Shown: piece by piece, positions 1-64,000 of the stretch | How positions within the stretch are numbered: the stretch's first letter is position 1 | Layout of the letters: each line of letters begins with the position of its first letter | Origin: a virus | Direction: 5' to 3' (one strand) | Virus record (IMG/VR): IMGVR_UViG_3300031834_000001 | Location: 28,859 to 92,858 of that record | DNA length: 64,000 nucleotides | Program-made: the position numbers and the translations under genes | The notes under the pieces: model-generated | What the model was told of the DNA's origin: nothing | The model's input: the letters and a program-made list of their open reading frames with translations, nothing else | Databases searched by the model: none

Positions 1-367
1 GGACCCGAACCTCCCGTCAGGCTTCGCTTGACGGCTAGGGAGGTCAAGAAGGCCAAGCCGGAAGGGGGCGGCCCGGCATGACCGACCACGCCCTGCTCGA
101 CGTGTCCGGCTGGCCCGCCGTGTCGTTTGTTCCGGCCGGGGAGTACAACGGGGACGCGCTAATCCCGGCTCCGGTTCCGAACCTCTGCGCCGGCGTCTCC
201 TTGGTGGGCCTCTATCGCGTGTCCCTCGACGACCTCCTGGCCGCCAAGGTTGCCCAGATACCGAAGACGATTACCTGCCCCGCCGGGGTGTTTGCGTGGC
301 ACCGGACGTCCACCTACGGCTTCTGCGCCTACTACGTCAGGGTAAGCGAAGAGGGGAGAGGTTGAGC

Positions 368-796
368 ATGGATACCGACGCCGCCTATGCCGCCCGGCTC
401 ATGGCGGAGACCGATGAGGGCCTGGCCACCGAGGTCATGGGGTGGTCCCTCTCACCCACCGGGCACCACTGGTACGGCCCGCCCGATGAGAAGGGCCGGA
501 CGACATTGGTGGCCGCCGCCGAATGTTGGCACCCCTCCTCCGACTGGGCCGACCTGGGCATGGCGCTCGACAAGGCGACCACGCCCGGCGAGGATGGCCA
601 ACGGATCGCGGGACGCTTCGTCGCCTGGCCGACGCCGGAAGGTTGGAGCGCCGAGGTGCCCGTGGCCAGGTCAGTCTACGCCAATGGCTATGGCCCCACG
701 AAGAAGGCCGCATTGGCCATGGCCATCCTGAGCGCGGCGAGGTTGAGACGGAAGGAACGGGAGATGCAGGTTGGACCAATTGGAGGCGATGCTTGA
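368..796 (+). CDS. Phage ABA-sandwich/NinX-like protein
   Basis: LATEVMGW...HPSSDWADLG...ALAMAILSA pattern; start moved to ATG 368 after GAGAGG. Confidence 0.55.
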   Translation: MDTDAAYAARLMAETDEGLATEVMGWSLSPTGHHWYGPPDEKGRTTLVAAAECWHPSSDWADLGMALDKATTPGEDGQRIAGRFVAWPTPEGWSAEVPVARSVYANGYGPTKKAALAMAILSAARLRRKEREMQVGPIGGDA

Positions 797-1166
797 CATG
801 CCCGACATCGACACCCTGAGCGGCCAGGAGTTAGACGCCGCCGTGACCGAGGAGGTTCTCGGTATCTCGATTAGGGTTGTGCCGCCAGACATGGCCCTAT
901 CGCCCTCCATCTTCCCCACGAAGCCCAAGCCCATCTCCTCCGACTGGGCAGCCCACGGACTCCTGGTGGAGAGGTTGGAACACCTGGGCTTCCTGTGGGC
1001 CATGGAGCAGACGCTCTGCGAGTCAAAGATGAGGTCCAGCATCGTCTACGGCGTCCGGGTCCGAGTCTCGCCCGGCGTAAGCGGCTACGGCCACTCCCGG
1101 GACCTCCGGGAAGCCCTGGGCCGCGCCGCCCTCAAGGCCGTCAGAGCGAGGGAGGCTATGGCATGA
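789..1166 (+). CDS. Phage ABA-sandwich/NinX-like protein
   Basis: LSGQELDAAVTEEVLG...SSDWAAHGLLVERL...ALGRAALKAV; GGAGG upstream. Confidence 0.6.
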   Translation: MLDMPDIDTLSGQELDAAVTEEVLGISIRVVPPDMALSPSIFPTKPKPISSDWAAHGLLVERLEHLGFLWAMEQTLCESKMRSSIVYGVRVRVSPGVSGYGHSRDLREALGRAALKAVRAREAMA

Positions 1167-1408
1167 AACGCACCTTGTGCGAGTGTGACGCCTGCGGGGC
1201 TCGGGACGCCCTGGAAGTCACGGTGGTCGTGGGCCGTTGCGCGGACCCCTCTGGCCACGGCTACGAGGCGAGCACGGACACCGTGGACCTCTGCCCCGCC
1301 TGTCTGGTCAGGGAGTTGCGGGGCGTACTTGGGACCCTGCATTGGACCGCCGTCAAGGATTGGGTAGCCGAGATTCGCAAGAAGGGACGGGCGGCCGCCG
1401 ATGGCTAG
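1163..1408 (+). CDS. Small Zn-binding phage protein
   Basis: CDACG...DLCPAC; ATGA overlap with the previous gene. Confidence 0.55.
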   Translation: MKRTLCECDACGARDALEVTVVVGRCADPSGHGYEASTDTVDLCPACLVRELRGVLGTLHWTAVKDWVAEIRKKGRAAADG

Positions 1409-1848
1409 CGACACCTGCGGAACCTGCTTCACCTGGGCCGCCCGCAAACGCCGCCGCTACCCACGCGGACAATGGGGAGCCTGCCACCACTGTTCGACTA
1501 GGCGACACGGTTGGCTCTGGGCGGGCGAGAAAGCCTGCGAGCTCTGGGAGAGGAGGGCGGCAACGTGACCGAGGAGGACTTTGACGCCGCCGCTTTTGAG
1601 TGGCACCTATCCCTCTACCACCGCCTAAAGCCGGAGGACGTGGAGGTTACCGACGTTCCCGGCTACTGGCGCATGGTAATCCCGTGCGCCGGGCGGCCCG
1701 AGTGTGGGCAACCGATCCATTTGGCCATGTTCAACGAGGACCCCATGAAGCACACAGTTTACTATCTGGACCACGACCGCGACGGAAGCGGCAGGTTCCT
1801 CAGCCCTTACCGGACCTGGCGGGCGCTCTGGGAGAGGAGGGAGGCCAA

Positions 1849-2178
1849 GTGACCTTCTCCCCCGAGCACGTTGCGATGATCCTGGCTGGCCGGAAGACTG
1901 AGACGCGCCGGTTAGGCATGACGCCACCCCGCTACCGTGTCGGTCATGTCTACGCCGTCCAACCCGGCCGGGGTCGGGCCGCCGTGGGCCACATTCGCAT
2001 CCTGGACCTCGACCGCCAAATGGTTCGCGAGGTGTCCAATCTCCAGGCGCGGGCCGAGGGGTATGACTCTGTCTTCGAGTTCTGGTCGGCGTTGAACACC
2101 GTGAACGGCCGGGAGGTCCGGGCCGACGAGTGGGTCACGGCGTACAAGTTCGAGTTGGAGGAGGAGACTACCCGGTGA
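1849..2178 (+). CDS. ASCH-domain protein
   Basis: ILAGRKTETRR (GxKxxTxR) ... ARAEGYDS; GTGA-coupled start. Confidence 0.8.
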   Translation: MTFSPEHVAMILAGRKTETRRLGMTPPRYRVGHVYAVQPGRGRAAVGHIRILDLDRQMVREVSNLQARAEGYDSVFEFWSALNTVNGREVRADEWVTAYKFELEEETTR

Positions 2179-2683
2179 GCGAGGTTACGAGGCTTGTCCT
2201 ACTGAGACAATCCGTCCAGGCTGACGTGGATGCCTCTGAGGCCCTGCTCGCCTGGCTTACTCTGGAGCGCAACAAGACTCCCCGGTGGAGATTGCGGATT
2301 CGGTGCCACCTGGCCCGGCGGATCGACAAATGGAAACTGATGGCCCAGGTTTACGAGGGAGTCGTGCGGCGGATTGAGCAGACGCGATTGGACGCTCGGG
2401 CCGAGTCGGAGACAGAGGAGGATTCCCGATGACCGAGGCCATGGGGCTCGGCCGACTGGAGAACGCCGTCCGGGCTAACCTGGCGGACGCCGAGAGGGTG
2501 GAGCGCCTTCTTCGCGAGAGGCTTGCCCTAACTCCTTGGTGGCAATGGGACCTCCGGCGAGCCAGAGGGAAAACGGCCACCCTGTACTTCGGGATGGTCA
2601 AGGGTTACAGGGTAGTCCTGGAGCTCATCGAGTGGACGCGCATCCGGGACGCCCGGGCCCAGTCGGAAGCGAAGGGGAGTTGA
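2175..2683 (+). CDS. Two tandem paralogous small ORFs (2175-2432, 2429-2683)
   Basis: Shared TPxW motif and C-termini EQTRLDARAESE / EWTRIRDARAQSE; coupled starts. Confidence 0.55.
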
Positions 2684-2929
2684 CCGCCCGCGGCCGCTCC
2701 ATGCCCCATGACGAGTATGGGCTACCCCTCGTCACCCTGCCGCCAGGGGAGCGCGAGGTCCGCCTGCTGGAAATCCAGGCCCGCTTCTATGGACCGGGCC
2801 AACGGGGCATGGACCGCTTGGCCGACCTCATCACGGGGATTAACGCTAACCTCCCGGCCGAGGAGAGGGAGCGGCGACGCCTGCTATTCACGGACCGTCC
2901 CAGGGGTCCGGGAAAGGTTAAGGTGGCCC

Positions 2930-3769
2930 ATGACTGACGCGGCGTTCGAGGCCCTACTAACTGAATCGCGCCCAATCCGTCGCCGTCTGTCGCGTCGGTT
3001 CTGGGTGCCCGGCATGGACCGCGAGGACATGGAGCAGATTCTGGCCCTCGCGGTCTGGCTGGCCATGGCGAACTTTGACCCGGCGCGATCCCCTCTCGGT
3101 TTTTACCTCCGAATGACCATGCTGCGGGCCGCCCAGAGCGTCGTCAAATCGGCATTTGCGGATGCCCGCCGGGCTCACGTCGGCATCCAGAGTCTTGACG
3201 AAATCCGGTCCGGCGAGGACGGCCATCTCCGCCGGGAGCCCTGGGCGCACGAATCCGGCTACCTCTCTCTGGAGGACGCCGACTGGCAGGAGGACCTCAT
3301 CGCCGAGGCTCATCTGACCCGCCTGGAGCGCGAGTCGTTCCTGGGCATCCTCGGCAACCGCTACATCCCCGGCATCCTCAGCGAGATAGCCGCCGACCTC
3401 GGAGTCACGGCCGACCAGGTCGGCAATGCCTGGAGTCGGGCTCGCGGGAAACTCGGCGCGGTCGTGGCTCTCAGGGAACCCCATCGGATCCCGGAGGGCG
3501 TGAGAGTTCAAATCGGTTGGCGGCTTACGTCCGGCAAACTCTGCATGGACGGCCAATGGTACAAGCTTCGCAGGTGGAGCCGGGCCCAGCCGGACTGCTA
3601 TGAGGCCGAGTCGGGCGGGCAAACGTGTCTCGTTAGGGCGGACCGGGTAATCAGGATGGACGCGCGGGCTTGGGGCGGCCGGGCGGAACATGCGGTCGGC
3701 GTGGCTACCTGGCGCGGGCCGATGTGGGCGCAGGAGAGTTTCGGGTGGGAGGATGGCGAGGGTGGCTAA
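2930..3769 (+). CDS. SigH-like RNA polymerase sigma factor with C-terminal extension
   Basis: Region 2-like FWVPGMDREDMEQ...AMANFDPAR; SLDE; region 4 LTRLERESF...SEIAADLGVTADQVGNAWSRARGKL, resembling SigH (K.IDNALQR.KRKL). Confidence 0.75.
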   Translation: MTDAAFEALLTESRPIRRRLSRRFWVPGMDREDMEQILALAVWLAMANFDPARSPLGFYLRMTMLRAAQSVVKSAFADARRAHVGIQSLDEIRSGEDGHLRREPWAHESGYLSLEDADWQEDLIAEAHLTRLERESFLGILGNRYIPGILSEIAADLGVTADQVGNAWSRARGKLGAVVALREPHRIPEGVRVQIGWRLTSGKLCMDGQWYKLRRWSRAQPDCYEAESGGQTCLVRADRVIRMDARAWGGRAEHAVGVATWRGPMWAQESFGWEDGEGG

Positions 3770-4292
3770 GGCCAAGGCTGTCGGCAGGGTTTACGGCGAG
3801 CCCCGGTTATACGAGAAGAAGTTGGCGCGGGTTATGGAACGCCTGGGCGTCGAGGATTCCGACTTCAACTATGATCGCTTCGGGGCCTCCGTCCAATTTC
3901 GCTATAAGGGTTCCCTCTACGCCTTCGAGCACACGGTCGAGCGGGCCAAGCAACGCGGCCTGGGCATCGTCTACGGCTCCGACTGCTTCGCCCAACTCGT
4001 TCACGCCTTGGAGGACATCGCCCGCCTGGTCGAGCGGGGCATCTATGACCTCCAGACTTGGGTGGTCGGCCTCAAGGCCCTGCCCGCCGCGACGAACCTG
4101 CCCGACTGGTGCAAGGTGCTGGGCCTGGCCGAAATCCCGGTGTCCTTCGACGACGTGAAAGCCAGGTACCGGGAGTTGTCGAAGGCGCGCCACCCCGACC
4201 AGGGCGGCACGGACTCCGAGTTCAGACTGCTCAACGAGGCTTACGAAGAAGCCGAACGGAGTTTCGGGAAGGGAGACGGTGAGTGTGTCTGA
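3753..4292 (+). CDS. C-terminal J-domain (DnaJ-like) protein
   Basis: VLGL...VKARYRELSKARHPDQGG...FRLLNEAYEEA (HPD motif). Confidence 0.85.
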   Translation: MARVAKAKAVGRVYGEPRLYEKKLARVMERLGVEDSDFNYDRFGASVQFRYKGSLYAFEHTVERAKQRGLGIVYGSDCFAQLVHALEDIARLVERGIYDLQTWVVGLKALPAATNLPDWCKVLGLAEIPVSFDDVKARYRELSKARHPDQGGTDSEFRLLNEAYEEAERSFGKGDGECV

Positions 4293-6569
4293 CCAGAAGG
4301 ATGACCGGCGGGCGCGGTGGGCGGCATGTCTCGCGAGGGGTTGGGTGTCCCTGGAGGATGAGCGTTTGCTTGACTCCGATTTCGTGTCCGCGCCCGGTGC
4401 CCCGTTACCAATATCCATCTTGCCCGGGTTAGGCGTCCTCGACGACGTCCGGCAGACTCTCATCATGCGCATGGCCGCCGTCGAAATCGAGTGGGACCAC
4501 GGCATGCTGACCGACGATGACTACCGCGCTCGCAAGGAGGATATCGTCGCCGAGGTGACCGGGCTGTTCCGGGACACGTTGGGGCGGACGTTGGGATTGG
4601 AGAGCGCGTGATCGCCGCCGACCCCGATGACCTGCGCGGCATGGGCGACCATAACCGGCTTGATGCGCTCGCCCGATTAGTCGCCTTGGGTCTGCGCCGC
4701 AAGGTTAGCCACCTCCCCAGATGGGACGGGCCGAGGGTGGAGCGGCCGGTGGACTACCTGGTGCTACCGTTTCGCCTGACCATCGTGGTGGACAAGGAGG
4801 CCAACGAGGATGGCTAGAGTAGAGAGGTTGCCCCTGTCCCGCAGGTTCGCTCGCGCTGCCCTGCGCTTCGCAGATTTCGCCCTGCGTCTCTTGGGTTTCC
4901 AACACATCTTCAGCACCTGCGAACCCTGCGAATACCCGGTCGGCCTGGTGACCCACCGGGGCAGGGTGGACATGGTTCTGCGGGCCGGAACGTTAGACCT
5001 GTTCGACCATGTGGAGGACCCGAGCCTGTCGGAGGACGCCGTCGTGTTCCCGCCGTCCCTTACGCGCCGGTTCGTCACCAAGGCCCACGCCCTCTACGAG
5101 GTTTGGGGGCGGCCATGCCGACTCCCCCGACCCCTGGCGGACGTGACGTTGGCCGAGTTGGCGATGACCTGCATGGTCTGCCCGGCCCAGTGGGAGGGCA
5201 AGACGACCGGCGGGCGCGAGGTCTACATCCGCTACCGTCATGGGCGCTTCACGGTGGACCTGAATGGATTTCGATACTACTCCGCCAAACTCGGCGATGA
5301 CTCCGCGTCCGACATGACCACCGAGGAGATGCTCGCCTACACCGGGATGGCCATGGCTCCCGGAGTCAGCCCGACCGGCTGGGCGGATTGGATGAACGGC
5401 GAGACCGAGAAGCGGCAGGAAGGGGAGGTTGGCAAGGATGTCTGATGAGTTGACCCGGCCGTGCCCGGACGCTAGGGCGGATGAGATTGCCGCCCGGCTA
5501 GCCAAGTATGGCGAAGCGGAAATGTTCACCTCGCCGAGTTGGGAGGACGTTTCTACCTTGATCGCCGACCGGGCTTGGGCGAACAAGAGACTCCACGGCC
5601 GTGGGGTAGGTTGGCTCGCTTATTCCCCCTCGTGGTACGTGAAAGCCCTGGTGGCCGAGACGACCCCGGAGGAGAGGGCTCGCTACGATGGCTACCGGCG
5701 CGGCCAGGGCGACTTCACCGACCGATTCTGTGCCGGGCTCGCCGAGTGTGCCTTGGGCGACAGGTTGGCCGAGGTCGTTGGTTATATCCAAACTCGCAAG
5801 GAGGCTCCCCATGCTGACCAGAGTTGAGCGGCAAGCCCTGCGGGACAGGCTGGCCCCGGTGGAGGTGAAGTGGAAGAGTTATGGCAGGGATGCCTGGGAG
5901 GGGCGCTTCGAGCATTCCGGCGACTTCGTCTGTTGGCTATGGATAGAGCATCGCGTCCCGCTCGGTTGGTGGTGGGGGGCGTATGTGGCCGAGAGTATCG
6001 CTGCGGGCCATTGCGGGCATTACAGCGTGATAGGTCATGCCAAGTCGTCCCTCCCTACCCTCGCCGCCGCCCAATCCGCCGCCTCCTCCTGGCTCACCTC
6101 CCACCTCCATCCCGACCGGGAGGCCATCCTCTCCCTGCTCGACTGGGCGGATGAGGTGGATGCGCCTACGGAGGCGGCCACGTCTATACCCTTCCCGCCC
6201 GGATTGACGGGGGAAACCGTGGAAATTGAGGGTGACCTGGTCGCCACGCCGACCCCGGAGGCCGAGACTCTCCAGGCCATCCAGGAGTGGTTTGAAGCCA
6301 TGCTGATGAAGACGCGGCCCTGGATGTCCTGGGACGTCGGCACGGACGGGCCGTACCCGCCCCACAGGCCATTCGCTATAGGCGTCGAGACTCCGGCGGT
6401 TGGCTACGACACTATCCGCGACGGCGCGAGACTCCTGGGCATCGAGGCCCCCGAGTGGGGCGCGGCGTATGCGTGGGCAAAGGCGAGGTTGGAACAGTGG
6501 AAGGAGGCCACGCGCCCGCAGGCCCTGGAGTGGGCGCGGGTCAGGGAAGCCGAGGAGGAGTCGCCATGA
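4279..6569 (+). CDS. Run of overlapping hypothetical ORFs (4279-4611, 4608-4817, 4810-5445, 5438-5827, 5811-6569)
   Basis: Overlapping start/stop junctions with GGAG-type RBS; no family recognised. Confidence 0.55.
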
Positions 6570-6922
6570 CCACCCTATCCCCCAAGGAAATCCTGGCCCT
6601 GCGTGGTCGGGAGTTGGATGCCGAGATAGACCGGATGCTGGGCAGGGACCCCTGGGCGGCGGCGGCCAGCTCGCCCGGTCGGCGCGTCCTTGAGGTTGTC
6701 GGCTTCATGTTGTCGAAGGGCTTTTCATTCACCCTGACCGTCGCGCCCAGCCCCATGCCCATGTTCCGCGCCGCTTTCCAACGTAGCCAGCCCTACGAGT
6801 CGGACGCCGACTCCACCTATCCCGCCGATGCTGTCTGCTGGGCGGCGCTGCTGGCGTGGAGTGAGGAGGGTGAAGGAACCTCCGGCTCCCCGGCCCAACT
6901 ACCCCACCCGAAAGGAGAGTGA
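6566..6922 (+). CDS. Phage ABA-sandwich/NinX-like protein
   Basis: LRGRELDAEID...ADAVCWAALLA. Confidence 0.55.
   Translation: MTTLSPKEILALRGRELDAEIDRMLGRDPWAAAASSPGRRVLEVVGFMLSKGFSFTLTVAPSPMPMFRAAFQRSQPYESDADSTYPADAVCWAALLAWSEEGEGTSGSPAQLPHPKGE
6873..6901 (+). promoter_or_regulatory. Putative phage-sigma promoter AAGGAACC-N15-CAACTA
   Basis: Same motif and spacing at 5 sites; followed by AAAGGAG RBS and ATG. Confidence 0.65.
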
Positions 6923-9903
6923 TGACCATGACCACCAAACTCCCCGTGCCCGTCCGTTCCGGCCTCCCTCACGGCTATGACTTCGATGTCCGCCTAGACG
7001 GCCGGTCCGTCACCGTCGAGCTAGTCCGAAGCACCCTCTTGGCGTCCAACTCGGTTGCCAGGAGACCCGCAAACTTCTTCGTTCCCATCGACTCCACCAC
7101 ACTTACCCCGCCCTCCTGGTTTGCCTGGCTATTTGGTGACCGCCTCCACCTCCGGGTCCGGCAGGCTGGCCGAGAACTCGCGAGGAGGGCCTGGGAGAGG
7201 GAGGCCGCCACGAAGCCCCCGCCGGATAGGACGCCCCGCAAGTACCGGGCCAACGACATCGTCAAGGGGTACCAGCCGACTGAGGGGATGGCTGAGGACG
7301 CCGAGCCGCCCAAGGGTGGCAGCGGGGTCAGGTATCCCGCGACAGTCAAAGTAACCAAGGTGAGCCGGGGAACCCTCGACTCCCTGGTGGCCGAAGAAGT
7401 TGAGGTCGCCGAGGGCGAGTTGGGTGATCCGGCAGAGGAGGTCTCTCCGTGAGAACTAGATGGACATGGGGTTTCCGCGAGGACACGCCCTACACGCTGA
7501 CCCGGCGTGCCGAAGGCCCCAACGTGGTCTTCGAGATTGACGGGCGATCCCGGTGGCGCCGTGTGGACTACCGGTATGGCTACTACTACCCCACCTGGCA
7601 CTGGGTTGTCACGCCGTTCACCTGGGCTGGCACGCTTTGCGGGCGCGCCTTCGAGGAGAGAGTGGCCAAGGCTGCCGGGCAGGCCGAGAGGCTTCTGGCG
7701 TTGCTGAGGGCCGGGGATGACGAAGCGAAGCGGGCGCACGAGGAGGCCAAGAGGGTGGCGGGGCTAGTCGGAGATGACGGAGGCGAGGGTAAGCCATGAC
7801 CTGCAGAGTGGTCGTCGAACCGCGAGGAGACGCCGTCGTTGTCAGGCTTACCAGGTGCCTGGCGAACTGCGCACCGATGATGAGCGGTTCTTGCGTCGAG
7901 GAAGAGGACCCGGAGGCGTGCTCCGAGCGTCGGCCTGTCTGGTGGGTCTACCTGCCCGGCTGGCTGGCCCGGTTGTTCGGAGCCACCCCCGAGTCCAGGG
8001 TTGCCCGCGCCCATCGGATAGCCGCAAGGCACGCCGAGAGGCTCAACGTCCAAGGTGAACGGTATGACCGGGCGTGCGAGCAGGCCAAGAGGGTAGCAAT
8101 GTTGTGGGGAAGTGGCAAGGATGTCTAGCCTAACCGGCAGGCCCACCTGTCCCCGGTTGGTGGCATTGGAGGTTACCGCCCATGGCGAGAAGGCCAGGGG
8201 GTATCGTTGCGCCAACGTGTTCTGCTTGGAGCGCCCGCCCAACCCGTGCGACTGGAGCGAGCCATTCACCCCGGCAGACTCGCAACCTCTGCCGACGCCG
8301 CCAGCCAAGGCCCAGTCGCGGTTTTGTGACGCCTGCCAGGAGACGGACTGGCGGAACGCGGATGGCTCCTGGCCGCGAGAGTGGAGACGGTGGTATCAAT
8401 TCGGATGGGTTGCCAAGTTGGCCGGCCACATCCACCTGGCCTGCTACTCCGAGTGGGCCGCTAAGCATCCCGACCGGACCGGCGTTGCCGTGTGCGAGGC
8501 AGACGTCGATGACTAACCTTCTCCCGGCCACCTGGCTCGGTTGGCTGGCCTGGTGCGCGTTGCTTATCGCCAACTATTTCCTTTGGCGACTCCTCTCCCG
8601 CATGGTCGGCCTCGACGCCGGGCTCGGCAGACCGGCCACGGCTGAGGAGGTTGTCGTGTGGGGCCTGGGGCGAGTGGAGAAGCGGCTCGAATGGTGGAAG
8701 ACGCATGGAGGTGTTGAGGATGGCTAGGACGACCACGGTAACCTGCGACTACTGCGGGGCCGAGTTCGGAGAGGCGATGGAATTCATCAATGTGGCCGTG
8801 TCCGTCTTGGGCGTGCGGCGCGGCGAGATTCGCAGTGGATGGGCCCAGACGCTCGCCAGCCTCATCGTTCCGGGCGACTACTGCGACTGGCGGTGCCTGC
8901 TCAAACGGCTGGCCGAGTATGCCAAGGCGGACGGGCTCGACGTGAAGGACCCGCTGACCGAGGAGGCCCCCGTCATCCCCAATCCGCCCCAGACTCCCCC
9001 GCGCGGAGGTTGGATCAGGAAGGGCGGGATAGGCGAGGTTCCCACGTCAGCCAGGCCGCCACTGCTACCGGGGATTCCGAAGGAGGTTGGGCCATGAGCG
9101 ACCACGTCTCCCGCGCCAGGATGCCCATTTCCCAGGACCTCCTCGCCGCCCTCACCCTCCGACCCTGGCAGGCGTTCCTTGTTCGCCTGGCAACCCTGGT
9201 CGGCATGGGCAAACGGCTGACCGACTACTTCCAGGGGCGCGCCCTGGTGGCCCATGTCCGCCGGAGGTTCAACGAGGATTTCCGGCGCAGGTGGGAAGAG
9301 GCGGAGCGGAAGGTGGAGGACGAAATCCTGTACGGCACAGGGTTCAATATCCCGATGGGTATCCTCGATAACCGCGATGACCGGGCGCTCAACGCTTATC
9401 AGGAAGACGAGGAGGTTGACCATGACTGACACGCGTACTATCACCCTCCGGTTCGCCGTGGACATCGAGGTGGCCGTGGTGGATGGCCGGATAAGCCTGG
9501 ACGGTGTTCGCGGGGCCGCCTTGGCCAACCTGGCTACCCAACTTGAGAAACTCTGCTTGCCGGGCCGGACGCTCCTCGTATCGCCGGGAACGGTAACGCT
9601 GACCCTGGCTTCCATGCCCGGCGTGGGAGCCACGTTGTCCGAGGCTGGGCGGGGCTTCAGTTTCCTCCCAGCCGTATTGGCCGCTTTCCACGTCAAACCT
9701 GTCGGGCCTCGTGGGTTGGAGTGCCGGGAGATCATCATCGACGAATTGAGCGAGAAGGCCCCATGACTCTCCCCCTCATCTTCCATGTCACCCGAGCCCT
9801 CCCGCTCGGACCGTCCTCCTGGCGTTCCGGGACGATACCCGCCGACTGCGGGCCGCCCAAGCCGGGTCAGGTGGTCATGGTGAAGATGGAGGCCGACTCT
9901 TGA
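6919..9903 (+). CDS. Run of small hypothetical ORFs (6919-7452, 7449-7799, 7796-8128, 8121-8516, 8509-8727, 8720-9097, 9094-9429, 9422-9766, 9763-9903)
   Basis: ATGA/GTGA overlaps with GGAGG RBS; several Cys-rich or with one hydrophobic segment. Confidence 0.55.
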
Positions 9904-10949
9904 CCACCCTTACCGCTCCCCAACTGGTCTATCAAGCCGCCCTGGCTACCGGGTGGCCCGCTTCCGCCGTGGCCGACGTGCCCGACGGGACTTGCTGGCT
10001 CTGCCAGGGGGAGACCGGCGGCAGGGGTCGGCTGGTCGGCGGCATGTTGTCCGACACGTTCAACGACTCCAACCTGGCTCGCGGCGGGGGCCAGTCTCTC
10101 TGCCCGGCCTGCGTCTTCTGCCTGCAGGAAAGGGTTCGCGCCAAGGCGGGCGAGTCGGCCAAGTTGAGCCCGGATGAGCGAGCTGCCCATCGTCGAGCCA
10201 TGAAGGACCCCGCCCAGGCGGCAAACGGCGTCCTCGGTCTCCGCATGTTCTCCTATCTTGCCACGTCCAACAGACTCCTCCTGCCCGACCGTTCCGAGTG
10301 GCGGGACATACTCCTCTCCCCTCCCGAGCCGCCCTGGACCGCCGCGATAGCCCTTTCCGGCCAGAAACACCTAGCCTTGCGCGGCAGGGTCAACTGGTCC
10401 AACCTGGCCCCCATCGTCCTTCTCGAAATCCAGCTTATCCAGTTCACCCCGGCCAACCTCGCCGCCGACCTGGCCATCATCGAGGACGGGATGACCGTGT
10501 TCTCCAAGACGGAACTGGAGACCGGAGATTACTCCATCCACCGGATAGGCCAGTTCGGACTCGACCGCTTCGAGGAACTGGAGGGACGCCTGGCGGCCAT
10601 GCGTCTCCGGCGAAGCCAGTTTACCCTGGCCGTCTACGTGGCGAGGGAACCTCATGACTCCAGGTGTACTCGGCCCGTCCAACCTCGCCCGAACACCGGG
10701 GTATCCGTGCCCGCTTGCTTCCGCCAGAAGACCCCAACGGCCAAGGCGCAACAAGAAGTCTGGTTCGCCGACCCGGCCAACCGCGCCAAGTGGTCCATGC
10801 GGCCCGGCGCGTGGGAGTGTCACCCCGAGTGCCGGGTACTCCTGGCTCGGTCAGGCGGGCAGAAGGAACCTCGCCCGGCGGCTAGCAACTCCATGATAGC
10901 GAGGGAGGGTTGGGCCGATGGACTCTTCGGGGAGGCCAAGGTTCGCTAG
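9900..10949 (+). CDS. csf1: Type IV CRISPR large subunit Csf1 (Cas8-like)
   Basis: CWLC...SDTFND...LCPAC zinc site and LLSPPEPPW...SGQKHLALRGRVN motif; upstream of csf2/csf3. Confidence 0.8.
   Translation: MTTLTAPQLVYQAALATGWPASAVADVPDGTCWLCQGETGGRGRLVGGMLSDTFNDSNLARGGGQSLCPACVFCLQERVRAKAGESAKLSPDERAAHRRAMKDPAQAANGVLGLRMFSYLATSNRLLLPDRSEWRDILLSPPEPPWTAAIALSGQKHLALRGRVNWSNLAPIVLLEIQLIQFTPANLAADLAIIEDGMTVFSKTELETGDYSIHRIGQFGLDRFEELEGRLAAMRLRRSQFTLAVYVAREPHDSRCTRPVQPRPNTGVSVPACFRQKTPTAKAQQEVWFADPANRAKWSMRPGAWECHPECRVLLARSGGQKEPRPAASNSMIAREGWADGLFGEAKVR
10863..10891 (+). promoter_or_regulatory. Putative phage-sigma promoter AAGGAACC-N15-CAACTC inside the csf1 3' end
   Basis: Motif copy followed by GGGAGG and ATG 10918. 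Confidence 0.55.
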
Positions 10950-12045
10950 GCCGTTCTTCGTGACCCCGCACGCCGTGGACCAATTTCGCGCCAAGATAGC
11001 CGACCTCGCCCCGGCGGACGTGATAACCGAGGTCCAACGGATGATGCAGGATAAGCGGCTGCCGCCAACCTGGACGCCCAAGGGGAGCCCGTCCGCCAAG
11101 GTTGCCTGTATCCTCCCCGTTGACGCCGAGTTGCGCGAGGGTGGCCTGACGCTTATCTATCTCGGGTGGCTCGGGAGCAACCCGGTGTATATTCCCACCC
11201 TGGCCCCCGACGGAGTTCATGGGGGCTGGCCGTCCGTGCCTACCGTCATGGGCAAGGAGTCCAGGCTTCACAACGTTCTCGTCCGGGCGGCGGCGTGGAA
11301 GAAGCGGTGCGGCAGGTTCCCTCTGCGGCGATGGGTGGAGGAGGACGACCGCCTACTCGCGGCGCTAAGGGATGCCGGGTTCAGCATCCGGCAAGTGGCG
11401 TCCATCATGCGCCGGGGCCACCACACTGTCTGGCGGCACACTCGCCACCCACTGGATCGCCGACAAGACTGGCCCGCTGACGACGTCCAGGCCGCCGTGG
11501 CGCTAAGGGCGGGCGGCAAGTCCTGCCGGGAGGCCGGGCTCATCCTGGGGCGCACATCGGGCGGCGTGGCCATGCGGCTCTACAGGTACCGCCGGGAACA
11601 TCCGAGGGACAAGCGAGCCCGGACCACCGTGCCCGGCCCATGGCCGAAGGAGGACGTGACCCTCGCGGTAGCCATGCGGGCCGAGGGGAAGACGCTGGCC
11701 CGGATAGGCGAGGCCGTCCACCGGAGCCGGGCCGCCGTGAGTTGGCGGATTGTCCGGGAGAGCAGGAAGCCTCTAGCCCCCGAGGTTACCGGGCCGTGGA
11801 CGGAGGCCGAGTTGGAGTTAGCCCACAACCTGCGGGCCAAGGGGAAATCGTGCCCCTGCATCGCTCGGAAACTCAAGCGGAGCGTGGGGGCCGTCTACCG
11901 CAAACTTGCCCTAATCCGCGAGAAGCGCCTGGCCGATCCGAGGGGGCGGGCCATCGCGGGGATGGTGGGCCGGATAATCAAGGTAGTCAGAAAGGAGGGC
12001 ATCGAATGTCTACCGGAACCTTTCAGCCAGAAGAACGCTCCCTAA
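10918..12045 (+). CDS. Protein with four tandem Myb/GcrA-like HTH repeats
   Basis: Repeats WVEEDDRLLAALRDAG, WPADDVQAAVALRAGG, WPKEDVTLAVAMRAEG, WTEAELELAHNLRAKG, each followed by an S/T-x-x-x-A/G...R helix. Confidence 0.7.
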   Translation: MDSSGRPRFARPFFVTPHAVDQFRAKIADLAPADVITEVQRMMQDKRLPPTWTPKGSPSAKVACILPVDAELREGGLTLIYLGWLGSNPVYIPTLAPDGVHGGWPSVPTVMGKESRLHNVLVRAAAWKKRCGRFPLRRWVEEDDRLLAALRDAGFSIRQVASIMRRGHHTVWRHTRHPLDRRQDWPADDVQAAVALRAGGKSCREAGLILGRTSGGVAMRLYRYRREHPRDKRARTTVPGPWPKEDVTLAVAMRAEGKTLARIGEAVHRSRAAVSWRIVRESRKPLAPEVTGPWTEAELELAHNLRAKGKSCPCIARKLKRSVGAVYRKLALIREKRLADPRGRAIAGMVGRIIKVVRKEGIECLPEPFSQKNAP

Positions 12046-12530
12046 TTCACGGATTCTGGACGCGCCACGAAAGCCGGGCCATAGCGGCTTTGTTGGTCTA
12101 CGGCATCTACCGCTCGCGAGACCAGGGCCGTTTCAAGGTCACGCCCGACATGTGGGGCCGGATTGAGCGGGCGGTCAAATCCTGCGCCCTGAGCGCTCAG
12201 GACTTGGAGGAATTCATCGACCGCTTCAAGTCCAAGATGCAGTGTTCGACCATCCACCCCCGATACATGCGGTCCGACCTCGGCGTCGGCCAAACTCTTG
12301 TTGAGGACCGCAGGACCGGCGAAATCCTCGGTACCAGCGGCGACCGCCGGGAATTCTGGGTGGAAATTCTGGAGGACGCCGACCACAAGGCCGCCCTGGA
12401 CGCCCTGTACCGCCAGACAGGCGCGGTTGTCGCCTTGGTCCGTGACCGCCTGGAGCGCGAGAAACCCCTGGAAGCCATGATTGGAGAGGAGACGCGAAAT
12501 GACGGCGACACCGACAACAAGGCCGAGTAG
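12006..12530 (+). CDS. cas11: Type IV-B small subunit (Cas11-like)
   Basis: 174-aa helical protein directly before csf2; MWGRIERAVKSCA...LEEFIDRF...VALVRDRLEREK; AAGGAGG RBS. Confidence 0.65.
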   Translation: MSTGTFQPEERSLIHGFWTRHESRAIAALLVYGIYRSRDQGRFKVTPDMWGRIERAVKSCALSAQDLEEFIDRFKSKMQCSTIHPRYMRSDLGVGQTLVEDRRTGEILGTSGDRREFWVEILEDADHKAALDALYRQTGAVVALVRDRLEREKPLEAMIGEETRNDGDTDNKAE

Positions 12531-13557
12531 TTCCTATAAAACCTACTACTTGGAGGGCATCGTGACCCTCCTGTCCCCCCTGTCGCATATCGGGGAGAAT
12601 CTCGGCACGACGACCCACTTTTCCCGGCAGGCCATCGTCGGCCCCGACGGGAAACGCGTGGAGTGCTTCGCCCATTCGGGCAACGGGTTCCGGGGTCACT
12701 TCCGGGACGATGGGGTGAAGCACCTCCTCCGCGCCCTGGGTAGCCCGAACCTGCCGCCCAAGCCGTTTCACCTGCTCTTCGGTGGCGGCACGATGACCGG
12801 GGAATTCGTGGTGGACATTGACCTCGCCCGGCGACTCCGGGAAGCCCTGCCTCTCCTATCTCTCTTCGGGGCCGCGACGGGCAATCACATCATGCCCGGC
12901 AAGTGGAACACGGGTATCCTGTGGCCAATCTGCGCCGAGACGCAACGGCTCCTCCCGGCCTATCTGCGGAACCCCGAGGCCCCGTCCTGCCGGACGTGGA
13001 TAACCGAACTCAACTTCAGCAGAAAGGACGACGGGAAGGATGAGCGGCTAACCCGACACATGCTACCCGGCGCGACGGGCCAGTTGGCGTTAGGGGGAGC
13101 CGAGCCCACGCCGAAAAAGAGGGGCAAGGGCAAGCCTAGCGACGACGGGGAGGCCGGGGACGAACCGGCCCAGCAGATGCGCTATACCGTCCAGGCCCTC
13201 GCGGCGGGCGGCGAACTCTTCCAACGCATCCACGTCCTCGACGCCACCGAGTTGGAGTTCGGGGCTCTCATGTCCTGCTTCTCCGAGTGGTCCCAGGCCC
13301 CCTATCTGGGCGGCAACAACGCGAAGGGCCTGGGGCTCGTTGCGGGCGAGTGGACCTACCAGACCGGCGAGATGGACGAACCGGCCCCGCTAGTCTCCGC
13401 CGGGCCGGGGGAGTTCGCGCCGAAGAACGCGGGCAAGGAGGCCCTGGACCGCTACGACGCCTATCTCCTCGACGCCTACGAGAGGTACATTTCGGGCAAC
13501 GCGCCCGAAATCAGGCAGGCCCTCGGGGTAAGCGGAGGGGTCCATGGAACCGCTTAG
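12499..13557 (+). CDS. csf2: Type IV backbone subunit Csf2 (Cas7 RAMP)
   Basis: TLLSPLSHIG, SGNGFRGHFRD, LLFGGG, LPLLSLFG, G-rich loop LGGNNAKGLG. Confidence 0.9.
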   Translation: MTATPTTRPSSSYKTYYLEGIVTLLSPLSHIGENLGTTTHFSRQAIVGPDGKRVECFAHSGNGFRGHFRDDGVKHLLRALGSPNLPPKPFHLLFGGGTMTGEFVVDIDLARRLREALPLLSLFGAATGNHIMPGKWNTGILWPICAETQRLLPAYLRNPEAPSCRTWITELNFSRKDDGKDERLTRHMLPGATGQLALGGAEPTPKKRGKGKPSDDGEAGDEPAQQMRYTVQALAAGGELFQRIHVLDATELEFGALMSCFSEWSQAPYLGGNNAKGLGLVAGEWTYQTGEMDEPAPLVSAGPGEFAPKNAGKEALDRYDAYLLDAYERYISGNAPEIRQALGVSGGVHGTA

Positions 13558-14230
13558 GGTGATCGCTACTCTCGAAACCGGCCAGGTGGCCACGTTCGAC
13601 GGGAATCTCCCGCTCGATGGTATCATCGCGGCCGCCTGGATGCGCCGGTATCACCCGGATGCCTTCTGGACCGGCGCGCCGAACCGCATGGGCGAGGACT
13701 GGATTGAGCCTATCCTCCCCCTTGACCGGCGCGTGTCGGACGGGGAGTGGTACTGGGCTTCCTCGTTCGCCCGGTACCGCCAACTGTCCGAGGAGATCAC
13801 CTACTGGCATAAGAGGTTCGACGACGACATGGAACACTTTCTCGACTTGGGCGGCCGGAGTGGTAGGATGAATGTGAAGTCGGGGCCATTTAAGAGTTAC
13901 CGGATGCCCCTGGTCTACATGGTCACGCCGGAGCTAGTCTGGCACATCGTTGGCGACAGGGGGGAAGTGGCGAGCCTACTCGGCATGATACCCGCCGTCG
14001 GCAAGAAGCGCTCGGCCGGCTATGGTTTCGTGGCCTCCTGGGTGGTCGAACCCTGGCCGGTGGACCTCTCCTGCCATGATGAGCGCGGGAGACCGATGCG
14101 AGCCATTCCGACCAGGGACGGCCCGTCCGAATGTGGGGTCAGGCCGCCCTACTGGCATCCGGTGAACCGGGTTAGGTGCGAGATGCCTGCCCCGTGGGGA
14201 GGAACTGGGGAGTGGGAGAGACAGGGATAA
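13544..14230 (+). CDS. csf3: Type IV Csf3 (Cas5 RAMP)
   Basis: PLRVIATL...LPLDGIIA; G-loop VGKKRSAGYGFV; RPPYWHP. Confidence 0.85.
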   Translation: MEPLRVIATLETGQVATFDGNLPLDGIIAAAWMRRYHPDAFWTGAPNRMGEDWIEPILPLDRRVSDGEWYWASSFARYRQLSEEITYWHKRFDDDMEHFLDLGGRSGRMNVKSGPFKSYRMPLVYMVTPELVWHIVGDRGEVASLLGMIPAVGKKRSAGYGFVASWVVEPWPVDLSCHDERGRPMRAIPTRDGPSECGVRPPYWHPVNRVRCEMPAPWGGTGEWERQG

Positions 14231-14748
14231 TGTTTCCGTGCCTGGGGGTCAAGCTGGTTCCGGCGGACAAGGTAGTCTGCAACGGCTACAATCCCAACAA
14301 GGTGGCGCGGCGAGAGCTCGACCTGCTGGAACTCTCCATCAGGGAGGATGGGGTGACTCAGGCGCTCGTGGTCTACCATGATGTTGGGGCCGACAAGTAC
14401 GTCATTGTGGACGGGTTCCACCGCTACGTCGTCCTGGTTCGCCTGGGGTGTGCCGAGATCCCGGTAGTCGTGATCGACAAGGACCTGAGAAACCGCATGG
14501 CGAGCACTGTCCGGCACAACCGGGCGCGGGGCAAGCACCAGGTGGACTTGGTGGCCGAGTTGGTCAAAGCGCTCCTCGCCAAGGGATGGGACGACGCGAG
14601 GATAGCGGAGCATCTCGGGATGAGCGCGGAGGAACTGCTGCGCCTGAAGCAGATCGTCGGTGCCGCCAAGTTGCTGGCTGGCACGGAGTATTCGGCGTCT
14701 TACGGGAGGGACGATGAGCCGGATGGGCAGGATTCATCTGACAGATAA
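14230..14748 (+). CDS. ibrB: IbrB-like ParB/Srx-domain protein
   Basis: NGYNPNKVA, SIREDGVTQ, IVDGFHR, MASTVRHNRARGKH. Confidence 0.85.
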   Translation: MFPCLGVKLVPADKVVCNGYNPNKVARRELDLLELSIREDGVTQALVVYHDVGADKYVIVDGFHRYVVLVRLGCAEIPVVVIDKDLRNRMASTVRHNRARGKHQVDLVAELVKALLAKGWDDARIAEHLGMSAEELLRLKQIVGAAKLLAGTEYSASYGRDDEPDGQDSSDR

Positions 14749-15496
14749 CCACGATCAACTGGACCTGCCGAGAGGACGCGAGGCGGTCTGGCTCCATTCC
14801 GCAAAGGACCGCAGGCCGCGGGCGGAGCGGTGCGTCACGCTCCCGGAGTTCCTGGATGCCCCCTGGGAGAGCGTCAAGGGTGCGGACCTCCTCGTCGTTG
14901 TCGGTCTCGTTTCCCGCCTTTGCACTCCCGGCAACAGGGTGCGCCTGGGCCAGTATCTCACCGACCCCTGGAATGGCCCCGAGCGCGTCTCGGTAGACGA
15001 CAGGTTGTTCATCGTCGATCCGTGGCGCATGTGGTGGCACTTTGGTTGCGTAGGCATCGACTTCGGGGGATGCTCCGTGAGTTATACCTTGGAGACTCGT
15101 TGGAACGGTTTCGTGGTGGGGATGAGGGAGAACCCCTGCACCCCTTCTGAACTCGACCGCTACGGCCTTGGCGTCATTGACGCCCGCGGAGCCTTCAAGT
15201 TCGAGCCGATCAACATTCACGTCGAACCCATGCCGGAGGAGGTTCGCGAATGCTACGCCGCCGAGAAAGAGGTCGCCTTCAACGAGGAGGCGACTCCGGC
15301 GGCGATCATCAAGCGCCTGGCCGCCTTCGCTTCATCGGTCTACCCGTCCCGGTCGGTGCCTTCGTTTAGGGACATGTTCCGCAACCGCCACCTTGAGGTC
15401 CGGGCCACAGACCTTGGCGTGGACCGCTTCCTGGCGAACCAGATTTCTCTCCGGGTTGAGTTGACCAACTACGCCGCCGAGAGCTTCGCCGTATGA
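14714..15496 (+). CDS. Hypothetical protein, possibly a degenerate SNF2-type helicase domain
   Basis: GGAGG RBS, coupled to both neighbours; DLLVVVGL, LFIVDPWRMWWHF and VEPMPEEVRECY echo SNF2 motifs without catalytic residues. Confidence 0.5.
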   Translation: MSRMGRIHLTDNHDQLDLPRGREAVWLHSAKDRRPRAERCVTLPEFLDAPWESVKGADLLVVVGLVSRLCTPGNRVRLGQYLTDPWNGPERVSVDDRLFIVDPWRMWWHFGCVGIDFGGCSVSYTLETRWNGFVVGMRENPCTPSELDRYGLGVIDARGAFKFEPINIHVEPMPEEVRECYAAEKEVAFNEEATPAAIIKRLAAFASSVYPSRSVPSFRDMFRNRHLEVRATDLGVDRFLANQISLRVELTNYAAESFAV

Positions 15497-16548
15497 ATGT
15501 CTACGAGGGGGCCGTAAACCGAATTAGGTTCATCTTCGCCGAGTTCCCGCGTGTGGTCGTCAGCGTCTCCGGCGGGAAGGACAGCACGTGCCTATTCTAC
15601 CTGGCGGCGGCAGAGGCGGAGCGGCAAGGGCGGCGCTTCGAGGTGTTCTTTCTGGACCAGGAAGCGGAGTATCAGAGTTCCGTCGAGATCATTGAGGGGA
15701 TGATGCGGCACCCGCTAGCGATCCCGCGTTGGTACCAGGTGCCCATCCATATGACCAACGCTACGAGTCACGCCGAACTCTTCCTCCACGCCTGGGGTGA
15801 GGGTGAAACTTGGATACGCGAGAAGAGCCCGCTGGCGATTCACGGCATCCCCGAACCATACCCGAAGCGGTTCTACGACTTCTTCCCCTGGTTTGAGAGT
15901 CTGGACCGGGAGCCGACGGCGCACCTGGTCGGCCTGCGGCAGTTCGAGAGCCTAAACCGTCACCGGGCGGTCTACAAGGCCAATGGGTACAAGCACTATA
16001 AGTGGAGCACCCGATGCGCTCCAGGAAGCGCGAGTTACCGCTTCTATCCGATTTTCGACTGGCAATTCCGCGACGTGTGGAAGTGCATCGCCGACAACAG
16101 TGTCCCCTACAACAAACTCTATGACCGCATGTACGCCCGGAGCGGCGCGAACATGAGCACCATGCGCGTGTCGAACCTCATCCACGAGCGGGCATTCCGG
16201 GCGCTGGCGCAGGTGCAGGAGTTCGAGCCGGACACCTACGACAAATTGGTCGCCCGGTTGGGCGGGGTGCATTGCGCCGCGCTCTACGCCGAGGACCGCT
16301 ACATCTTTAGCGCCGACCGCCTGCCACCCGCGTTCAAGTCGTGGCGGGAGTACCGCGACTACCTATTGGCGACGACGCCGTCAAGCACGCAAAGCCGCTA
16401 CCTCAAGCGCTTCGCCAAGCAGGACGCCGACGAGTCTGCCTGTCAGCACCAGGTCAAGCAGTTACTCCTCAACGACTGGGAAGGCAATCTTCCGATCACG
16501 CGGCAGAAGAGGCGGAAGGTCCGGGAGCAATGGTGGGACCTCCTATGA
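15493..16548 (+). CDS. ibrA: IbrA-like PAPS-reductase/DUF3440 PP-loop protein
   Basis: VSVSGGKDS, FLDQEAEY, VGLRQFESLNR, YPIFDW...DVW, YNKLYD, MRVS. Confidence 0.85.
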   Translation: MNVYEGAVNRIRFIFAEFPRVVVSVSGGKDSTCLFYLAAAEAERQGRRFEVFFLDQEAEYQSSVEIIEGMMRHPLAIPRWYQVPIHMTNATSHAELFLHAWGEGETWIREKSPLAIHGIPEPYPKRFYDFFPWFESLDREPTAHLVGLRQFESLNRHRAVYKANGYKHYKWSTRCAPGSASYRFYPIFDWQFRDVWKCIADNSVPYNKLYDRMYARSGANMSTMRVSNLIHERAFRALAQVQEFEPDTYDKLVARLGGVHCAALYAEDRYIFSADRLPPAFKSWREYRDYLLATTPSSTQSRYLKRFAKQDADESACQHQVKQLLLNDWEGNLPITRQKRRKVREQWWDLL

Positions 16549-17099
16549 CCGATATTATCATCAGGGCCTGCCGGGAGCGGCAAGCATGGGTGGACTATCT
16601 TCTCGACCGGCTACCGGGGGCCACGGTTGTCTACGATACCACGCGCAACGCGATGAACACCTTCCTCGAAGCCCTGCGAGTTGCCGGCGACCGCCCGGTT
16701 ATCCACATGGAGGACGACGTGCTCCTCGCGAAGGGGTTCGTCTGCAAGGCCGAGTCGGTGATAGGCGAACGTCCCGAGACGGCCATTCAGTTCTTCTCGA
16801 TGCGCAAGCGGGACATCCAGGTTGGGTCTAGGTGGGAACCCGGAGGGACCTTCCTAGCGGGCCTATGCTTCTACTTGCCGGCCGGGATGTCCGAGCGGCT
16901 CCTGCGCTTCGACTGGCCCCGTCGGGAGGAGCATCCCACCGGCCTAGACTTGCTGGTCGCCGATTTCCTGCGGGCCAACAAGGAGAGGTACTGGCTACAT
17001 GTCCCCAATCTGGCGCAACATCGGTTTGGCAAGAGTCTGATCGATTCCCGCCGCTCGCGCTATCGGCAGTCGTTGACCTTCGAGGACCCCGACGAATGA
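16545..17099 (+). CDS. Putative GT-A fold glycosyltransferase
   Basis: VIHMEDDVLL (hhhEDD) motif; late PNLAQH; ATGA-coupled on both sides. Confidence 0.6.
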   Translation: MTDIIIRACRERQAWVDYLLDRLPGATVVYDTTRNAMNTFLEALRVAGDRPVIHMEDDVLLAKGFVCKAESVIGERPETAIQFFSMRKRDIQVGSRWEPGGTFLAGLCFYLPAGMSERLLRFDWPRREEHPTGLDLLVADFLRANKERYWLHVPNLAQHRFGKSLIDSRRSRYRQSLTFEDPDE

Positions 17100-17845
17100 C
17101 GGAGGACGAAATGGAGTTGTATCACCTCCATGCCCGGCTTCCCCGCGTCCGCCGTTTGACCGCGCAGGCCATGTCCGACCTTCGCGACTGGCGGGCCAAC
17201 TGTTCCCGCCCTTACGTCGCTTGGTCCACCGGGAAGGACTCGACCCTCTGCTTGTGGCTCGCTCTCCAGGTGGACCCGAATGTCGAGGCTATCTACCTTG
17301 ACGCCGAGTCTTCCCTCCCGGAGACAGAGGAGATGCTCGACACCCTGCCCGCCCAGTGGGGCTTCCGCCTCCGAGTAGTCAAGACACGGCCGCTTCTCGA
17401 CATGCTGGCCCAGTATGGCTTGGACGACCCGCATATCGAGGAGCGGACGATGCAGGCAACCGTCCGGGAACCGATTAAACGGCTGAGACGCGAGGGATAC
17501 GACGGCGTTGTCGTGGGCATTCGCGCCGATGAGAGCCGGGGCAGAATGAAAGGCATTAACCGCATGGGGCGACTTTTCTGGAGCAAGTCGTCCGGGATGT
17601 TGACCTGCTGGCCTGTGGCCCGATGGACAAGCCGGGATGTCTGGGCTTACACGGTGGCCAACGGGCTCCCCTATAACCGGGCCTACGACAAGCTCCTGGG
17701 TTGGCCACTTGAGGAGCGGCGAGTCTCCTACTGGGCGGGCGAGACCAACAGGGAATGCGGCCGCTACGTCTGGCTCCGGCGGTACCACCCCGACCTTTAT
17801 GCCCAACTGGTTGCCCGACTCCCGCGAGTAGGCAACTTTGTCTGA
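17096..17845 (+). CDS. cysH: Type IV-B-associated CysH-like PAPS-reductase family protein
   Basis: YVAWSTGKDS, SLPET, VGIRADESRGR, PVARWTSRDVWAY. Confidence 0.85.
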   Translation: MTEDEMELYHLHARLPRVRRLTAQAMSDLRDWRANCSRPYVAWSTGKDSTLCLWLALQVDPNVEAIYLDAESSLPETEEMLDTLPAQWGFRLRVVKTRPLLDMLAQYGLDDPHIEERTMQATVREPIKRLRREGYDGVVVGIRADESRGRMKGINRMGRLFWSKSSGMLTCWPVARWTSRDVWAYTVANGLPYNRAYDKLLGWPLEERRVSYWAGETNRECGRYVWLRRYHPDLYAQLVARLPRVGNFV

Positions 17846-17863
17846 CCTGAACCCGCCGCCCTA

Positions 17864-18065
17864 AAGGAACCTCCCCGTTCCCGCCTCAACTACCACCCAG
17901 ACCCTGAACGCTAGGAGGCCGACTCGCCGCCGTGTCCGACTCTCCATCCCCCGTCACCCTGCTTACCGGAGACTGCCTGGTGGCCAAGAGTAGGCAGAAG
18001 GAACCTCCCTTGTCCGCTCTCAACTACCAGATAGACCCTGAAAGCGAGGAAGCCCAGTCGCCGTG
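17864..18065 (+). repeat. Two imperfect ~68-bp direct repeats (17864-17934, 17998-18065), each containing the phage promoter motif, an RBS and GTG
   Basis: AAGGAACCTCCC...CTCAACTACCA...AGACCCTGAA...AGGA...TCGCCG shared; 134-bp period. Confidence 0.8.
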
Positions 18066-19539
18066 AAGATCATTGAGCACCTCGACGGCCGCTCCTACGC
18101 TGACGACCAGACTCTCCGCGAACTCCACTGGTCCGGCCTGCTCGACTTGCCGCGCCTGCTAACCTGGCTCAGACGGGAGCCCGTGGCGGGTTGTGAGTGT
18201 CCGGTCAACGTAGGAAGCGAGGAGTGCTGGGGGCTCATGCGGCCGCAGGGGGTCAGCGGGGGGAGGGTCGGGAGATGAAGGAAGCCTGGGACGCCATGAT
18301 ACGCAAGTTGCGCCGGGCCATTCTGAGGTGGCTATTCACGCCGGAACCCAAGCGGTGCCCGAAGTGCAAGTCGGCCAAGGTGGAGCATGCGACCGGCGGG
18401 ATAAGCACCACCTTCAGTTTCACCTTTGAGGCCCGTTGCCGAGCCCGTGGCCACGAGTGGGCGGAGCGCCGCAGGGATAACAACTGGTCCGGCTGGTACG
18501 ACCCGAACCGCAACCCGTACGACAGGGAGGCGGGGAAGACGTGAGCGAGCCCATTCGCCCATCAAGTGTCCCGGCTAACCCCTACTCCCTCTTCAACCTG
18601 GCGACCGTCACCTATGCGCCGCCCGACTGCGCCGTGGTCAAGATGGGGAGCGACGCCTGCCTGCTCGACACGGCAACCGGGAAGGCCCTGGTGTTCAAGT
18701 CGGGCTGGGAGGAAGAGGTGTTCGGGCCGACCCCCGTGGACGACTCAACGGACGAATCCTGCCCGGATTGCCCGCTCGACAAGTGTGTTAGGTACGACCC
18801 AAACGACCCCAGGTCATGCCCATGGGACCGCGCCACCGGGTACGTCGGGGACTTCAAGGAGGGACACCCGAAGCGAGACGTGCTTGCCAAGGTTGTGCCG
18901 ATGCGGACAAGGGAATGGGGGAAAGAGGATGCTCGGGATGAGTGACGAGACCAGGGTGAGGGTAACCCATTTCGAAATTAGGGGCCGCCAATGCGTCTGC
19001 CTTGCCGCCCAGATTAATGACGATGGCCTATGGAACGACCTTGGCCCCCACTTCTATGTCGGCCCGCCAAATTGGTTTGAGCGGCTATGCGGGGTGACTC
19101 TGGGGGCCAAGATCGAGCGGGCGAGGGAGCGGCTAGCCTCGCGAGTCGCGGCGTCGGTCAAGATATACCAATCCGTGCGCGCCGCGTGCGGACCATGGTT
19201 GTCCGACCTGGGCGACACTGGCCCGGCTTCCATGGCGGGCGACATCATCCCGCCTTCGCCAAGGAGGCCAGAGTAGCCATGGAGCCCCTCGCCGTCCTCA
19301 CCCGCCGCGCCGACGGTGGCTTCACCCTCTCCCCCATCCCGGACACGGTTGCCGGGCGGCACTGGCTAGCCGAGGGCGGCAGGACGCCATGGACTAACTG
19401 GCCCATCGTGAGGGACTGGGGGCAGGCGGGGCCGGTGGGAAGCGGCGTGGATGACAAGGTGGAACCGGGCAGACCGGAAGTCCGGGGATTTTGGGCGAGG
19501 TTGGGGAGACGGCAAATGACTAAGGGGCGCGGACTATGA
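18063..19539 (+). CDS. Run of small hypothetical ORFs (18063-18278, 18275-18544 Zn ribbon, 18541-18945, 18938-19276, 19279-19539)
   Basis: Coupled starts and stops; CPKC motif in the second. Confidence 0.5.
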
Positions 19540-20270
19540 GATGGACCCAGGTAGTCAGTGGAGGCATCGACATCGGGGAAACCATGGGTTACAAGCTCCT
19601 CGCCGGCGGGCTCATTAAGCAGGCCCTCGACGATGTGGCCGACGGTTGTCTTGAGGCCCTCCTCTTCCTCCTGCTCGACATGCGGACCGAGTCCCTCTGC
19701 GAGGACGTGCCGGACCCGCCTATCTTCGGCTACCACGAGGTTCGCAAGGAGGCCGCGAAAAAGTGGCGGGAGGCCAGGTTGACCAAGTCGGCCCTGCGAT
19801 GCGAGGAACACTGGCCGTCCCCGTGCATGGTGGCCCCCACGGCTCCCTGCTTCACGGGGTCTGTCGGGGGGTGCCCGCTCAGAGTGTCTCGCGTTAGCGA
19901 ACGCGGCAAACGGAAGCCAGTGGCTCCCCTGGTCGCCGAGGACCCCTCGCCGGTTAGGGTCCTCATCTACGGCTCGGAGGGTTGGGCCGATGAGGTCGTT
20001 TTGGGGGCCGTGTTGGGGCGGTTTCCCCTGGACTCCGTGGTTATCCACGCCGACCGAGCGGGCGTGGAACAAGTGGCGAGCAAGGTGGCCGGAAAGCTGG
20101 GGCTGGCGACGGAACTCTGGACTCCTGCGCGGGAGAGGTTCCCCAGGGCGGACGTGGCGTTCGGCTTCGTTGCGCGGGGCGAGCCGGACGCGAGGAGCCG
20201 GGCGCTAAGGGTGAGGCTAGAGAGATCGGGAATGCCGAACTGGATGTACAAGGGAGGCGGTAAGACGTGA
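19536..20270 (+). CDS. Protein with a C-terminal SLOG/YspA-like domain
   Basis: RVLIYGSEGWAD...VVIHADRAGVEQVA, resembling RVLVxGSRxxxD...IIHGxAxGAD. Confidence 0.5.
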   Translation: MRWTQVVSGGIDIGETMGYKLLAGGLIKQALDDVADGCLEALLFLLLDMRTESLCEDVPDPPIFGYHEVRKEAAKKWREARLTKSALRCEEHWPSPCMVAPTAPCFTGSVGGCPLRVSRVSERGKRKPVAPLVAEDPSPVRVLIYGSEGWADEVVLGAVLGRFPLDSVVIHADRAGVEQVASKVAGKLGLATELWTPARERFPRADVAFGFVARGEPDARSRALRVRLERSGMPNWMYKGGGKT

Positions 20271-20848
20271 ACGCCAACGCCGCGCCGGGAACCGTGACAA
20301 CCGCCCAGGCCGACTGGATTCTTTTCAACCGGGTCGAACTGCGCGGCCTGGCTGAAGCTATCATGCCCAAGACTTCTACCTCCATCGTGGCGTTTGGGGT
20401 AACAGGGGGAGCCGATGAGTCGCCCATCGAGACCACGGCCATCGAGAGGGCCCAGATTACCTATGTGCTAGATGAAGCGGACAAGGCCATCCGGGATCGC
20501 TGCGCCGGGTGGAGAGACCGCAAGAGGCGCAAGATGTTCCTGCGGATCGTGGCCCTTTGGTACGATGAGTGGAAGACGTGGAGGGAGATAGACCAGGCCA
20601 TCTACTATACCCAAGTCCACTGTAGGCGCTTCCGGGGCATGGCGAGACAGGCGGTCAAGGAGAGGTTGGCGAGCCTGCCGGGCACGGCGATGAAGGACTT
20701 CTGGAAGGCCGCGAGGACACACACTTTGGGGCATGTTGAAACTAATATTAATGAGAGGTTGGCGGAGGCTAGTCTAGCAGGGAGAACAGGGCAAAAGGCG
20801 AGGGCAAAGATGATCACTTTTGGAGGGGTTTCGGAGGTGACACGATGA
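20267..20848 (+). CDS. Late transcription activator-like protein (RinA/ArpU position)
   Basis: SPIETTAIERA; IVALWYDEWKTWREIDQAIYYTQVHCRRFR HTH; last gene before the packaging module. Confidence 0.55.
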   Translation: MNANAAPGTVTTAQADWILFNRVELRGLAEAIMPKTSTSIVAFGVTGGADESPIETTAIERAQITYVLDEADKAIRDRCAGWRDRKRRKMFLRIVALWYDEWKTWREIDQAIYYTQVHCRRFRGMARQAVKERLASLPGTAMKDFWKAARTHTLGHVETNINERLAEASLAGRTGQKARAKMITFGGVSEVTR

Positions 20849-20994
20849 GCACATAGGCGTATTATGCGGACCAGGGGGTTCTGTCCTCCACTGCCCACTG
20901 AGGAAGGCTACCGCAGGCCGCCGGGTACGGCGGTCTTGTGACGTACAGGGGAGGCCCAACCCCACGGGCCCGCCCAGACAGGAACCAACCCACC

Positions 20995-21378
20995 ATGCCC
21001 ACCGCCCCACCCCACGCCTGCGCTAACCGAGCCTGCCCCGGCCTCGCCGCCAAGGGTCACCGCTACTGCCCGGCCTGCGAGGGCAAGGGCATGGGGCGCG
21101 AGGAAGCCAGGGTCTACGATGCCAGACGGGGGAGCGCGAGGGAACGGGGGTACGACGGGAGATGGGAGAGGTTCCGGGCTAGCATCCTGCGACACCGGGG
21201 TATCTGTGAGTACCGGGAGGACGGCGGTAAGCCCTGCGTTGAGCCAGCCACTGACGTGCATCACGTTATCCCCAAGGTTGACGGCGGCCCGGATACCGAG
21301 GAGAACGTCCAAGCTTTATGTGGCTATCACCATAAGGCGACTGAATCTAGAAGCGGCAGGCGGTGGGGCCATGCGTGA
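20995..21378 (+). CDS. Packaging-associated HNH endonuclease (HK97 gp74-like)
   Basis: RGSARERGYDGRW...ATDVHHVIPKVDGG...NVQALCGYHH. Confidence 0.85.
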   Translation: MPTAPPHACANRACPGLAAKGHRYCPACEGKGMGREEARVYDARRGSARERGYDGRWERFRASILRHRGICEYREDGGKPCVEPATDVHHVIPKVDGGPDTEENVQALCGYHHKATESRSGRRWGHA

Positions 21379-22183
21379 CCTGGTCTGCGAGAGATGCCAT
21401 GAACCCTTCCGATCAGTTAGGCCGCGCCAGTACTGCTCGCGAACCTGTTCCAACAGGGCAACCTCGCCGGTGAGGGAGGACGCTGCCGCCCAGAAGAAGG
21501 CGGTCACCCTGTGGTCATGCGGGGGAGGCGTGCAGAGCGCAGCGGTGGCCGTGCTGATAGTGGAGGGCAAGCTGCCCAGGCCCGACCTGGCCGTCATGGT
21601 GGATGTGGGATACGAGACGGCGGCCACATGGCGCTATGTGGACGAGGTCATCAGGCCGGGCGTTGGGGATGTTGGGGTAACGTTGGAGATCGTGAAGACC
21701 ACCGACTGGGCGAGCAATGACCTGTTCGACAGGACTGGCCACCTGGTCATTCCCGCCTACAAAGAGGACGGGGGCAGGTTGGCCACCCACTGCTCAGGGC
21801 CGTGGAAGGTCAGGGTGGTCAAGCGGTGGCTCAGGAGTCTGGGAGTAGAGAGGTGCGAGGATTGGGTGGGCATCTCGGCGGATGAGGCACAGAGGGCTAG
21901 GCCGTCGGGGAGCAGGTGGTTCAGTAACAGGTACCCGCTCGTTGAGGCGGGCATGACGAGAGAGGACTGCCTGTGGGCTATCTGTGGACACGGTTGGCCG
22001 AAGCCGATGAGGACATCTTGCGTCATGTGCCCACAGAGGAGCGCGGCGCAGTGGCGGGGGATGAAGGAGAGCCAACCGGACGAGTGGGACAGGGCGTGCG
22101 AGATAGATGAGGAGATTAGGGCGCGAGGCGCGAGGGCGTATCTGCACAGGTCGCTAAGGCCGCTCCGGGAGGCGTTGGGGTAG
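21371..22183 (+). CDS. Phage PP-loop (PAPS-reductase-like) protein with an N-terminal Zn finger
   Basis: WSCGGGVQS, DVGYE, VGISADE, RYPL, SCVMCP; N-terminal CERC...YCSRTC. Confidence 0.7.
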   Translation: MRDLVCERCHEPFRSVRPRQYCSRTCSNRATSPVREDAAAQKKAVTLWSCGGGVQSAAVAVLIVEGKLPRPDLAVMVDVGYETAATWRYVDEVIRPGVGDVGVTLEIVKTTDWASNDLFDRTGHLVIPAYKEDGGRLATHCSGPWKVRVVKRWLRSLGVERCEDWVGISADEAQRARPSGSRWFSNRYPLVEAGMTREDCLWAICGHGWPKPMRTSCVMCPQRSAAQWRGMKESQPDEWDRACEIDEEIRARGARAYLHRSLRPLREALG

Positions 22184-22245
22184 GTAGGGGCGGTGGAAAT
22201 CTGTGGGACCGACTGTGAGAGGACCGACAGGGTGGGAAGGAAGGC
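22183..22245. other. Probable cos/packaging-site region
   Basis: GGTAGGGGCGGTGGAAATCT...GGACCGAC (x2) downstream of the gp74-like HNH and upstream of terS, where HK97-type cos sites lie; purine-rich strand bias ends here. Confidence 0.35.
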
Positions 22246-23348
22246 AGTCAACCCTCCCCGGTTCAAACGTGATTTTGCCGCAAGAACAAATTGAACAGTC
22301 CGCTCAACCTAGCCTAGCTAGCGAAGAGGAGTCCTCCCACTCCCTGGTTGAGCGGGTTTCCATTTGGGAGACCGCGAGGGAGAGCGGAACCTTGATAACC
22401 GATCTGGGACCAGTCATTCGAGAGGCCCGACTGGCGGGCAGGGGCTACAAGGCCATCGCCAGAGAAACCGGATTCCCCCGAGATGCCATCCGCAATTACT
22501 GCAAGAGGAACGGCTTGGCCGGCGAGCGCGGTCCTCGACCAAAGGCTCGGGTAGAGACTAAGCCGCCCAAGCCAGTTCTCTGTCGGCGGTGCGGGAAGGA
22601 ACTCCCGGTCCACGCTTCCACGGGACCGCCAGCCCAATACTGTTCGAGCGAATGCCGGCGTGCCTGGTGGGAAGAACACCAAGATCAGAGGCGGCAGTAT
22701 GACCTTATCTGCAAGTGCTGCGGGAACTCCTTCAAGAGTGCGCGGCAAAGCCGGCAATTCTGCTCCCCTGGGTGTTCCCGCGCGGCCACAAGGCTTCTCC
22801 CTGACGGCGCGTGCGCGGTCTGCGGTAAGACGTTCAGACCTAGAAACACTCACCAGAAGTGCTGCTCCTGGCCCTGCGGGCAGACCGCGTCCAAGAGTGG
22901 CCGGCCTAAGCCGGTGGCGCGAACCTGCAAGCGTTGCGGGAAGACCTTTGTTCCCAAGCGGGCCAACTATGCTACCTACTGCTCGCGGGAGTGCGCGTTC
23001 GCGGACCGAGCGGTAGCAATCACCGAGGCGAGAGCGCGCAAGACGGTGCCCTGGCGGTTCGGCGCCGGCGATGCGAGTTGCCGCCGCCGGGCGAGGCGAT
23101 ATGGTCGAGCGGTGGAGAGAATTGTGCCGCTTGAGGTCTACGAGCGTGACGGTTGGAAATGCGGGATCTGTGGAAAGAAAGTTGACCGGCGACTTCGTTG
23201 GCCCCATCCCATGAGCGCGTCGCTAGATCATATCGTGCCCCTCTCGCGAGACGGGGACCATGTCGCCACCAATGTCCAACTCGCCCACCACAGTTGTAAC
23301 ACACGGAGGCACGTTACCGGGGCGGCGCAGTTGAGACTGCTACCCTAA
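22203..23348 (+). CDS. HTH + four Zn-finger repeats + HNH endonuclease (start uncertain)
   Basis: GYKAIARETGFPRDAIRNYC; 4x CxxCG...CSxxC; ERDGWKCGICG...SLDHIVPLSRDG...NVQLAHHSCN. Confidence 0.8.
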   Translation: MGPTVRGPTGWEGRQSTLPGSNVILPQEQIEQSAQPSLASEEESSHSLVERVSIWETARESGTLITDLGPVIREARLAGRGYKAIARETGFPRDAIRNYCKRNGLAGERGPRPKARVETKPPKPVLCRRCGKELPVHASTGPPAQYCSSECRRAWWEEHQDQRRQYDLICKCCGNSFKSARQSRQFCSPGCSRAATRLLPDGACAVCGKTFRPRNTHQKCCSWPCGQTASKSGRPKPVARTCKRCGKTFVPKRANYATYCSRECAFADRAVAITEARARKTVPWRFGAGDASCRRRARRYGRAVERIVPLEVYERDGWKCGICGKKVDRRLRWPHPMSASLDHIVPLSRDGDHVATNVQLAHHSCNTRRHVTGAAQLRLLP

Positions 23349-23370
23349 GCGAAATCTGGAGGCTTTCCTC

Positions 23371-23706
23371 TTGTCCGACACGTCTCCCGTCAAGGCCCCC
23401 AAGCACCTCAAATCCGAGACGCGCCGGTGGTTCAAGGGTGTCTGCGCCGACTATGAGCTCGAACCCCACCATCTGCGTCTCCTGACCCTGGCCGCCGAAG
23501 CCTGGGACAGGGGCCAGCAGGCCCGCGAGGCCCTAGTTGACTACGGCCTGACCTTCAACGACCGCTTCAACCAGCCCCACGCCCGCCCCGAAGTGGCCAT
23601 TGAGCGGGACGCCCGGATCGCCTTCGCCCGGCTCCTCCGGGAACTCGCGCTAGACGTGGAGCCCCCGAAGCAACCTGGCCGCCCGCCGACCATAGCGAGG
23701 CAGTAG
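23371..23706 (+). CDS. terS: Terminase small subunit (P27-like)
   Basis: APKHLKSETRRWF...GLTFNDRFNQPHARPEVAIE...LLRELAL; GGAGG RBS. Confidence 0.85.
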   Translation: MSDTSPVKAPKHLKSETRRWFKGVCADYELEPHHLRLLTLAAEAWDRGQQAREALVDYGLTFNDRFNQPHARPEVAIERDARIAFARLLRELALDVEPPKQPGRPPTIARQ

Positions 23707-23709
23707 GCC

Positions 23710-25794
23710 ATGCCGCCCAAGAGACGCCGGGCCAAGGGGCGGGCCGCCGGGCTCGACTTCGACTCCTGGGTTGACCTTATGTACGGGCCGAACCCCTACC
23801 GCCCAGTCTACGCGAGTCCCTTTCTGCGCCGGGCGGCATGGGCTACCCACAAGAACAGTCTTCTCGCCGAGTGTCAGGATACCGCCCATCGACCGCAGGC
23901 GTGGTGGGAATATGACCTGGGCCGCCTGCCCGACTTCTCGAAGAACGAGTGCCAGGTTGAACTCCTGGTCGAGATTGGCCAGGCTTCCGAGGACGAACTC
24001 GCCACATTCCTGAAACTAGTCTACCTGGAACAGGAGAGCCTTCGTGAGCGCGGAGCGTATGCCCCCGCCGAGGAGACGGCCGCCTACCGCCGCCGGGCCA
24101 TCCTGGCGAAAAAGGTTGCCGGGTGGGAGCCCGCACTACCCGTGCCGGGGTATGGCGAGTCCCGTTTCGCCGAACCGGCCAGGCCGCCCAAGGGGGTCAA
24201 GATAGACGAAGCCGCCGCCTTCCGGGCCTGCTTCTTCATCGAGAGTTTGCGCCACTGGGAGGGCGACTGGGCCGGGGTTCCCTTCATCCTCTCCCCCTGG
24301 CAACGGGAAGAGATAGTCCGCCCGCTTCTCGGGGCGCTCCGGTCCGACCGGACCAGGCGTTTCCGCAAAGCCTATATCTCCGTGGCTTGCAAGAACGGTA
24401 AGACGGCATTGATGGCGGCCGTCGCTCTTTACTTGTTCATGGCCGACGGCGAACCAGGCGGGCAGGTCTACTCCGCCGCCGCCGACCGCAAGCAGGCCGC
24501 GCTGATTTTCGACGCCGCCATTGGGATGCTTGAGCAATGCCCGTTCCTTCGTCGCCGGGTTGACGTTCTGACCGGGGCCAAGATGATCCGGTTGCCCGCC
24601 AAGAGTAGCCGGTGGCAGGTTCTCTCGGCAGACGCGCCCACCAAGCATGGCCTGAACGCCTCAGTCATCATCTTTGACGAACTTCACGCGCAACCCACCG
24701 ACGCCCTGTGGAACGTCCTCATAACCCGCATGGGCGCCAGGCGGCAACCGCTCCTCATCGCCATAACGACCGCCGGAAACGACGAGACCTCCATTTGCCA
24801 CCGCCAGTATGAGTACGCCGAGAAGATACTGGCCGGCGTCTTCCCCGACGAGAGCTTCTTCGCCTATATCCGCGAGGCTCCCAAGGACGCCGACTGGCGG
24901 GATGAGGCGGTCTGGTATGGGCCGAATCCCGGCCTCGGTGTCTTCCGCAACCTCGACGAACTCAGGACTTCGATACGCGAGGCCGAGCGAGTCCCGGCCA
25001 ACCAGAACAACATCAGAAACCTCTACTTGAACCAGTGGGTTAAGGCTGAGTCCCGTTGGATTGACCTCTACGCCTGGGACCTCACGGCGGGCATGGTCGA
25101 TGAAGCCGCCCTTGAAGGCCGGCCATGCTATGCCGGGTTGGACCTCGCCGCGTCCCAGGACCTCTCGGCTCTGGCCCTGGTCTTCCCGATGGACACGGAC
25201 CCCGTGGAGTACAAGATCATCTGCAGGTTCTGGCTACCCGAAGAGGGCCTGCTTGAGCGCCGCCGCCGAGACAATGTCTCCTACGACGTCTGGGCCGGGA
25301 TGCCCGGAGGAGTGGCGAACGCCAGATACCCCAAGTTCATCGAACTGACCCCCGGCAACGTCATCGACTACAGCTACATCCGCCGGGCCGTCCGGGAACT
25401 CGCCAAAAGGTACCGGATAGTCCATATCGCCTATGACCCCTGGGGAGCGCGTCAACTCGCGCAAGAGTTCCAGGAGGACGGCGTCGGCGTGGCCGAGTTC
25501 AACCAGTGGCCCAGCAAGTTTGCCAGCCCGACTAGGGAGTTCGAGCGGCTAGTCCTCACCAAGCGCCTCCACCACGGGGGCAACCCGGTCCTGCGGTTTA
25601 TGATGGACTGCTGCCAGGTGAGGTCCGACTCAAACGGCAACGTCCGCCCCGTCAAACCCGACCGCCAGAAATCACACAAGCGGATTGACGGCGTGGTAGC
25701 CACCATCATGGCCCTGGACGGGGCCTTGAGGAATGAGGCCGCCCAGCAGAAGTCCGCCTACGAGTCCCACGGTTTGGAAACGATCGGCTTCTAG
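23710..25794 (+). CDS. terL: Terminase large subunit with ~150-aa N-terminal extension
   Basis: LSPWQ, KNGKT Walker A, IIFDELHAQ Walker B, ITTAG, GLDLA, KRIDGVVA. Confidence 0.95.
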   Translation: MPPKRRRAKGRAAGLDFDSWVDLMYGPNPYRPVYASPFLRRAAWATHKNSLLAECQDTAHRPQAWWEYDLGRLPDFSKNECQVELLVEIGQASEDELATFLKLVYLEQESLRERGAYAPAEETAAYRRRAILAKKVAGWEPALPVPGYGESRFAEPARPPKGVKIDEAAAFRACFFIESLRHWEGDWAGVPFILSPWQREEIVRPLLGALRSDRTRRFRKAYISVACKNGKTALMAAVALYLFMADGEPGGQVYSAAADRKQAALIFDAAIGMLEQCPFLRRRVDVLTGAKMIRLPAKSSRWQVLSADAPTKHGLNASVIIFDELHAQPTDALWNVLITRMGARRQPLLIAITTAGNDETSICHRQYEYAEKILAGVFPDESFFAYIREAPKDADWRDEAVWYGPNPGLGVFRNLDELRTSIREAERVPANQNNIRNLYLNQWVKAESRWIDLYAWDLTAGMVDEAALEGRPCYAGLDLAASQDLSALALVFPMDTDPVEYKIICRFWLPEEGLLERRRRDNVSYDVWAGMPGGVANARYPKFIELTPGNVIDYSYIRRAVRELAKRYRIVHIAYDPWGARQLAQEFQEDGVGVAEFNQWPSKFASPTREFERLVLTKRLHHGGNPVLRFMMDCCQVRSDSNGNVRPVKPDRQKSHKRIDGVVATIMALDGALRNEAAQQKSAYESHGLETIGF

Positions 25795-25819
25795 CTCCCC
25801 GCCCTCCAAGGAGGCCCCC

Positions 25820-26128
25820 ATGTCTCGCCTAGCCACCTTTCGCCACTGGTTCTCGCGGTCCGCCCATCCCGCCCTGCTCCACCTCGCCCGCCAAGGACGC
25901 CGCGACTTTGGCCGCTTCATCGCCTGGCTCGACAGGTTCCTCACGGCGAACAAGTTGGACCTGGCCTACTATGCCGGTCTAGCCCTAGTCGGAGTCGGCC
26001 TGACCCTCAAGTGGGGTCTCTGGCTGGGCCTCCTGGTCCCCGGAGCCGCCTCTTCCCTGGCCATCATCTACCTTCTGACCCAGAAGTCCGCGCCCCCCAA
26101 GTCCACCTCGCCCGCCCAGAGGAGCTAA
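25820..26128 (+). CDS. Small membrane protein between terL and portal
   Basis: AAGGAGG RBS; two hydrophobic segments. Confidence 0.6.
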   Translation: MSRLATFRHWFSRSAHPALLHLARQGRRDFGRFIAWLDRFLTANKLDLAYYAGLALVGVGLTLKWGLWLGLLVPGAASSLAIIYLLTQKSAPPKSTSPAQRS

Positions 26129-26134
26129 CACCCC

Positions 26135-27796
26135 GTGGGTGTCCTAACTATCGAACGCCGCTCGGACGATGAGGGCCAGTGGAGGCCCCAGTCCCTCAAG
26201 GACCTCGACCTCTACCTGGATTCCCTGGCCTATGGCGGGCCTACCATGTCCGGCCAGCACGTCGGGGAGGAGCAGGCTCTCAAGCTGTCCGCCGTCTGGG
26301 CCTGCGTCCGCCGTCTGGCCGAGCCCATCGCCGGGATACCCTTCCAGGTTTTCGAGGAGACCGACATCGGCCGGGAGAGACGCCGCCGCCACAACCTTGA
26401 GACCGTCCTGAACCGCATGGCTAACCCCGAAATGACGGCCTACGAGTGGCGCGAGACGATGGTGGCCCACGTCAGCCTCTGGGGTAACCACTACTCCTAC
26501 ATCCAGCGGGATCGTCTGGACCGCGTGCGTGGCCTGATCCCCATTCACCCCAGCCGGGTCGAAATCAAGCGCGAGCCGCCCATTCGTGGGAAGTTGGTCT
26601 ACTACGTTTCCTTTTCCGATGGGCATAAGGAGCCCAACAAGCCGTCCGAGATCCTCCACATTAAGCTTTTCAGCCTCGACGGCGTCAACGGCGTCTCGTT
26701 CATCGGGTTCGCGCGCGAGGGCCTGGGCATCGGGCTCAGCCTGGAGGAAATGGCGGCCAGGTTCTTCGGGCATGGAATGCAACTTGCGGGGACGCTGGAG
26801 CACCCCGGCCCAACCCTCTCAGACGAAGCCAAGGAGAATCTGAGAAGTTCGATCAAGGAGCGGTTCGGCGGAGTTGGCAAGTCGCAGGGCCTCTTGCTGT
26901 TGGAAAACGGTATTAAGTACAATAAGATGAGCATCCCGCCCAACGACGCCCAATTTTTGGAAAGTCGCGCGTGGTCGGTCACCGACATCGCCCGTTGGTT
27001 CCTGGTGCCCGCCCCGCTGATTAACGACCTTAGCCAAGCGACAAACTCCAACATCGAGGAACAGGACCGCACGTTCATCACGCTTACCCTGGTCCCCGGT
27101 TGGTGCCGGCGCATCGAGTCCCGCGTGAACACCTCCCTTTTCCTGCCGTCGGAGACGGACTTCTATGCCAAACTTAACGTGGACGGCCTGCTCCGAGGTG
27201 ACCCCGTGGCCCGCGCTACATCTCTCAAGATCAGACTGGACGCCGGAGCGATCAACGCTAACGAGTGGCGCACCCTGGATGAAATGAACTCCATCGGTCC
27301 CCAAGGTGACATCTACCGCTTCCCGCTCAACATGGCTTCCGCGCAGGACATCGTGGACGGGAAGGTTCAGCCGAACCCGAACGTCAAGGGCCCCGCCGAC
27401 ACCGCGCGGTCCCTCCTCGCCCACCGGGCCCTCCTCGAATCCCAGGCGGCCGTAGTCCTCCGGCGCGAGGAGCAGGAGGTTATCGCTATCGCCCGGCGCG
27501 GCCTGTCCGACCCGGCCTCCCTACGTACCCGACTGGAGTCCTGGTTCGCCGGTCACGTCTCCTTCGCCCAGGCCCACCTAAGAGACGCGGTTGCCGCCTG
27601 CGCTGCGGCCGCCGGGCAGGGTAACGTGGAACCCGACGCCTACCTTGGGGAGGATGTCCTCCTCCAGAAGCCCGCCGTCCTGGCCTGTCTAGCCGAACCT
27701 GACCCCGTCGCCGCCCTCCGCTCACACTACGACGCCCGACGGTTGAGCTGGCCGGGCGAGGTTGCCGATAGCATCCTGTCCGCCCTGGAGGTCTAG
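26135..27796 (+). CDS. HK97-family portal protein with C-terminal extension
   Basis: ALKLSAVWACVRRLA, LWGNHY, EILHIK, DAQFLESR, NSNIEEQ, LLRGD. Confidence 0.95.
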   Translation: MGVLTIERRSDDEGQWRPQSLKDLDLYLDSLAYGGPTMSGQHVGEEQALKLSAVWACVRRLAEPIAGIPFQVFEETDIGRERRRRHNLETVLNRMANPEMTAYEWRETMVAHVSLWGNHYSYIQRDRLDRVRGLIPIHPSRVEIKREPPIRGKLVYYVSFSDGHKEPNKPSEILHIKLFSLDGVNGVSFIGFAREGLGIGLSLEEMAARFFGHGMQLAGTLEHPGPTLSDEAKENLRSSIKERFGGVGKSQGLLLLENGIKYNKMSIPPNDAQFLESRAWSVTDIARWFLVPAPLINDLSQATNSNIEEQDRTFITLTLVPGWCRRIESRVNTSLFLPSETDFYAKLNVDGLLRGDPVARATSLKIRLDAGAINANEWRTLDEMNSIGPQGDIYRFPLNMASAQDIVDGKVQPNPNVKGPADTARSLLAHRALLESQAAVVLRREEQEVIAIARRGLSDPASLRTRLESWFAGHVSFAQAHLRDAVAACAAAAGQGNVEPDAYLGEDVLLQKPAVLACLAEPDPVAALRSHYDARRLSWPGEVADSILSALEV

Positions 27797-27799
27797 CCC

Positions 27800-29302
27800 A
27801 TGCCCGCCTGCCCGAAGCACAAAACCGACACCGTTGACACCGCCTGGGACGCCGGGGCGAATGAGAAGCGCCTGCCTGACGACGCCGACAAGTCCACTTT
27901 GCAGAAGATGTACGCCTGGGTTCCCGAAGGCGACTCACCGACCAAGAGCGCGTCGAAATTCCCGCACCATGAGGTCTCCGAGTCCGGCGTTCCCGGCGCG
28001 GCGAACCTCAACGGATGTCAGGCTGGCTTCGGCCGCCTCAATCAATCCGACATTTCCGAGGGCGACAAGGACGGCGTCCATGCCCACTTGTCCGCGCACT
28101 ACATGGACGCCGGCAAGGAGCCGCCGGAGAGAAGCGCGAGTGGGCCGATTGAGACCCGCGTGGGCAAGAAGCTCGGCAAGGCCAACCGGGAGAGGGTCGA
28201 GAAGGTTAGGGACCTCCAGAAGGATTTGCGGGGCCTAGCCAAGCAGGCGCATGACCTGGCTGAGGAAGTCCTCAACTCCGACAACAAGGACGACGGCGAG
28301 GAGGAAAGCAAGGGACGCGCCGCCCAGTGGTACCAGGCCGAACCTCGCAAGCGGTCGGTTCCCCAGTCCCAAATTGAGTACCGGACCTTCCGCGTGGAGT
28401 ACCGGACGGACCGGACGACCGGGAAGCCGCGCATAACCGGCCACGCCGCCATGTTCAACCAGGAGACCGAGGTTTACGACTGGTGGATGGACGACACCTA
28501 TATTGAGGATATCGCCCCCGGCGCGTTCGCCAAGACCATCAGGGAAGCCGACGTGCGGATGCTCTTCAACCATAACCCAGACTGGATTTTGGGGCGCAGC
28601 AAACCCGGCAAGGCCAGCACCCTGCGGCTCTCCGAGGACGCCGTCGGCCTCGCCATCGACAACGACCCGCCGGAAACTCAGTTGGTCAATGACCTGGTCC
28701 TGGTGCCCATGGAGCGCGGCGACCTAGACCAAATGTCCTTCGCCTTCCGGGTGATCCGGCATGAGATTATCGAACTCGGCAACCGCAAATTCAAGCGGAG
28801 ACTGCTTGAGGTCGAGTTGTTTGACACGTCAATCGTGACTTACCCGCAGTATGAATTGACCCATGCCGAGGTTGTCCACTCGGCTTTCGCGGACGCGGGA
28901 ATTGACATGCGCAGCCTCGGCCCCGAGTTGATTCGTCGCATGGCGGGCCTCCCGGTTAACGCCGACGCCCTACGCTCCTCCCTGACCGCCCTTCGCTCCC
29001 TGCTCCCCGAGGGGGCCAAGTGCGGCTGCGGCCGCTGCAAGTCCGAGCCCGCCCCGGAGATTACGCCCGTTCCCCCTGTCAACCCTCCGACCGTGGAAGC
29101 CGAGGCCAGCAAGGTGGGCCCCACTCCCCCGGCCGATGTTATACCGCCTAGCCCCGCCGCTCCAACCCCCGACTCCGAGCCGGGCAATGACCACTCGGAG
29201 GATAAGCGCGAGACGCCGACACTGGCAGGCCAGCCGTCGGAGAAGCGTGCCAGGAGGTTGAAGATCGCCGAGGCCGAGGCGTACCTGCTCATAGGCAAGT
29301 AA
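27800..29302 (+). CDS. HK97-family prohead protease with N- and C-terminal extensions
   Basis: ITGHAAMFN, IAPGAF, LFNHN, QMSFAF, ELFDTSIVTYPQY. Confidence 0.9.
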   Translation: MPACPKHKTDTVDTAWDAGANEKRLPDDADKSTLQKMYAWVPEGDSPTKSASKFPHHEVSESGVPGAANLNGCQAGFGRLNQSDISEGDKDGVHAHLSAHYMDAGKEPPERSASGPIETRVGKKLGKANRERVEKVRDLQKDLRGLAKQAHDLAEEVLNSDNKDDGEEESKGRAAQWYQAEPRKRSVPQSQIEYRTFRVEYRTDRTTGKPRITGHAAMFNQETEVYDWWMDDTYIEDIAPGAFAKTIREADVRMLFNHNPDWILGRSKPGKASTLRLSEDAVGLAIDNDPPETQLVNDLVLVPMERGDLDQMSFAFRVIRHEIIELGNRKFKRRLLEVELFDTSIVTYPQYELTHAEVVHSAFADAGIDMRSLGPELIRRMAGLPVNADALRSSLTALRSLLPEGAKCGCGRCKSEPAPEITPVPPVNPPTVEAEASKVGPTPPADVIPPSPAAPTPDSEPGNDHSEDKRETPTLAGQPSEKRARRLKIAEAEAYLLIGK

Positions 29303-29331
29303 CCGCTACCTATCCGCACCCGCAACCGAGG

Positions 29332-29356
29332 CCCGCCCACTGAGGCGGGTTTTGTG
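29332..29356 (+). terminator. Intrinsic terminator-like hairpin
   Basis: CCCGCC-cactga-GGCGGG followed by TTTTGT. Confidence 0.6.
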
Positions 29357-29381
29357 TTGCCTCTGAAAGGAGCCACTCAGC

Positions 29382-30686
29382 ATGACCATCGACGAAACCA
29401 GCGCCCAGTACGCCCAGGCGTTCGCCGACATGAAGGCCGCCGACGGTAAGGACGATGAGGCCGCCTTCATCGAAGCCGAGGGCCGCATGACCGCCGCTAA
29501 GACTAAGCTGATCCGCGCCGAGAAGTTGGGCACCGAGGAACGTTGGAGTAGCAAGCCCCCGGAGGACGACAAGCCTCCGACGGACGATCCAACGGCCCCG
29601 GAAGCCCGGTCCGAACCCCCGTGTCCCCGCCTCTACCGGAACCTTGGCGAGCAACTGGTCGATGTGGTCCGAGCGGGCAGGGGCCACGCGCCCGACAAGC
29701 GCTTGCTCCAACTGAACGACTACGAGGCTCGCGTCTCCGGCATGTCCGAGGGCGTCCCCGCTGACGGAGGCTGGATGGTCCAGACCGACTCCGCCACCGA
29801 GTTGATTAAGACGACCTGGGAGACGAACGTCCTCGCGGGAAGATGCCGGACGTGGCAACTGTCCACCAGCGCGAATTCCATGAAGGTTCCCGCCGTGGAT
29901 GAAACCTCCCGCGCCACCGGATCCCGTTGGGGTGGCGTCCAGGTCTACTGGGAAACCGAAGGCGAGTCAACGAGTGGCAAGAAGATCAAACTCTCCTTCG
30001 TCCGGCTGGAACTGAAAAAGATGAAGGGCGTCGCCTATCTGTCCTCGGAACTCCTGGAAGACGCGCCTCTCATGCAGGATTGGGTCAATCAGGCGTTCCC
30101 GGAGGAAATGGGCTTCATGCTCGACGACGCCATCTTCCGTGGCGACGGAGCCAGTCAGCCTCTCGGCTTCACCAACGCCGCTTGCTTGGTCACTGTAGCC
30201 AAGCGAACCAATCAGGTAGAGGACACCATCCTCGCCGAGAACGTCATCGACATGTGGGCGCGAGTGGCTCCATCCTGCAAGCCTCGCTCCGTCTGGCTCA
30301 TCAACTCCGAGGTTATGACGGAACTCCCCAAGATGACCATCAACGTGGGCACCGGCGGCTCCGTCGTCTACATGCCCGCCGGTGGGTTGGCTGGCCTCCC
30401 CTATGGAACTCTCTACGGCCGCCCGGTCCTCGAAATCGAGCAGGCGTCCGCCCTGGGCGACGTGGGCGACATCTGCTGCGTCGATCTCACCCAGTACTAC
30501 CTGGCCAGAAAGCGCGGCGTCCAGGCCGCGACCTCCATCCACGTCAAGTTCGTCGAAGAGGAAACGGCCCTCCGGTGGTCCATGCGCGTCGATGGCCAAC
30601 CCGCTTGGAAGTCAGCCCTCACCCCGTATAAGGCCAAGTCCGGCAACACCATCTCCCCGTTTGTCACCCTGGCCGCCCGCGCCTAA
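29382..30686 (+). CDS. HK97-fold major capsid protein
   Basis: ADGGWMVQ, SSELLEDA, GDGASQPLG, LYGRPV, ETALRWSMRVDG. Confidence 0.95.
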   Translation: MTIDETSAQYAQAFADMKAADGKDDEAAFIEAEGRMTAAKTKLIRAEKLGTEERWSSKPPEDDKPPTDDPTAPEARSEPPCPRLYRNLGEQLVDVVRAGRGHAPDKRLLQLNDYEARVSGMSEGVPADGGWMVQTDSATELIKTTWETNVLAGRCRTWQLSTSANSMKVPAVDETSRATGSRWGGVQVYWETEGESTSGKKIKLSFVRLELKKMKGVAYLSSELLEDAPLMQDWVNQAFPEEMGFMLDDAIFRGDGASQPLGFTNAACLVTVAKRTNQVEDTILAENVIDMWARVAPSCKPRSVWLINSEVMTELPKMTINVGTGGSVVYMPAGGLAGLPYGTLYGRPVLEIEQASALGDVGDICCVDLTQYYLARKRGVQAATSIHVKFVEEETALRWSMRVDGQPAWKSALTPYKAKSGNTISPFVTLAARA

Positions 30687-30765
30687 CCTAGCTCCCCCGG
30701 CCCGGACCCCGACGGCCTAACCGCCATTTGGGTCCGGGTCTCCCAATTGAAAGGAGGCAAGCGTA

Positions 30766-31239
30766 ATGCCTGGTGACAGCATCTTCTACGTCTCTCAGAT
30801 GGGCCATGTCGTCAACGTCCTGCCCCCGAAGGACATCACCGGCGGGGCCACCACGGGCGTCGTGTTCTCGATGGCGACCTACAGCCACGCCAGCGTCATC
30901 CTCCAGTTCGGCGTGACCGGCGCGGCTTGCACGGTGACCGTCGAGGAGTGCGACGCCTTCTCGCCGACGTCCCATCCCGACATCACCTTCAACGTCCACA
31001 AGGAGGAGACGGACTCCGGGGACACCCTGGGGGCTCTGGTCTCCGCGGCCACTCTGGCCACCTCGACCAACAACAGCATCATGTACGTGATCGAACTCGA
31101 CGCCGCCCAACTCTCCGAGGGCTACCCCTACGTCCGGCTCAACTGGTCCAACCCGGGCCAAGCGACCCTCGCGTCCGCCGTGGCCATCCTGTCGGGCGCG
31201 AGATACGCCTCCGACCAGTCCGCCACCGTGATCGCCTAA
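30766..31239 (+). CDS. Capsid decoration/cement-like protein
   Basis: Directly after MCP; beta-rich; TVEEC...YPYVRL; AAAGGAGG RBS. Confidence 0.6.
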   Translation: MPGDSIFYVSQMGHVVNVLPPKDITGGATTGVVFSMATYSHASVILQFGVTGAACTVTVEECDAFSPTSHPDITFNVHKEETDSGDTLGALVSAATLATSTNNSIMYVIELDAAQLSEGYPYVRLNWSNPGQATLASAVAILSGARYASDQSATVIA

Positions 31240-31333
31240 CCACCTAGTTCCCCCCATCCGGGCGGGTCCGACCCCAGAAACCGGGCCCGCCCGGATCGCC
31301 CTACCCATCAGCCCAACCAGGAGGGACCCTGAA

Positions 31334-34300
31334 ATGGCTACTGGTTCTCGCTCTGCGCTGTCTTGGAGGAATGTCCCCGGAGGTATGCCCGCCGTCATCG
31401 ACACCGGCCGCTACCCCGGCACTGTTTTCTGGGTTGACAGCACCAACTCGAACGCCGGAGACACCTCCGGCCACGGGTCGGAGCCGGACGGCCCGTTCGC
31501 CAGCATCAACTACGCCGTTACGCAATGCACGGCCAGCAAGGGTGACACGATTATCGCCATGCCCGGCCACGTGGAGACAGTCACCGCCGCTGGCGGACTC
31601 GCCTTCGGCGTTATCGGCGTGAAGGTCATCTTCCAGGGCGAAGGGTCGTCCCGCGCCACCATCAACTTCACCACGGCCGCGTCCGCCGACATGGACATCA
31701 CCGCCGCCAACGTGAGCCTCATCGGCCCCCGTTTCCTAGTCGGAGTGGACGCCCTCACTAACCCGATCCACATTGCCGCCGCCGACTGCCTCATCAAGGA
31801 CGCCGAGTGGTACGACGCCCCGGCCAAGGCGGCCATCGACTGCGTGGTGGCCACCGCCGCCGCCTCTCGCCTGGTCATCGACGGTTGGAAGTTCTTCGCC
31901 TCGACCACCGGCACCCAGAAGCAGTCGAGCATCCAGGTAGGCGCGGCCGCCAACGTGGTTCTCAAGAACATCTGGATCGCGGGCGACTTCGGCACCGGTA
32001 ACATCGAGAACGGCACGGCCTGGGCGAACGTCCTGATCGCCGACGTCGTCCTGGAAAACACGAACGTCGGGCCTGTGCCGGGTATCACCCTGGCGGCCAC
32101 CGCCACCGGGAACGTCGTCAACGCCAAGGTCACCATCGCCTCCGGCACGGTCCCCATCACGGCGAACAACGACATGCAGTGGTACGACTCCGGCTACAGC
32201 ACGACCGACGCTTCGGCCTGGGGCACCATTGGCGTCATCCCGGCCGCTGGGCTTGAGGGCAAAGTGGACCTCGTCCTGGCCGACACGACCACCATCAAGC
32301 TGACTGCCGCTGACGCCAAGATCGACACGACCGCCGTTGCGGCCGCGCCAGTTCTCAACTCCCTGGGCCGTTTCATCTACTCTGGCGGCACGGCGCGCGG
32401 CACTCCCCTGGCCGACTCGAAGTCCTTGGTGGACGCTCTCGGCACGGACGGCACGACGATGTCGGACAACACCACCAGCATCGTGGGTATTCTCGGCGTG
32501 AACGACGCGGACAACGCTTTCGTCTCATCCGCCGTGGTCGCCAACGCTGACGGGTCCATCCTCGAACGCCTGGAGTTCGCGCAGAACCAGGCCAACAAGC
32601 TCGACGCCGTGACCCTTGCCGCCGCGCCGGTCGCCGGTTCCCTGGCTCGCTTCGTCGCCTCCGGCGGCACGGCCCTCGGCACGGCCCTGGCGGACTCCAA
32701 GTCCCTCGTGGACGCCTTGGGCAGCAACGGCACAACGGTCGCCGACTCGGCCACCTCGGTCCTCGGTGCTATCGGCGCGAACAACGCCGACAATGCCTTC
32801 ACCTCGGCCGCCGTTGTCGCCAATGCCGACGGTTCCGCCCTTGAGCGCCTGGAGTTCGTCCAGACGAAGGTCGGCTCGCCCGTCGGGGCTTCCGTGTCCG
32901 CCGACATTGCCACCATCGACGCCCACACCGACAAGATTGACTCGGCGAGCCTGGCTGTCGCGCCGACCGCTGGCTCCTTGGCGACCTTCATCGCCTCTGG
33001 CGGCGTCGCGCTCGGGACGGCCCTCGGTGCGTCCAAGTCCATCCTCGACGCCCTCGGCAGCAACGGCCTAGCGGTTGCGGATTCGGCAGTGTCCGTCCTT
33101 GGCGCGGTTGGCGCGAACAACGCGGATAACGCTTTCGGCTCGGCCGCCGTGGTCAGCAATGCCGACGGCTCCGTTCTGGAGCGCGCGGAGTACATCCAGG
33201 CCCAGGTGGCCTTGGTCAAAGCGGTCACCGATGTCGAGGCCGCCGCTCTAGGCACGAACGGCACGGCAGTCACCGACTCGGCGGTCTCGGTCCTCGGAGC
33301 CATCGGCGCGAACAACGCGGATAACGCATTCTCGTCCGCTGCCGTTGTCGGCAACGCTGACGGGTCTGTCCTGGAACGCCTGGAGTTCGTCCAGACCAAG
33401 GTGGGCTCGCCGGTCGGGGCTTCCGTGTCCGCCGACATCGCCACCATCGACGCCAACACCGACAAGATTGACTCGGCGAGCCTGGCGGTCAACCCGACGG
33501 CGGGCTCTATGGCTCGCTTTGTCGCCTCTGGTGGAACCGCTCTCGGCACGGCCCTGGCCGACTCCAAATCCCTCGTGGACGCCCTGGGCACCAACGGTAC
33601 CACGGTTGCCGACTCGGCCACCTCCGTCCTCGGCGCGATCGGCGCGAACAACGCGGATAACGCTTTCACCTCGGCGGCCGTGGTTGCCAACGAGGACGGC
33701 TCCGTACTGGAGCGCATCCAGTGGAACCAGGAGCAGGTTGCCGTTACCTACGCTGCGGCCAACAAAATCGACGGCGCTACCCTGGCTGTCTCTCCTGTCG
33801 CGGGTTCCATGGCTCGTTTCGTGGCCTCTGGCGGTACCGCGCTGGGCACGCCTCTCGCGGATAGCAAGTCCCTGGTGGACGCCCTGGGCACCAACGGGAC
33901 CACCCTGGTTGACTCGGCGACCTCCATCGTCGGCATCCTCGGCGTGGATGATGCCGATAACACATTCGCCTCGACCAACGTCGTCGCCAATGAGGACGGA
34001 TCAATCCTGGAACGCCAGGAGTTCGTCCAGTCGAAGGTGGGCACGCTGGCCAACGCGGGCGGCACGGTCACTCTTGGCGGCATCTTCGGCGACGTGGCCA
34101 ATATCAGCATGGCCACCCGGCTCGACTCGGCGACCAAGAAGACCGTCATCGCCGACGGTACCGCGATCCCCAACAACACCCAGGCCGCCGCTGGCCTCCT
34201 GGCTACTGCGACCAACGGGGACTGCTACATCGAGGAAATCATCTGGCAGCGCGGCGTGGACAACTTCGTCGGCCCGACGAACTATGAACTCACCACCGAC

Positions 34301-34537
34301 AACGTCGCCGGACTCACCGGGGCCAGCGGTCCCAACGGGGTGGCCATCCTCGCCAAGTTCAACGCGGCCAAGACTGGCGTCCTCTCGCTCGACGGGACGA
34401 CGAAGCAGGTTCCCTTCGTTCTAGAGGCCACAAAGAAACTGTACATCCACGGCGATGACGCGGCGACCTCGGCTGGCGGCACCACCAACTTCTACATCAA
34501 GTACCGCCGGATGGCCGCGAACGCCTACCTCGCCTAG
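31334..34537 (+). CDS. 1067-aa repetitive structural protein (candidate head fibre) with a beta-helix-like N-terminus
   Basis: FWVDS...GSEPDGPFASINYAV...GDTIIAMPGH; six ADNxFxSxxVVxNxDGSxLER repeats. Confidence 0.7.
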   Translation: MATGSRSALSWRNVPGGMPAVIDTGRYPGTVFWVDSTNSNAGDTSGHGSEPDGPFASINYAVTQCTASKGDTIIAMPGHVETVTAAGGLAFGVIGVKVIFQGEGSSRATINFTTAASADMDITAANVSLIGPRFLVGVDALTNPIHIAAADCLIKDAEWYDAPAKAAIDCVVATAAASRLVIDGWKFFASTTGTQKQSSIQVGAAANVVLKNIWIAGDFGTGNIENGTAWANVLIADVVLENTNVGPVPGITLAATATGNVVNAKVTIASGTVPITANNDMQWYDSGYSTTDASAWGTIGVIPAAGLEGKVDLVLADTTTIKLTAADAKIDTTAVAAAPVLNSLGRFIYSGGTARGTPLADSKSLVDALGTDGTTMSDNTTSIVGILGVNDADNAFVSSAVVANADGSILERLEFAQNQANKLDAVTLAAAPVAGSLARFVASGGTALGTALADSKSLVDALGSNGTTVADSATSVLGAIGANNADNAFTSAAVVANADGSALERLEFVQTKVGSPVGASVSADIATIDAHTDKIDSASLAVAPTAGSLATFIASGGVALGTALGASKSILDALGSNGLAVADSAVSVLGAVGANNADNAFGSAAVVSNADGSVLERAEYIQAQVALVKAVTDVEAAALGTNGTAVTDSAVSVLGAIGANNADNAFSSAAVVGNADGSVLERLEFVQTKVGSPVGASVSADIATIDANTDKIDSASLAVNPTAGSMARFVASGGTALGTALADSKSLVDALGTNGTTVADSATSVLGAIGANNADNAFTSAAVVANEDGSVLERIQWNQEQVAVTYAAANKIDGATLAVSPVAGSMARFVASGGTALGTPLADSKSLVDALGTNGTTLVDSATSIVGILGVDDADNTFASTNVVANEDGSILERQEFVQSKVGTLANAGGTVTLGGIFGDVANISMATRLDSATKKTVIADGTAIPNNTQAAAGLLATATNGDCYIEEIIWQRGVDNFVGPTNYELTTDNVAGLTGASGPNGVAILAKFNAAKTGVLSLDGTTKQVPFVLEATKKLYIHGDDAATSAGGTTNFYIKYRRMAANAYLA
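32290..34040 (+). repeat. Six intragenic coding repeats
   Basis: Near-identical DNA blocks, e.g. GAGTTCGTCCAGAC.AAGGT.GGCTCGCC.GTCGGGGCTTCCGTGTCCGCCGACAT at ~32852 and ~33383. Confidence 0.85.
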
Positions 34538-34605
34538 TTCCACCTAGTCCGACACGGAGGGCCTCGCTTCCGACGGAGGCCCTCCCCTACCTGGAGGTCT
34601 GACCC

Positions 34606-35167
34606 ATGGCAACTCCCTTTGAGGAACGGGTCTCCCAGTCCGTCAAGGTTATCAAGTACAGTTGGACCTCCACCGCTGGCGGGGCCGCTTCGGACACCAC
34701 CGCGAACGCCTACGACGGCAAGGTCCTCTGGGTAGTCACGGACCCCGACGGAACCTCCGTCCCCTCGGACAACTACTCCCTCACAATCCTCAACTCCGAC
34801 GGGGTGGACATTCTCGCCGGGGCTTGCCTGGCCAACCGGGATACCGCGAACACGGAGTATGTGGCCGAGGCGTCCCTGGGCTGCGCGGGCAACTCCAAGC
34901 TCACCTTCACCATTTCGGGGGCCGGAGACACCAGGAAAGGTGTGGTGTACCTTTATGTCCGATAAGGTCCTCATTCGCTTCGTCACCCCTCAACCTAAGG
35001 GTCCATCCCTCCCTGGCCGCCCGGAGTGGGTCAGCGAGTCCCAGGCCACCGCACTGGTCCGGGCGGGCCACGCTGAGTATGTGGACTCCACAACTCCCGA
35101 GACGGCCATGGTAGCCCCGGCGGAGAATGCCATGAGGCCGAGTGGTAGAGCGAGGAGGGTGAACTAG
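34606..35167 (+). CDS. Two small virion-region ORFs (34606-34965; 34955-35167)
   Basis: GGAGG RBS; beta-rich first ORF; PETAMVAPAENAM motif typical of small post-capsid genes. Confidence 0.55.
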
Positions 35168-36850
35168 ATGGCCGCATTCCCCTGGTGGATGAAGGCGCAT
35201 CCGGCTACTCCCGGAGATCCCATGGCCAAGCGGTTGGTCACCATTCACCCATTGTATCGGCCCGTCCTACTCTGGCGGGTATTGCGCGACAGGTTGGCCG
35301 TGACCATCGAGGAAACGGCTGGCTCCCCCAGGCTCCCCTGGTGGGTTAAGGTTGGCTCGGACCGGCGCGTCACCCTCCACCCTCTCTACAGGCTATGGTT
35401 TGTCTGCCGAGTCTCGTTGAGGGTCGCCAAGTCGTCCTGGTTCGATCCTAAAAACCTGGTTCGCGGAGAGGAGGCCGGGTAGCCATGTCCGACTGTGACC
35501 ATGACTGGTGCGATTCCGCCTACGTCCTCACCTCTAACCCGCCCCAACGGGATCGCATTTGCCGCAAGTGTGGCCGGGCTGAGCGTGTCGCCACTGGCCC
35601 CTACTATGACGCCGGAGAGTTCGACCGCCTAAAGCGCCAGTTCGGCGGTGGCAAGGTTGAGATCAGAGTTCCCAAGGAGGAGTTCTAGGTGGAGGGTTCC
35701 GCTTTCGATGGATCGCGGGCCAATCGGTTCCGCAAGCGCCCCGTAGTCGTGGATGCCATCCAGTGGACAGGCGAGAACGACCGAGAAGTAGCGGAATTCC
35801 TCGGTCTGCCTACGGATCGGCGGTACAGGGAATTCTCAATCTTGACTCTGGAAGGCCAGATGGTTGTTTCATTGTGGGACTGGATCATCCGAGGAGTCGA
35901 GGGTGAGTTCTACCCCTGCAAGCCCGACGTTTTCGCGCTGACGCACGAACCCGCCTGAAGGACCAGTCCGCCCAGAAAGCGAGGTAGCACCTCCCCATGG
36001 CCCCCGAGCACGCCTCCTGGTTCATCGACTTCTTTCGGCTCCACCGGCTCGACGGGCTACCCGTGGCCGTCCAGCATTACCTAGCCCTCAACGGTTGGGA
36101 AGCCACCCCGGAGAACCGCGAGAGGGCGGTCGCCGAGTTAGTCGAGCCGTACCTGGCGGCGTTGTGACATCCTAGCCGGGCACCAGTCCCGAGTCCGACT
36201 TGAGGAGTGGGATTATGGAGTCCACCGTTACGACCTGGCAGGGACCGTACTCCTGCCCAGACTGCCTCATCGACCGCGCCAAACTGGCCAACCCCTGTTC
36301 CGCCTGCAAGCGGGTAGCGAGGACAGTTGCTGCGCCGCCCGTTCACCTCACGGTCAACCTGTCCACCACCGCCCCTTGGGAGGTTGGCGAGGGCGTGCGC
36401 GAGTTGTTCGCCGCGCTCCGCAGGGAAGGAGTCACCACCCCGCCGCTCGACCCTGCGTGGATCGCCGCCGAGACGGACAGGGCGGTCGCATGGGCTCAAC
36501 GCCTTGCCGCGCGTGCGAAGTCTGGCATCCCGGTTGCCGAGCCCTCCCCGAAGGAGTAGCCGTTGGGCAGGCGGGACAAGGAAAACAAGGAGGTCATATG
36601 AGTCATGGCTACCGAGGGTCACAACTGGAAGGTCGTCTTCCCGAAACCCCACGAAGGTCACGTCTATCTTGACGGCGAGGAACTCCATGAGGTCTGTGCC
36701 GTCACCGTCACCGCTAGGGTCGGGGTAGCGCCCGTACTCACGCTCGAAGTGCGGCCCGGCACTCTAGAGGTCGAGGGTTTCGCTGATGTGGGCTATCCCG
36801 TCAAGGTAATCATAATCGGCACTCCCGCCGAATCCGTCAAGCCTTCCTAG
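35168..36850 (+). CDS. Cluster of small accessory ORFs within the head-neck region (35168-35482, 35485-35688, 35689-35958, 35997-36167, 36215-36559, 36605-36850)
   Basis: 35689 ORF has FRKRPVVVDAIQW...IIRGVEGEFYPCKPDVF, a common phage family; others hypothetical. Confidence 0.55.
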
Positions 36851-36907
36851 TTGTTCCGGTTCCACGGTATCCGCCTAGCGAACCCGAGCCCTCCCCGAAG
36901 GAGTAGC
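36537..36907 (+). repeat. Perfect 24-bp direct repeat CCGAGCCCTCCCCGAAGGAGTAGC (36537-36560, 36884-36907)
   Basis: Read directly from the sequence; flanks ORF 36605-36850. Confidence 0.9.
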
Positions 36908-36912
36908 TGCCT

Positions 36913-37860
36913 ATGCCCGCCCATGTCTCCGTCAAAACTCAGCCCACCGTGGAGCCCGTCTCCCTGGCCGAGTTGAAGGCCGAACTCCGACTCGACTCGG
37001 GCTCCTTGGCCGACAACGTCACCGTCTCGCAATCCATCGCCGCCGGTTCCTACGCCGTCGGCACGCAGACGGGGTCCTCCGTGGATGTCCTCGGCTCCCA
37101 GGCCCTGGCGGTTCTCGATTCCAAGCTCAACGGGTCCGGCGGGACAGTCGATGTCCACCTGGAGGAGTCGGACACCGGGATATCCGCCTGGACCGACGTC
37201 GTCTCGGGCGGCGTGTTCACCCAGGTTACTACGGCTAACGACGGGGCCACCTACGAGAAGGCGTACACCGGGGCCAAGAGGTACGTCCGGGCCATCGGGG
37301 TCATCGCCGGGGTCGCCTGCGAATTCGGGGTCTCCATCCACGCCAAGGTGGGCCAGTCCACCGAGGATGATAGCCTGACTTCCCGTATCTCCGAGGCGCG
37401 CGTGTTGGCCGAGAAGTACGACGGGCGCAGCTATGTGAACCGGACCCTCTACTACCACCTAGACTCTTTCCCCTCTGCGGACTACATTGTGCTACCTCGC
37501 CCGCCCGTCCAATCCGGCACGGCTCCCATAATCACCTATTACGACGAGGACAACGCGGAACTCCCCTTCGCGGCCACCAGTTGGACCCTGGTCGCCACGG
37601 ACATTTTCCGCCCCCGGATTTACCTGAACGACGGGGAGTCCTGGCCGACCACCACCCTCCGGGAATTCAGCGGGGTTCGCGTGGAGTACCTGGCTGGCTA
37701 CGGAGCGACCGCGGCCGCCGTGTTCACTGAGGCCCCCTACATTAAGCGGAACATCATCCGGATAGCCGGGTACCTCCATTCTCACCGGGCAGACGAAGCG
37801 GTGGACATGGACGCCTACCTGCGCTTGCTCTCCTGGCCGGACAGGATGCTCAGCGTATGA
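36913..37860 (+). CDS. Head-tail connector (gp6/gp15-like) with an inserted domain
   Basis: PTVEPVSLAELKAELRLD...[insert]...EDDSLTSRISEARVLAEKY...LPRPPVQS...VRVEYLAGYG. Confidence 0.8.
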   Translation: MPAHVSVKTQPTVEPVSLAELKAELRLDSGSLADNVTVSQSIAAGSYAVGTQTGSSVDVLGSQALAVLDSKLNGSGGTVDVHLEESDTGISAWTDVVSGGVFTQVTTANDGATYEKAYTGAKRYVRAIGVIAGVACEFGVSIHAKVGQSTEDDSLTSRISEARVLAEKYDGRSYVNRTLYYHLDSFPSADYIVLPRPPVQSGTAPIITYYDEDNAELPFAATSWTLVATDIFRPRIYLNDGESWPTTTLREFSGVRVEYLAGYGATAAAVFTEAPYIKRNIIRIAGYLHSHRADEAVDMDAYLRLLSWPDRMLSV

Positions 37861-38189
37861 CCAAGACGACCATCGCCAGCCTGGATACCAGGATAGCCCT
37901 CCAGTCCAATATCCCCACTCGCGGGCCCGGCCTGGGCGTCGTCCCCAACTGGGTCACCTTCGACACCGCCTGGGGCCGGGTGGACGAACAGTCCGGCCGG
38001 GAAGCCCTGCGCGCCGGGCAACTCCAAGCCGAACGGGTAGTCGTGGTCACCATTTGGAAACGCGACGACCTCCGGGCCCGCATGAGGGCCACGTTCGCCG
38101 GGCGCGTCCTGGACATCCAGGGGGTCATCCCGGCCAAGGACGACCCGGCGTTTCAGGAACTCCATTGCGTGGAGGTGGTGGCCGGATGA
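37857..38189 (+). CDS. Head closure protein
   Basis: LDTRIALQ...WVTFDTAWGRV...SGREALRA; position. Confidence 0.8.
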   Translation: MTKTTIASLDTRIALQSNIPTRGPGLGVVPNWVTFDTAWGRVDEQSGREALRAGQLQAERVVVVTIWKRDDLRARMRATFAGRVLDIQGVIPAKDDPAFQELHCVEVVAG

Positions 38190-38689
38190 TTAAGGAGATC
38201 CGAGTCCTCGGCCTGGAACGCTTCAACGACCTGGCCCGCCTGGTCCCCGAGTTACTGACGAAAACCCTGCCGGAGGCGTCTCGCGCCGGGGTCAAGCCCA
38301 TCTTCGACGCCGCCTATGCCATCGCCTCCACGAAGACCGGGAGGATGAAGAAGGCCATGGAGATCGCGGAGGGCGAGCCGGGCGAGTCTCAACTCGGCGG
38401 GATGATGGGCAGATTTGTCGGCCCTGCTACCTCGGCCACCGCCGGGATAACGTTCGGCGACAAAGGCTGGTACTGGCGGCTAGTCGAGAACGGCCACTTT
38501 GTCGCGCCGCGCGGCACCAAACTCAAGCGTGGCAGGCGAGGAACGGCGGCCAAGCGGAGATCGGCGGGGATTCAGTTCGTCCGCGCCCGCCCCTTCCTCC
38601 GGCCCGCCTTCGACACCATGGCAGACGCCGCTACCGCCGCCGACGGCAAGGTTATCGGGGACGCCATGGAGAGGTTGGCCGTAAAATGA
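38186..38689 (+). CDS. HK97 gp10-like neck/tail-completion protein
   Basis: KTGRMKK...WYWRLVENGH...ARPFLRPAFD. Confidence 0.85.
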   Translation: MIKEIRVLGLERFNDLARLVPELLTKTLPEASRAGVKPIFDAAYAIASTKTGRMKKAMEIAEGEPGESQLGGMMGRFVGPATSATAGITFGDKGWYWRLVENGHFVAPRGTKLKRGRRGTAAKRRSAGIQFVRARPFLRPAFDTMADAATAADGKVIGDAMERLAVK

Positions 38690-39141
38690 CCGTCGCCAAT
38701 ATTAAGACTCGCCTCAATGCAGGCATCGCCTCCCGCCTGCTCGCCTACTCCGGCCTAGTCGCCCTCGTCGCCGCCCGGATTTACTCCCAGGACAGCAGGC
38801 CCGACAATGACCCCCTGCCCGCCGTGGAGGTCCAGTGTATCAGTAGCCCCCACGGGTACACCCTGACCGGCTCGGACGGCCGGGGAGTCGCGCGATACCA
38901 GTTCACCGCCATCGCCGCCCAGCCCCAGACGGTCACCGACGCTAGCGGGGTCACCATTGTCGGCGCGGATGAGGTGGCTGGCCAGATTGTCGCGGCCTTC
39001 GACGGCTTCCATGGAACCATGGGCGACGTGGAGGTCCAGGCGGCGTTCGTGATCGACGACGGGCGCGAGGTGCCCAAAGAGGAGGGCCTGGAGATTTACG
39101 GCGTCCAGGTGGACGTCCAGATCATCTACACCATCGACTAA
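38686..39141 (+). CDS. Tail terminator (DUF3168-like)
   Basis: LVALVAARIY...LPAV...RYQFTAIA; position. Confidence 0.75.
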   Translation: MTVANIKTRLNAGIASRLLAYSGLVALVAARIYSQDSRPDNDPLPAVEVQCISSPHGYTLTGSDGRGVARYQFTAIAAQPQTVTDASGVTIVGADEVAGQIVAAFDGFHGTMGDVEVQAAFVIDDGREVPKEEGLEIYGVQVDVQIIYTID

Positions 39142-39201
39142 CCCCCGCTCGCTTAGCTCGACCACTCACCCCCAGTCCTACCCGAAGGAGGCTTTTTCAC
39201 C

Positions 39202-39918
39202 ATGGCTGCCTCTGGAGCCAAGATCGGCTATGGCACTACCCTCACCATCGATGGAACCCTGGTCGGCGAGATTAACAAAATCGGCGGGGTCAGTCTGACT
39301 CAAGGGGAGGCGAAGGTTACCCATCTCGGCTCGGACTCTGGCTACGAGGAATTCAAGCCGACGATGCGCGACGGCGGCACCCTGTCCCTTGAAGGTAACC
39401 TGATTGTTGCCGACGTTGGGCAGATCGCGCTCCTGACCGGCTTCAACGCCGGGACGATCCACACGGTGATCATTACCCTTCCCACCGCCACGGGTTCCAC
39501 GTGGACATTCACCGCATTTTCCAAGGGCCTCAAACTCCCCGGTGATTTCACCAACGAGGGCATGGTCTTCTCGGTCGAATTCCGGATTACCGGGAAGCCG
39601 ACATTCGCCACGGCGGCCTCGGTCAACGTCACCGCCCTAACCGTCACGACCGGCACCCTAGTCCCGACCTTCGCGGCCGCCACGTACTCCTATGTGGCCC
39701 ACGTCGCCACGGACCAGGCGACCGTCACCATGACCGCCACGTTCGCCGCCGGGGTCGCCACCCTCACCTACGGCACGTCCAGCCAGACCCTCACAACCGT
39801 CACGCCGTCCTCGGCTATCACGTTGGGCGCGGCCGGCAGCCTGACCGTGGTCACCATCGTCGTTCAGGAAACCGCGAAGACGCCTAAAACTTACGTCATC
39901 ACGGTCGAACGCGCCTAG
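39202..39918 (+). CDS. Tail tube protein with a C-terminal Ig/cadherin-like domain
   Basis: VTHLGS...EEFKPTMRDGGTLSL...ITGKPT; LVPTFAAATYSY...KTYVITVERA. Confidence 0.85.
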   Translation: MAASGAKIGYGTTLTIDGTLVGEINKIGGVSLTQGEAKVTHLGSDSGYEEFKPTMRDGGTLSLEGNLIVADVGQIALLTGFNAGTIHTVIITLPTATGSTWTFTAFSKGLKLPGDFTNEGMVFSVEFRITGKPTFATAASVNVTALTVTTGTLVPTFAAATYSYVAHVATDQATVTMTATFAAGVATLTYGTSSQTLTTVTPSSAITLGAAGSLTVVTIVVQETAKTPKTYVITVERA

Positions 39919-39985
39919 CCGCATAAGGGACTCACTCGGGGGAGGGGTCCGGTTGGGCCTCTCCCCTTCACCCTTGGAGGTCAAT

Positions 39986-40701
39986 ATGCCCAAGCAGAAA
40001 ACACCCGGCCTAGCTAGGCCGGTTCCGATCACGCTCGACAAGGAGCGCGTCATCGACTTCAACCTCGACGCCTGCCGCCGGTTGGGGGAAATCCTCGGCA
40101 TCAATACCCTAGACGGTTCCCTATACGCCAAGCAGTGGGACGCCACCACGTTTCAGACGGTCCTCTGGGCTGGCCTGGTGACCGATGACCCCACGTTAAC
40201 TCTCGTAGACGTCGGCCGCATTGTGCCAAGGCACCGCATGAATGACACCTTCGAGGCCGTCCTCCGCGCCTGGGGCATCGACCCCGCCGCCGTCCTGAAG
40301 GCCGCCGAGGAGATCGAGAAGGACGCCGGGATGCCGGAGGCCGCCGCGCAATCGGACCCTCCCTCCCCGACTGGGATGCCCTCTGGGCTATCGGCCGCCA
40401 CGACCTCGGGCTAGGCGAGAAGGAATTCTGGGCCCTCCATCCCCGCAAATTCGCCGCCCTCCTTGAGCGTCACCGATTGACCGAACGGCGCAAGGACTGG
40501 CGGGCCGGGATGATCGCCTCCGTCATCGCCAACGTCAACCGAAACGCCGAGGCATATCCCGACCCCTTCACCCCCGAGGATTTCATGCCGAGCCTAGTAG
40601 CCGCCGAATCTTCGGACAGCGACCCCCTGACGCCCGAGAACACCGTCCGCCTGTGCCGGGCCCTCAACGCTGCCTTCGGCGGGGAAGTCATCGACGCCTA
40701 A
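39986..40701 (+). CDS. Tail assembly chaperone G (39986-40414) with -1-frame GT extension to 40701
   Basis: The -1 frame reads DWDALWAIGRHDLGLGEKEFWALHPRKF...FTPEDFMP, a typical gpT sequence, from ~40360. Confidence 0.75.
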
Positions 40702-40725
40702 TCCTACTCAGGAGACCTAGCCGCC

Positions 40726-42951
40726 ATGGCAAAGACCCGTGTCGCCGAGCTCGCCATAGCCGTAACCACCAACGCCGATCAGGCTAGCGCCTCCATGAAT
40801 GCCATGTTCAAATCGGCCGCCAACGAGGGCCGGAAGTTTGAGCGCACCATGGCGGCCGTCGTCCTGGTTGGGAAGCGGATGGAGTCGGTCGGCAAGGTAA
40901 TGTCGGTGGCCATAACCCTCCCGCTAGTCCTGGCCGCCACCTCCGCCACAAAGTTGGCCATGGCCGCCGTGGAGTCCGAGAACCTCTTCACCGTCTCGAT
41001 GGGCAGCATGGCCTCCTCGGCTCGGGCGTGGTCGCTCGACCTCTCGAAGTCTCTCGGCCTGAACTCCTACGAGGTCAGGAAGTTCGTCGGCACCTTCAAC
41101 GTCATGCTGGGCTCGATGGGGTTGGGGGAACAGACCGCCCTCGCCTGGTCCGAGCGCATGACCCAAATGGCCTACGACGCCAGTTCCTTCTACAACGTAC
41201 CCCTGCCGGAAATGTTCGCCAAACTACAGTCGGGCATCTCCGGCGAGGTCGAACCCCTGAAGCGGCTCGGCATCCTGATCGACGTGGCGACGGTGAAGGA
41301 GTACGCCTACCGCCAGGGGATAGCCGAGCGCGGCTCGGAAATGACGAATAGCCAGAAGGTCACCGCCCGACTGGGGCTCATCATGGAGCAAATGGGCAAG
41401 GCCCAGGGGGACCTCGCCAGGACCATGGATAGCCCGGCCAACAAGCTCCGGGCTCTGACGGCACGGTTCCAGGAAGCCGGAATTGAACTCGGGACTCACC
41501 TGCTACCCCTGGTCATCAAGGGTGCCGACTCCCTGATCGGGTTGGCCGACGCCTTCCTCCGGTTGCCGCCGGGGGCGCAGAAGGCCATGTTCTCCATCGC
41601 CGCGACAGCCGCCGTGATCGGCCCCCTGCTCTTCATCGGCGGCAAACTGGCCCAGTCGGTCGTCGCCCTCAACACGGTCAAGGTTATCTTCGCCAGCCTG
41701 CTCCGCGGCCGGGTCATTCCGTCCGTGGTGGCCGAGACGGTGACCCTTGCCGCCCAGGTACCCGCTACCAACGCCGTCACCGCCGCGACGGAGAGACTCG
41801 CCCTGGCCAAGGTCGGGGCCGGAGTCGCCTCCAAGGCCGCCGCGCCCGCCGCAGGTTTGTTCGCGAAGGCGCTAGGTGGAATCGGACTCGGGGCCGTCGC
41901 CGCCCTGGCCGGGGTCGGCTACCTCTTCTATGCCGCCTCCAAGCTCCCGCCTCTCTACGGCCGCATGACCACCGAGACGATGAAGTATGCCGACAGCCTC
42001 AAGCCCACGACGAAGCGCATGAGGGAACTCGCCGACGGAGCCGAGCAAGCGGCCGAGAACCTCCGTGGCGTGGCCGACGTTGAGGCCCGGCTCATGGCGC
42101 AGGAGGCCGCCTGGCACGACGCGCAGACCACGGCAACCTGGAAGAGAGGTCTCCACGCCGGGATATCCGGGCAGGCCACGCAGTGGGAGGCCGACCGCCA
42201 GGCCGCGCTAGCCCTGGGCGGAGGCGACGGCGGTCTCTCCAAGCTCTCCTCGGCCCTCTCGGTCATCTCCGACGAACTAGCCATCGGCGCCGCCGAGTGG
42301 AAACTGTGGACGGCCGAGTTTCGCGGGGAGGAGTCGTCCCTCCAGTTTCAGGTTGCCTGGGCCGACCAACTCGCCACGAAGATGTCGGACCTCCGGAACG
42401 CCATAGCCTCCGTGTCCGCCATGAAGGGCAAGGACTCCGACGAGACCAGGGAATTGACCAAGTACCTGCTGGACCTGCGGACCCAACTCGCCGAGACCAC
42501 GAAGGAGTACCTGGCGGCGAAGGCGGCCATGGCTGGCCCGTCGGCGACGCAGAAGGAATGGTTCAACGTGTCCGCCGACATGGCCGGGCCCGCCGGGATG
42601 AACTTCGACGCCGCCATTCAGCAGTACATCGACATGTGGGCGAAGTCCGGCGTCACCAAGTCCGCCGAGGAAGCCAGGGCGGCCATCTTCGGCACATTCG
42701 GCCCCATCCCCGGCCTGGCTGGCGGCGGCACGGTTACCTCCTCCGGCCTGGTCCGCATAAACGAACGGGAGCCCGAGATCGTCTCCCTCCCCCGTGGGGC
42801 CACGGTTACCCCTCTCTCCCAGTCTTCCCGCTCCTACGGCCCCGTCAACGTCGTCGTCAACATTAACGGCCGCCCCGACGCCACCATTAACGAACGCGAC
42901 ATCGAACGCGCCTTTACCCGGTCCCTGGAGAGGTTGGCCGCCCTTGCCTAA
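40726..42951 (+). CDS. Tape measure protein
   Basis: Ala-rich helical; ITLPLV; LQSGISGEVEPLKRLGI; C-terminal LAGGG...EREPEIVSLPRGATV. Confidence 0.9.
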   Translation: MAKTRVAELAIAVTTNADQASASMNAMFKSAANEGRKFERTMAAVVLVGKRMESVGKVMSVAITLPLVLAATSATKLAMAAVESENLFTVSMGSMASSARAWSLDLSKSLGLNSYEVRKFVGTFNVMLGSMGLGEQTALAWSERMTQMAYDASSFYNVPLPEMFAKLQSGISGEVEPLKRLGILIDVATVKEYAYRQGIAERGSEMTNSQKVTARLGLIMEQMGKAQGDLARTMDSPANKLRALTARFQEAGIELGTHLLPLVIKGADSLIGLADAFLRLPPGAQKAMFSIAATAAVIGPLLFIGGKLAQSVVALNTVKVIFASLLRGRVIPSVVAETVTLAAQVPATNAVTAATERLALAKVGAGVASKAAAPAAGLFAKALGGIGLGAVAALAGVGYLFYAASKLPPLYGRMTTETMKYADSLKPTTKRMRELADGAEQAAENLRGVADVEARLMAQEAAWHDAQTTATWKRGLHAGISGQATQWEADRQAALALGGGDGGLSKLSSALSVISDELAIGAAEWKLWTAEFRGEESSLQFQVAWADQLATKMSDLRNAIASVSAMKGKDSDETRELTKYLLDLRTQLAETTKEYLAAKAAMAGPSATQKEWFNVSADMAGPAGMNFDAAIQQYIDMWAKSGVTKSAEEARAAIFGTFGPIPGLAGGGTVTSSGLVRINEREPEIVSLPRGATVTPLSQSSRSYGPVNVVVNINGRPDATINERDIERAFTRSLERLAALA

Positions 42952-45073
42952 CCTGACGCCCAACCGCACCGAGCGCACCCACCTGCGCCACGCGAACTCC
43001 AAACACTTCCTCCTCGACAACGGCCAGTCCCAGGTGGAAATCTATCTCCAGCCCATCCATTACCTCGACGACGCCGGAGTCTGGCAGGACATCGAGTCCA
43101 CCTTGAAAGCCTCGGGCGACCACGTCCGTTGCGTCAACCGTCGCGCCCCTGTTCGCCTGTCCCGCTACGCCGACGGCTCGGTCACCATTGACGACCGGCA
43201 TGGCCGCTCTATCTCGTACCGCCCGGTGGGCCCGGCCCACGTCAAGGGGTCCCACGCCAAGCACGTCCTGACCCATGTGGACGCCTGGCCCGACACGGAC
43301 CTCCAGTGGATTACGTCCACCTCCGGCCTTGTCAAACTCCTAACCCTCAAGTCCGCCGAGTCCCCCGACTCCTACCTGTTCACCGTGGCGACCGAGGGCC
43401 TGACGCTGACCCAGGACGCCGACGGGATCATTCGCGCGCGGTCCGGCGAGGAAGTCGTCTTCATCCTCACGCGCCCCTGGTGCCATGACGCCGCCGGGGT
43501 GGATGGGCCGGTTAGCTACTCCCTGGAGGACGGGGCTATCCGGGTAAGCGTGGACCCGGCCTGGCTGGGCGAGGAAAGCAGGGCCTGGCCGGTGGAAGTG
43601 GACCCGACGGAGATTCAACCCGACGCGGCGGCGGGCAAGGACGCTTACGTCTCCAGCGCCGCGGCGGACACCAACTATGGAACCGCGACGACCATGAACG
43701 CTGGTAATACCGGCGGCACCCAAAAACGCCGCAGCCTAGTCGAGTTCGTCGTAACGACTTACGCCGGGAAAACCCTTTTGAGCGCCAACCTCGGCCTCTA
43801 CTGTAGCGCGGAGTCTAGCGTCACGGACTACGTTGTCGGGGCGCACGAGATCACGGCGGCGTGGGACGAGTTGACGGTCACCTGGAACAATCAACCCGCC
43901 AATGACGCCGTCGCCGAGGCGACCGTCAGCATTACGGGGACGGCGGCCTGGTTTACCTGGGACCTGACCACTCTAGTCCAAGCCTGGCTTGATGGAGCGA
44001 GCACCAACAACGGCGTCAAGTTGGTGAACGCCTCGGAAGCCACGGAAAACAGCGCGAAAACCTTTTACTCGTCCGACTACAGCGTCACGGACCTCACCAA
44101 ATGTCCCAAGCTGGTCCTCATCTTCCTGCCCCTGGTCAATCCGACATCACCGTTGGGCACCGTGGGCGCTCCGGGCACCGTGACCGACGATGTCTCGCCA
44201 CAACTTGCCTGGACTTATACGGCTGGCGATGGCCCGGCCCAGAGCCAGTATCAGGTCCAACTCTACACGTCCGCCGGGGACCTCGTGGTGGACTCCGGGG
44301 CGGTAGCATCGGCTAACGCTTACTATAACTGCGCGGCCAACCTGCTCGATTACGACATCACCTACAAGTGGCGCGCGAACGTGTACGACGGCACCTACTG
44401 GTCCGGCTATTCCTCCTGGAACTACTTCACCACCGACCTCTCCGCGCCGATCACCGTGGTCGCCACCGCAGACGCGGCCGCCGCCGAGATTGACATCGCC
44501 TGGGCCGCCCATGCTGGCGAGGACCTCTACGGGTACATCGTCTACCGGAAGTTGCATGACGCGGCGGACTCGACGTACATCCGGGTTAACTATACGTCGG
44601 TTACGACCAACGCCTTCGCGGACGATACCGCCCAAACGGGGCTCGCTTACGCCTACGCCGTGTCCGCCGTGGCCAACGACGGCTTCGAGTCGGACAAATC
44701 CACCCATGGGGACGGGACGGTGACGTTCACCGGGTACTGGCTGGGGGAGGCGGCGGTCAAGGTTAGGCCGACGCCAAGGTGGGTACGCCCGAGACTCGCG
44801 AGCGCCAGGGTGGCCCTAAATAGCGCGGCGGTAAACCAGGACTACGGGTACGGGCCGAGACAGTTAGTCGTCGAGTTCCGCTACGACACCATCGCCGGGC
44901 GGGAGGCCCTGTTCGACGCCTGGCCGACGGGTGAGGCGAAGAGCTACCGGGACGAAAAGGGCTACGTCATCCGAGGGACCCTCATCGGCGACGTTTCGGA
45001 GGACATCCTCGAAATCCCCGGCGCGACGACGATGGGTTGGCTGACGTTCACGATCGCGGAGGTGACGGCGTAG
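42944..45073 (+). CDS. Multidomain distal-tail-position protein (WapA-like N-terminus, DNRLRE-like, FN3-like, Dit-like C-terminus)
   Basis: RHANSKHF...IHYLDDAGVWQDI; DAYVSS...DTNYG...WDELTVTWNNQP; GYIVYRK...YAYAVSAV...ES; TTG start after GGAGAGG. Confidence 0.7.
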   Translation: MPNLTPNRTERTHLRHANSKHFLLDNGQSQVEIYLQPIHYLDDAGVWQDIESTLKASGDHVRCVNRRAPVRLSRYADGSVTIDDRHGRSISYRPVGPAHVKGSHAKHVLTHVDAWPDTDLQWITSTSGLVKLLTLKSAESPDSYLFTVATEGLTLTQDADGIIRARSGEEVVFILTRPWCHDAAGVDGPVSYSLEDGAIRVSVDPAWLGEESRAWPVEVDPTEIQPDAAAGKDAYVSSAAADTNYGTATTMNAGNTGGTQKRRSLVEFVVTTYAGKTLLSANLGLYCSAESSVTDYVVGAHEITAAWDELTVTWNNQPANDAVAEATVSITGTAAWFTWDLTTLVQAWLDGASTNNGVKLVNASEATENSAKTFYSSDYSVTDLTKCPKLVLIFLPLVNPTSPLGTVGAPGTVTDDVSPQLAWTYTAGDGPAQSQYQVQLYTSAGDLVVDSGAVASANAYYNCAANLLDYDITYKWRANVYDGTYWSGYSSWNYFTTDLSAPITVVATADAAAAEIDIAWAAHAGEDLYGYIVYRKLHDAADSTYIRVNYTSVTTNAFADDTAQTGLAYAYAVSAVANDGFESDKSTHGDGTVTFTGYWLGEAAVKVRPTPRWVRPRLASARVALNSAAVNQDYGYGPRQLVVEFRYDTIAGREALFDAWPTGEAKSYRDEKGYVIRGTLIGDVSEDILEIPGATTMGWLTFTIAEVTA

Positions 45074-47116
45074 TTGGCCAGAACAGCGAAGCTCTATACC
45101 TATCCTGGCGTCTACATCGAGGACCTGCGCCCCCTGGACATGAGCGTCACCGTTGACCGCAACTCACCTTATCGGCGCACGGCTAACTTCACCCTGGCCA
45201 TCGAGGACCTGCCCAAGGTGAACGTTCTGGGGCAACAGGCAAAACTCCTGGACGGCGCGGCTCCGCTTTTCGGCGGCTTCATTGACACCGCGAGATCCAA
45301 TCCCACCCCGAGCGGGGGTTCCGTGTCAGTTTCCTGTAGCGACCGGACGAAGATTTTCAAACTGGCCCGCTTCCCCGCCGACACCGCCTACGAGGACCTG
45401 GACGCCAGGGAGACCCCCACCCTCATCTCCAACGCGGCGGGGTCGAGCGAACTCGCGCCGGGTGGGGAGATTCAGAGTAGCGGCTCGATTTACAAACGGG
45501 TCGTCCAGGTTTACGTTCCTGACTCGCCCTACGGGTGGGTTACCGTGAGAGAATCCGAGATTCACGAGACCGGGAGCATCCTCACGGGCAACTACACCCT
45601 TTCTGTCACCCAGCCGGTGACCATCTGGTCCAGCGGTGGGAGCGTCATAAATGGCTACTACTCCGAGATCACCGTGACCCTCTACGTTGACCTTGGCGTC
45701 TCGACCGACGTGGACATCGTAGTCGCCACAACGAACGGCACGGCCACCAGTTACACCTCGACCAACGGGACCACATGGGCCGCCTACGCCGCCACGACCA
45801 CCTGGCGGTACCTGAAGTTAGAGCTCCACCGGCACGCCACGTCCCTCACCGGCGGCGTGGTTATGACGGCGACCGGAACCTACGCCGCCAGCCGGGTTCT
45901 CACCGATGGCACGGACTTCTGGATGCCCGCGACGACGGACATCGCCGACAGGTATATCACGTTCACCCTGCTCTCCACGGTGACCGTCACGTCGGAGGCG
46001 GTCGGGACGGGTGACGGGGCCACGACCATCTTTGTGCTCGACTGGTTCCCGATCACCGACCACTCCGAGGTTATCTATGTGGATGCGGTGGCCAAAACTC
46101 GCGGGGTGGACTACTCCGAGGTGTCGGCTACGGGGACGATTACCTTCCTGGCCGGGAAAATCCCCACGCAGGGCCAACTCATCACCGCCAACTACACCTT
46201 CCCCACGTTGGGCCGCAACGTCCTGTACCTCAGGTGGGGCACATCGGACGCCGACAGGACGACACGGCTTGTCTACGACATTCAGACTTCGGCGGACAAT
46301 GTGACCTATACCACGGTTATCAGCGACGCCCACGCGACGCCTAACTACCTCGCCGAGCACCTGTTGACCCTGTCCACCAACCTCTACCTGCGGGTCAAGG
46401 TGAAGAAGTGCAACGGGGCGGTGGCGTTGAGGTACGCGAAAGTTCAGTACATCGACTCTTCCAACGACATCGGGACGATCATCCAGACCATCGCGGGCAC
46501 GGAGGGCGAGACCTCCTTCGACTTTGCGACGACCAGGCAGTACCGGAGTTCGATCACCGCCGCCCAGGGCGACGAAAAATGGGGGACGATGGAGTCCCTG
46601 GCCCAGTCGATAGGGTGCGAGTTGTTCTACTCGGCAACGGAGGTTTTGACGTTCCGGTTGGCCGAGGACTTGGACATAACCGACACGTCCATTCCGACCT
46701 ATGAGACCCTGCTCAGCATGGATGCGGAGTACTCGGACGCGGGAATCTACAACCGGATCATTGCCGTCTATGAGGACGCCGGGGCGACCTACCGCTTCGT
46801 CGCGCTCAACGACGCCGCTTCCTCGCCGACCGGGACGCCCAACATAGGCACGCGGACCTCCCCGGTGTTCAAGTCGGCCACCGCGAACAGTCAACAGAAG
46901 GTGGAAGCCTGGGCGCGGTACCTACTGACCCTCTACTCCCGGCGCACCATCAAGGCCGAGATTAGTAAGTCTGCCGTCAACTCCCTGGAGCCGGGGGACG
47001 TCGTCCACCTGCATGAAAGTAAGTCGGGCGTCAATGGGAACTTCATCATGGAGTCATACACATTGACCGACAACGGCCGAGAATATGACATTAGAGCAAG
47101 CGTCTCGGAGGTGTAG
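45074..47116 (+). CDS. Baseplate hub/Tal-like protein with inserted beta domains
   Basis: SVTVDR...RRTA...CSDRTK at the N-terminus; YNRII...LEPGDVV at the C-terminus; VGTGDGATTIF insert. Confidence 0.7.
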   Translation: MARTAKLYTYPGVYIEDLRPLDMSVTVDRNSPYRRTANFTLAIEDLPKVNVLGQQAKLLDGAAPLFGGFIDTARSNPTPSGGSVSVSCSDRTKIFKLARFPADTAYEDLDARETPTLISNAAGSSELAPGGEIQSSGSIYKRVVQVYVPDSPYGWVTVRESEIHETGSILTGNYTLSVTQPVTIWSSGGSVINGYYSEITVTLYVDLGVSTDVDIVVATTNGTATSYTSTNGTTWAAYAATTTWRYLKLELHRHATSLTGGVVMTATGTYAASRVLTDGTDFWMPATTDIADRYITFTLLSTVTVTSEAVGTGDGATTIFVLDWFPITDHSEVIYVDAVAKTRGVDYSEVSATGTITFLAGKIPTQGQLITANYTFPTLGRNVLYLRWGTSDADRTTRLVYDIQTSADNVTYTTVISDAHATPNYLAEHLLTLSTNLYLRVKVKKCNGAVALRYAKVQYIDSSNDIGTIIQTIAGTEGETSFDFATTRQYRSSITAAQGDEKWGTMESLAQSIGCELFYSATEVLTFRLAEDLDITDTSIPTYETLLSMDAEYSDAGIYNRIIAVYEDAGATYRFVALNDAASSPTGTPNIGTRTSPVFKSATANSQQKVEAWARYLLTLYSRRTIKAEISKSAVNSLEPGDVVHLHESKSGVNGNFIMESYTLTDNGREYDIRASVSEV

Positions 47117-47121
47117 CGGAA

Positions 47122-47424
47122 TTGCCAAACTCAGCTATGGCTACATTGCATCAGAAGTTGCATGAGGGTGGCGGGCGACCAGTCGGGTCGCCACATACGC
47201 CTGGGGATGTGCAGGAAGTTGTGGTCATCGACTCGGTTTGGTACGGGTCGGACGGCCGCTACGTGCGAGTGCGCCGCCAGGGCCAGACCGGCGCGACGGG
47301 AGTCCTGCGCTGGTGCGGCGCGAAAGCCACGGCCCCCGTTCCGGAGGACAAAGCAATCCTGGTCAAGCCCTTGGGCAGTATGAATTTGGGTTGGGTCCTT
47401 CCGAACACGACGGCGGCGTCCTAG
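47122..47424 (+). CDS. Small tail-tip protein
   Basis: Follows the hub gene with a GGAGG RBS. Confidence 0.5.
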   Translation: MPNSAMATLHQKLHEGGGRPVGSPHTPGDVQEVVVIDSVWYGSDGRYVRVRRQGQTGATGVLRWCGAKATAPVPEDKAILVKPLGSMNLGWVLPNTTAAS

Positions 47425-47431
47425 AGCAGAA

Positions 47432-47454
47432 GGCCCCGCCGCTTGGGCGGGGCC
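47432..47454. terminator. Hairpin between convergent genes
   Basis: GGCCCCGCC...GGCGGGGCC. Confidence 0.55.
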
Positions 47455-47480
47455 AGGTGAGGGCATCGAGAATCCAGGTG

Positions 47481-48296
47481 CTACGGCGTTCCTCCCGCCG
47501 CTATGTATGCGGCCTGGGCGGCGTCTAGAGCCTGCTGGTACGCAAGGTTTGCCACTCGCACGCTTTCTCGATAGACACCCCAAACGAGATCGCACGCTTC
47601 GCGGTCATCGGCGTAAATCGGTTCCTGGGGGTAGGGGAAGCCCAGGGCGGCGAGAGCCGCGTTCCGCGTCTGCGTGGCTTCGGCATACGCCGCATCGCGA
47701 ACCTCCATGGCCGCCGCGGTGGCTTCCTCCAACTGAATCCTCGGATCCACTTCCAAGGCTTCCATCGCGAACATCCCTCCCGCCTCCAGGTAGGCCGCTC
47801 TGGCTGCGGCGTAGGCGTCTTCCCGGATCGCGTCGGCCGCCAGGCACGCCTGCACCCAGTTGGCGTGATCCACGCCGGGGCCGCTAGAGTAGTTGGCTGC
47901 CACGAACACGGCGTAAGCCGCCTGGGCCGCCACGTCATAAGCGGCGTCCGCTGCGACGATGGCCGCCTCATAGATTTCTTCCGCCGTGGCTTCCTCGCCC
48001 AGGATGGTGACTGTTCCCGTCCCAGCCGTCCCGGAGGGCTGAGTCTCCACGGCCGCCGTCTTCGTCTTGGGATCCCAGTTTACCCGGCCGCCCAAGCTCT
48101 CCTCAACAGACCGGAGCGGCACGAACACCCTGTCGCCGATGAGAACCGCCGGGGCATCGCTGGCCAGCCTCTGGCCATTGATGGTGACCGAGACCACCTG
48201 GAACCCCTTGTAGGTCGAGGACCCCGCCAGGCCGAGGCTTCCCAGGCCGACGGCGCACAACATGACGACCAGGGCTAGAGTTATCGCCCTCTTCAT
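47481..48296 (-). CDS. Secreted moron with a copper-amine-oxidase N-terminal (stalk) domain and two Ala-rich repeats
   Basis: Signal peptide MKRAITLALVVMLC; DAPAVLIGDRVFVPLRSVEESLGGRVNWD; own AAAGGAGG RBS and TGnTATAAT (48330-48338). Confidence 0.8.
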   Translation of the reverse strand: MKRAITLALVVMLCAVGLGSLGLAGSSTYKGFQVVSVTINGQRLASDAPAVLIGDRVFVPLRSVEESLGGRVNWDPKTKTAAVETQPSGTAGTGTVTILGEEATAEEIYEAAIVAADAAYDVAAQAAYAVFVAANYSSGPGVDHANWVQACLAADAIREDAYAAARAAYLEAGGMFAMEALEVDPRIQLEEATAAAMEVRDAAYAEATQTRNAALAALGFPYPQEPIYADDREACDLVWGVYRESVRVANLAYQQALDAAQAAYIAAGGTP

Positions 48297-48414
48297 AGCT
48301 CTGCCTCCTTTACCATTCTCTGTGGCTCCATTATACCACGGACCCAGGGTTAGCCCATGCCCTATCTGCTCCAACGTATTCGCCATTCGCCCACTCACCC
48401 CAGGAGGTCCTCCC

Positions 48415-48852
48415 ATGCTCTGGACACTGCTCCCCCTGCTCGCGCAAGCCGCCGAAACAATCCCGCCGGACGGTTGGACCGATGCCAACAAGGTCATCGG
48501 CAGCATCCTGGCCCTTGGCATCGTCCAGATAGCCCTGGCCGCCGTGAAGTGGAAGGGCGGCAACGGTCATTGCAAGGCCGACTCGCTCCAACCCCTCCTC
48601 CAGGCCATCGCCGCCAGGGATGCTGCCGTCCCCTGCGACGCCGAGAACCTCCGGCCGCTCCTGCAAGCCATCGCATCGAAGGAGACCACGGCCACCATGC
48701 TGGCCCCGCTCATGGAAGCCCTCCGGCAATCCATCGACCGCCTGACCGACGGGGTGAACGAGTTTAGGCGTGACAGTGGGCAGGCCCATGAGAGACAGGA
48801 GGGCGCGTTGGAGCAGATTCGCAGGCAGACAGACAGGAGGCGGGCGGGGTGA
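48415..48852 (+). CDS. Membrane/coiled-coil lysis-region protein (holin-like)
   Basis: AGGAGG RBS; TM segment VIGSILALGIVQIALAAV; internal repeat PLLQAIA. Confidence 0.55.
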   Translation: MLWTLLPLLAQAAETIPPDGWTDANKVIGSILALGIVQIALAAVKWKGGNGHCKADSLQPLLQAIAARDAAVPCDAENLRPLLQAIASKETTATMLAPLMEALRQSIDRLTDGVNEFRRDSGQAHERQEGALEQIRRQTDRRRAG

Positions 48853-49427
48853 AGCCCCAGCTAATCCGGCCGGTCTTGGACACCTTCCCCGTCTCGGCCA
48901 CTTTCGGGCAACTCGGCCGCCACTGGGAGCCGAAAGACCCCGTGACCGGGCTCGGCAAACACCATGGAGTGGATTTCGCCTGCCCGGTAGGGACCACCGT
49001 CCGGGCCATGTCCGGCGGGCTCGTCAAGGAGGTCACGTCCACCACGTTGGGCGGACTCTACGTGGCCGTCCTGCATGGCGACGGACGCCGGGCCTCCTAC
49101 CACCACCTGAAGGCGTCCCTGGTCAAGGTGGGGGATAAGGTCACCCAGTGCCAGCCCGTGGCCACGTCCGGCAACTCAGGAACGAACACCACGGGGGAGC
49201 ATCTCCACCTGACTCTCCGGGATGCCAAGGGGGCAGCCATCGACCCCATGCCGGAGTTCGCGCCGACCCCGTTCGCCGACATCGGGCCGGAACACTGGGG
49301 CTTCACCGTGGCCAAGTGGGCGCGTGACCGGCTTGAGATGAGCGGGGTAGACGGAGAACTCCGGCCGGAGGAGCCGCTCTCGACCATCCGGCTCCTGGCG
49401 CTACTCAGGCGGGCCCTGCGCGAGTGA
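48849..49427 (+). CDS. M23 peptidase endolysin with a C-terminal SLH-like domain
   Basis: HHGVDF, YHHL, SGNSG.NTTGEHLH; FADIGPEHWG...LRPEEPLS. Confidence 0.9.
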   Translation: MKPQLIRPVLDTFPVSATFGQLGRHWEPKDPVTGLGKHHGVDFACPVGTTVRAMSGGLVKEVTSTTLGGLYVAVLHGDGRRASYHHLKASLVKVGDKVTQCQPVATSGNSGTNTTGEHLHLTLRDAKGAAIDPMPEFAPTPFADIGPEHWGFTVAKWARDRLEMSGVDGELRPEEPLSTIRLLALLRRALRE

Positions 49428-49439
49428 AGGCGGGGCGTT

Positions 49440-49468
49440 TTGCGCCGAACGTATGTTCTTGATATAAT
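49440..49468 (+). promoter_or_regulatory. SigA-type promoter with a LexA (Cheo) box in the spacer
   Basis: TTGCGC-N17-TATAAT with extended TG; CGAACGTATGTTCT at 49446-49459. Confidence 0.8.
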
Positions 49469-49500
49469 TGAGATAGCAGGCCCGGAGGGGTTCGCCAACT

Positions 49501-50670
49501 GTGGATCGCACCATAAGACTCCCGCTTTTCCCGACTCCCGAGCAAGCCGCCGCCCTCGCCGAGACAACCCGGCAGTTTACCGCCGTTTTCAACGCCGCTT
49601 GCATCTGCGGTTGGGAGAACCGGGTACATAACGCGATACGCCTCCACTACCTGGTCTACCATCCGCTCAGGGCTCAATACCCCGCCCTCGCTAGCGACCT
49701 TCACATCCAGGCAAGGGCCAGGGCCGCTCAAACCGTGAGGTCTGCCTTCGCCCTGGCCAAGAAGGGTCGCAAGGTATCGGCTCCCCGCTCCCGCTCCTGC
49801 CCGCCGCGTTATAACCTGCACACGTTCAAGCTTGACTGGGCCGCAGGGTTGGTCAGGTTGTCCTCTGTCTCCGGGCGGATGACCGTTCCGTTCCGGGTGC
49901 CCGAGTATGCTGGGCGGTACGTAGGTTGCAAGACCCGCACCGCCGACCTCGTCGAGCGGGATGGGCGTTTCTGGCTTCATGTCTCCCTAGACGTTCCCGC
50001 TCCGCAGACGACTCTGGTTAACGCCGTGGTCGGCGTGGACCTTGGGATAGCCCAATCCGCCGTCACGTCCGACGCCCGCTTCCTGGGCGAGGGGTCTTGG
50101 CGAAATACCGAAGATCGGTACTTTCGCGTGAGGCGGGCTTTGCAGAAACGAGGGACAAAGAGCGCCAAGAGGCACCTCGGCAGGCTCCGGGGGAAACAAA
50201 GCCGCTTCCGCCAGGACTGCGACCATGTCTTGAGCAAAGCGATTGTCCAGACCGCGCCGCCAGGGGCCACCATCGTCCTGGAGGACTTGACCAACATCCG
50301 GTCCCGAGTCAGGGTTCAACGTGGCCAACAGGCCAGACGCCTCCATTCCTGGAGTTTCAACCAACTTCGTCAGTTCGTCGAGTACAAAGCGGAAGAGCGG
50401 GGTTGTACGGTGGCCCTGGTCGATCCCAGGCATACCTCGCAGCGATGCTCCCGGTGCGGCCATACCGCACGGGACAACCGCCGCTCCCGCGCTCTGTTCG
50501 TCTGTCGGCAGTGCGGTTTCAGCCTCCATGCCGACCTCAATGGGGCGCGAAACATAGCCGCCAAGTACCGTGCCGGGCTCGGCATGTCCGAACCCGGCGG
50601 GCCGCCTGTCAACCGGCCTATCGTGGCGCACGGAGACATCTCCTTGCAGCCGCAAGCCGTCGCCCCTTAG
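49501..50670 (+). CDS. tnpB: TnpB (IS200/IS605-type), RuvC triad intact, no tnpA
   Basis: VGVDLG, IVLEDL, TSQRCSRCG, HADLNGARNI. Confidence 0.95.
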   Translation: MDRTIRLPLFPTPEQAAALAETTRQFTAVFNAACICGWENRVHNAIRLHYLVYHPLRAQYPALASDLHIQARARAAQTVRSAFALAKKGRKVSAPRSRSCPPRYNLHTFKLDWAAGLVRLSSVSGRMTVPFRVPEYAGRYVGCKTRTADLVERDGRFWLHVSLDVPAPQTTLVNAVVGVDLGIAQSAVTSDARFLGEGSWRNTEDRYFRVRRALQKRGTKSAKRHLGRLRGKQSRFRQDCDHVLSKAIVQTAPPGATIVLEDLTNIRSRVRVQRGQQARRLHSWSFNQLRQFVEYKAEERGCTVALVDPRHTSQRCSRCGHTARDNRRSRALFVCRQCGFSLHADLNGARNIAAKYRAGLGMSEPGGPPVNRPIVAHGDISLQPQAVAP

Positions 50671-50705
50671 GGGACGGTGGTTGACTGTAATTCGGCGTCC
50701 GCCAC
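50560..50705 (+). ncRNA. Predicted omegaRNA: scaffold over the tnpB 3' end and right end (to 50685), plus guide from 50686
   Basis: IS605-type right-end hairpin GCCGTCGCCCC-TTAG-GGGACGGT then GGTTGAC; 5' boundary approximate. Confidence 0.55.
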
Positions 50706-51030
50706 GGAAGCCAAGGGTATCGAGGTCTTTCACTACGACGATCCCGACTTGGCCGCCATCCTCCTCCGGTACCTGCTGGCCTTCACCGGCGCGACGGATA
50801 GGGGAGTTAAGCAACCCCCGCCCACCTCGGATCCGAAGGACGCCCCCTCCACCCTGGCCCACTGGCCCGTCCTCCATGACCCCGTTTGCCCGGCGGCCCT
50901 GGTGGAATGTGGCTTCGTGAGTAACGCCGGCGAGTTGGCGTTGTTGATGAGCCCGGCCTACCAGGTCCGGCTGGGGTGCGCGTTGGCCGCCGGGGTGATG
51001 GAGTTTAGCAGAGTCAACGAAGGGAGGTGA
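50686..51030 (+). pseudogene. 5'-truncated N-acetylmuramoyl-L-alanine amidase (Amidase_3)
   Basis: (H)CNSAS..AKGIEVF...PAALVECGFVSN; the N-terminal Zn-ligand half is not found upstream of tnpB. Confidence 0.8.
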
Positions 51031-51035
51031 AATAC

Positions 51036-51449
51036 ATGCCGCAAGACTTCGTCACATGGTCCTACCTCGGAACCTTCGCGGGTATGGCCGCCGCCACTTT
51101 CTGGCTCACCCAGAAGTCCAAAAACTTCATCGACGGCATCCTCGCTCGCCGGGGACTCTCCCTTGAAACCGACCTCCTAGCCTGGGCCTGGGCCGCCTTC
51201 CTAACCATCGTCGTATGGGGTCAACGTGGAGACCTCACCGTCGGTTGGAACTGGCCGCTCGCTCTGGTCAACTCCCTCTTCGTCGCCATTGTGGCCATGA
51301 GCACCCACCAAGCCGGTGCCAACGATGGGGCCGGGGCCGTCGAGTCTGCCTACTCCGGAGACGACATGGCCGACGTGACCCCCAAGCTTCGCGCCGTGGC
51401 CGCCTCCGCCGACGCCGAATTGGCCAAAGCTAAAGTTGCCGGCCAGTAG
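51036..51449 (+). CDS. Holin
   Basis: DFVTWSYLGTFAG; three hydrophobic segments; GGAGG RBS; lysis context. Confidence 0.7.
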   Translation: MPQDFVTWSYLGTFAGMAAATFWLTQKSKNFIDGILARRGLSLETDLLAWAWAAFLTIVVWGQRGDLTVGWNWPLALVNSLFVAIVAMSTHQAGANDGAGAVESAYSGDDMADVTPKLRAVAASADAELAKAKVAGQ

Positions 51450-51559
51450 TTGCAGGCCCGGTCCACGTTGTGGTATCGTCTCCACTAGGGTCACCCGCTC
51501 CACCTGACAACGTTAACCCCAACGCCGACCTCCTCTCCGGCGTGTCCCACTCCTCCCAA

Positions 51560-51592
51560 CGGCCCCCGGTCTCCTAGCGAGATCGGGGGCCG
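51560..51592 (+). terminator. Strong hairpin after the holin
   Basis: CGGCCCCCGGTCTC-ctagc-GAGATCGGGGGCCG; no U-tract. Confidence 0.5.
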
Positions 51593-51676
51593 CCTCCATG
51601 CCGGAATACTCCGCGCCATGGAACTTGCTGATCGGGCGCACAAACAAAGTGTACATTCTGTAGCGGAGGCGAAGTC

Positions 51677-52822
51677 GTGATCGTCCATCAGGCATTCCGC
51701 TATGAGCTCGACCCGAACACCGCCTCTCGCGAAGCCTTGGCGCGACACGCCGGGGCCGCCCGCTTCGCCTATAACTGGGGCCTGGACATTTGCAAGGCTT
51801 GCCTAGATGTTGAGGAGCGTCCGCCGAGTGCCATGACTCTCCACCGAATCTGGAACAGGTGGAAGCGGGATAATATACCCTGGTGGAGCGATGTCTCCAA
51901 GTGCGCCCCGCAGGAGGCTTTCCGTGATCTCGACCGCGCTTTCCAGAACTTCTGGCGGGGGAGGAAGACGGGGAAGCGTGTCGGCTTCCCTCGCTTCCAC
52001 AAGAAGGGCCGGGACGACCGCTTCCGGCTCACGCAAATTGGGCGCGTCCTCTCCCGTGCCGTGATCTTGCCCCGCCTGGGCCCCATCCGGACCAAAGAGC
52101 CGGCGGACAAGTTCCGGGGTCGAGTCCTATCCGCTACGGTATCCCGCGAGGCGGATCGTTGGTATGTGTCCTTGGCGGTGGAGCGGGAACGCCCCGACCC
52201 CGCTCCAGTTTCCGGCCCCGTCGTGGGTGTTGACCTCGGCTTGAACTGCTTCGCGGTCTTGTCGGATGGGACTCGTGTCGAGTCGCCCAAGCCCCTGGCG
52301 CGAAGCCTGCGCCGCCTTCGCCGGAGGAGTCGCGCACATAGCCGGAAGCAAAGAGACTCGGTTAATCAGGCCAAGGCAGCCATGGCTCTGGCCAGGCTCC
52401 ATCGGCGCATCCGCAACCAACGGCGGGACTTCCTCCACAAGTTGACCACGGGACTGGCGAAAACCAAGTCGGTTATCGTGGTCGAGGACTTGTCCGTAGC
52501 CGGGATGGTCCGTAACCGCCGCCTGGCCCGGAGTATCGCCGACGCCGGGTGGTCGGAGTTCCGCCGGATGCTGGCCTACAAGACCGTCTGGTATGGTTCG
52601 CAATTGGTGGTCGGCCCGCGCTTCTTCCCGTCCTCGAAGACGTGCTCGGCCTGCGGTGCGGTGAAGTCGAACCTATCCCTGGCCGAACGGACTTACCGCT
52701 GCGACTCCTGCGGTCTTGAGATGGACCGCGACTTGAACGCCGCGCTCAACCTGGCGCGGCTCGTCGCCGGGAGTTCCCCGGAGACGGTAAACGCCTGTGG
52801 AGCGGACGTAAGACCCGCCTAG
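51677..52822 (+). CDS. tnpB: TnpB (IS607-like), RuvC triad intact, no transposase
   Basis: AFRYELDPN...HAGAARFAYNWGL; VGVDLG, IVVEDL, PSSKTCSACG, DRDLNAALNL. Confidence 0.95.
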   Translation: MIVHQAFRYELDPNTASREALARHAGAARFAYNWGLDICKACLDVEERPPSAMTLHRIWNRWKRDNIPWWSDVSKCAPQEAFRDLDRAFQNFWRGRKTGKRVGFPRFHKKGRDDRFRLTQIGRVLSRAVILPRLGPIRTKEPADKFRGRVLSATVSREADRWYVSLAVERERPDPAPVSGPVVGVDLGLNCFAVLSDGTRVESPKPLARSLRRLRRRSRAHSRKQRDSVNQAKAAMALARLHRRIRNQRRDFLHKLTTGLAKTKSVIVVEDLSVAGMVRNRRLARSIADAGWSEFRRMLAYKTVWYGSQLVVGPRFFPSSKTCSACGAVKSNLSLAERTYRCDSCGLEMDRDLNAALNLARLVAGSSPETVNACGADVRPA

Positions 52823-52908
52823 CGGGCAGACCGCGACGAAGCAGGAATCCTCAAGTGGCACTTGTGCCGCGGAGGAGGAACTGGCCGCCTCCTTTACTGC
52901 TCACCCTT

Positions 52909-52944
52909 GCCCGCCCCGGCCACCCGGCTGGGGCGGGTTTCTCT
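52909..52944 (+). terminator. Intrinsic terminator downstream of the second tnpB
   Basis: GCCCGCCCCGGCC-acc-cGGCTGGGGCGGGT then TTCTCT. Confidence 0.65.
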
Positions 52945-52955
52945 ATGTACTTCCC

Positions 52956-52984
52956 TTGACGGACGTATACTCCCGGCGTATACT
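52956..52984 (+). promoter_or_regulatory. SigA-type promoter with a duplicated CGTATACT operator
   Basis: TTGACG-N17-TATACT; CGTATACT at 52964 and 52977. Confidence 0.75.
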
Positions 52985-53005
52985 TCTCCCAAGGAGGTAA
53001 TGACC

Positions 53006-53479
53006 ATGGCGAAGAAGACGATTTACGTAAGGGACGGCGACGCCGAACTGTGGGCTAAGGCCGAAGCGATGATCGGGGAGGACAGCCTGTCCGGCCTGCT
53101 GGCCACCGCGCTCCGGGCCCATCTCGAACGGGAGGGGACGAAGGCGAAAGTGGTAAACGGAATGAAGCGCATTGTCGTGGACACCTACGACGACGAAAGG
53201 CTTATCAGAAAGGCGTTCACGGGGACGTGGCTTGTGGAGGGTATGGAGACCGGGGAGGATCGCTTCGACATCGGATGGCGCTATAGCGTGGCTTCCACCC
53301 AGGGCGGCCAGATAGCCCTCTACGCCTACAAGGGCGAGACTCCCGGCGAAGAACTGGAGGCCCACCTCAACGTATACGAATCCATACAACACGCCGCTGC
53401 GTCAGAGGAGCCGGAGGACATTCTGGCCGCTGCCGCCGCCGAACTGGGCGACGACTTCGTACAGGAACTCGACATCTAG
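53006..53479 (+). CDS. Protein with an N-terminal ribbon-helix-helix-like domain
   Basis: MAKKTIYVRDGDAELWAKAEAM...SLSGLLATALRAHL; AAGGAGG RBS. Confidence 0.65.
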   Translation: MAKKTIYVRDGDAELWAKAEAMIGEDSLSGLLATALRAHLEREGTKAKVVNGMKRIVVDTYDDERLIRKAFTGTWLVEGMETGEDRFDIGWRYSVASTQGGQIALYAYKGETPGEELEAHLNVYESIQHAAASEEPEDILAAAAAELGDDFVQELDI

Positions 53480-53494
53480 CATAGCTCCAACCTT

Positions 53495-53527
53495 GCCCCC
53501 CTGGTCCTCCGACCGGGGGGCTTCTTC
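53495..53527 (+). terminator. Intrinsic terminator
   Basis: GCCCCCCTGGTC-ctcc-GACCGGGGGGC then TTCTT. Confidence 0.75.
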
Positions 53528-53599
53528 ATGTGCTCCCCCGTCCTCTACGCCCCTCTGCGGGAACCCCTCGCGCTACGCCTGGCCCTGGCCGCCGCGGCA

Positions 53600-53613
53600 C
53601 GAACATACATTCG
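53600..53613. promoter_or_regulatory. Second LexA-box-like site
   Basis: CGAACATACATTCG, one mismatch to CGAAC-N4-GTTCG; intergenic. Confidence 0.45.
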
Positions 53614-53904
53614 CTTAGGCTATCACCCTAATCCGGGGGTCCAACGCGTCCTGGGGCATCCTACGCCGTCGGAGGGGCGGTGAAACGTCGTCTACCAGGG
53701 GGTTTGTGGCGGGCGACATTGTGCGTTGGGCCGTCTAGTTGACAAAACTCGGCGTTATGTGTAACCACGCAGGTAGATGGCCCTATGGACACCCCCGAAA
53801 TAACGGCCTACGGGGTGCGTTGCGGGGCGCAACGTCCAATCACCCTAATCGGTCCATTCTCGCCCGCCCTGGGGCTTCCTAGAGCCTCCCTGCCCAGCCA
53901 ACCC

Positions 53905-53992
53905 TTTGTCGAATTGTGTCGAAATCCTCTGGGCTGAGTGGGGAGCAAATGCGGCCCAGGGGTTGCGCTACGCTACGTGGGCATGATATGAT
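53905..53992 (+). promoter_or_regulatory. Tandem Spo0A-type boxes upstream of a SigA-type promoter
   Basis: TGTCGAA at 53907 and 53917; TTGCGC(53963)-N18-TATGAT with extended TG. Confidence 0.55.
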
Positions 53993-54033
53993 GGGGTTGC
54001 GAGACGATACGGAATTCGAGGGAGGATGCGAGG

Positions 54034-54810
54034 ATGACAATCAAGGCGAGGTATCCGGGCAAGTGCTACAAGTGCGGTGGAGTTATCGGAGTGGGCCAGG
54101 ACATCGATTGGGACAAGGACACCAAGAAGGCTTCGCATCTCAAGTGTCCCGCGAAGGTAGCGACTCCCGTGGCGACCCCGAAGGCGGCGACTCCGAAGGC
54201 GGCCGACGGCAGCCAGGGTCTCCTGGTCACCGAGTTCCCGCGCCGGACACGCCAGGAGGCCCCGCCAGCGGGCTACGTGTTCCGGTCTAACAAGTACGGC
54301 AAGCACGTTACCGTCGTGAAGGTTCGGTCCGAGTTCCTTAGCGCGAACGATTGCGCCGAGAACGGCGATGAGACCTTCGGCGGGGCGGCCTACTGGCTGC
54401 ACACGATCTACTGCCGCCCGGCGACCGATGAGGAAGCCGCGCCGGTCCTGGCCGCCGAGGTCGAGGCCCAGAAGAAGAAGGACGCCGCCGCCCGCCTAGA
54501 GGCTATCGCCAAGCAGACATGCCTGACCGGCGAACGGGCCCCGAAGATTGAGGGAACCCAGGACGGCCGGAACGACGTGGACGGCGAGGTCCTCTGCGAC
54601 TCGTTCGACCTCCACGGCGGCGGGAGTCGGTTCGTCATAACCTCCGACGCCATCTGGTACGTGAGGAACAACGGGGCCGACGGGGACGACTGGTCGGCGA
54701 ACAATGTCCGCACGGGCGGAGCGGGAGCCGTCGGCTACAGGGTTCCCCTCGACGCCGGGCTGGCTGAGGAGATCAGGACGCTGGCGGGGATCGTTGAGGT
54801 CAAGAAGTAG
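54034..54810 (+). CDS. Hypothetical early protein with an N-terminal Zn ribbon
   Basis: ARYPGKCYKCG...SHLKC; GGAGG RBS. Confidence 0.7.
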   Translation: MTIKARYPGKCYKCGGVIGVGQDIDWDKDTKKASHLKCPAKVATPVATPKAATPKAADGSQGLLVTEFPRRTRQEAPPAGYVFRSNKYGKHVTVVKVRSEFLSANDCAENGDETFGGAAYWLHTIYCRPATDEEAAPVLAAEVEAQKKKDAAARLEAIAKQTCLTGERAPKIEGTQDGRNDVDGEVLCDSFDLHGGGSRFVITSDAIWYVRNNGADGDDWSANNVRTGGAGAVGYRVPLDAGLAEEIRTLAGIVEVKK

Positions 54811-54908
54811 TCCGACCGGGGGAGCTACCCTCCCCCACCTTTGAGAACCCTTGCGGACGCCGCAGGACCCGAACCCCAAGGGGTGCGGGAGGAGAGGAGA
54901 GGTCGAGT

Positions 54909-55406
54909 ATGCCGAGGACGGCGACCGAAATTCGCGAAATCCAACTGGGCATCCGGGAGCGAGTGGTGTTGTCTGAGTATCTAGAGGGCCGCACTCCGGA
55001 TCCCCGCAGTCTGCGAGCCATACAGGTAGCCCGGCGGTACCTCCAGGGGGAGGCTACTCGCGAAGAACTTGGAGCGGTTCACCGCGCCGCCGAGGCGCTC
55101 CACAATGACCGGTACGGCCAAGCGCTTTGGGCGCTTGGGTCTACCCCCACCGAGGCTATCGGCACTCCGGGTTACCGCCCCTATAACGATGCGGTGACTT
55201 ACGCCGCCTGGGTCGCTCTCCAGGCCATCGAGGACGTTGACGAAATGCGCTCCATTACCGGCGCTATCCCTCGCGCCATTGATGAGGCGGGCAAGGCGGC
55301 CGAGTCCGCGGCCCGGGCCCGGGGGCTCAACGCGGTCGATGCCGGCCGGGTTCAGAGGGAGACCGAGGCGGCCCTCAACGCCGAGCTTGGAGTAACTGGA
55401 GTCTGA
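54909..55406 (+). CDS. Imm5-like helical protein
   Basis: DPRSLRAIQVARRYLQGEATREEL. Confidence 0.45.
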   Translation: MPRTATEIREIQLGIRERVVLSEYLEGRTPDPRSLRAIQVARRYLQGEATREELGAVHRAAEALHNDRYGQALWALGSTPTEAIGTPGYRPYNDAVTYAAWVALQAIEDVDEMRSITGAIPRAIDEAGKAAESAARARGLNAVDAGRVQRETEAALNAELGVTGV

Positions 55407-55440
55407 CAGCCCCAGGGCCGGGAGAAGGAGGAGGTAGACA

Positions 55441-55964
55441 ATGAGTTATGACATTCGCCTAGAATGCCCGGTTTGCCGCGAGGCCCTGCCCGTGGACCAT
55501 TTCACGGACGGCGGGACTCACCCTCTGGATGGTTCACGTGAGGCCGACCTGAATGTCACCTACAACTATGCGCCGCACTTTGACTTCAAGTCCCTGAATG
55601 ACCGCCAGGCTGGCGACACCATCCCCGACTTGGAGGCCGCCCTCGAACGCTTGGGCGACAAGCCTGACGATGACTACTGGGCCGCTACGCCCGGGAACGC
55701 CGGACGCGCCGTGGCGATCCTGCTCGGTTGGGCGAAGCGACATCCCACGGGAATCTGGGGGGTCCGATGATGGGCGACCAGGATCAACGGCTGAAACCGA
55801 AGTTCCGCGAGTTGTTCTGGGCCGCCGTCCTCGCGGAGACCGAAGAAGAGTCTGAGCGTTTCAGGAAGGCCGCCGTCGAACTTCTTACCGCCAGTGCGAC
55901 GGCAGAATGTGCGCACAAGATCGCGGGCCACTTCAGGGCCGGAGAAGGAGGGCTCAGACGATGA
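55441..55964 (+). CDS. Two hypothetical ORFs (55441-55770, 55767-55964)
   Basis: MSYDI...LNVTYNY...DDYWAATPGNAG resembles a common phage family; AGGAGG RBS. Confidence 0.6.
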
Positions 55965-56848
55965 CCATCGATTATGACCGTTGGGACGGCTCGACCGGCG
56001 GCAACTTGTCGCCCACCCAGGTAGTCGAGGATTGCCTGAGATTTGGGGAGTCGCATGGGGAGTTCGCCGACAGGTTTACCAGTGAGGGCTTCGTCCAGAA
56101 GGACCACCGCGAACAGCTGGCCCGCGACGCTTCCGAGGCTGGCCGCGAGTTCGGCGAGGCCGACTGGTCCGCCTACGTGGTCGGGCTCCGCCAGTTCATC
56201 GTGGACACCCTGGACGCCGCCCGGCCCGAGGGGACCATCTGCCGGCGAGTGGACGCCTCGATAACATGGACCTTCCCTGCGGATTCCGAACTGGAGTCCT
56301 GGGAAGCCGTGGGGGATGAGGCCGACTCGGCGACCCTGGTCACTGGGCTACTCGGCCGAGCACCCTATACGGCCCTGTACAACGTGGTTAGCCGGGGCCG
56401 CACCACGTCCTTCTTCGTCGCCGAGCCCGTCTACGGCATCAAGGAGTTCGCTGCGGCCCTGGGGATCGAGCGGAATCATTTCTCGGCCGTCCTCAGCCGG
56501 GGGCAGGGAAGTATCCCTCGTCCGGCCCTGGCGACCGCGGACGACCACATCTGGACGCATTCCCAGGTCGAGGAGTGCAAGCGGGCCCGGCTACTCAAGG
56601 CCCGCCAGCCCCGGCCGGTGGTCACGATCAGCGAGAACCCCTCGGGCGACCCGGAGGCCAAGCGGTTCATCGTGGCCCATCACCAAGGGGCCATGCCCGC
56701 CCACGCGGAACACGGCTTCGACTCCTTGGTCCAAGCGAAGGGGTCAGTGTCTAGGGAATACCTTCTCCGACGGCCCGTCAGGAAGGATGAGGCCGCCGGG
56801 GATGTCCTGTTCATCGGGAGGCTCCGGGCGAAGCGGCCCAAGTCGTAG
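55961..56848 (+). CDS. Protein with an internal AlpA/Xis-like HTH
   Basis: VYGIKEFAAALGIERNHFS...IPRP...IWTHSQVEE. Confidence 0.6.
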   Translation: MTIDYDRWDGSTGGNLSPTQVVEDCLRFGESHGEFADRFTSEGFVQKDHREQLARDASEAGREFGEADWSAYVVGLRQFIVDTLDAARPEGTICRRVDASITWTFPADSELESWEAVGDEADSATLVTGLLGRAPYTALYNVVSRGRTTSFFVAEPVYGIKEFAAALGIERNHFSAVLSRGQGSIPRPALATADDHIWTHSQVEECKRARLLKARQPRPVVTISENPSGDPEAKRFIVAHHQGAMPAHAEHGFDSLVQAKGSVSREYLLRRPVRKDEAAGDVLFIGRLRAKRPKS

Positions 56849-56942
56849 GCGAGGGTTCGCGGAGGGCCGGGTTCCCACGGGGGCCTGGCCCTCTTCGCGT
56901 CACCGTGTCGAAAACTATCTCCCGGCGGAGCAGGTATACTAG

Positions 56943-56985
56943 TAGACAGGGGGAGGGGAATAGGATACAATGTAGACAGGTAGAG
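56943..56985 (+). promoter_or_regulatory. SigA-type promoter with the GGATACAATGTAGACAG element
   Basis: TAGACA-N17-TACAAT; the 17-mer is repeated at 57306 and 62943. Confidence 0.65.
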
Positions 56986-56999
56986 AACGGGAAGGCGAG

Positions 57000-59184
57000 T
57001 TGAGAAAGATGGCTCTCAAGCGCGAACGCGTCACCTGCGTCTTCGTCGGAGCGGAACGCCTCCCTGACGTCCGGGTGGGCTTTCAATCCACGCCCCTTGG
57101 TGGCGTCGTTCTGCGCCGCCCGACCTTCAACGGGCGGTTCGCCCTTTGGGTTGGCCGCGTGTTCGGTCCTGACGGACAACCTTTTTGCGCGGTGTACCAA
57201 CGGCAGGGGCAGGCAATGATTTTCGCGGGCAGGACCGCTTTTCGCGTAGACCTCCAACGCCTAGCGGAGGGTTACTCCTACAAACCCAATGCCTAGCGGG
57301 GGATAGGATACAATGTAGACAGGTAGAGGGGGGGGGCAACCAGGATGGCCAAGAGGGGCTGGCGTTACGTGGCGGAGTACGGCGGCGAACGCTTCACGCG
57401 CACCTCGGCCCGCATCTACACTCACGCAGTAGTGATTGACGATGCTAGCGGCGCGTGGGTGTGGTCTTTCTGTGGCAGTGAGACCCTCGCCGTCCAGCAA
57501 GCCGCCAAGGCGAGAAGGACCCGTTCGGCGTGCAGAGTCGAGATCGTTCCGGTCAAGCGGGAGGGCTAGGGACGCACCACCCTGCGGGTCCCATAGGGCC
57601 GAGGGAGAGGATGGGGATAAGAGTGGCCAAGAGATGCAACAGGGCATATATCGGACGCTTCACGGACCAGGACGGTAGCGTTCACCGGGTTCACGCTGAG
57701 CGCCAGGGGGACAAGATCGAGGGGTACCGCTGGCAGGTCCTCGGGGACGGCCAGGACGCCGAGTGCTCGGGCAAGACATTCGGCGAGGCGGTCAAGGCCG
57801 CCTGCGACGCCTGGCCGGAGATTGAACTGGGCGAGGTGGCCGGGGACGCCCTGCGACGCTACCTGGCCTGGCCTGGCGGTCGCGTACCCGCCCCGCGAGT
57901 CTGGTGGCCCACCGAAGCCGAGAAGTTGGGTCGGATGCTCGGGGCCGACAAGGAATGCCCGGTGGCCGAGTTCATCAGGTGTAACCGGGAAGCCGACGTG
58001 GCCGGGTACGAGCAGGAGTGTAAGGTCGGCGAACCCACCGCCATTTGCGGCCTGTGCGCCGAGATGCTGGGCCACCGGGAGACCTCGGCGGACGGGTTGT
58101 GCGCCATCCGGCTGAGGATGTTGGTTCCCGTGCTCCTGCCGGATGACGTGGAGGAACAAGAGGGCTAGGCTCGACCACAACCGGGGAGTCGTCGTGGCTC
58201 CCCTGGAGGAAGGGGGTTCCCCATGCGCCGCCTTGCCTGCCTTATCACCGGGCTCGCCCCGGCCTGCGAGGATTGCCTGGTTCGCCAGGCCCTCGATGAG
58301 TATGTCTGTCGCGGCCGGAACCTCATCGGAACCTACGTAACCCTGGCCGACGTGGCGAGGGCCGAGGGCCGGATTAGGGATGCCCGCCGGAGGTTGAACC
58401 GCGCTCGCGGGAACCGACTGGGTTACGTGTCCCCGTCAACGCACCAGAGGGCCGTGACCAGCATGACCAACACGCTTCGCAGGCGGGAGCGGGAGTTACT
58501 GGCCGTCATGGCTGGGTTGGCGAGGGAGAGGTACACCGAGTTTCCGAGATAGTCCCGGTTCGCCGGGGAGAGGAGGAGGGCCATGCTTAACTGGAAGGGC
58601 AAGGAACTCGTGACCTACGGGGACATCATGGACGCGATTCTGGCTTGCGAGACCCCGGAGGAAATGCGGGCCTGCATGGACGCCTATCGGGCCGAGAACC
58701 CCCACGCCGATGGGAGCATCGGGTACATGACGGGCTACTACGACAACGAGACCGCCAAGCGGGTCAAGCGGTGGCTAGGAGTCAGGCACCCCATTTTCGA
58801 CGGCCACGACCCGACGCCGAAAGAGGCGTTTGGGGCGGGCAAGAAGTGGGCCGGGGAGAGCCGGGCGGGCAAGGAGGCCGAGCCGACATGCTGACCACCA
58901 AGGACCTGCTGGACCCCCGGCACACTCCGGGGCCGTTGGAGGTTAAGCGCACCGTGGGCGCATGGGGAATCTACGCCCCCGAGTCCGGCCTTATCGCCCC
59001 GGTATCCACGGAGGCCGATGCCACCCTGTTCGCCGCCTCTCCCGACTTGGCCAAGGTGGTCCGGGAGTATCTGGAGGGACTGGAGGATAAGTGGCTCCCG
59101 GATCATGGTCCGCTATTGGACGCCCAGCCCCTGTACGCCATTCTCGCCAGGGTCTACGGGACGAAGGAGGACTCCGATGTTTAA
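57000..59184 (+). CDS. Run of small hypothetical early ORFs (57000-57296, 57345-57569, ~57610-58168, 58223-58552, 58583-58894, 58888-59184)
   Basis: Each preceded by a purine-rich RBS; HTPGP motif in the last. Confidence 0.55.
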
Positions 59185-59416
59185 GTCATTCGCCAAACTC
59201 AACAGGGCCGCCCTGCTGGAGATGGGTCTCTCTGAGGCCGAAGCCGACGCCATGCTGGCCAAGCCGGGCGGGAGCGACTGGACCACGTTGAAAATCCCTA
59301 GCGAGTTGAGGGACCGCCTCGCCACCCTGGCCCGCAAGGAGGGCCTGTCGATGGGGGCCTTCGTGGCGAAACTGGTGGAGGAGGCTCGCCGGGAGAAGGA
59401 GGGTGACCAGACATGA
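59177..59416 (+). CDS. Ribbon-helix-helix DNA-binding protein
   Basis: TTLKIPSELRDRLATLARKEGLSMGAFVAKLV. Confidence 0.7.
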   Translation: MFKSFAKLNRAALLEMGLSEAEADAMLAKPGGSDWTTLKIPSELRDRLATLARKEGLSMGAFVAKLVEEARREKEGDQT

Positions 59417-59895
59417 CCGGCTCCGAAGTGTTGGCCAGGTGGAACACCCTTACCCCGGCGGAACGTGACGCCTGGGTGGCGGAGAGGTGCATGGACATGT
59501 CCCTCATGCGTTGCGTGAACAGCGCGGAGTACGTGACCCACGAGATGGCCATGGACGCCGGAGACCGCTCGCTCGAAGGGTCCCTCTACCGCGCCGAGGA
59601 GTGGGAGCCGGTCGAGCCGCCCCCGTTCACCCAGGACAACAACGCCGCCATCTCCGTCGCGGAGAAACTGGGGCTTACCCTGCTTCCCGTGCGAGACTTG
59701 GCGGACGAGGATAACCCGAAACTGCTGGGATGGATAGCGACGGACCACCCGGTGGCGATGGGCGACTGGGCCGATGGGCCGCGCGAAGTCCTCTTGGCGA
59801 TAGACAGGTTCCTGCCCGCCGAGTTGGTCCAGCCTACCCCGGCGGCCGCGATATGCCTGGCGGGGTTGGCCTACGTCGAGGGAGGCGAGGGTTAG
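59413..59895 (+). CDS. Phage ABA-sandwich-like protein
   Basis: ERDAWVAERCM...PPFTQDNNAAISVAEKL...PAAAICLAGL. Confidence 0.65.
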   Translation: MTGSEVLARWNTLTPAERDAWVAERCMDMSLMRCVNSAEYVTHEMAMDAGDRSLEGSLYRAEEWEPVEPPPFTQDNNAAISVAEKLGLTLLPVRDLADEDNPKLLGWIATDHPVAMGDWADGPREVLLAIDRFLPAELVQPTPAAAICLAGLAYVEGGEG

Positions 59896-59896
59896 C

Positions 59897-60725
59897 ATGG
59901 ACTCCGAACTGGCCGACGCGCTCGTAGCCATCGAGGCGAAGGTGGATCGGTTGTTCCGCTATCTCGTCTCGATCACCGACGCCTGCCCGGACTGCAAGGG
60001 GATGGGCTGGTACCCGAGCGCGTATCCCCACAGGGAATGCTCGGGTTGTGCGGGAAGCGGGAGAGTGCCGAGGGGGCGGGGAGGTGAGGGTTGATGCTAT
60101 GGTTCCTGGTAAACGAGGTTCATAGGTGCCACTGTGCCGCCTGGGGTGACACGGAGACCGAGGCCCAGGAGGCGCGACTGGATTGCCGGTACCGCGACGG
60201 GAAGGGTGTCTGCTTCGTGGACGGCGTCTATGACGCGGTCGGCAGGGACGGCCGGAGGTACCTGGTGGTAAAGGGGGAGCCGGGAGACCTGGCCCGGCAG
60301 GGTTGAACAACAGAGATCAACAGAGAGGAGTGTTGACGTTGGACGTTGACAAGCTCCACGGACTCCTAGCCGACGTGACTAGCCCATTCTACGAGGGGGT
60401 CACTGAGGACGCCGGGCTCGCCATAGTAGACTGCCACTTCGTGGTTATCGGCGTGGACAAGGTGAAGGCCGAGGCCCGCCGGGGCGAACTGGTGGACCTG
60501 CTGGCCGGGTATTCACCTCCCGGCAGATTGGCCGTCGGTCCCTCGTACATCGAGGTCGGCGGCGTCCTGGGCGACCAGGGCGAGGCGTTCCGGCTATTCG
60601 CGGTCGGCGAGGCTCTGGGAATGTGGAAGGTGATTACGCCGAAGACCATGGGTTTCGAGGGCCGCGCGGCTGAACAGTTGGCTGGACAGGGGTTCGTCAT
60701 GATGAGCGGCTACAAGGTCGCCTGA
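59897..60725 (+). CDS. Three small hypothetical ORFs (59897-60094 with CxxCxGxG, 60091-60306, 60303-60725)
   Basis: Coupled ORFs; CPDCKGMG/CSGCAGSG. Confidence 0.55.
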
Positions 60726-60820
60726 GCCTCCGGGGTATAGACAGCCGCCTGCCGGCCGGGGTAAGATGGGGTTAGAATCCGGCCTGGCGTTCCTCCGGGG
60801 ACGGGCAGGCGAGAATCCAA

Positions 60821-60852
60821 GAGAGGCCGCCCCAGCAAGGGGCGGTCTTCTC
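60821..60852. terminator. Hairpin between convergent operons
   Basis: GAGAGGCCGCCCC-agcaa-GGGGCGGTCTTCTC. Confidence 0.6.
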
Positions 60853-60856
60853 GTTT

Positions 60857-61432
60857 CTACTCCACCCTCTGCCACACGAACGCCATTCTGACCCGGTGGT
60901 TCGTTGACCCCGCGATTCCCACGGTCCCCACAAGCAACACGTCCGCCTTCCGGTACATCGGGAGCACCGTGTCCAGCCAGACTAGGAAGCCGCCCGGTCT
61001 GAGCGCCTTGGCGCACTCGCCTACCACCCTCTTCCTGTTGACCGGCCCCGTCCCATACTTCGCTGAGTCCTCCTTGGAGTATGGCGGGTCGGCCAGGATG
61101 AGCCCGAATCTCCCCTCCCCCACCAGGTTTCCCAGGTCATGCGCGTCTCCCACGATGTCCGGGTTCATGTCGGCGCGAATGTCCAGCCTCAAACCCTGGC
61201 CCGCCTGCACGGACCCGGCGAACAGGTGGAGGGTCATGTCCGGCGGGATGTCCGGGAAGAGCGTGGTCACCCGGTCGAGATAGCCCGGCGGGTAGGACCC
61301 ATAGTATCCGGAGCCCCGGTAGTTGTTGCCGCCCATCCAGACTCCGGTCAGCCAACGGTCCGTGCCGACCATGGGCGGGCGAGTCGGCCAACGGGAGTTG
61401 TAGAGGGCGGCGCGGTCGGCAAGGGTTAGCAT
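60857..61432 (-). CDS. Small amino-methyltransferase (N6A/N4C type)
   Basis: LHLFAGS (motif I), ILADPPY (motif IV), LRPGGFL. Confidence 0.75.
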   Translation of the reverse strand: MLTLADRAALYNSRWPTRPPMVGTDRWLTGVWMGGNNYRGSGYYGSYPPGYLDRVTTLFPDIPPDMTLHLFAGSVQAGQGLRLDIRADMNPDIVGDAHDLGNLVGEGRFGLILADPPYSKEDSAKYGTGPVNRKRVVGECAKALRPGGFLVWLDTVLPMYRKADVLLVGTVGIAGSTNHRVRMAFVWQRVE

Positions 61433-61830
61433 GTCGGCACCTCCACCTCGCTCGACTCGGTGCATCTCCACAGTCTAGTCCCCACTCTGACGCCTCCCAC
61501 CATGTCCAGCAGCTTCTTGACGCCCAACCCGTCCGGGAAGGCGACGGTTACCCCGTTCACCGTGACCCACAGGTTGACCGGGATTCCCTCATCCTTCGTG
61601 GTGGCCCGGAATCTCAGGCACCTCTGCGTCGCCCTAGTCGCCCACTCTTCCCTATCGGGGAAGTTTCCTTCGGTGAGTCTCAGACCCCACGCGGGATCCC
61701 CGACCATCGAGGCGGCCAGGTCCCACGCGGCGGCTGGCGGGATCGCCGCGGCGAACCGGGCCTGGTAGACGGCCAGGCGCGGAGCAGGGGGCCGGCCGAA
61801 CAGGGGGAGTTGGGCTTCGATAGGTCTCAT
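61426..61830 (-). CDS. Hypothetical protein
   Basis: Coupled to neighbours in a minus-strand operon. Confidence 0.55.
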   Translation of the reverse strand: MRPIEAQLPLFGRPPAPRLAVYQARFAAAIPPAAAWDLAASMVGDPAWGLRLTEGNFPDREEWATRATQRCLRFRATTKDEGIPVNLWVTVNGVTVAFPDGLGVKKLLDMVGGVRVGTRLWRCTESSEVEVPTC

Positions 61831-62477
61831 GGTTCCCCCGTCAGTCCCAGGTCGGCCATGATTTGCCGGGCCACCTCGGGGTCATGGGGTGTCTGCGGGC
61901 GGCGTGGCTTGACCACTTTAGCCGGGAGAACCCCTCGCCACCGGAGGGCCGATTCGCGCGGTGAGGATCGGCGAACGAAGGCTTCCCCGGTCTCCAACGC
62001 CCTCACGTAGTCTATGGCCTCCGTGTTGCCCAGGTCGAACTCGCCGTCGAGGGGGGCCGTGATTAACTGGATAACGATGGCCAGCGGGCCGCAGTAGAGG
62101 GGAAGTCGGTCCGCCGGGGCGACCCGCCGGGCCTCCAGGATGACCCTCGCCGACTCGGTTCCCACGGCCACCAATCCGACTCCGGCTTCCTCGAAGGCCG
62201 GGAGGTTCCTGGCCGCCGGGGCGACATACTCCTCCGCCATGCCCACCCAGGAGTAATCGACGTGCCAGCGATTCCGGGCCGCCTGGGCCAACGCGCGTCT
62301 CCAGTCGGACACCTTGAGTTCGACGGCCACCATGTCACCGTCGGCGAACCAGGCCACCAGGTCGGCGAGGCAGTTCCCGATGTTGCAGACCTCGCCCAGG
62401 ATGGACCCCGCGCCGCGACTGGTAAGCCAGGCCATCGCCGGGGCCGTCAGGGATGACTCGGGACGCCTAGTCCTCAC
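61827..62477 (-). CDS. PD-(D/E)xK nuclease-like protein
   Basis: ADLVAW...VAVELKVSDWRRALAQA...GVGLVAV; GTGA-coupled start. Confidence 0.65.
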   Translation of the reverse strand: MRTRRPESSLTAPAMAWLTSRGAGSILGEVCNIGNCLADLVAWFADGDMVAVELKVSDWRRALAQAARNRWHVDYSWVGMAEEYVAPAARNLPAFEEAGVGLVAVGTESARVILEARRVAPADRLPLYCGPLAIVIQLITAPLDGEFDLGNTEAIDYVRALETGEAFVRRSSPRESALRWRGVLPAKVVKPRRPQTPHDPEVARQIMADLGLTGEP

Positions 62478-62833
62478 GACCACGCCGCCGCCCACATGGC
62501 TTGAAGGAGTCGATGGAACGCCTCGCCGAATTGGGCGGGCTCGCACTCCACGCATAACTCCCCTCTCTTCTCCTCTACCCCGAACCCGGCCAGGGTGACT
62601 CGCAGGGCGGCCCAGTCTACATCGCGGCCGGACATGGCCCGATCGTCTAGGGTGTCCGCGCTATCCGTCAGGCGCAGGCGTCCGTCGTCGCCGGTCCAGA
62701 CGTCAATGACCATGCAGTCATTGTGGCGATCCAGGAACGGCGTGATAATCCTCGTCCACTTGCTCCCAGTGGCCTCGGTGCGAAACTGGCCGCCCAGATA
62801 GGCCAGGTAGGACGCGGCGAAATCGGTAGGCAT
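62474..62833 (-). CDS. DUF1828-like protein
   Basis: IITPFLDRHNDCMVIDV...RLTDSADTL; AAGGAGG RBS. Confidence 0.75.
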   Translation of the reverse strand: MPTDFAASYLAYLGGQFRTEATGSKWTRIITPFLDRHNDCMVIDVWTGDDGRLRLTDSADTLDDRAMSGRDVDWAALRVTLAGFGVEEKRGELCVECEPAQFGEAFHRLLQAMWAAAWS

Positions 62834-62855
62834 GTTAACCCCTCCTTCTGCCTGG

Positions 62856-62884
62856 TTATTGAGGCCCGGCGAGAGAGGTTCCTT
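62856..62884 (-). promoter_or_regulatory. Putative phage-sigma promoter AAGGAACC-N15-CAATAA
   Basis: Minus-strand copy of the motif directly upstream of the RBS of the DUF1828 operon. Confidence 0.65.
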
Positions 62885-62922
62885 CTGGTGGGTGGGGTGG
62901 GAAGGGGAATGACTAATAGTCC

Positions 62923-62959
62923 TTGACAACGGGGTCGGGATGGGATACAATGTAGACAG
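62923..62959 (+). promoter_or_regulatory. Near-consensus SigA promoter with the GTAGACAG element
   Basis: TTGACA-N17-TACAAT. Confidence 0.8.
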
Positions 62960-62978
62960 ATGGAGAGGGGCAACAAAC

Positions 62979-63830
62979 ATGCGGACCGCCCAGCAGGAAG
63001 CGTACATCGAGAGGCTCCGGGAACTCGACAAGGACGGCCAGTTGCAGGACCATCTCAACCGGGCCAAGAGGGTAGTCGCCCAGCGCATCTTCGCTGAGCA
63101 CCCGAATGAGGACATCAACCGCATCGCCAGGGTGGCCGAGGCTCTGATTGAAACCATCGCCATGGGGATGCCCGAGTAGAGACAGGGGACGTAGGGACCG
63201 CCCGATGAACCGGGAAGCCGGGGAGGGCGAGGAGAATAAGAGAGGAGATGGGCTCAGTGGTAGAACGGGCGGTCCTAGTTGACCCGGCCTACGCCAACCG
63301 CATCAATGCGGCCGTGGCTAACGGCGACGGCGAGAGGGCCTTCGAGCTCCTCGCGGGCGAAGGTTGGCGGATTAGTCTCTGGCAGACCCCGGAGAACCGG
63401 GAGAAGTTGAGCGTCGATGCCATCTGGTTCCTGGAGACAATCGAGGCAACGCCGAAGAAGTTCTGGCGTTCCTGACGGAGGTGCTTGAGGCGCAGGTGAA
63501 GTAGGCCATGCCCCGCCCGATGAACCCTTGGGGGAGGGTGGGGAGAATGGGAGAGGAGAGGTTGAGATGGATCGCAAGGCCGAGTTCGAGCAGAAGTTTG
63601 TTGGCTGCCGCTACGTCGAGCGCCTGTCCGAAATGAGAGAGGTCAACGGGTCCGGCTTCTACCCGGTTGTCAGCGAGGGAGGGGTGATCGCCATCTTCGA
63701 TTGTGCAAACCCTGACCCCGCTTACTCTCGGAAGCCTCGCGTCGGGAGCATCTATTCCGTTAGGCCCCTCCGTAGCGACTGGCACATCGACGCCGACAAG
63801 CCGGACACCCCGCAAGCACAGCACGTCTAG
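62979..63830 (+). CDS. Three small early ORFs (62979-63179, 63248-63475, 63567-63830)
   Basis: RBS-led ORFs downstream of the SigA promoter. Confidence 0.55.
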
Positions 63831-64000
63831 CCCAGCCCCATGGGGAGAAAAGGAGATGGGCGAGGTGGATAAGCTCGAACGCAAGGAGTGTCCGATCAAT
63901 CTCTGGTACCTGAGCCACCGGGCCGCCGACGTTGAGGAGTTCGCCGGGGAGCACGGTTTCTTGGACCTAACGACCGCGACTTGCCGGATATGCGAGGAGT

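Follow-up and report, generated by a model that had tools for sequence, protein, structure and literature searches.

Subtype IV-B CRISPR-Cas loci, represented by the Csf complex of Mycobacterium sp. JS623 (PDB 7JHY), are usually borne by mobile elements and carry no array, adaptation genes, Cas6 or helicase; the described cases reside mostly on plasmids, phages and prophages being known as well (PMC10848311, PMC7038947). The solved complex bound heterogeneous RNA, and DNA binding is not known for it (PMC7937560, PMC8175902). Among DNA-modifying systems, Dnd comprises the ParB-like DndB and the PAPS-reductase-like DndC, and Dpd comprises the ParB-like ATPase DpdB and SNF2-type helicases.

The window analysed here, a stretch of 64,000 nucleotides, belongs to IMGVR_UViG_3300031834_000001, a complete phage genome of 92,858 bp with terminal repeats, rated 100% complete. 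A csf/ibrAB operon is followed downstream by genes for terminase, portal, protease, capsid and tape-measure proteins, and the phage origin of the record is confirmed; in this case, the IV-B genes reside on a complete tailed phage. The operon is located just upstream of the packaging genes, with early genes on its other side. Its nine named genes, all on the + strand of the window between 9900 and 17845, and one additional gene are as follows.

9900–10949, + strand: csf1, Cas8-like large subunit, 349 aa (PADLOC Csf1_0_IV, 1.5e-23)
10918–12045, + strand: 375-aa protein with four HTH repeats (Pfam HTH_23, 2.4e-9; HTH_38, 2.2e-8)
12006–12530, + strand: cas11, type IV small subunit, 174 aa (PADLOC typeIV_Cas11, 2.2e-34)
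12499–13557, + strand: csf2 (Cas7) (PADLOC Csf2_0_IV, 1.8e-59)
13544–14230, + strand: csf3 (Cas5), 228 aa (PADLOC Csf3_0_IV, 2.2e-49; TIGR03116, 1.6e-15)
14230–14748, + strand: ibrB, ParB/Srx-fold protein, 172 aa (Pfam ParB_N, 9.8e-9)
14714–15496, + strand: g7, predicted degenerate SNF2-fold protein, 260 aa (AF2 pLDDT 78.5, pTM 0.75)
15493–16548, + strand: ibrA, PP-loop ATP pyrophosphatase with DUF3440, 351 aa (Pfam PAPS_reduct, 1.3e-17; DUF3440, 1e-12)
16545–17099, + strand: g9, predicted GT-A (GT25-like) glycosyltransferase, 184 aa (AF2 pLDDT 84, pTM 0.84)
17096–17845, + strand: cysH-like (CasCysH) PP-loop enzyme, 249 aa (Pfam PAPS_reduct, 5.9e-20)

The locus contains the same five gene families as that of strain JS623, and the profile matches of csf1, cas11, csf2, csf3 and the cysH-like gene confirm its assignment to subtype IV-B; the NCBIfam models TIGR03114/03115/03116 also matched csf genes, with scores below the family cut-offs. 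The best solved relative in a profile search with Csf2, for which 90 homologues were collected, was the IV-B Csf2 protein of 7JHY (5.8e-38). The start of csf2 is at 12499 in the database copy, 12481 also being possible for the open reading frame, and cas11, which starts at 12006, is preceded by the ribosome-binding site GAAAGGAGGG. Residues C32, C35, C68 and C71 of Csf1 are invariant in an alignment of 23 sequences, and the protein beyond residue ~260 has no counterpart among its homologues. Like the published CasCysH (PMC8175902), the CysH-like protein has retained the PP-loop but no conserved catalytic cysteine: the SxGKDS motif is 97–100% conserved among 76 csf-linked homologues, while Cys221 is common to only 1% of them. 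The locus differs from JS623-type loci by the gene of the four-HTH protein between csf1 and cas11, which the preliminary description had omitted and whose N-terminal domain matches open reading frames beside csf1 in 15 of 96 csf2 loci, and by the insertion of ibrB, the SNF2-like gene, ibrA and the GT-A gene between csf3 and cysH.

Searches of the whole 92,858-bp genome gave no Pfam match to Cas1, Cas2, Cas6 or DEAD_2 (DinG), and scans with 10-, 12- and 16-mers found no CRISPR array; neither a mini-array nor an Rfam match was found in the locus. Together with the PADLOC scores, these scans bear out the array-less IV-B set without cas1, cas2, cas6 and dinG that had been described. The csf1-to-cysH genes form a single operon, again as described. 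Overlaps of 1–35 nt occur at all seven gene junctions from cas11 through cysH, among them TAATG at 14228–14232 and ATGA at 15493, 16545 and 17096; the four cassette genes between csf3 and cysH are translationally coupled, and neither a terminator nor a sigma-70 promoter is conspicuous inside the operon. A recurrent motif, AAGGAACCTC-N13-CAAC, of which the window contains four copies as against zero expected, may function as a promoter, its copies bracketing 10863–17864:

10863–10889, + strand: promoter-like AAGGAACCTC-N13-CAAC motif within the csf1 tail, upstream of the HTH gene
17864–18063, + strand: two 66-nt promoter-plus-leader-like units (17864–17929 and 17998–18063) at the start of the next transcription units

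The two 66-nt units, 134 nt apart and 79% identical, were considered as a possible CRISPR mini-array. This reading was rejected, as each repeat is a promoter-plus-leader-like unit in which the AAGGAACCTC motif is accompanied by a ribosome-binding site and a start codon.

Of the four genes between csf3 and cysH, ibrB and ibrA were identified by Pfam as previously suggested. Each of the IbrB motifs NxYNPN, DGFHR and RxxxTxxxNxARGxH shows 90% or higher conservation among 69 homologues, as does the SxSGGKDST motif of IbrA among 75. HMM searches did not support the calls of g7 as SNF2-like and g9 as GT-A, both of which were made from predicted structures. For g9, the model argues strongly for a GT-A fold, with PDB matches to POMGnT1, GnT-I and COLGALT1 (E 1e-5 to 1e-4) and a separate match to the glycosyltransferase of Microbacterium phage Hendrix (TM 0.89, 35% identity); E56-D57-D58, a DxD-like motif, is invariant in the homologue alignment. 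An SNF2-like fold of g7 is predicted with moderate confidence: its best 21 VIA matches were all SNF2 ATPases (Z 6.1–9.9), the best Z of 9.9 comparing with a typical background best of 7–8 and with a Foldseek E of 0.017. We propose that g7 is a catalytically dead SNF2-fold protein, since Walker A and DExH motifs are absent from its alignment, which also places its start at 14714 instead of the 14660 assumed earlier. The conserved PP-loops and DxD-like motif suggest that IbrA, CysH and the glycosyltransferase are likely to be active enzymes.

The IbrB/SNF2-like/IbrA block forms the core of a cassette that is widespread among phages and normally carries SNF2 helicases. This kinship had been missed in the preliminary description, which was correct as to gene identities, layout and the array-less IV-B set. 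IbrAB cassettes occur in 213 cultured phages. In the ordinary cassette, the core, consisting of an SNF2-like protein X, IbrA and IbrB, comes after a pair of SNF2-family genes, one or both of which encode a full helicase; the csf–cysH genes fill the same slot upstream of X-ibrA-ibrB. Judged from an hhalign comparison (89.6%, E 1.9e-6), g7 is a diverged member of protein X. As in the ordinary cassette, IbrA combines PAPS_reduct with DUF3440, IbrB is a ParB_N protein with DGFHR, and an X-related protein precedes ibrA, albeit in the order ibrB-g7-ibrA instead of X-ibrA-ibrB. A GT-A gene also follows ibrB in some cassettes without csf nearby (L154, L159, L162, L172); weak DNA-methylase matches adjoin ibrB in relatives, and ParB-like open reading frames come after ibrB in many cassettes. 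Unlike the ordinary cassette, the window locus includes a Cas effector and, in CysH, a further PP-loop enzyme, and it has no SNF2 genes, nor are any present in the rest of the genome.

Among 61 informative loci, i.e., IbrA loci that had been dereplicated and had 4 kb or more of upstream sequence, 47 had SNF2 only, 12 had csf and cysH only, two had neither and none had both, the csf-linked share being inflated because the IbrA sample was picked by similarity to csf-linked IbrA proteins. The alternation is significant in Fisher's test (p = 5e-11); a phylogeny-aware sign test of exclusivity is not significant (p about 0.5), the number of independent contrasts being three on well-supported branches and six on all branches. 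All 12 csf-linked cassettes lack SNF2, and no SNF2 domain was found anywhere in two complete csf-linked genomes. It is the comparison with the SNF2-bearing cassette that makes the csf-linked one informative: the cassette is paired with IV-B cas genes in some loci and with SNF2 helicases in others, and no sampled locus has the two together, which provides a testable clue to IV-B function.

The link recurs. IMG/VR yielded 181 contigs with csf2 relatives and 198 with IbrA relatives, and a neighbourhood survey for csf2, ibrAB and the glycosyltransferase gene was positive, so that the block is not one that occurs at unrelated positions without co-occurrence with csf. The window IbrA falls into a clade of 11 rows (99% support), nine of which lie inside csf loci; one of the other two is an incomplete contig. 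The csf-linked loci of this clade show at least five gene orders. The orders in which cassette and cas genes are interleaved include csf2-[ibrB-g7-ibrA-g9-cysH]-csf3 (L098), csf1-ibrA-ibrB-cysH-cas11-csf2-csf3 (L096), csf3-cysH-ibrB..g7-ibrA (L003), and csf2-csf3-ibrB-g7-ibrA-g9-cysH (L105), the last being that of the window. The link requires a minimum of four changes on the IbrA tree and of five on the Csf2 tree, and none of 500 label shuffles was as clustered as observed. In an independent sample, JGI metagenome loci found through g7 alone contained csf genes in eight of eight cases with enough flank, and one of them, a 93%-identical relative, keeps the order csf3-ibrB-g7-ibrA. IbrAB is nevertheless optional for IV-B, since about 90 of 96 phage IV-B loci sampled through csf2 lack it; most IbrAB loci are without csf. 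We found no published paper on the csf–IbrAB link, and no mention of IbrAB or a ParB partner of IV-B in the type IV literature that was consulted.

Tentatively, and with somewhat less than even confidence, we suggest an ATP-dependent system of nucleic-acid modification in which the Csf–CysH complex has taken over the DNA-engaging role of the SNF2 motor. As we infer target molecule, chemistry, physical complex and biological purpose, an array-less phage IV-B set would have absorbed the enzyme core of the cassette, in which IbrB may act as an NTP-binding DNA protein of the ParB/Srx fold. The Csf ribonucleoprotein would engage nucleic acid, most likely double-stranded DNA, in the manner of an SNF2 motor, and hand it to IbrB/IbrA and CysH, which would spend ATP to adenylate, and so activate, a position on the DNA; a group-transfer enzyme, here the glycosyltransferase adding a sugar, would complete the modification. 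Such a mark, placed on the DNA of the phage itself ahead of packaging, would probably serve to protect it from cleavage by host defences. SNF2 enzymes are double-stranded DNA translocases, which, with the methylase matches near ibrB and the ParB-like open reading frames after it, points to DNA as the target; the glycosyltransferase could instead act on a protein or a cell-envelope sugar. The earlier idea of a nucleic-acid or protein modification machine is plausible, the PP-loops being intact in both IbrA and CysH, as is the DxD-like motif in the glycosyltransferase.

Defence or competition between elements, in which Csf would sense a competing phage or plasmid and the PP-loop enzymes, IbrB and the glycosyltransferase would be effectors, e.g., by AMPylating targets, depleting nucleotides or producing a signal, instead of tagging the DNA of the phage itself, is improbable. 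In its favour, other type IV systems are involved in conflicts among mobile elements, and AMPylation of targets or synthesis of second messengers has been suggested for CasCysH (PMC7038947, PMC13676074); moreover, PAPS-reductase, ParB and SNF2 domains are present in Dnd, Ssp, BREX type 4 and Dpd (PMC12839542), and IbrA and CysH weakly match DndC, SspD and BrxP. However, neither an array nor another source of specific guides was found in the genome, the operon lacks a nuclease, the cassette is located just upstream of the packaging genes of a virion-forming phage, and the breadth of IbrAB fits a function beneficial to phages.

IbrAB of E. coli reportedly co-activate prophage gene expression, and no other phenotype of IbrAB is known from experiment. 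IbrAB might likewise co-activate prophage or late genes, with Csf and the four-HTH protein directing or repressing transcription in a CRISPRi-like manner. The embedding of the HTH gene in the operon, the position of the latter between early and packaging genes, and the transcriptional repression by which type IV-A acts (PMC12669027) would agree with a regulator, but we consider it rather unlikely: the conservation of the PP-loop, ParB/Srx and DxD-like catalytic motifs implies that these proteins catalyse reactions and do not simply bind DNA, and it is not obvious why a regulator should alternate with SNF2 helicases or have accessory glycosyltransferases or methylases that differ from locus to locus.

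A still less probable alternative, raised in the preliminary description and unsupported by the present results, is counter-defence, a guide-less Csf filament taking up host crRNAs or small RNAs, which the PP-loop enzymes and the glycosyltransferase would modify or inactivate. The IV-B complex did assemble on heterogeneous non-CRISPR RNA (PMC7937560), and IV-B is negatively correlated with other CRISPR types in hosts (PMC7038947); yet the authors who raised this idea judged it unlikely (PMC7038947), and the alternating partner SNF2 is a double-stranded DNA motor, not an RNA enzyme. That IV-B and IbrAB are independent, functionally uncoupled modules of a variable region upstream of the terminase gene, as their location a few kb from it in both the window and L003, the many loci with only one of the two modules and the few independent contrasts might suggest, is very doubtful, given that the cassette lies within the cas operon, flanked by different cas genes in different lineages and with overlapping reading frames, that every informative g7 locus contains csf genes, and that SNF2 is missing from all csf-linked cassettes and from the rest of both complete genomes.

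The proposed modification system resembles Dnd, SspABCD, BREX type 4 (BrxP) and Dpd in joining an ATP pyrophosphatase of the PAPS-reductase family to a ParB/Srx protein and, in relatives, to SNF2 helicases, the matches of IbrA and CysH to DndC, SspD and BrxP all being far below the family cut-offs. It differs from them in that the operon has no cysteine desulfurase, DndD/DndE, SspB/SspC, PglZ or TGT and possesses a glycosyltransferase and a Cas effector. The likeness to these systems is one of analogous parts, not of membership.

The virus record, 92,858 bp long and with the window as its bases 28859–92858, has terminal repeats and a completeness rating of 100%; its exact terminal repeat of 31 bp looks like the overlap of a circular assembly. 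Genes for the large terminase, portal, protease, major capsid and tape-measure proteins, located at 23.7–45 kb of the window (GC content about 65%) and downstream of the operon, identify the virus as a tailed phage; its terminase shares no more than 44% identity with terminases from cultured phages. Eleven genes, all on the plus strand, occupy positions 9900–17845. Megablast searches with this locus against phage and plasmid records gave no match, and no Rfam family matched at the operon. The gene overlaps reported in the preliminary description proved real on re-reading, and the genes it named are present, but it missed a gene between csf1 and cas11 which codes for a 375-aa protein with four helix-turn-helix (HTH) repeats. 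Outside the operon, a third, divergent PAPS-reductase-like gene (21119–23348, plus strand; phrog_424, 1.1e-32; no Pfam match) adjoins a gene for an HNH endonuclease, a short distance upstream of the terminase gene.

The gene set of the window is a true subtype IV-B. PADLOC profiles identified csf1 as the gene of the IV-B large subunit (Csf1_0_IV, 1.5e-23), cas11 as that of the small subunit (typeIV_Cas11, 2.2e-34), csf2 as the IV-B cas7 gene (Csf2_0_IV, 1.8e-59) and csf3 as the cas5 gene (Csf3_0_IV, 2.2e-49), and the IV-B-associated cysH-like gene is part of the same operon (PAPS_reduct, 5.9e-20). The best solved relative found with a profile of 28 Csf2 homologues was the IV-B Csf2 structure 7JHY (5.8e-38), followed by IV-C and IV-A proteins; four cysteines are invariant in the alignment of Csf1 homologues. 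NCBIfam type IV models matched the Cas genes of the window as well, all of them with scores below the cut-offs (csf1 against TIGR03114, 33.9 bits, cut-off 140), while cas11 and the genes termed g7 and g9 matched nothing in Pfam or NCBIfam. Within the complete genome, there were no Pfam matches to Cas1, Cas2, Cas6_C, DEAD_2 (DinG) or SNF2 domains, and no CRISPR-like array was found; a divergent Cas6 could escape these profiles. The C-terminal tail of Csf1 (about 90 aa, window 10680–10949) has no counterpart in 22 homologues; it is overlapped by a promoter-like motif and the start of the next gene. An 18-nt repeat with two copies inside csf1 looks like chance.

Between csf3 and the cysH-like gene, the operon contains ibrB, g7, ibrA and g9. 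The ibrA product combines a PAPS_reduct domain (PF01507, 1.3e-17) with a following DUF3440 domain (PF11922, 1e-12), which is the architecture of IbrA, and its homologues in cultured phages are annotated as "putative IbrA" or "DUF3440 domain-containing protein". The ibrB product shows a ParB_N domain (9.8e-9) and the conserved DGFHR motif typical of IbrB. The two genes are paired in 78 of 79 loci; in the window they are separated by the single gene g7. Sequence motifs are well preserved in both families, SxSGGKDST being at least 90% conserved among 75 IbrA homologues and NxYNPN, DGFHR and ARGxH being kept among 69 IbrB homologues. The SxGKDS PP-loop of the CysH-like protein is likewise 97–100% conserved in 76 csf-linked homologues. 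Its ECG cysteine, Cys221, is shared by just 1% of the same homologues, and every NCBIfam CysH model scored below its cut-off. A strict PAPS reductase was rejected, as the C-terminal catalytic cysteine (ECGLH-type) is not conserved; judged from its sequence, the cysH-like product is a PP-loop enzyme of the PAPS-reductase family rather than a reductase of sulfate assimilation.

The 260-aa product of g7, the start of which was placed at 14714 by alignment with homologues, had been called an SNF2-like relic, a fair label with moderate support from the predicted structure and from the lack of conserved ATPase motifs. In a VIA comparison with the predicted model (pLDDT 78.5), the top 21 matches were all SNF2 ATPases (Z 6.1–9.9, 146–236 residues aligned); the Foldseek match was weak (E 0.017). 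Walker A (GxGKT) and DExH motifs are absent from the conserved columns of the homologue alignment, and neither SNF2-rel_dom nor Helicase_C of Pfam matched g7, suggesting that g7 encodes a degenerate relative of the SNF2 ATPases rather than an active one. At the profile level only, g7 emerged as a diverged relative of protein X, the protein preceding IbrA in ordinary phage cassettes (hhalign 89.6%, E 1.9e-6). Some IbrA clades have an SNF2-family paralog at the X position, which fits the fold prediction for g7.

For the 184-aa product of g9, a confident GT-A fold was predicted (pLDDT 84), and the model identifies it as a probable GT-A glycosyltransferase of GT25-like type. Matches to 70 PDB entries with E ≤ 0.001 were led by POMGnT1, GnT-I and COLGALT1 (TM about 0.6) and included mimivirus R655. 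Among viral proteins, the top match was to a protein of Microbacterium phage Hendrix annotated as a glycosyltransferase (TM 0.89, 35% identity), and numerous GT25 proteins came next. A DxD-type motif, E56-D57-D58, does not vary among nine homologues. Neither the g7 nor the g9 profile matched any PDB sequence, and BLASTP detected no similarity of either protein to the genes in equivalent positions of L010, another csf-linked locus. The glycosyltransferase is an optional accessory of the IbrAB cassette; its gene is located 3' of ibrB in loci without nearby csf genes, too.

The 375-aa HTH protein (10918–12045, plus strand) starts with a domain of about 120 aa, which the four HTH repeats follow. 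In 15 of 96 IV-B loci, a small ORF next to csf1 corresponds to residues 5–58 of this N-terminal domain. A structure search of the ESM Atlas returned RelE/ParE-like, DUF4258 and BECR-nuclease-like folds at TM values of 0.44–0.57, a lead only; if the domain has an RNase fold, the protein could serve array-less IV-B systems as an RNA-processing partner. The motif AAGGAACCTC-N13-CAAC occurs four times on the plus strand of the window (6873, 10863, 17864 and 17998; none expected from shuffled sequences). One copy is located within the csf1 tail and two just past cysH, and each of these three stands upstream of a start codon with its ribosome-binding site. The motif probably represents a phage-specific promoter family; if so, a single transcription unit of nine genes would extend from the HTH gene through cysH. 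Duplicated 66-nt units 3' of cysH were dismissed as a mini-array: they lie 134 nt apart, and both units contain a start codon and a ribosome-binding site in addition to the promoter-like motif.

Phage- and prophage-borne IV-B systems and the link of IV-B to cysH have already been published (PMC7038947, bioRxiv 10.1101/270033, PMC8175902, PMC10848311). Our literature searches for IV-B together with IbrA, ParB, DUF3440 or SNF2 retrieved no description of the association observed here. The database contains 90 Csf2 homologues, one of which (P0002) is 82% identical to Csf2 of the window. Scanning viral contigs with a single Csf2 protein gave no match, but alignment-based scans detected Csf2 relatives on 181 IMG/VR and 16 MAG contigs. 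Among 96 csf2 loci examined, csf1, csf2, csf3 and cysH were usual (a cysH-like homologue accompanied the csf genes in 80), cas11 was detected in 63, and full-length IbrA and IbrB were found in few, namely L003, L010/L011 and L096. Searching from the other side, we found IbrA relatives on 198 IMG/VR contigs; within the 80 of these loci examined, the closest relatives of the window protein were nearly all encoded within csf loci. Gene orders of csf-linked loci compared with the window are as follows.

Gene order around the IbrAB cassette in related csf-linked loci
L098: csf2-[ibrB-g7-ibrA-g9-cysH]-csf3
L105: csf2-csf3-ibrB-g7-ibrA-g9-cysH, the order of the window
L104: csf2..ibrB-g7-ibrA-cysH-csf3
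L003: csf3-cysH-ibrB..g7-ibrA
L096: csf1-ibrA-ibrB-cysH-cas11-csf2-csf3
L184 (Ga0310839_100013), ~7000–12400: csf3-cysH-ibrB-g7-ibrA-g9, on a 490-kb metagenome contig, which represents a bacterial chromosome with a prophage or else a very large phage

In the IbrA tree, the window belongs to a clade of 11 rows (99% support), nine of which are csf-linked. Of the other two, one is a truncated contig with the same sequence as a csf-linked contig; the second is L102 (IMGVR_UViG_3300033156_000333), whose ibrB..g7-ibrA block is nearly identical to that of the L003/L103 contig. Matches to csf, cysH and SNF2 were absent from the 34-kb fragment of L102, which is rated 50% complete; this may reflect a natural deletion or merely an incomplete contig. 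To account for the csf link, at least four changes are needed on the tree of IbrA and at least five on that of Csf2. Csf2 of the window is only distantly related to the Csf2 proteins of its IbrA neighbors, indicating that the cassette passed from one IV-B lineage to another without leaving IV-B. When, as an independent test, JGI metagenomes were searched by g7 alone, all eight loci with enough flanking sequence contained csf genes and none contained SNF2; on one contig, g7 was 93% identical and the order csf3-ibrB-g7-ibrA was the same. The operon-internal association of IV-B with the IbrB/X/IbrA core thus is recurrent. Apart from the cassette, two IV-B loci (L015 and L088) carry a second csf1-csf3 pair right after the first csf3, in the order csf1-cas11-csf2-csf3-csf1-csf3, with cysH next in L088. 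Among the cultured phages of the collection, Skermania phage SPI1 (KR011061.1, record positions 32609–36242) alone encodes a relative of Csf2 (30% identity). Its Orf40–44, all annotated as "hypothetical", fit csf1-cas11-csf2-csf3-cysH in size and order and look like an unannotated IV-B cluster, without IbrAB.

The ordinary cassette was defined by clustering the neighbors of 73 dereplicated ibrA genes. Its order is SNF2-like (about 400 aa), SNF2 (about 480 aa, bearing SNF2-rel_dom and Helicase_C), X (about 300 aa), ibrA and ibrB, and ibrB is often trailed by a further ParB-like ORF; in the csf-linked loci L003 and L010, ORFs adjoining ibrB weakly match DNA methylase. This SNF2 cassette is widespread, occurring among the loci L107–L176 and in 213 cultured phage records, which include Flavobacterium phages 1H and FCV-1 and phages of Mycobacterium smegmatis and Bacillus subtilis; a functional characterization was not found in the literature. 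Among dereplicated IbrA loci with at least 4 kb of upstream sequence, 47 had SNF2 only, 12 had csf and cysH only, two had neither, and none had both (Fisher p = 5e-11); these counts reflect few independent events, 3–6 contrasts. A phylogeny-aware sign test on these 3–6 independent pairs, which has low power, was not significant. In L136, a csf1-csf2-csf3-cysH block is located directly upstream of X-ibrA-ibrB, in the slot of the SNF2 genes of L129, and two complete csf-linked genomes lack SNF2 domains altogether. The csf genes replace SNF2 genes in csf-linked cassettes.

SNF2 enzymes are translocases of double-stranded DNA; this property, together with the weak DNA-methylase matches beside ibrB, suggests that the substrate of the cassette is probably DNA, and the Csf-CysH complex would probably supply the DNA-engaging function in place of the SNF2 motor. 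PP-loop enzymes activate their substrates by adenylation, ParB/Srx proteins bind nucleotide and DNA, and GT-A enzymes transfer sugars; taken together, these activities suggest a multi-step covalent modification of nucleic acid. The position of the operon just upstream of the packaging genes suggests the phage's own DNA as target. We tentatively favor the view that Csf-CysH is the DNA-engaging part of a nucleic-acid modification system acting on phage DNA, a reading to which we give somewhat less than an even chance. A defense or competition system carried by the phage is rather unlikely. Control of transcription seems less probable again; in E. coli, IbrA and IbrB reportedly co-activate prophage gene expression. 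A function as RNA sponge is more doubtful still. A coincidental neighborhood ranks lowest, since the cas genes on either side of the cassette differ from lineage to lineage.

Of the widespread CRISPR-Cas subtypes, IV-B is to our knowledge alone in having no known function, and the only earlier lead that we know of is the near-invariant cysH-like gene. The locus of the window and its relatives provide a second lead, in that IV-B genes repeatedly join a defined phage enzyme cassette (IbrB, an SNF2-like protein, IbrA and a group-transfer enzyme) and displace its SNF2 motors. This displacement points to a DNA substrate, and the chemistry would comprise ATP-dependent activation and group transfer, with a group-transfer enzyme that varies between loci. 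Extending the modification reading to the whole subtype, we consider it conceivable, if improbable, that IV-B systems are not immune effectors but RNA-scaffolded DNA-engaging modules, functionally interchangeable with SNF2 translocases, which bring to DNA the PP-loop adenylating enzymes, either CysH by itself or CysH together with IbrA/IbrB and a group-transfer enzyme, and so yield a new covalent modification, here a genome-protecting glycosylated adduct. Since the SNF2 cassette occurs in 213 cultured phages, with M. smegmatis and B. subtilis among the hosts, its function is directly testable and could then be compared with that of the Csf form. The biological role of IV-B was still termed unclear in 2026 (PMC13676074).

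Among known systems, Dnd/Ssp phosphorothioation was considered and rejected: matches of the window to DndC and SspD are weak and partial (1e-5 to 1e-2), and homologues of a desulfurase, DndD/E and SspB/C are absent from the eleven operon genes, which were the genes covered; a desulfurase could be provided by the host. The pattern of PP-loop and cysteine conservation observed here is consistent with the published view of CasCysH as an ATP alpha-hydrolase and not a PAPS reductase (PMC8175902).

Follow-up and report, generated by a model that had tools for sequence, protein, structure and literature searches.

Gene organization of the tnpB locus

The stretch of DNA analysed here (the window, 64,000 nucleotides) corresponds to bases 28859-92858 of a 92,858-bp IMG/VR virus record that carries direct terminal repeats. 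On its plus strand, an M23 peptidase gene, which is a candidate endolysin gene (48849-49427; Pfam Peptidase_M23, E 2.4e-22), is followed by a tnpB gene for a protein of 389 aa (49501-50670), by the 3' fragment of an Amidase_3 endolysin gene (50686-51030) and by a gene for a holin-like membrane protein (51027-51449). The stop codon of the M23 gene at 49427 and the GTG start codon of tnpB at 49501 leave a gap of 73 bp, as a previous reading made from the sequence alone had reported. The C-terminus of the M23 protein is intact and conserved, ending in RALRE in the window and in RALKE in the homologue P0006; since it is kept in homologues, the M23 stop appears to be native.

A second tnpB of a different type is located at 51677-52822, and the whole phage genome contains exactly two tnpB genes. 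No close viral relatives of the second tnpB were found, and its ends therefore could not be defined. The search against Rfam gave no match across positions 49300-53200, including the predicted omegaRNA scaffold described below. Neither a tyrosine integrase nor an S24 repressor was found in the phage genome, so that a link between this locus and prophage induction would be hypothetical.

The TnpB protein and its relatives

The product of the first tnpB contains the OrfB_IS605 domain (PF01385, E 3.5e-08) and the Cas12f1-like TNB domain (PF07282, E 4.7e-25). Three viral and 80 genomic relatives with 40-64% identity to the window TnpB were gathered, from Chloroflexota, Deinococcus, Bacillota, Armatimonadota, Sericytochromatia and other taxa. 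The RuvC residues D180, E261 and D345 are invariant in the alignment, in agreement with the earlier statement that the D/E/D triad is intact, and so are the four cysteines of the CxxC...CxxC zinc finger (C316/C319/C335/C338). The window protein also carries the changes E77Q, P186S and R238Q at three positions that are invariant in 39 relatives, and it departs from the family at 7 of 111 conserved columns, which is the joint-highest count among the relatives. No sign of extra constraint was seen on the protein.

In two of the relatives, L016 and L062, tnpB is immediately preceded by a Y1 tnpA, which places the subfamily in IS605 proper. The left side of the relatives consists of a variable flank, YCAT, 10-16 nt, a GGGGAC...GGAA hairpin and then a TTGCAA/TATAAT promoter. 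This promoter lies 6-7 nt before the ATG and would thus give a leaderless mRNA. Among four copies in one Peptococcaceae genome, the common sequence starts only at TTCAT, and we infer that the TAM is YCAT.

Nothing comparable to the left-end hairpin of the relatives was found in 49428-49500 or upstream, and the 92.8-kb phage genome gave no match to Y1 tnpA (PF01797). The lack of tnpA and of a left end, first noticed in the short gap, thus holds for the whole phage genome. Because the C-terminus of the M23 protein is conserved, the left junction lies within 49428-49500. A left end inside the 3' end of the M23 gene (CCAT at 49386, with a 13/16-nt match to L016) was considered and ruled out by this conservation at the protein level; a left-end-like hairpin match at window position 17968 is part of an unrelated repeated promoter region. 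With both the left end and tnpA missing, the remnant is unable to excise, insert or transpose.

Right end, guide-RNA scaffold and predicted guide

At the right end, a terminal hairpin with the cleavage motif (CAAGCC...GGTTGAC, 50653-50685, plus strand) is conserved in about 40 relatives as the pattern CAAGCC-hairpin-GT(N)GTTGAC. The similarity among them ends directly after GAC, which sets the right end of the window element at 50685, the position proposed previously. Upstream of it, and overlapping the 3' end of tnpB, the consensus fold predicts an omegaRNA scaffold of four helices (50571-50685, plus strand). In this fold, built from the last ~115 nt of 31 sequences, compensatory changes are seen in 29 of 34 pairs, and all four helices are kept in the window, so the guide-RNA scaffold looks functional. 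As far as can be judged from sequence, the nuclease, with its D/E/D residues and zinc finger, and the scaffold both look intact, as had been suggested; TnpB and its guide RNA are probably still made, and the nuclease is probably active.

The guide of a TnpB is the transcribed DNA just past the right end, and its target is the TAM followed by the guide, i.e., the element's own empty site. From its position relative to the right end, the 16-nt guide template is predicted to be TGTAATTCGGCGTCCG (50686-50701, plus strand), which is unique in the window and corresponds to the first amidase codons, C-N-S-A-S. No second copy of the guide exists in the 64-kb window, and there is accordingly no self-target there. 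The sequence-only reading gave particular weight to the match between the guide and the active-site codons of an amidase. However, such a match is the automatic outcome of an IS605-family insertion at this site: since the guide is the DNA flanking the right end, the match shows only that the element inserted at that spot, and a guide aimed at the active site of an endolysin is an ordinary consequence of the landing place.

The interrupted amidase gene

The four closest intact amidases are 202-212 aa long and share 64-72% identity with the fragment. Their sequence is S-[VI]-H followed by [SC]-N-[SA], and the fragment in the window begins with C-N-S. The break therefore lies directly after the zinc-ligand His (the second His position) of the S-x-H motif of the amidase, exactly where it had been placed from the sequence. 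The catalytic domain is incomplete, covering only positions 76-172 of the 174 positions of the Amidase_3 model. The 5' half is indeed missing, since no other Amidase_3 piece occurs in the whole phage genome. The fragment itself is free of stops and barely decayed, which, together with its identity to the intact homologues, suggests a recent event.

In L088, a metagenome contig, an intact amidase gene is followed by a membrane protein gene, the same order as in the window, and the two membrane proteins are related (43% identity, E 2e-21). The conservation of this order argues that the fragment is native to the lysis cassette and that the element inserted in place. A TAM compatible with a His codon (CAC or CAT) before the guide had been predicted, and the inferred YCAT fits the His codon CAT: if [VI]-H were encoded by [GTY/ATY]-CAT, YCAT would stand directly before TGTAATTCGG.

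A LexA-type box in the candidate promoter of tnpB

The 73-bp gap contains the candidate promoter (49440-49468, plus strand) that the earlier reading had pointed out, with a -35 element TTGCGC (49440-49445), a 17-nt spacer, a TG dinucleotide (49460-49461) and a -10 element TATAAT (49463-49468). The -35 element matches the consensus TTGACA at only three of six positions, because of which a generic promoter scan omitted the site. The LexA-type (Cheo-box-like) candidate operator CGAACGTATGTTCT (49446-49459, plus strand), also recognized from the outset, fills the spacer from TTGCGC to TG-n-TATAAT. It thus overlaps the core promoter, at a place where a bound repressor would be expected to block RNA polymerase. 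The sequence CGAACRNRYGTTYC is the consensus of Bacillus LexA/DinR; CGAACGTATGTTCT matches it at 13 of 14 positions, although this consensus may not be that of the host. The site is the sole exact CGAAC-N4-GTTC in the window, against about 0.4 that we estimate for 64 kb at the base composition of the window; when one mismatch is allowed, 20 sites are present and 18.5 expected.

Downstream of the promoter, a Shine-Dalgarno-like GGAGGGG (49484-49490, plus strand) lies 10-12 nt before the GTG start, within a 26-nt leader. In position, the promoter does not correspond to the leaderless ones of the solo relatives. Two sequences bear a vague similarity to the leader, namely the tnpA-tnpB junction of L016 and the stretch that precedes the amidase gene in L088. 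Palindromes of the same type as the box occur elsewhere in the phage, one at window position 53600 and two others at positions 1822 and 2024 of the genome. The latter two flank a tRNA-like (attachment) core; as they may serve as arm sites for recombination, they were not counted as SOS boxes.

The loci of the relatives (302 kb in total) were scanned for near-consensus boxes, defined by at most one mismatch to CGAAC-N4-GTTCG. Sixteen were found, five of which lie no more than 50 nt upstream of a tnpB start, against an expectation, by our own arithmetic, of about 0.1 for the tnpB-proximal sequence; one further near-consensus box is located at the tnpA promoter of L016. At least three other lineages of the TnpB subfamily have LexA-type boxes in their core promoters. 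In Sericytochromatia (L030 and L043) the box lies on the -10 element and the start, abutting the ATG, and in Roseiflexaceae/Chloroflexales (L025, L065 and L026) it overlaps the -35 element; degenerate versions lie on the -35 element in L021, L037 and L052. The promoter layout of the window tnpB is found in L016, a complete tnpA-tnpB IS605 element of Bacillota, where CGAACGTGCGTTTG is followed by 3 nt and TATACT before tnpA. The two share the geometry box-3 nt-TATAxT, and over the 27 positions that run from the box to the end of the -10 element they are identical at 17. In addition, the lexA genes of three of these genomes have the same type of box in their own upstream regions.

This recurrence in promoters of the subfamily makes a chance origin of the window box unlikely. 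The LexA-type box is a trait that recurs within the transposon subfamily, and the SOS switch of the window tnpB most likely was inherited from the transposon and did not evolve in the phage. The sequence-only reading had itself allowed that sharing of the promoter and box with IS elements would speak against it. This is the case in part, as LexA-type boxes occur in related bacterial IS copies, including a full tnpA-tnpB IS605 element with the same promoter layout. Full-text literature searches retrieved no description of LexA control of IS200/IS605 elements or of TnpB.

Origin of the locus and alternative explanations

All observations that the earlier reading made on the sequence were confirmed, whereas its interpretation is only partly supported. 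We consider it rather likely that the locus is a left-end-less remnant of an IS605-family element in the amidase gene, with a LexA-type promoter inherited from the transposon and a nuclease that is probably active. An IS200/IS605-family element would have inserted into the Amidase_3 endolysin gene of the phage, 3' of a YCAT target motif that coincided with the codon for His in the zinc-ligand motif S-x-H. The inserted element may have been a derivative with tnpB alone, or one with both tnpA and tnpB from which tnpA was lost afterwards. The left end and the amidase 5' half were presumably removed by a later deletion or recombination, which would have left the promoter, tnpB, the guide-RNA scaffold and the right end directly after the M23 lysin gene. 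TnpB and its guide RNA would cut YCAT-TGTAATTCGGCGTCCG DNA, that is, an uninterrupted copy of the same amidase allele, and cutting in a co-infecting relative would cause gene conversion or exclusion. The LexA-type operator in the promoter spacer, if bound by LexA, would place the gene under DNA-damage control, most likely as a legacy of the transposon. An intact frame and RNA fold in an immobile element could, against the remnant reading, also mean selection by the phage.

Such selection is at the centre of the earlier interpretation, in which the immobile TnpB and its guide RNA are kept by the phage to serve as a free-standing nuclease for homing or exclusion, inducible by damage and directed against the intact amidase of co-infecting or co-resident relatives, and the M23 enzyme takes over lysis. 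The preservation of the frame, the catalytic residues and the RNA scaffold despite the loss of the left end and tnpA, the absence of a self-target from the window, the fit of the inferred TAM to an intact S-[VI]-H allele with CAT, and the alternative lysin gene directly upstream are all consistent with this explanation. Moreover, 'transposon non-restorative homing' against co-infecting phages has been listed as a possible activity of TnpB in a 2026 review (PMC13565253). However, the comparative data do not lend it support, and we regard it as unlikely. Scans of IMG/VR with the amidase fragment, an amidase alignment and an M23 alignment returned no close phage relative, and all matches to the amidase fragment in GenBank phages have at most 34% identity; no related phage with the same arrangement was found, nor any close relative of the phage or of the exact element. 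The exact 16-nt guide is present in seven IMG/VR contigs, none of which has it in an amidase gene or after the expected codons; these matches lie in unrelated contexts and were rejected as chance matches. At the corresponding site of L088, the nearest intact allele compared at the DNA level (64% identity), GTC CAC is followed by TGC AAC GCC TCG, which mismatches both the inferred TAM (with CCAC) and the guide. The intact amidase alleles that the earlier reading expected in related phages were thus not found in IMG/VR, where sampling is thin and absence is weak evidence.

The protein itself gives no reason to prefer selection by the phage, because E77Q, P186S and R238Q and the joint-highest number of departures from conserved columns can be explained by relaxed constraint no less readily than by adaptation. 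The LexA box seems to have come with the IS, and, with TnpB-like genes in 451 GenBank phage records, carriage by a phage is in itself ordinary. Domestication by the phage is possible; the claim as first made, however, lacks comparative support, there being no related phage that shares the arrangement, no matching intact target and no extra constraint on the protein. The fullest form of the idea combines phage retention with SOS timing: the transposition-dead, LexA-controlled TnpB with its guide RNA would act as a free-standing homing or exclusion nuclease that, upon DNA damage or induction, cuts the conserved zinc-site codons in the intact amidase genes of competitors and either converts them to the M23/tnpB cassette or eliminates them. 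On a broader view, SOS control would be a selected and so far undescribed trait of an entire subfamily of IS605 TnpB, by which guided cleavage would coincide with induced recombinational repair. We hold this fuller version to be doubtful as well.

A second alternative concerns the promoter. The LexA-box promoter and the leader might belong to the phage, for example as the old intergenic promoter between the M23 and amidase genes, and have been fused to tnpB by a deletion, which would make the SOS control accidental. The leader and the Shine-Dalgarno-like motif, unlike anything in the solo relatives, agree with such an origin, and the arrangement GGAGGGG-10 nt-start resembles GGAAGGG-11 nt-ATG before the intact amidase gene of L088; the similar palindromes elsewhere in the phage could be seen in the same light. 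However, the shared geometry and identity of the L016 promoter argue for the transposon as the source, as do the LexA-type boxes that recur in further lineages of the family; in L088 the amidase gene is not preceded by an intergenic promoter, and the other palindromes of the phage, flanking an attachment core, may be recombination sites. A phage origin of the promoter is therefore improbable in our judgement. Finally, a dead remnant, with a box that is palindromic by chance and a nuclease or RNA that no longer works, is very unlikely: the near-random box counts in the window, the three altered family-invariant residues and the weak -35 element would be compatible with it, but the box exactly fills the spacer of the sole promoter-like site in the 73-bp gap, agrees closely with the wider 14-nt consensus and has promoter-associated counterparts in the relatives, and the catalytic triad, the zinc finger and the four RNA helices are intact.

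Relation to known systems

The window element resembles the TnpB-omegaRNA systems of IS200/IS605 elements such as ISDra2 and IS608 in its domain set and RuvC D-E-D residues, and in a scaffold that overlaps the 3' end of tnpB and stops at the right end, with the flanking DNA as guide. Its relatives also have the TAM beside the left-end hairpin, and some of them carry a Y1 TnpA. For IS200/IS605 TnpB, the 'peel-and-paste' retention model of Meers et al. 2023 is summarised in the review cited above (PMC13565253). Unlike ISDra2 and IS608, the window element has no left end and no tnpA, which would leave it unable to move. It also differs from known IS200/IS605 elements in its inferred TAM, YCAT instead of TTGAT or TTAC, and in a promoter with a LexA-type operator, of which the literature searches gave no description for this family.

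Phages possess free-standing homing endonucleases, of which SegF, SegB and Mob of T4 are examples, and these cause localized marker exclusion. As with these enzymes, the nuclease gene here is situated between conserved phage genes, its target would be the insertion-free allele of a relative, and conversion or exclusion would be the expected result. In contrast to the T4 enzymes, recognition would be RNA-guided and not protein-based, and neither a target allele nor spread among related phages was observed for the tnpB locus. Non-restorative homing between co-infecting phages has been proposed but lacks examples, and an immobile, apparently intact TnpB carried by a phage is a natural candidate for it.

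Control of mobile-element genes by damage-response repressors has precedents: LexA represses the Tn5 transposase (Kuan and Tessman 1991), and IS5 and Tn3 transposases of Deinococcus are controlled by DdrO (PMC8533742). The window shares with these a repressor site, here a candidate one, in the promoter of a mobile-element gene; it differs in that the gene encodes an RNA-guided nuclease from another element family and not a DDE transposase. The LexA-type operators in several TnpB lineages, located before tnpB and once before tnpA, suggest that DNA damage may switch on these RNA-guided nucleases, at a time when the cell offers single-stranded DNA and recombinational repair. The SOS-box promoters of the TnpB subfamily are therefore a lead that may be generalised and would bear on the timing of excision, re-insertion and homing.

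Among known domesticated derivatives of TnpB are the TldR proteins, nuclease-dead TnpB-like repressors that have lost the RuvC catalytic residues. Like TldR, the window protein is an immobile TnpB relative kept in a host genome together with a guide RNA; unlike TldR, it keeps the D-E-D residues.

LexA-type boxes and flanks in relatives of the tnpB element

The complete IS605 relative in a Bacillota MAG (L016:960-1500) comprises a putative CCAT TAM, a left-end hairpin, a promoter, a Y1 tnpA and then tnpB. Its promoter carries a candidate LexA-type box, CGAACGTGCGTTTG, followed after 3 nt by TATACT, and the element is present in only one copy in that MAG. In addition, two tnpB copies of one Sericytochromatia MAG have near-perfect palindromes, CGAATATATGTTCG and CGAACATATGTTCG, abutting the ATG directly (L030:1487-1500 and L043:1487-1500); in the same genome, CGAACATGTGTTCT is fused to the -10 of lexA. 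At a further locus, the element lies between two tandem copies of a prepilin-type gene leader (L003:2830-4260), which are about 72 nt each, about 85% alike and both terminated by CCAT. This repeat looks like a duplication that accompanied the element's insertion, or a repair event, at the TAM.

The TnpB protein of the window (49501-50670) carries E77Q, P186S and R238Q at positions that are invariant in 39 relatives, the last of them within the RFRRDCDH motif.

A second tnpB and other palindromes in the phage genome

Another tnpB, of a type other than the first (HTH_OrfB_IS605, OrfB_IS605 and TNB domains), begins 230 bp after the holin-like gene (window 51677-52822); therefore, two TnpB genes stand at the end of the lysis cassette. 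Close relatives of this second gene, which would delimit its ends, were sought among viruses and none was found.

Searches of the 92.8-kb phage genome detected neither a tyrosine integrase (PF00589) nor any protein of the S24 repressor or LexA-like kind (PF00717), although a tRNA-like attachment-type sequence is present. The part of the record that precedes the window holds two CGAAC-N4-GTTC[GA] palindromes (record positions G000:C1:1822-2037), roughly 27 kb ahead of the window's first base. They sit on either side of a tRNA-like 3' half within a long non-coding stretch, and may be either arm sites for recombination or LexA boxes. A near-palindrome, CGAACATACATTCG, is also found in the intergenic region past the gene ending at 53479 (window 53600-53613), and is possibly a further operator of the LexA type.
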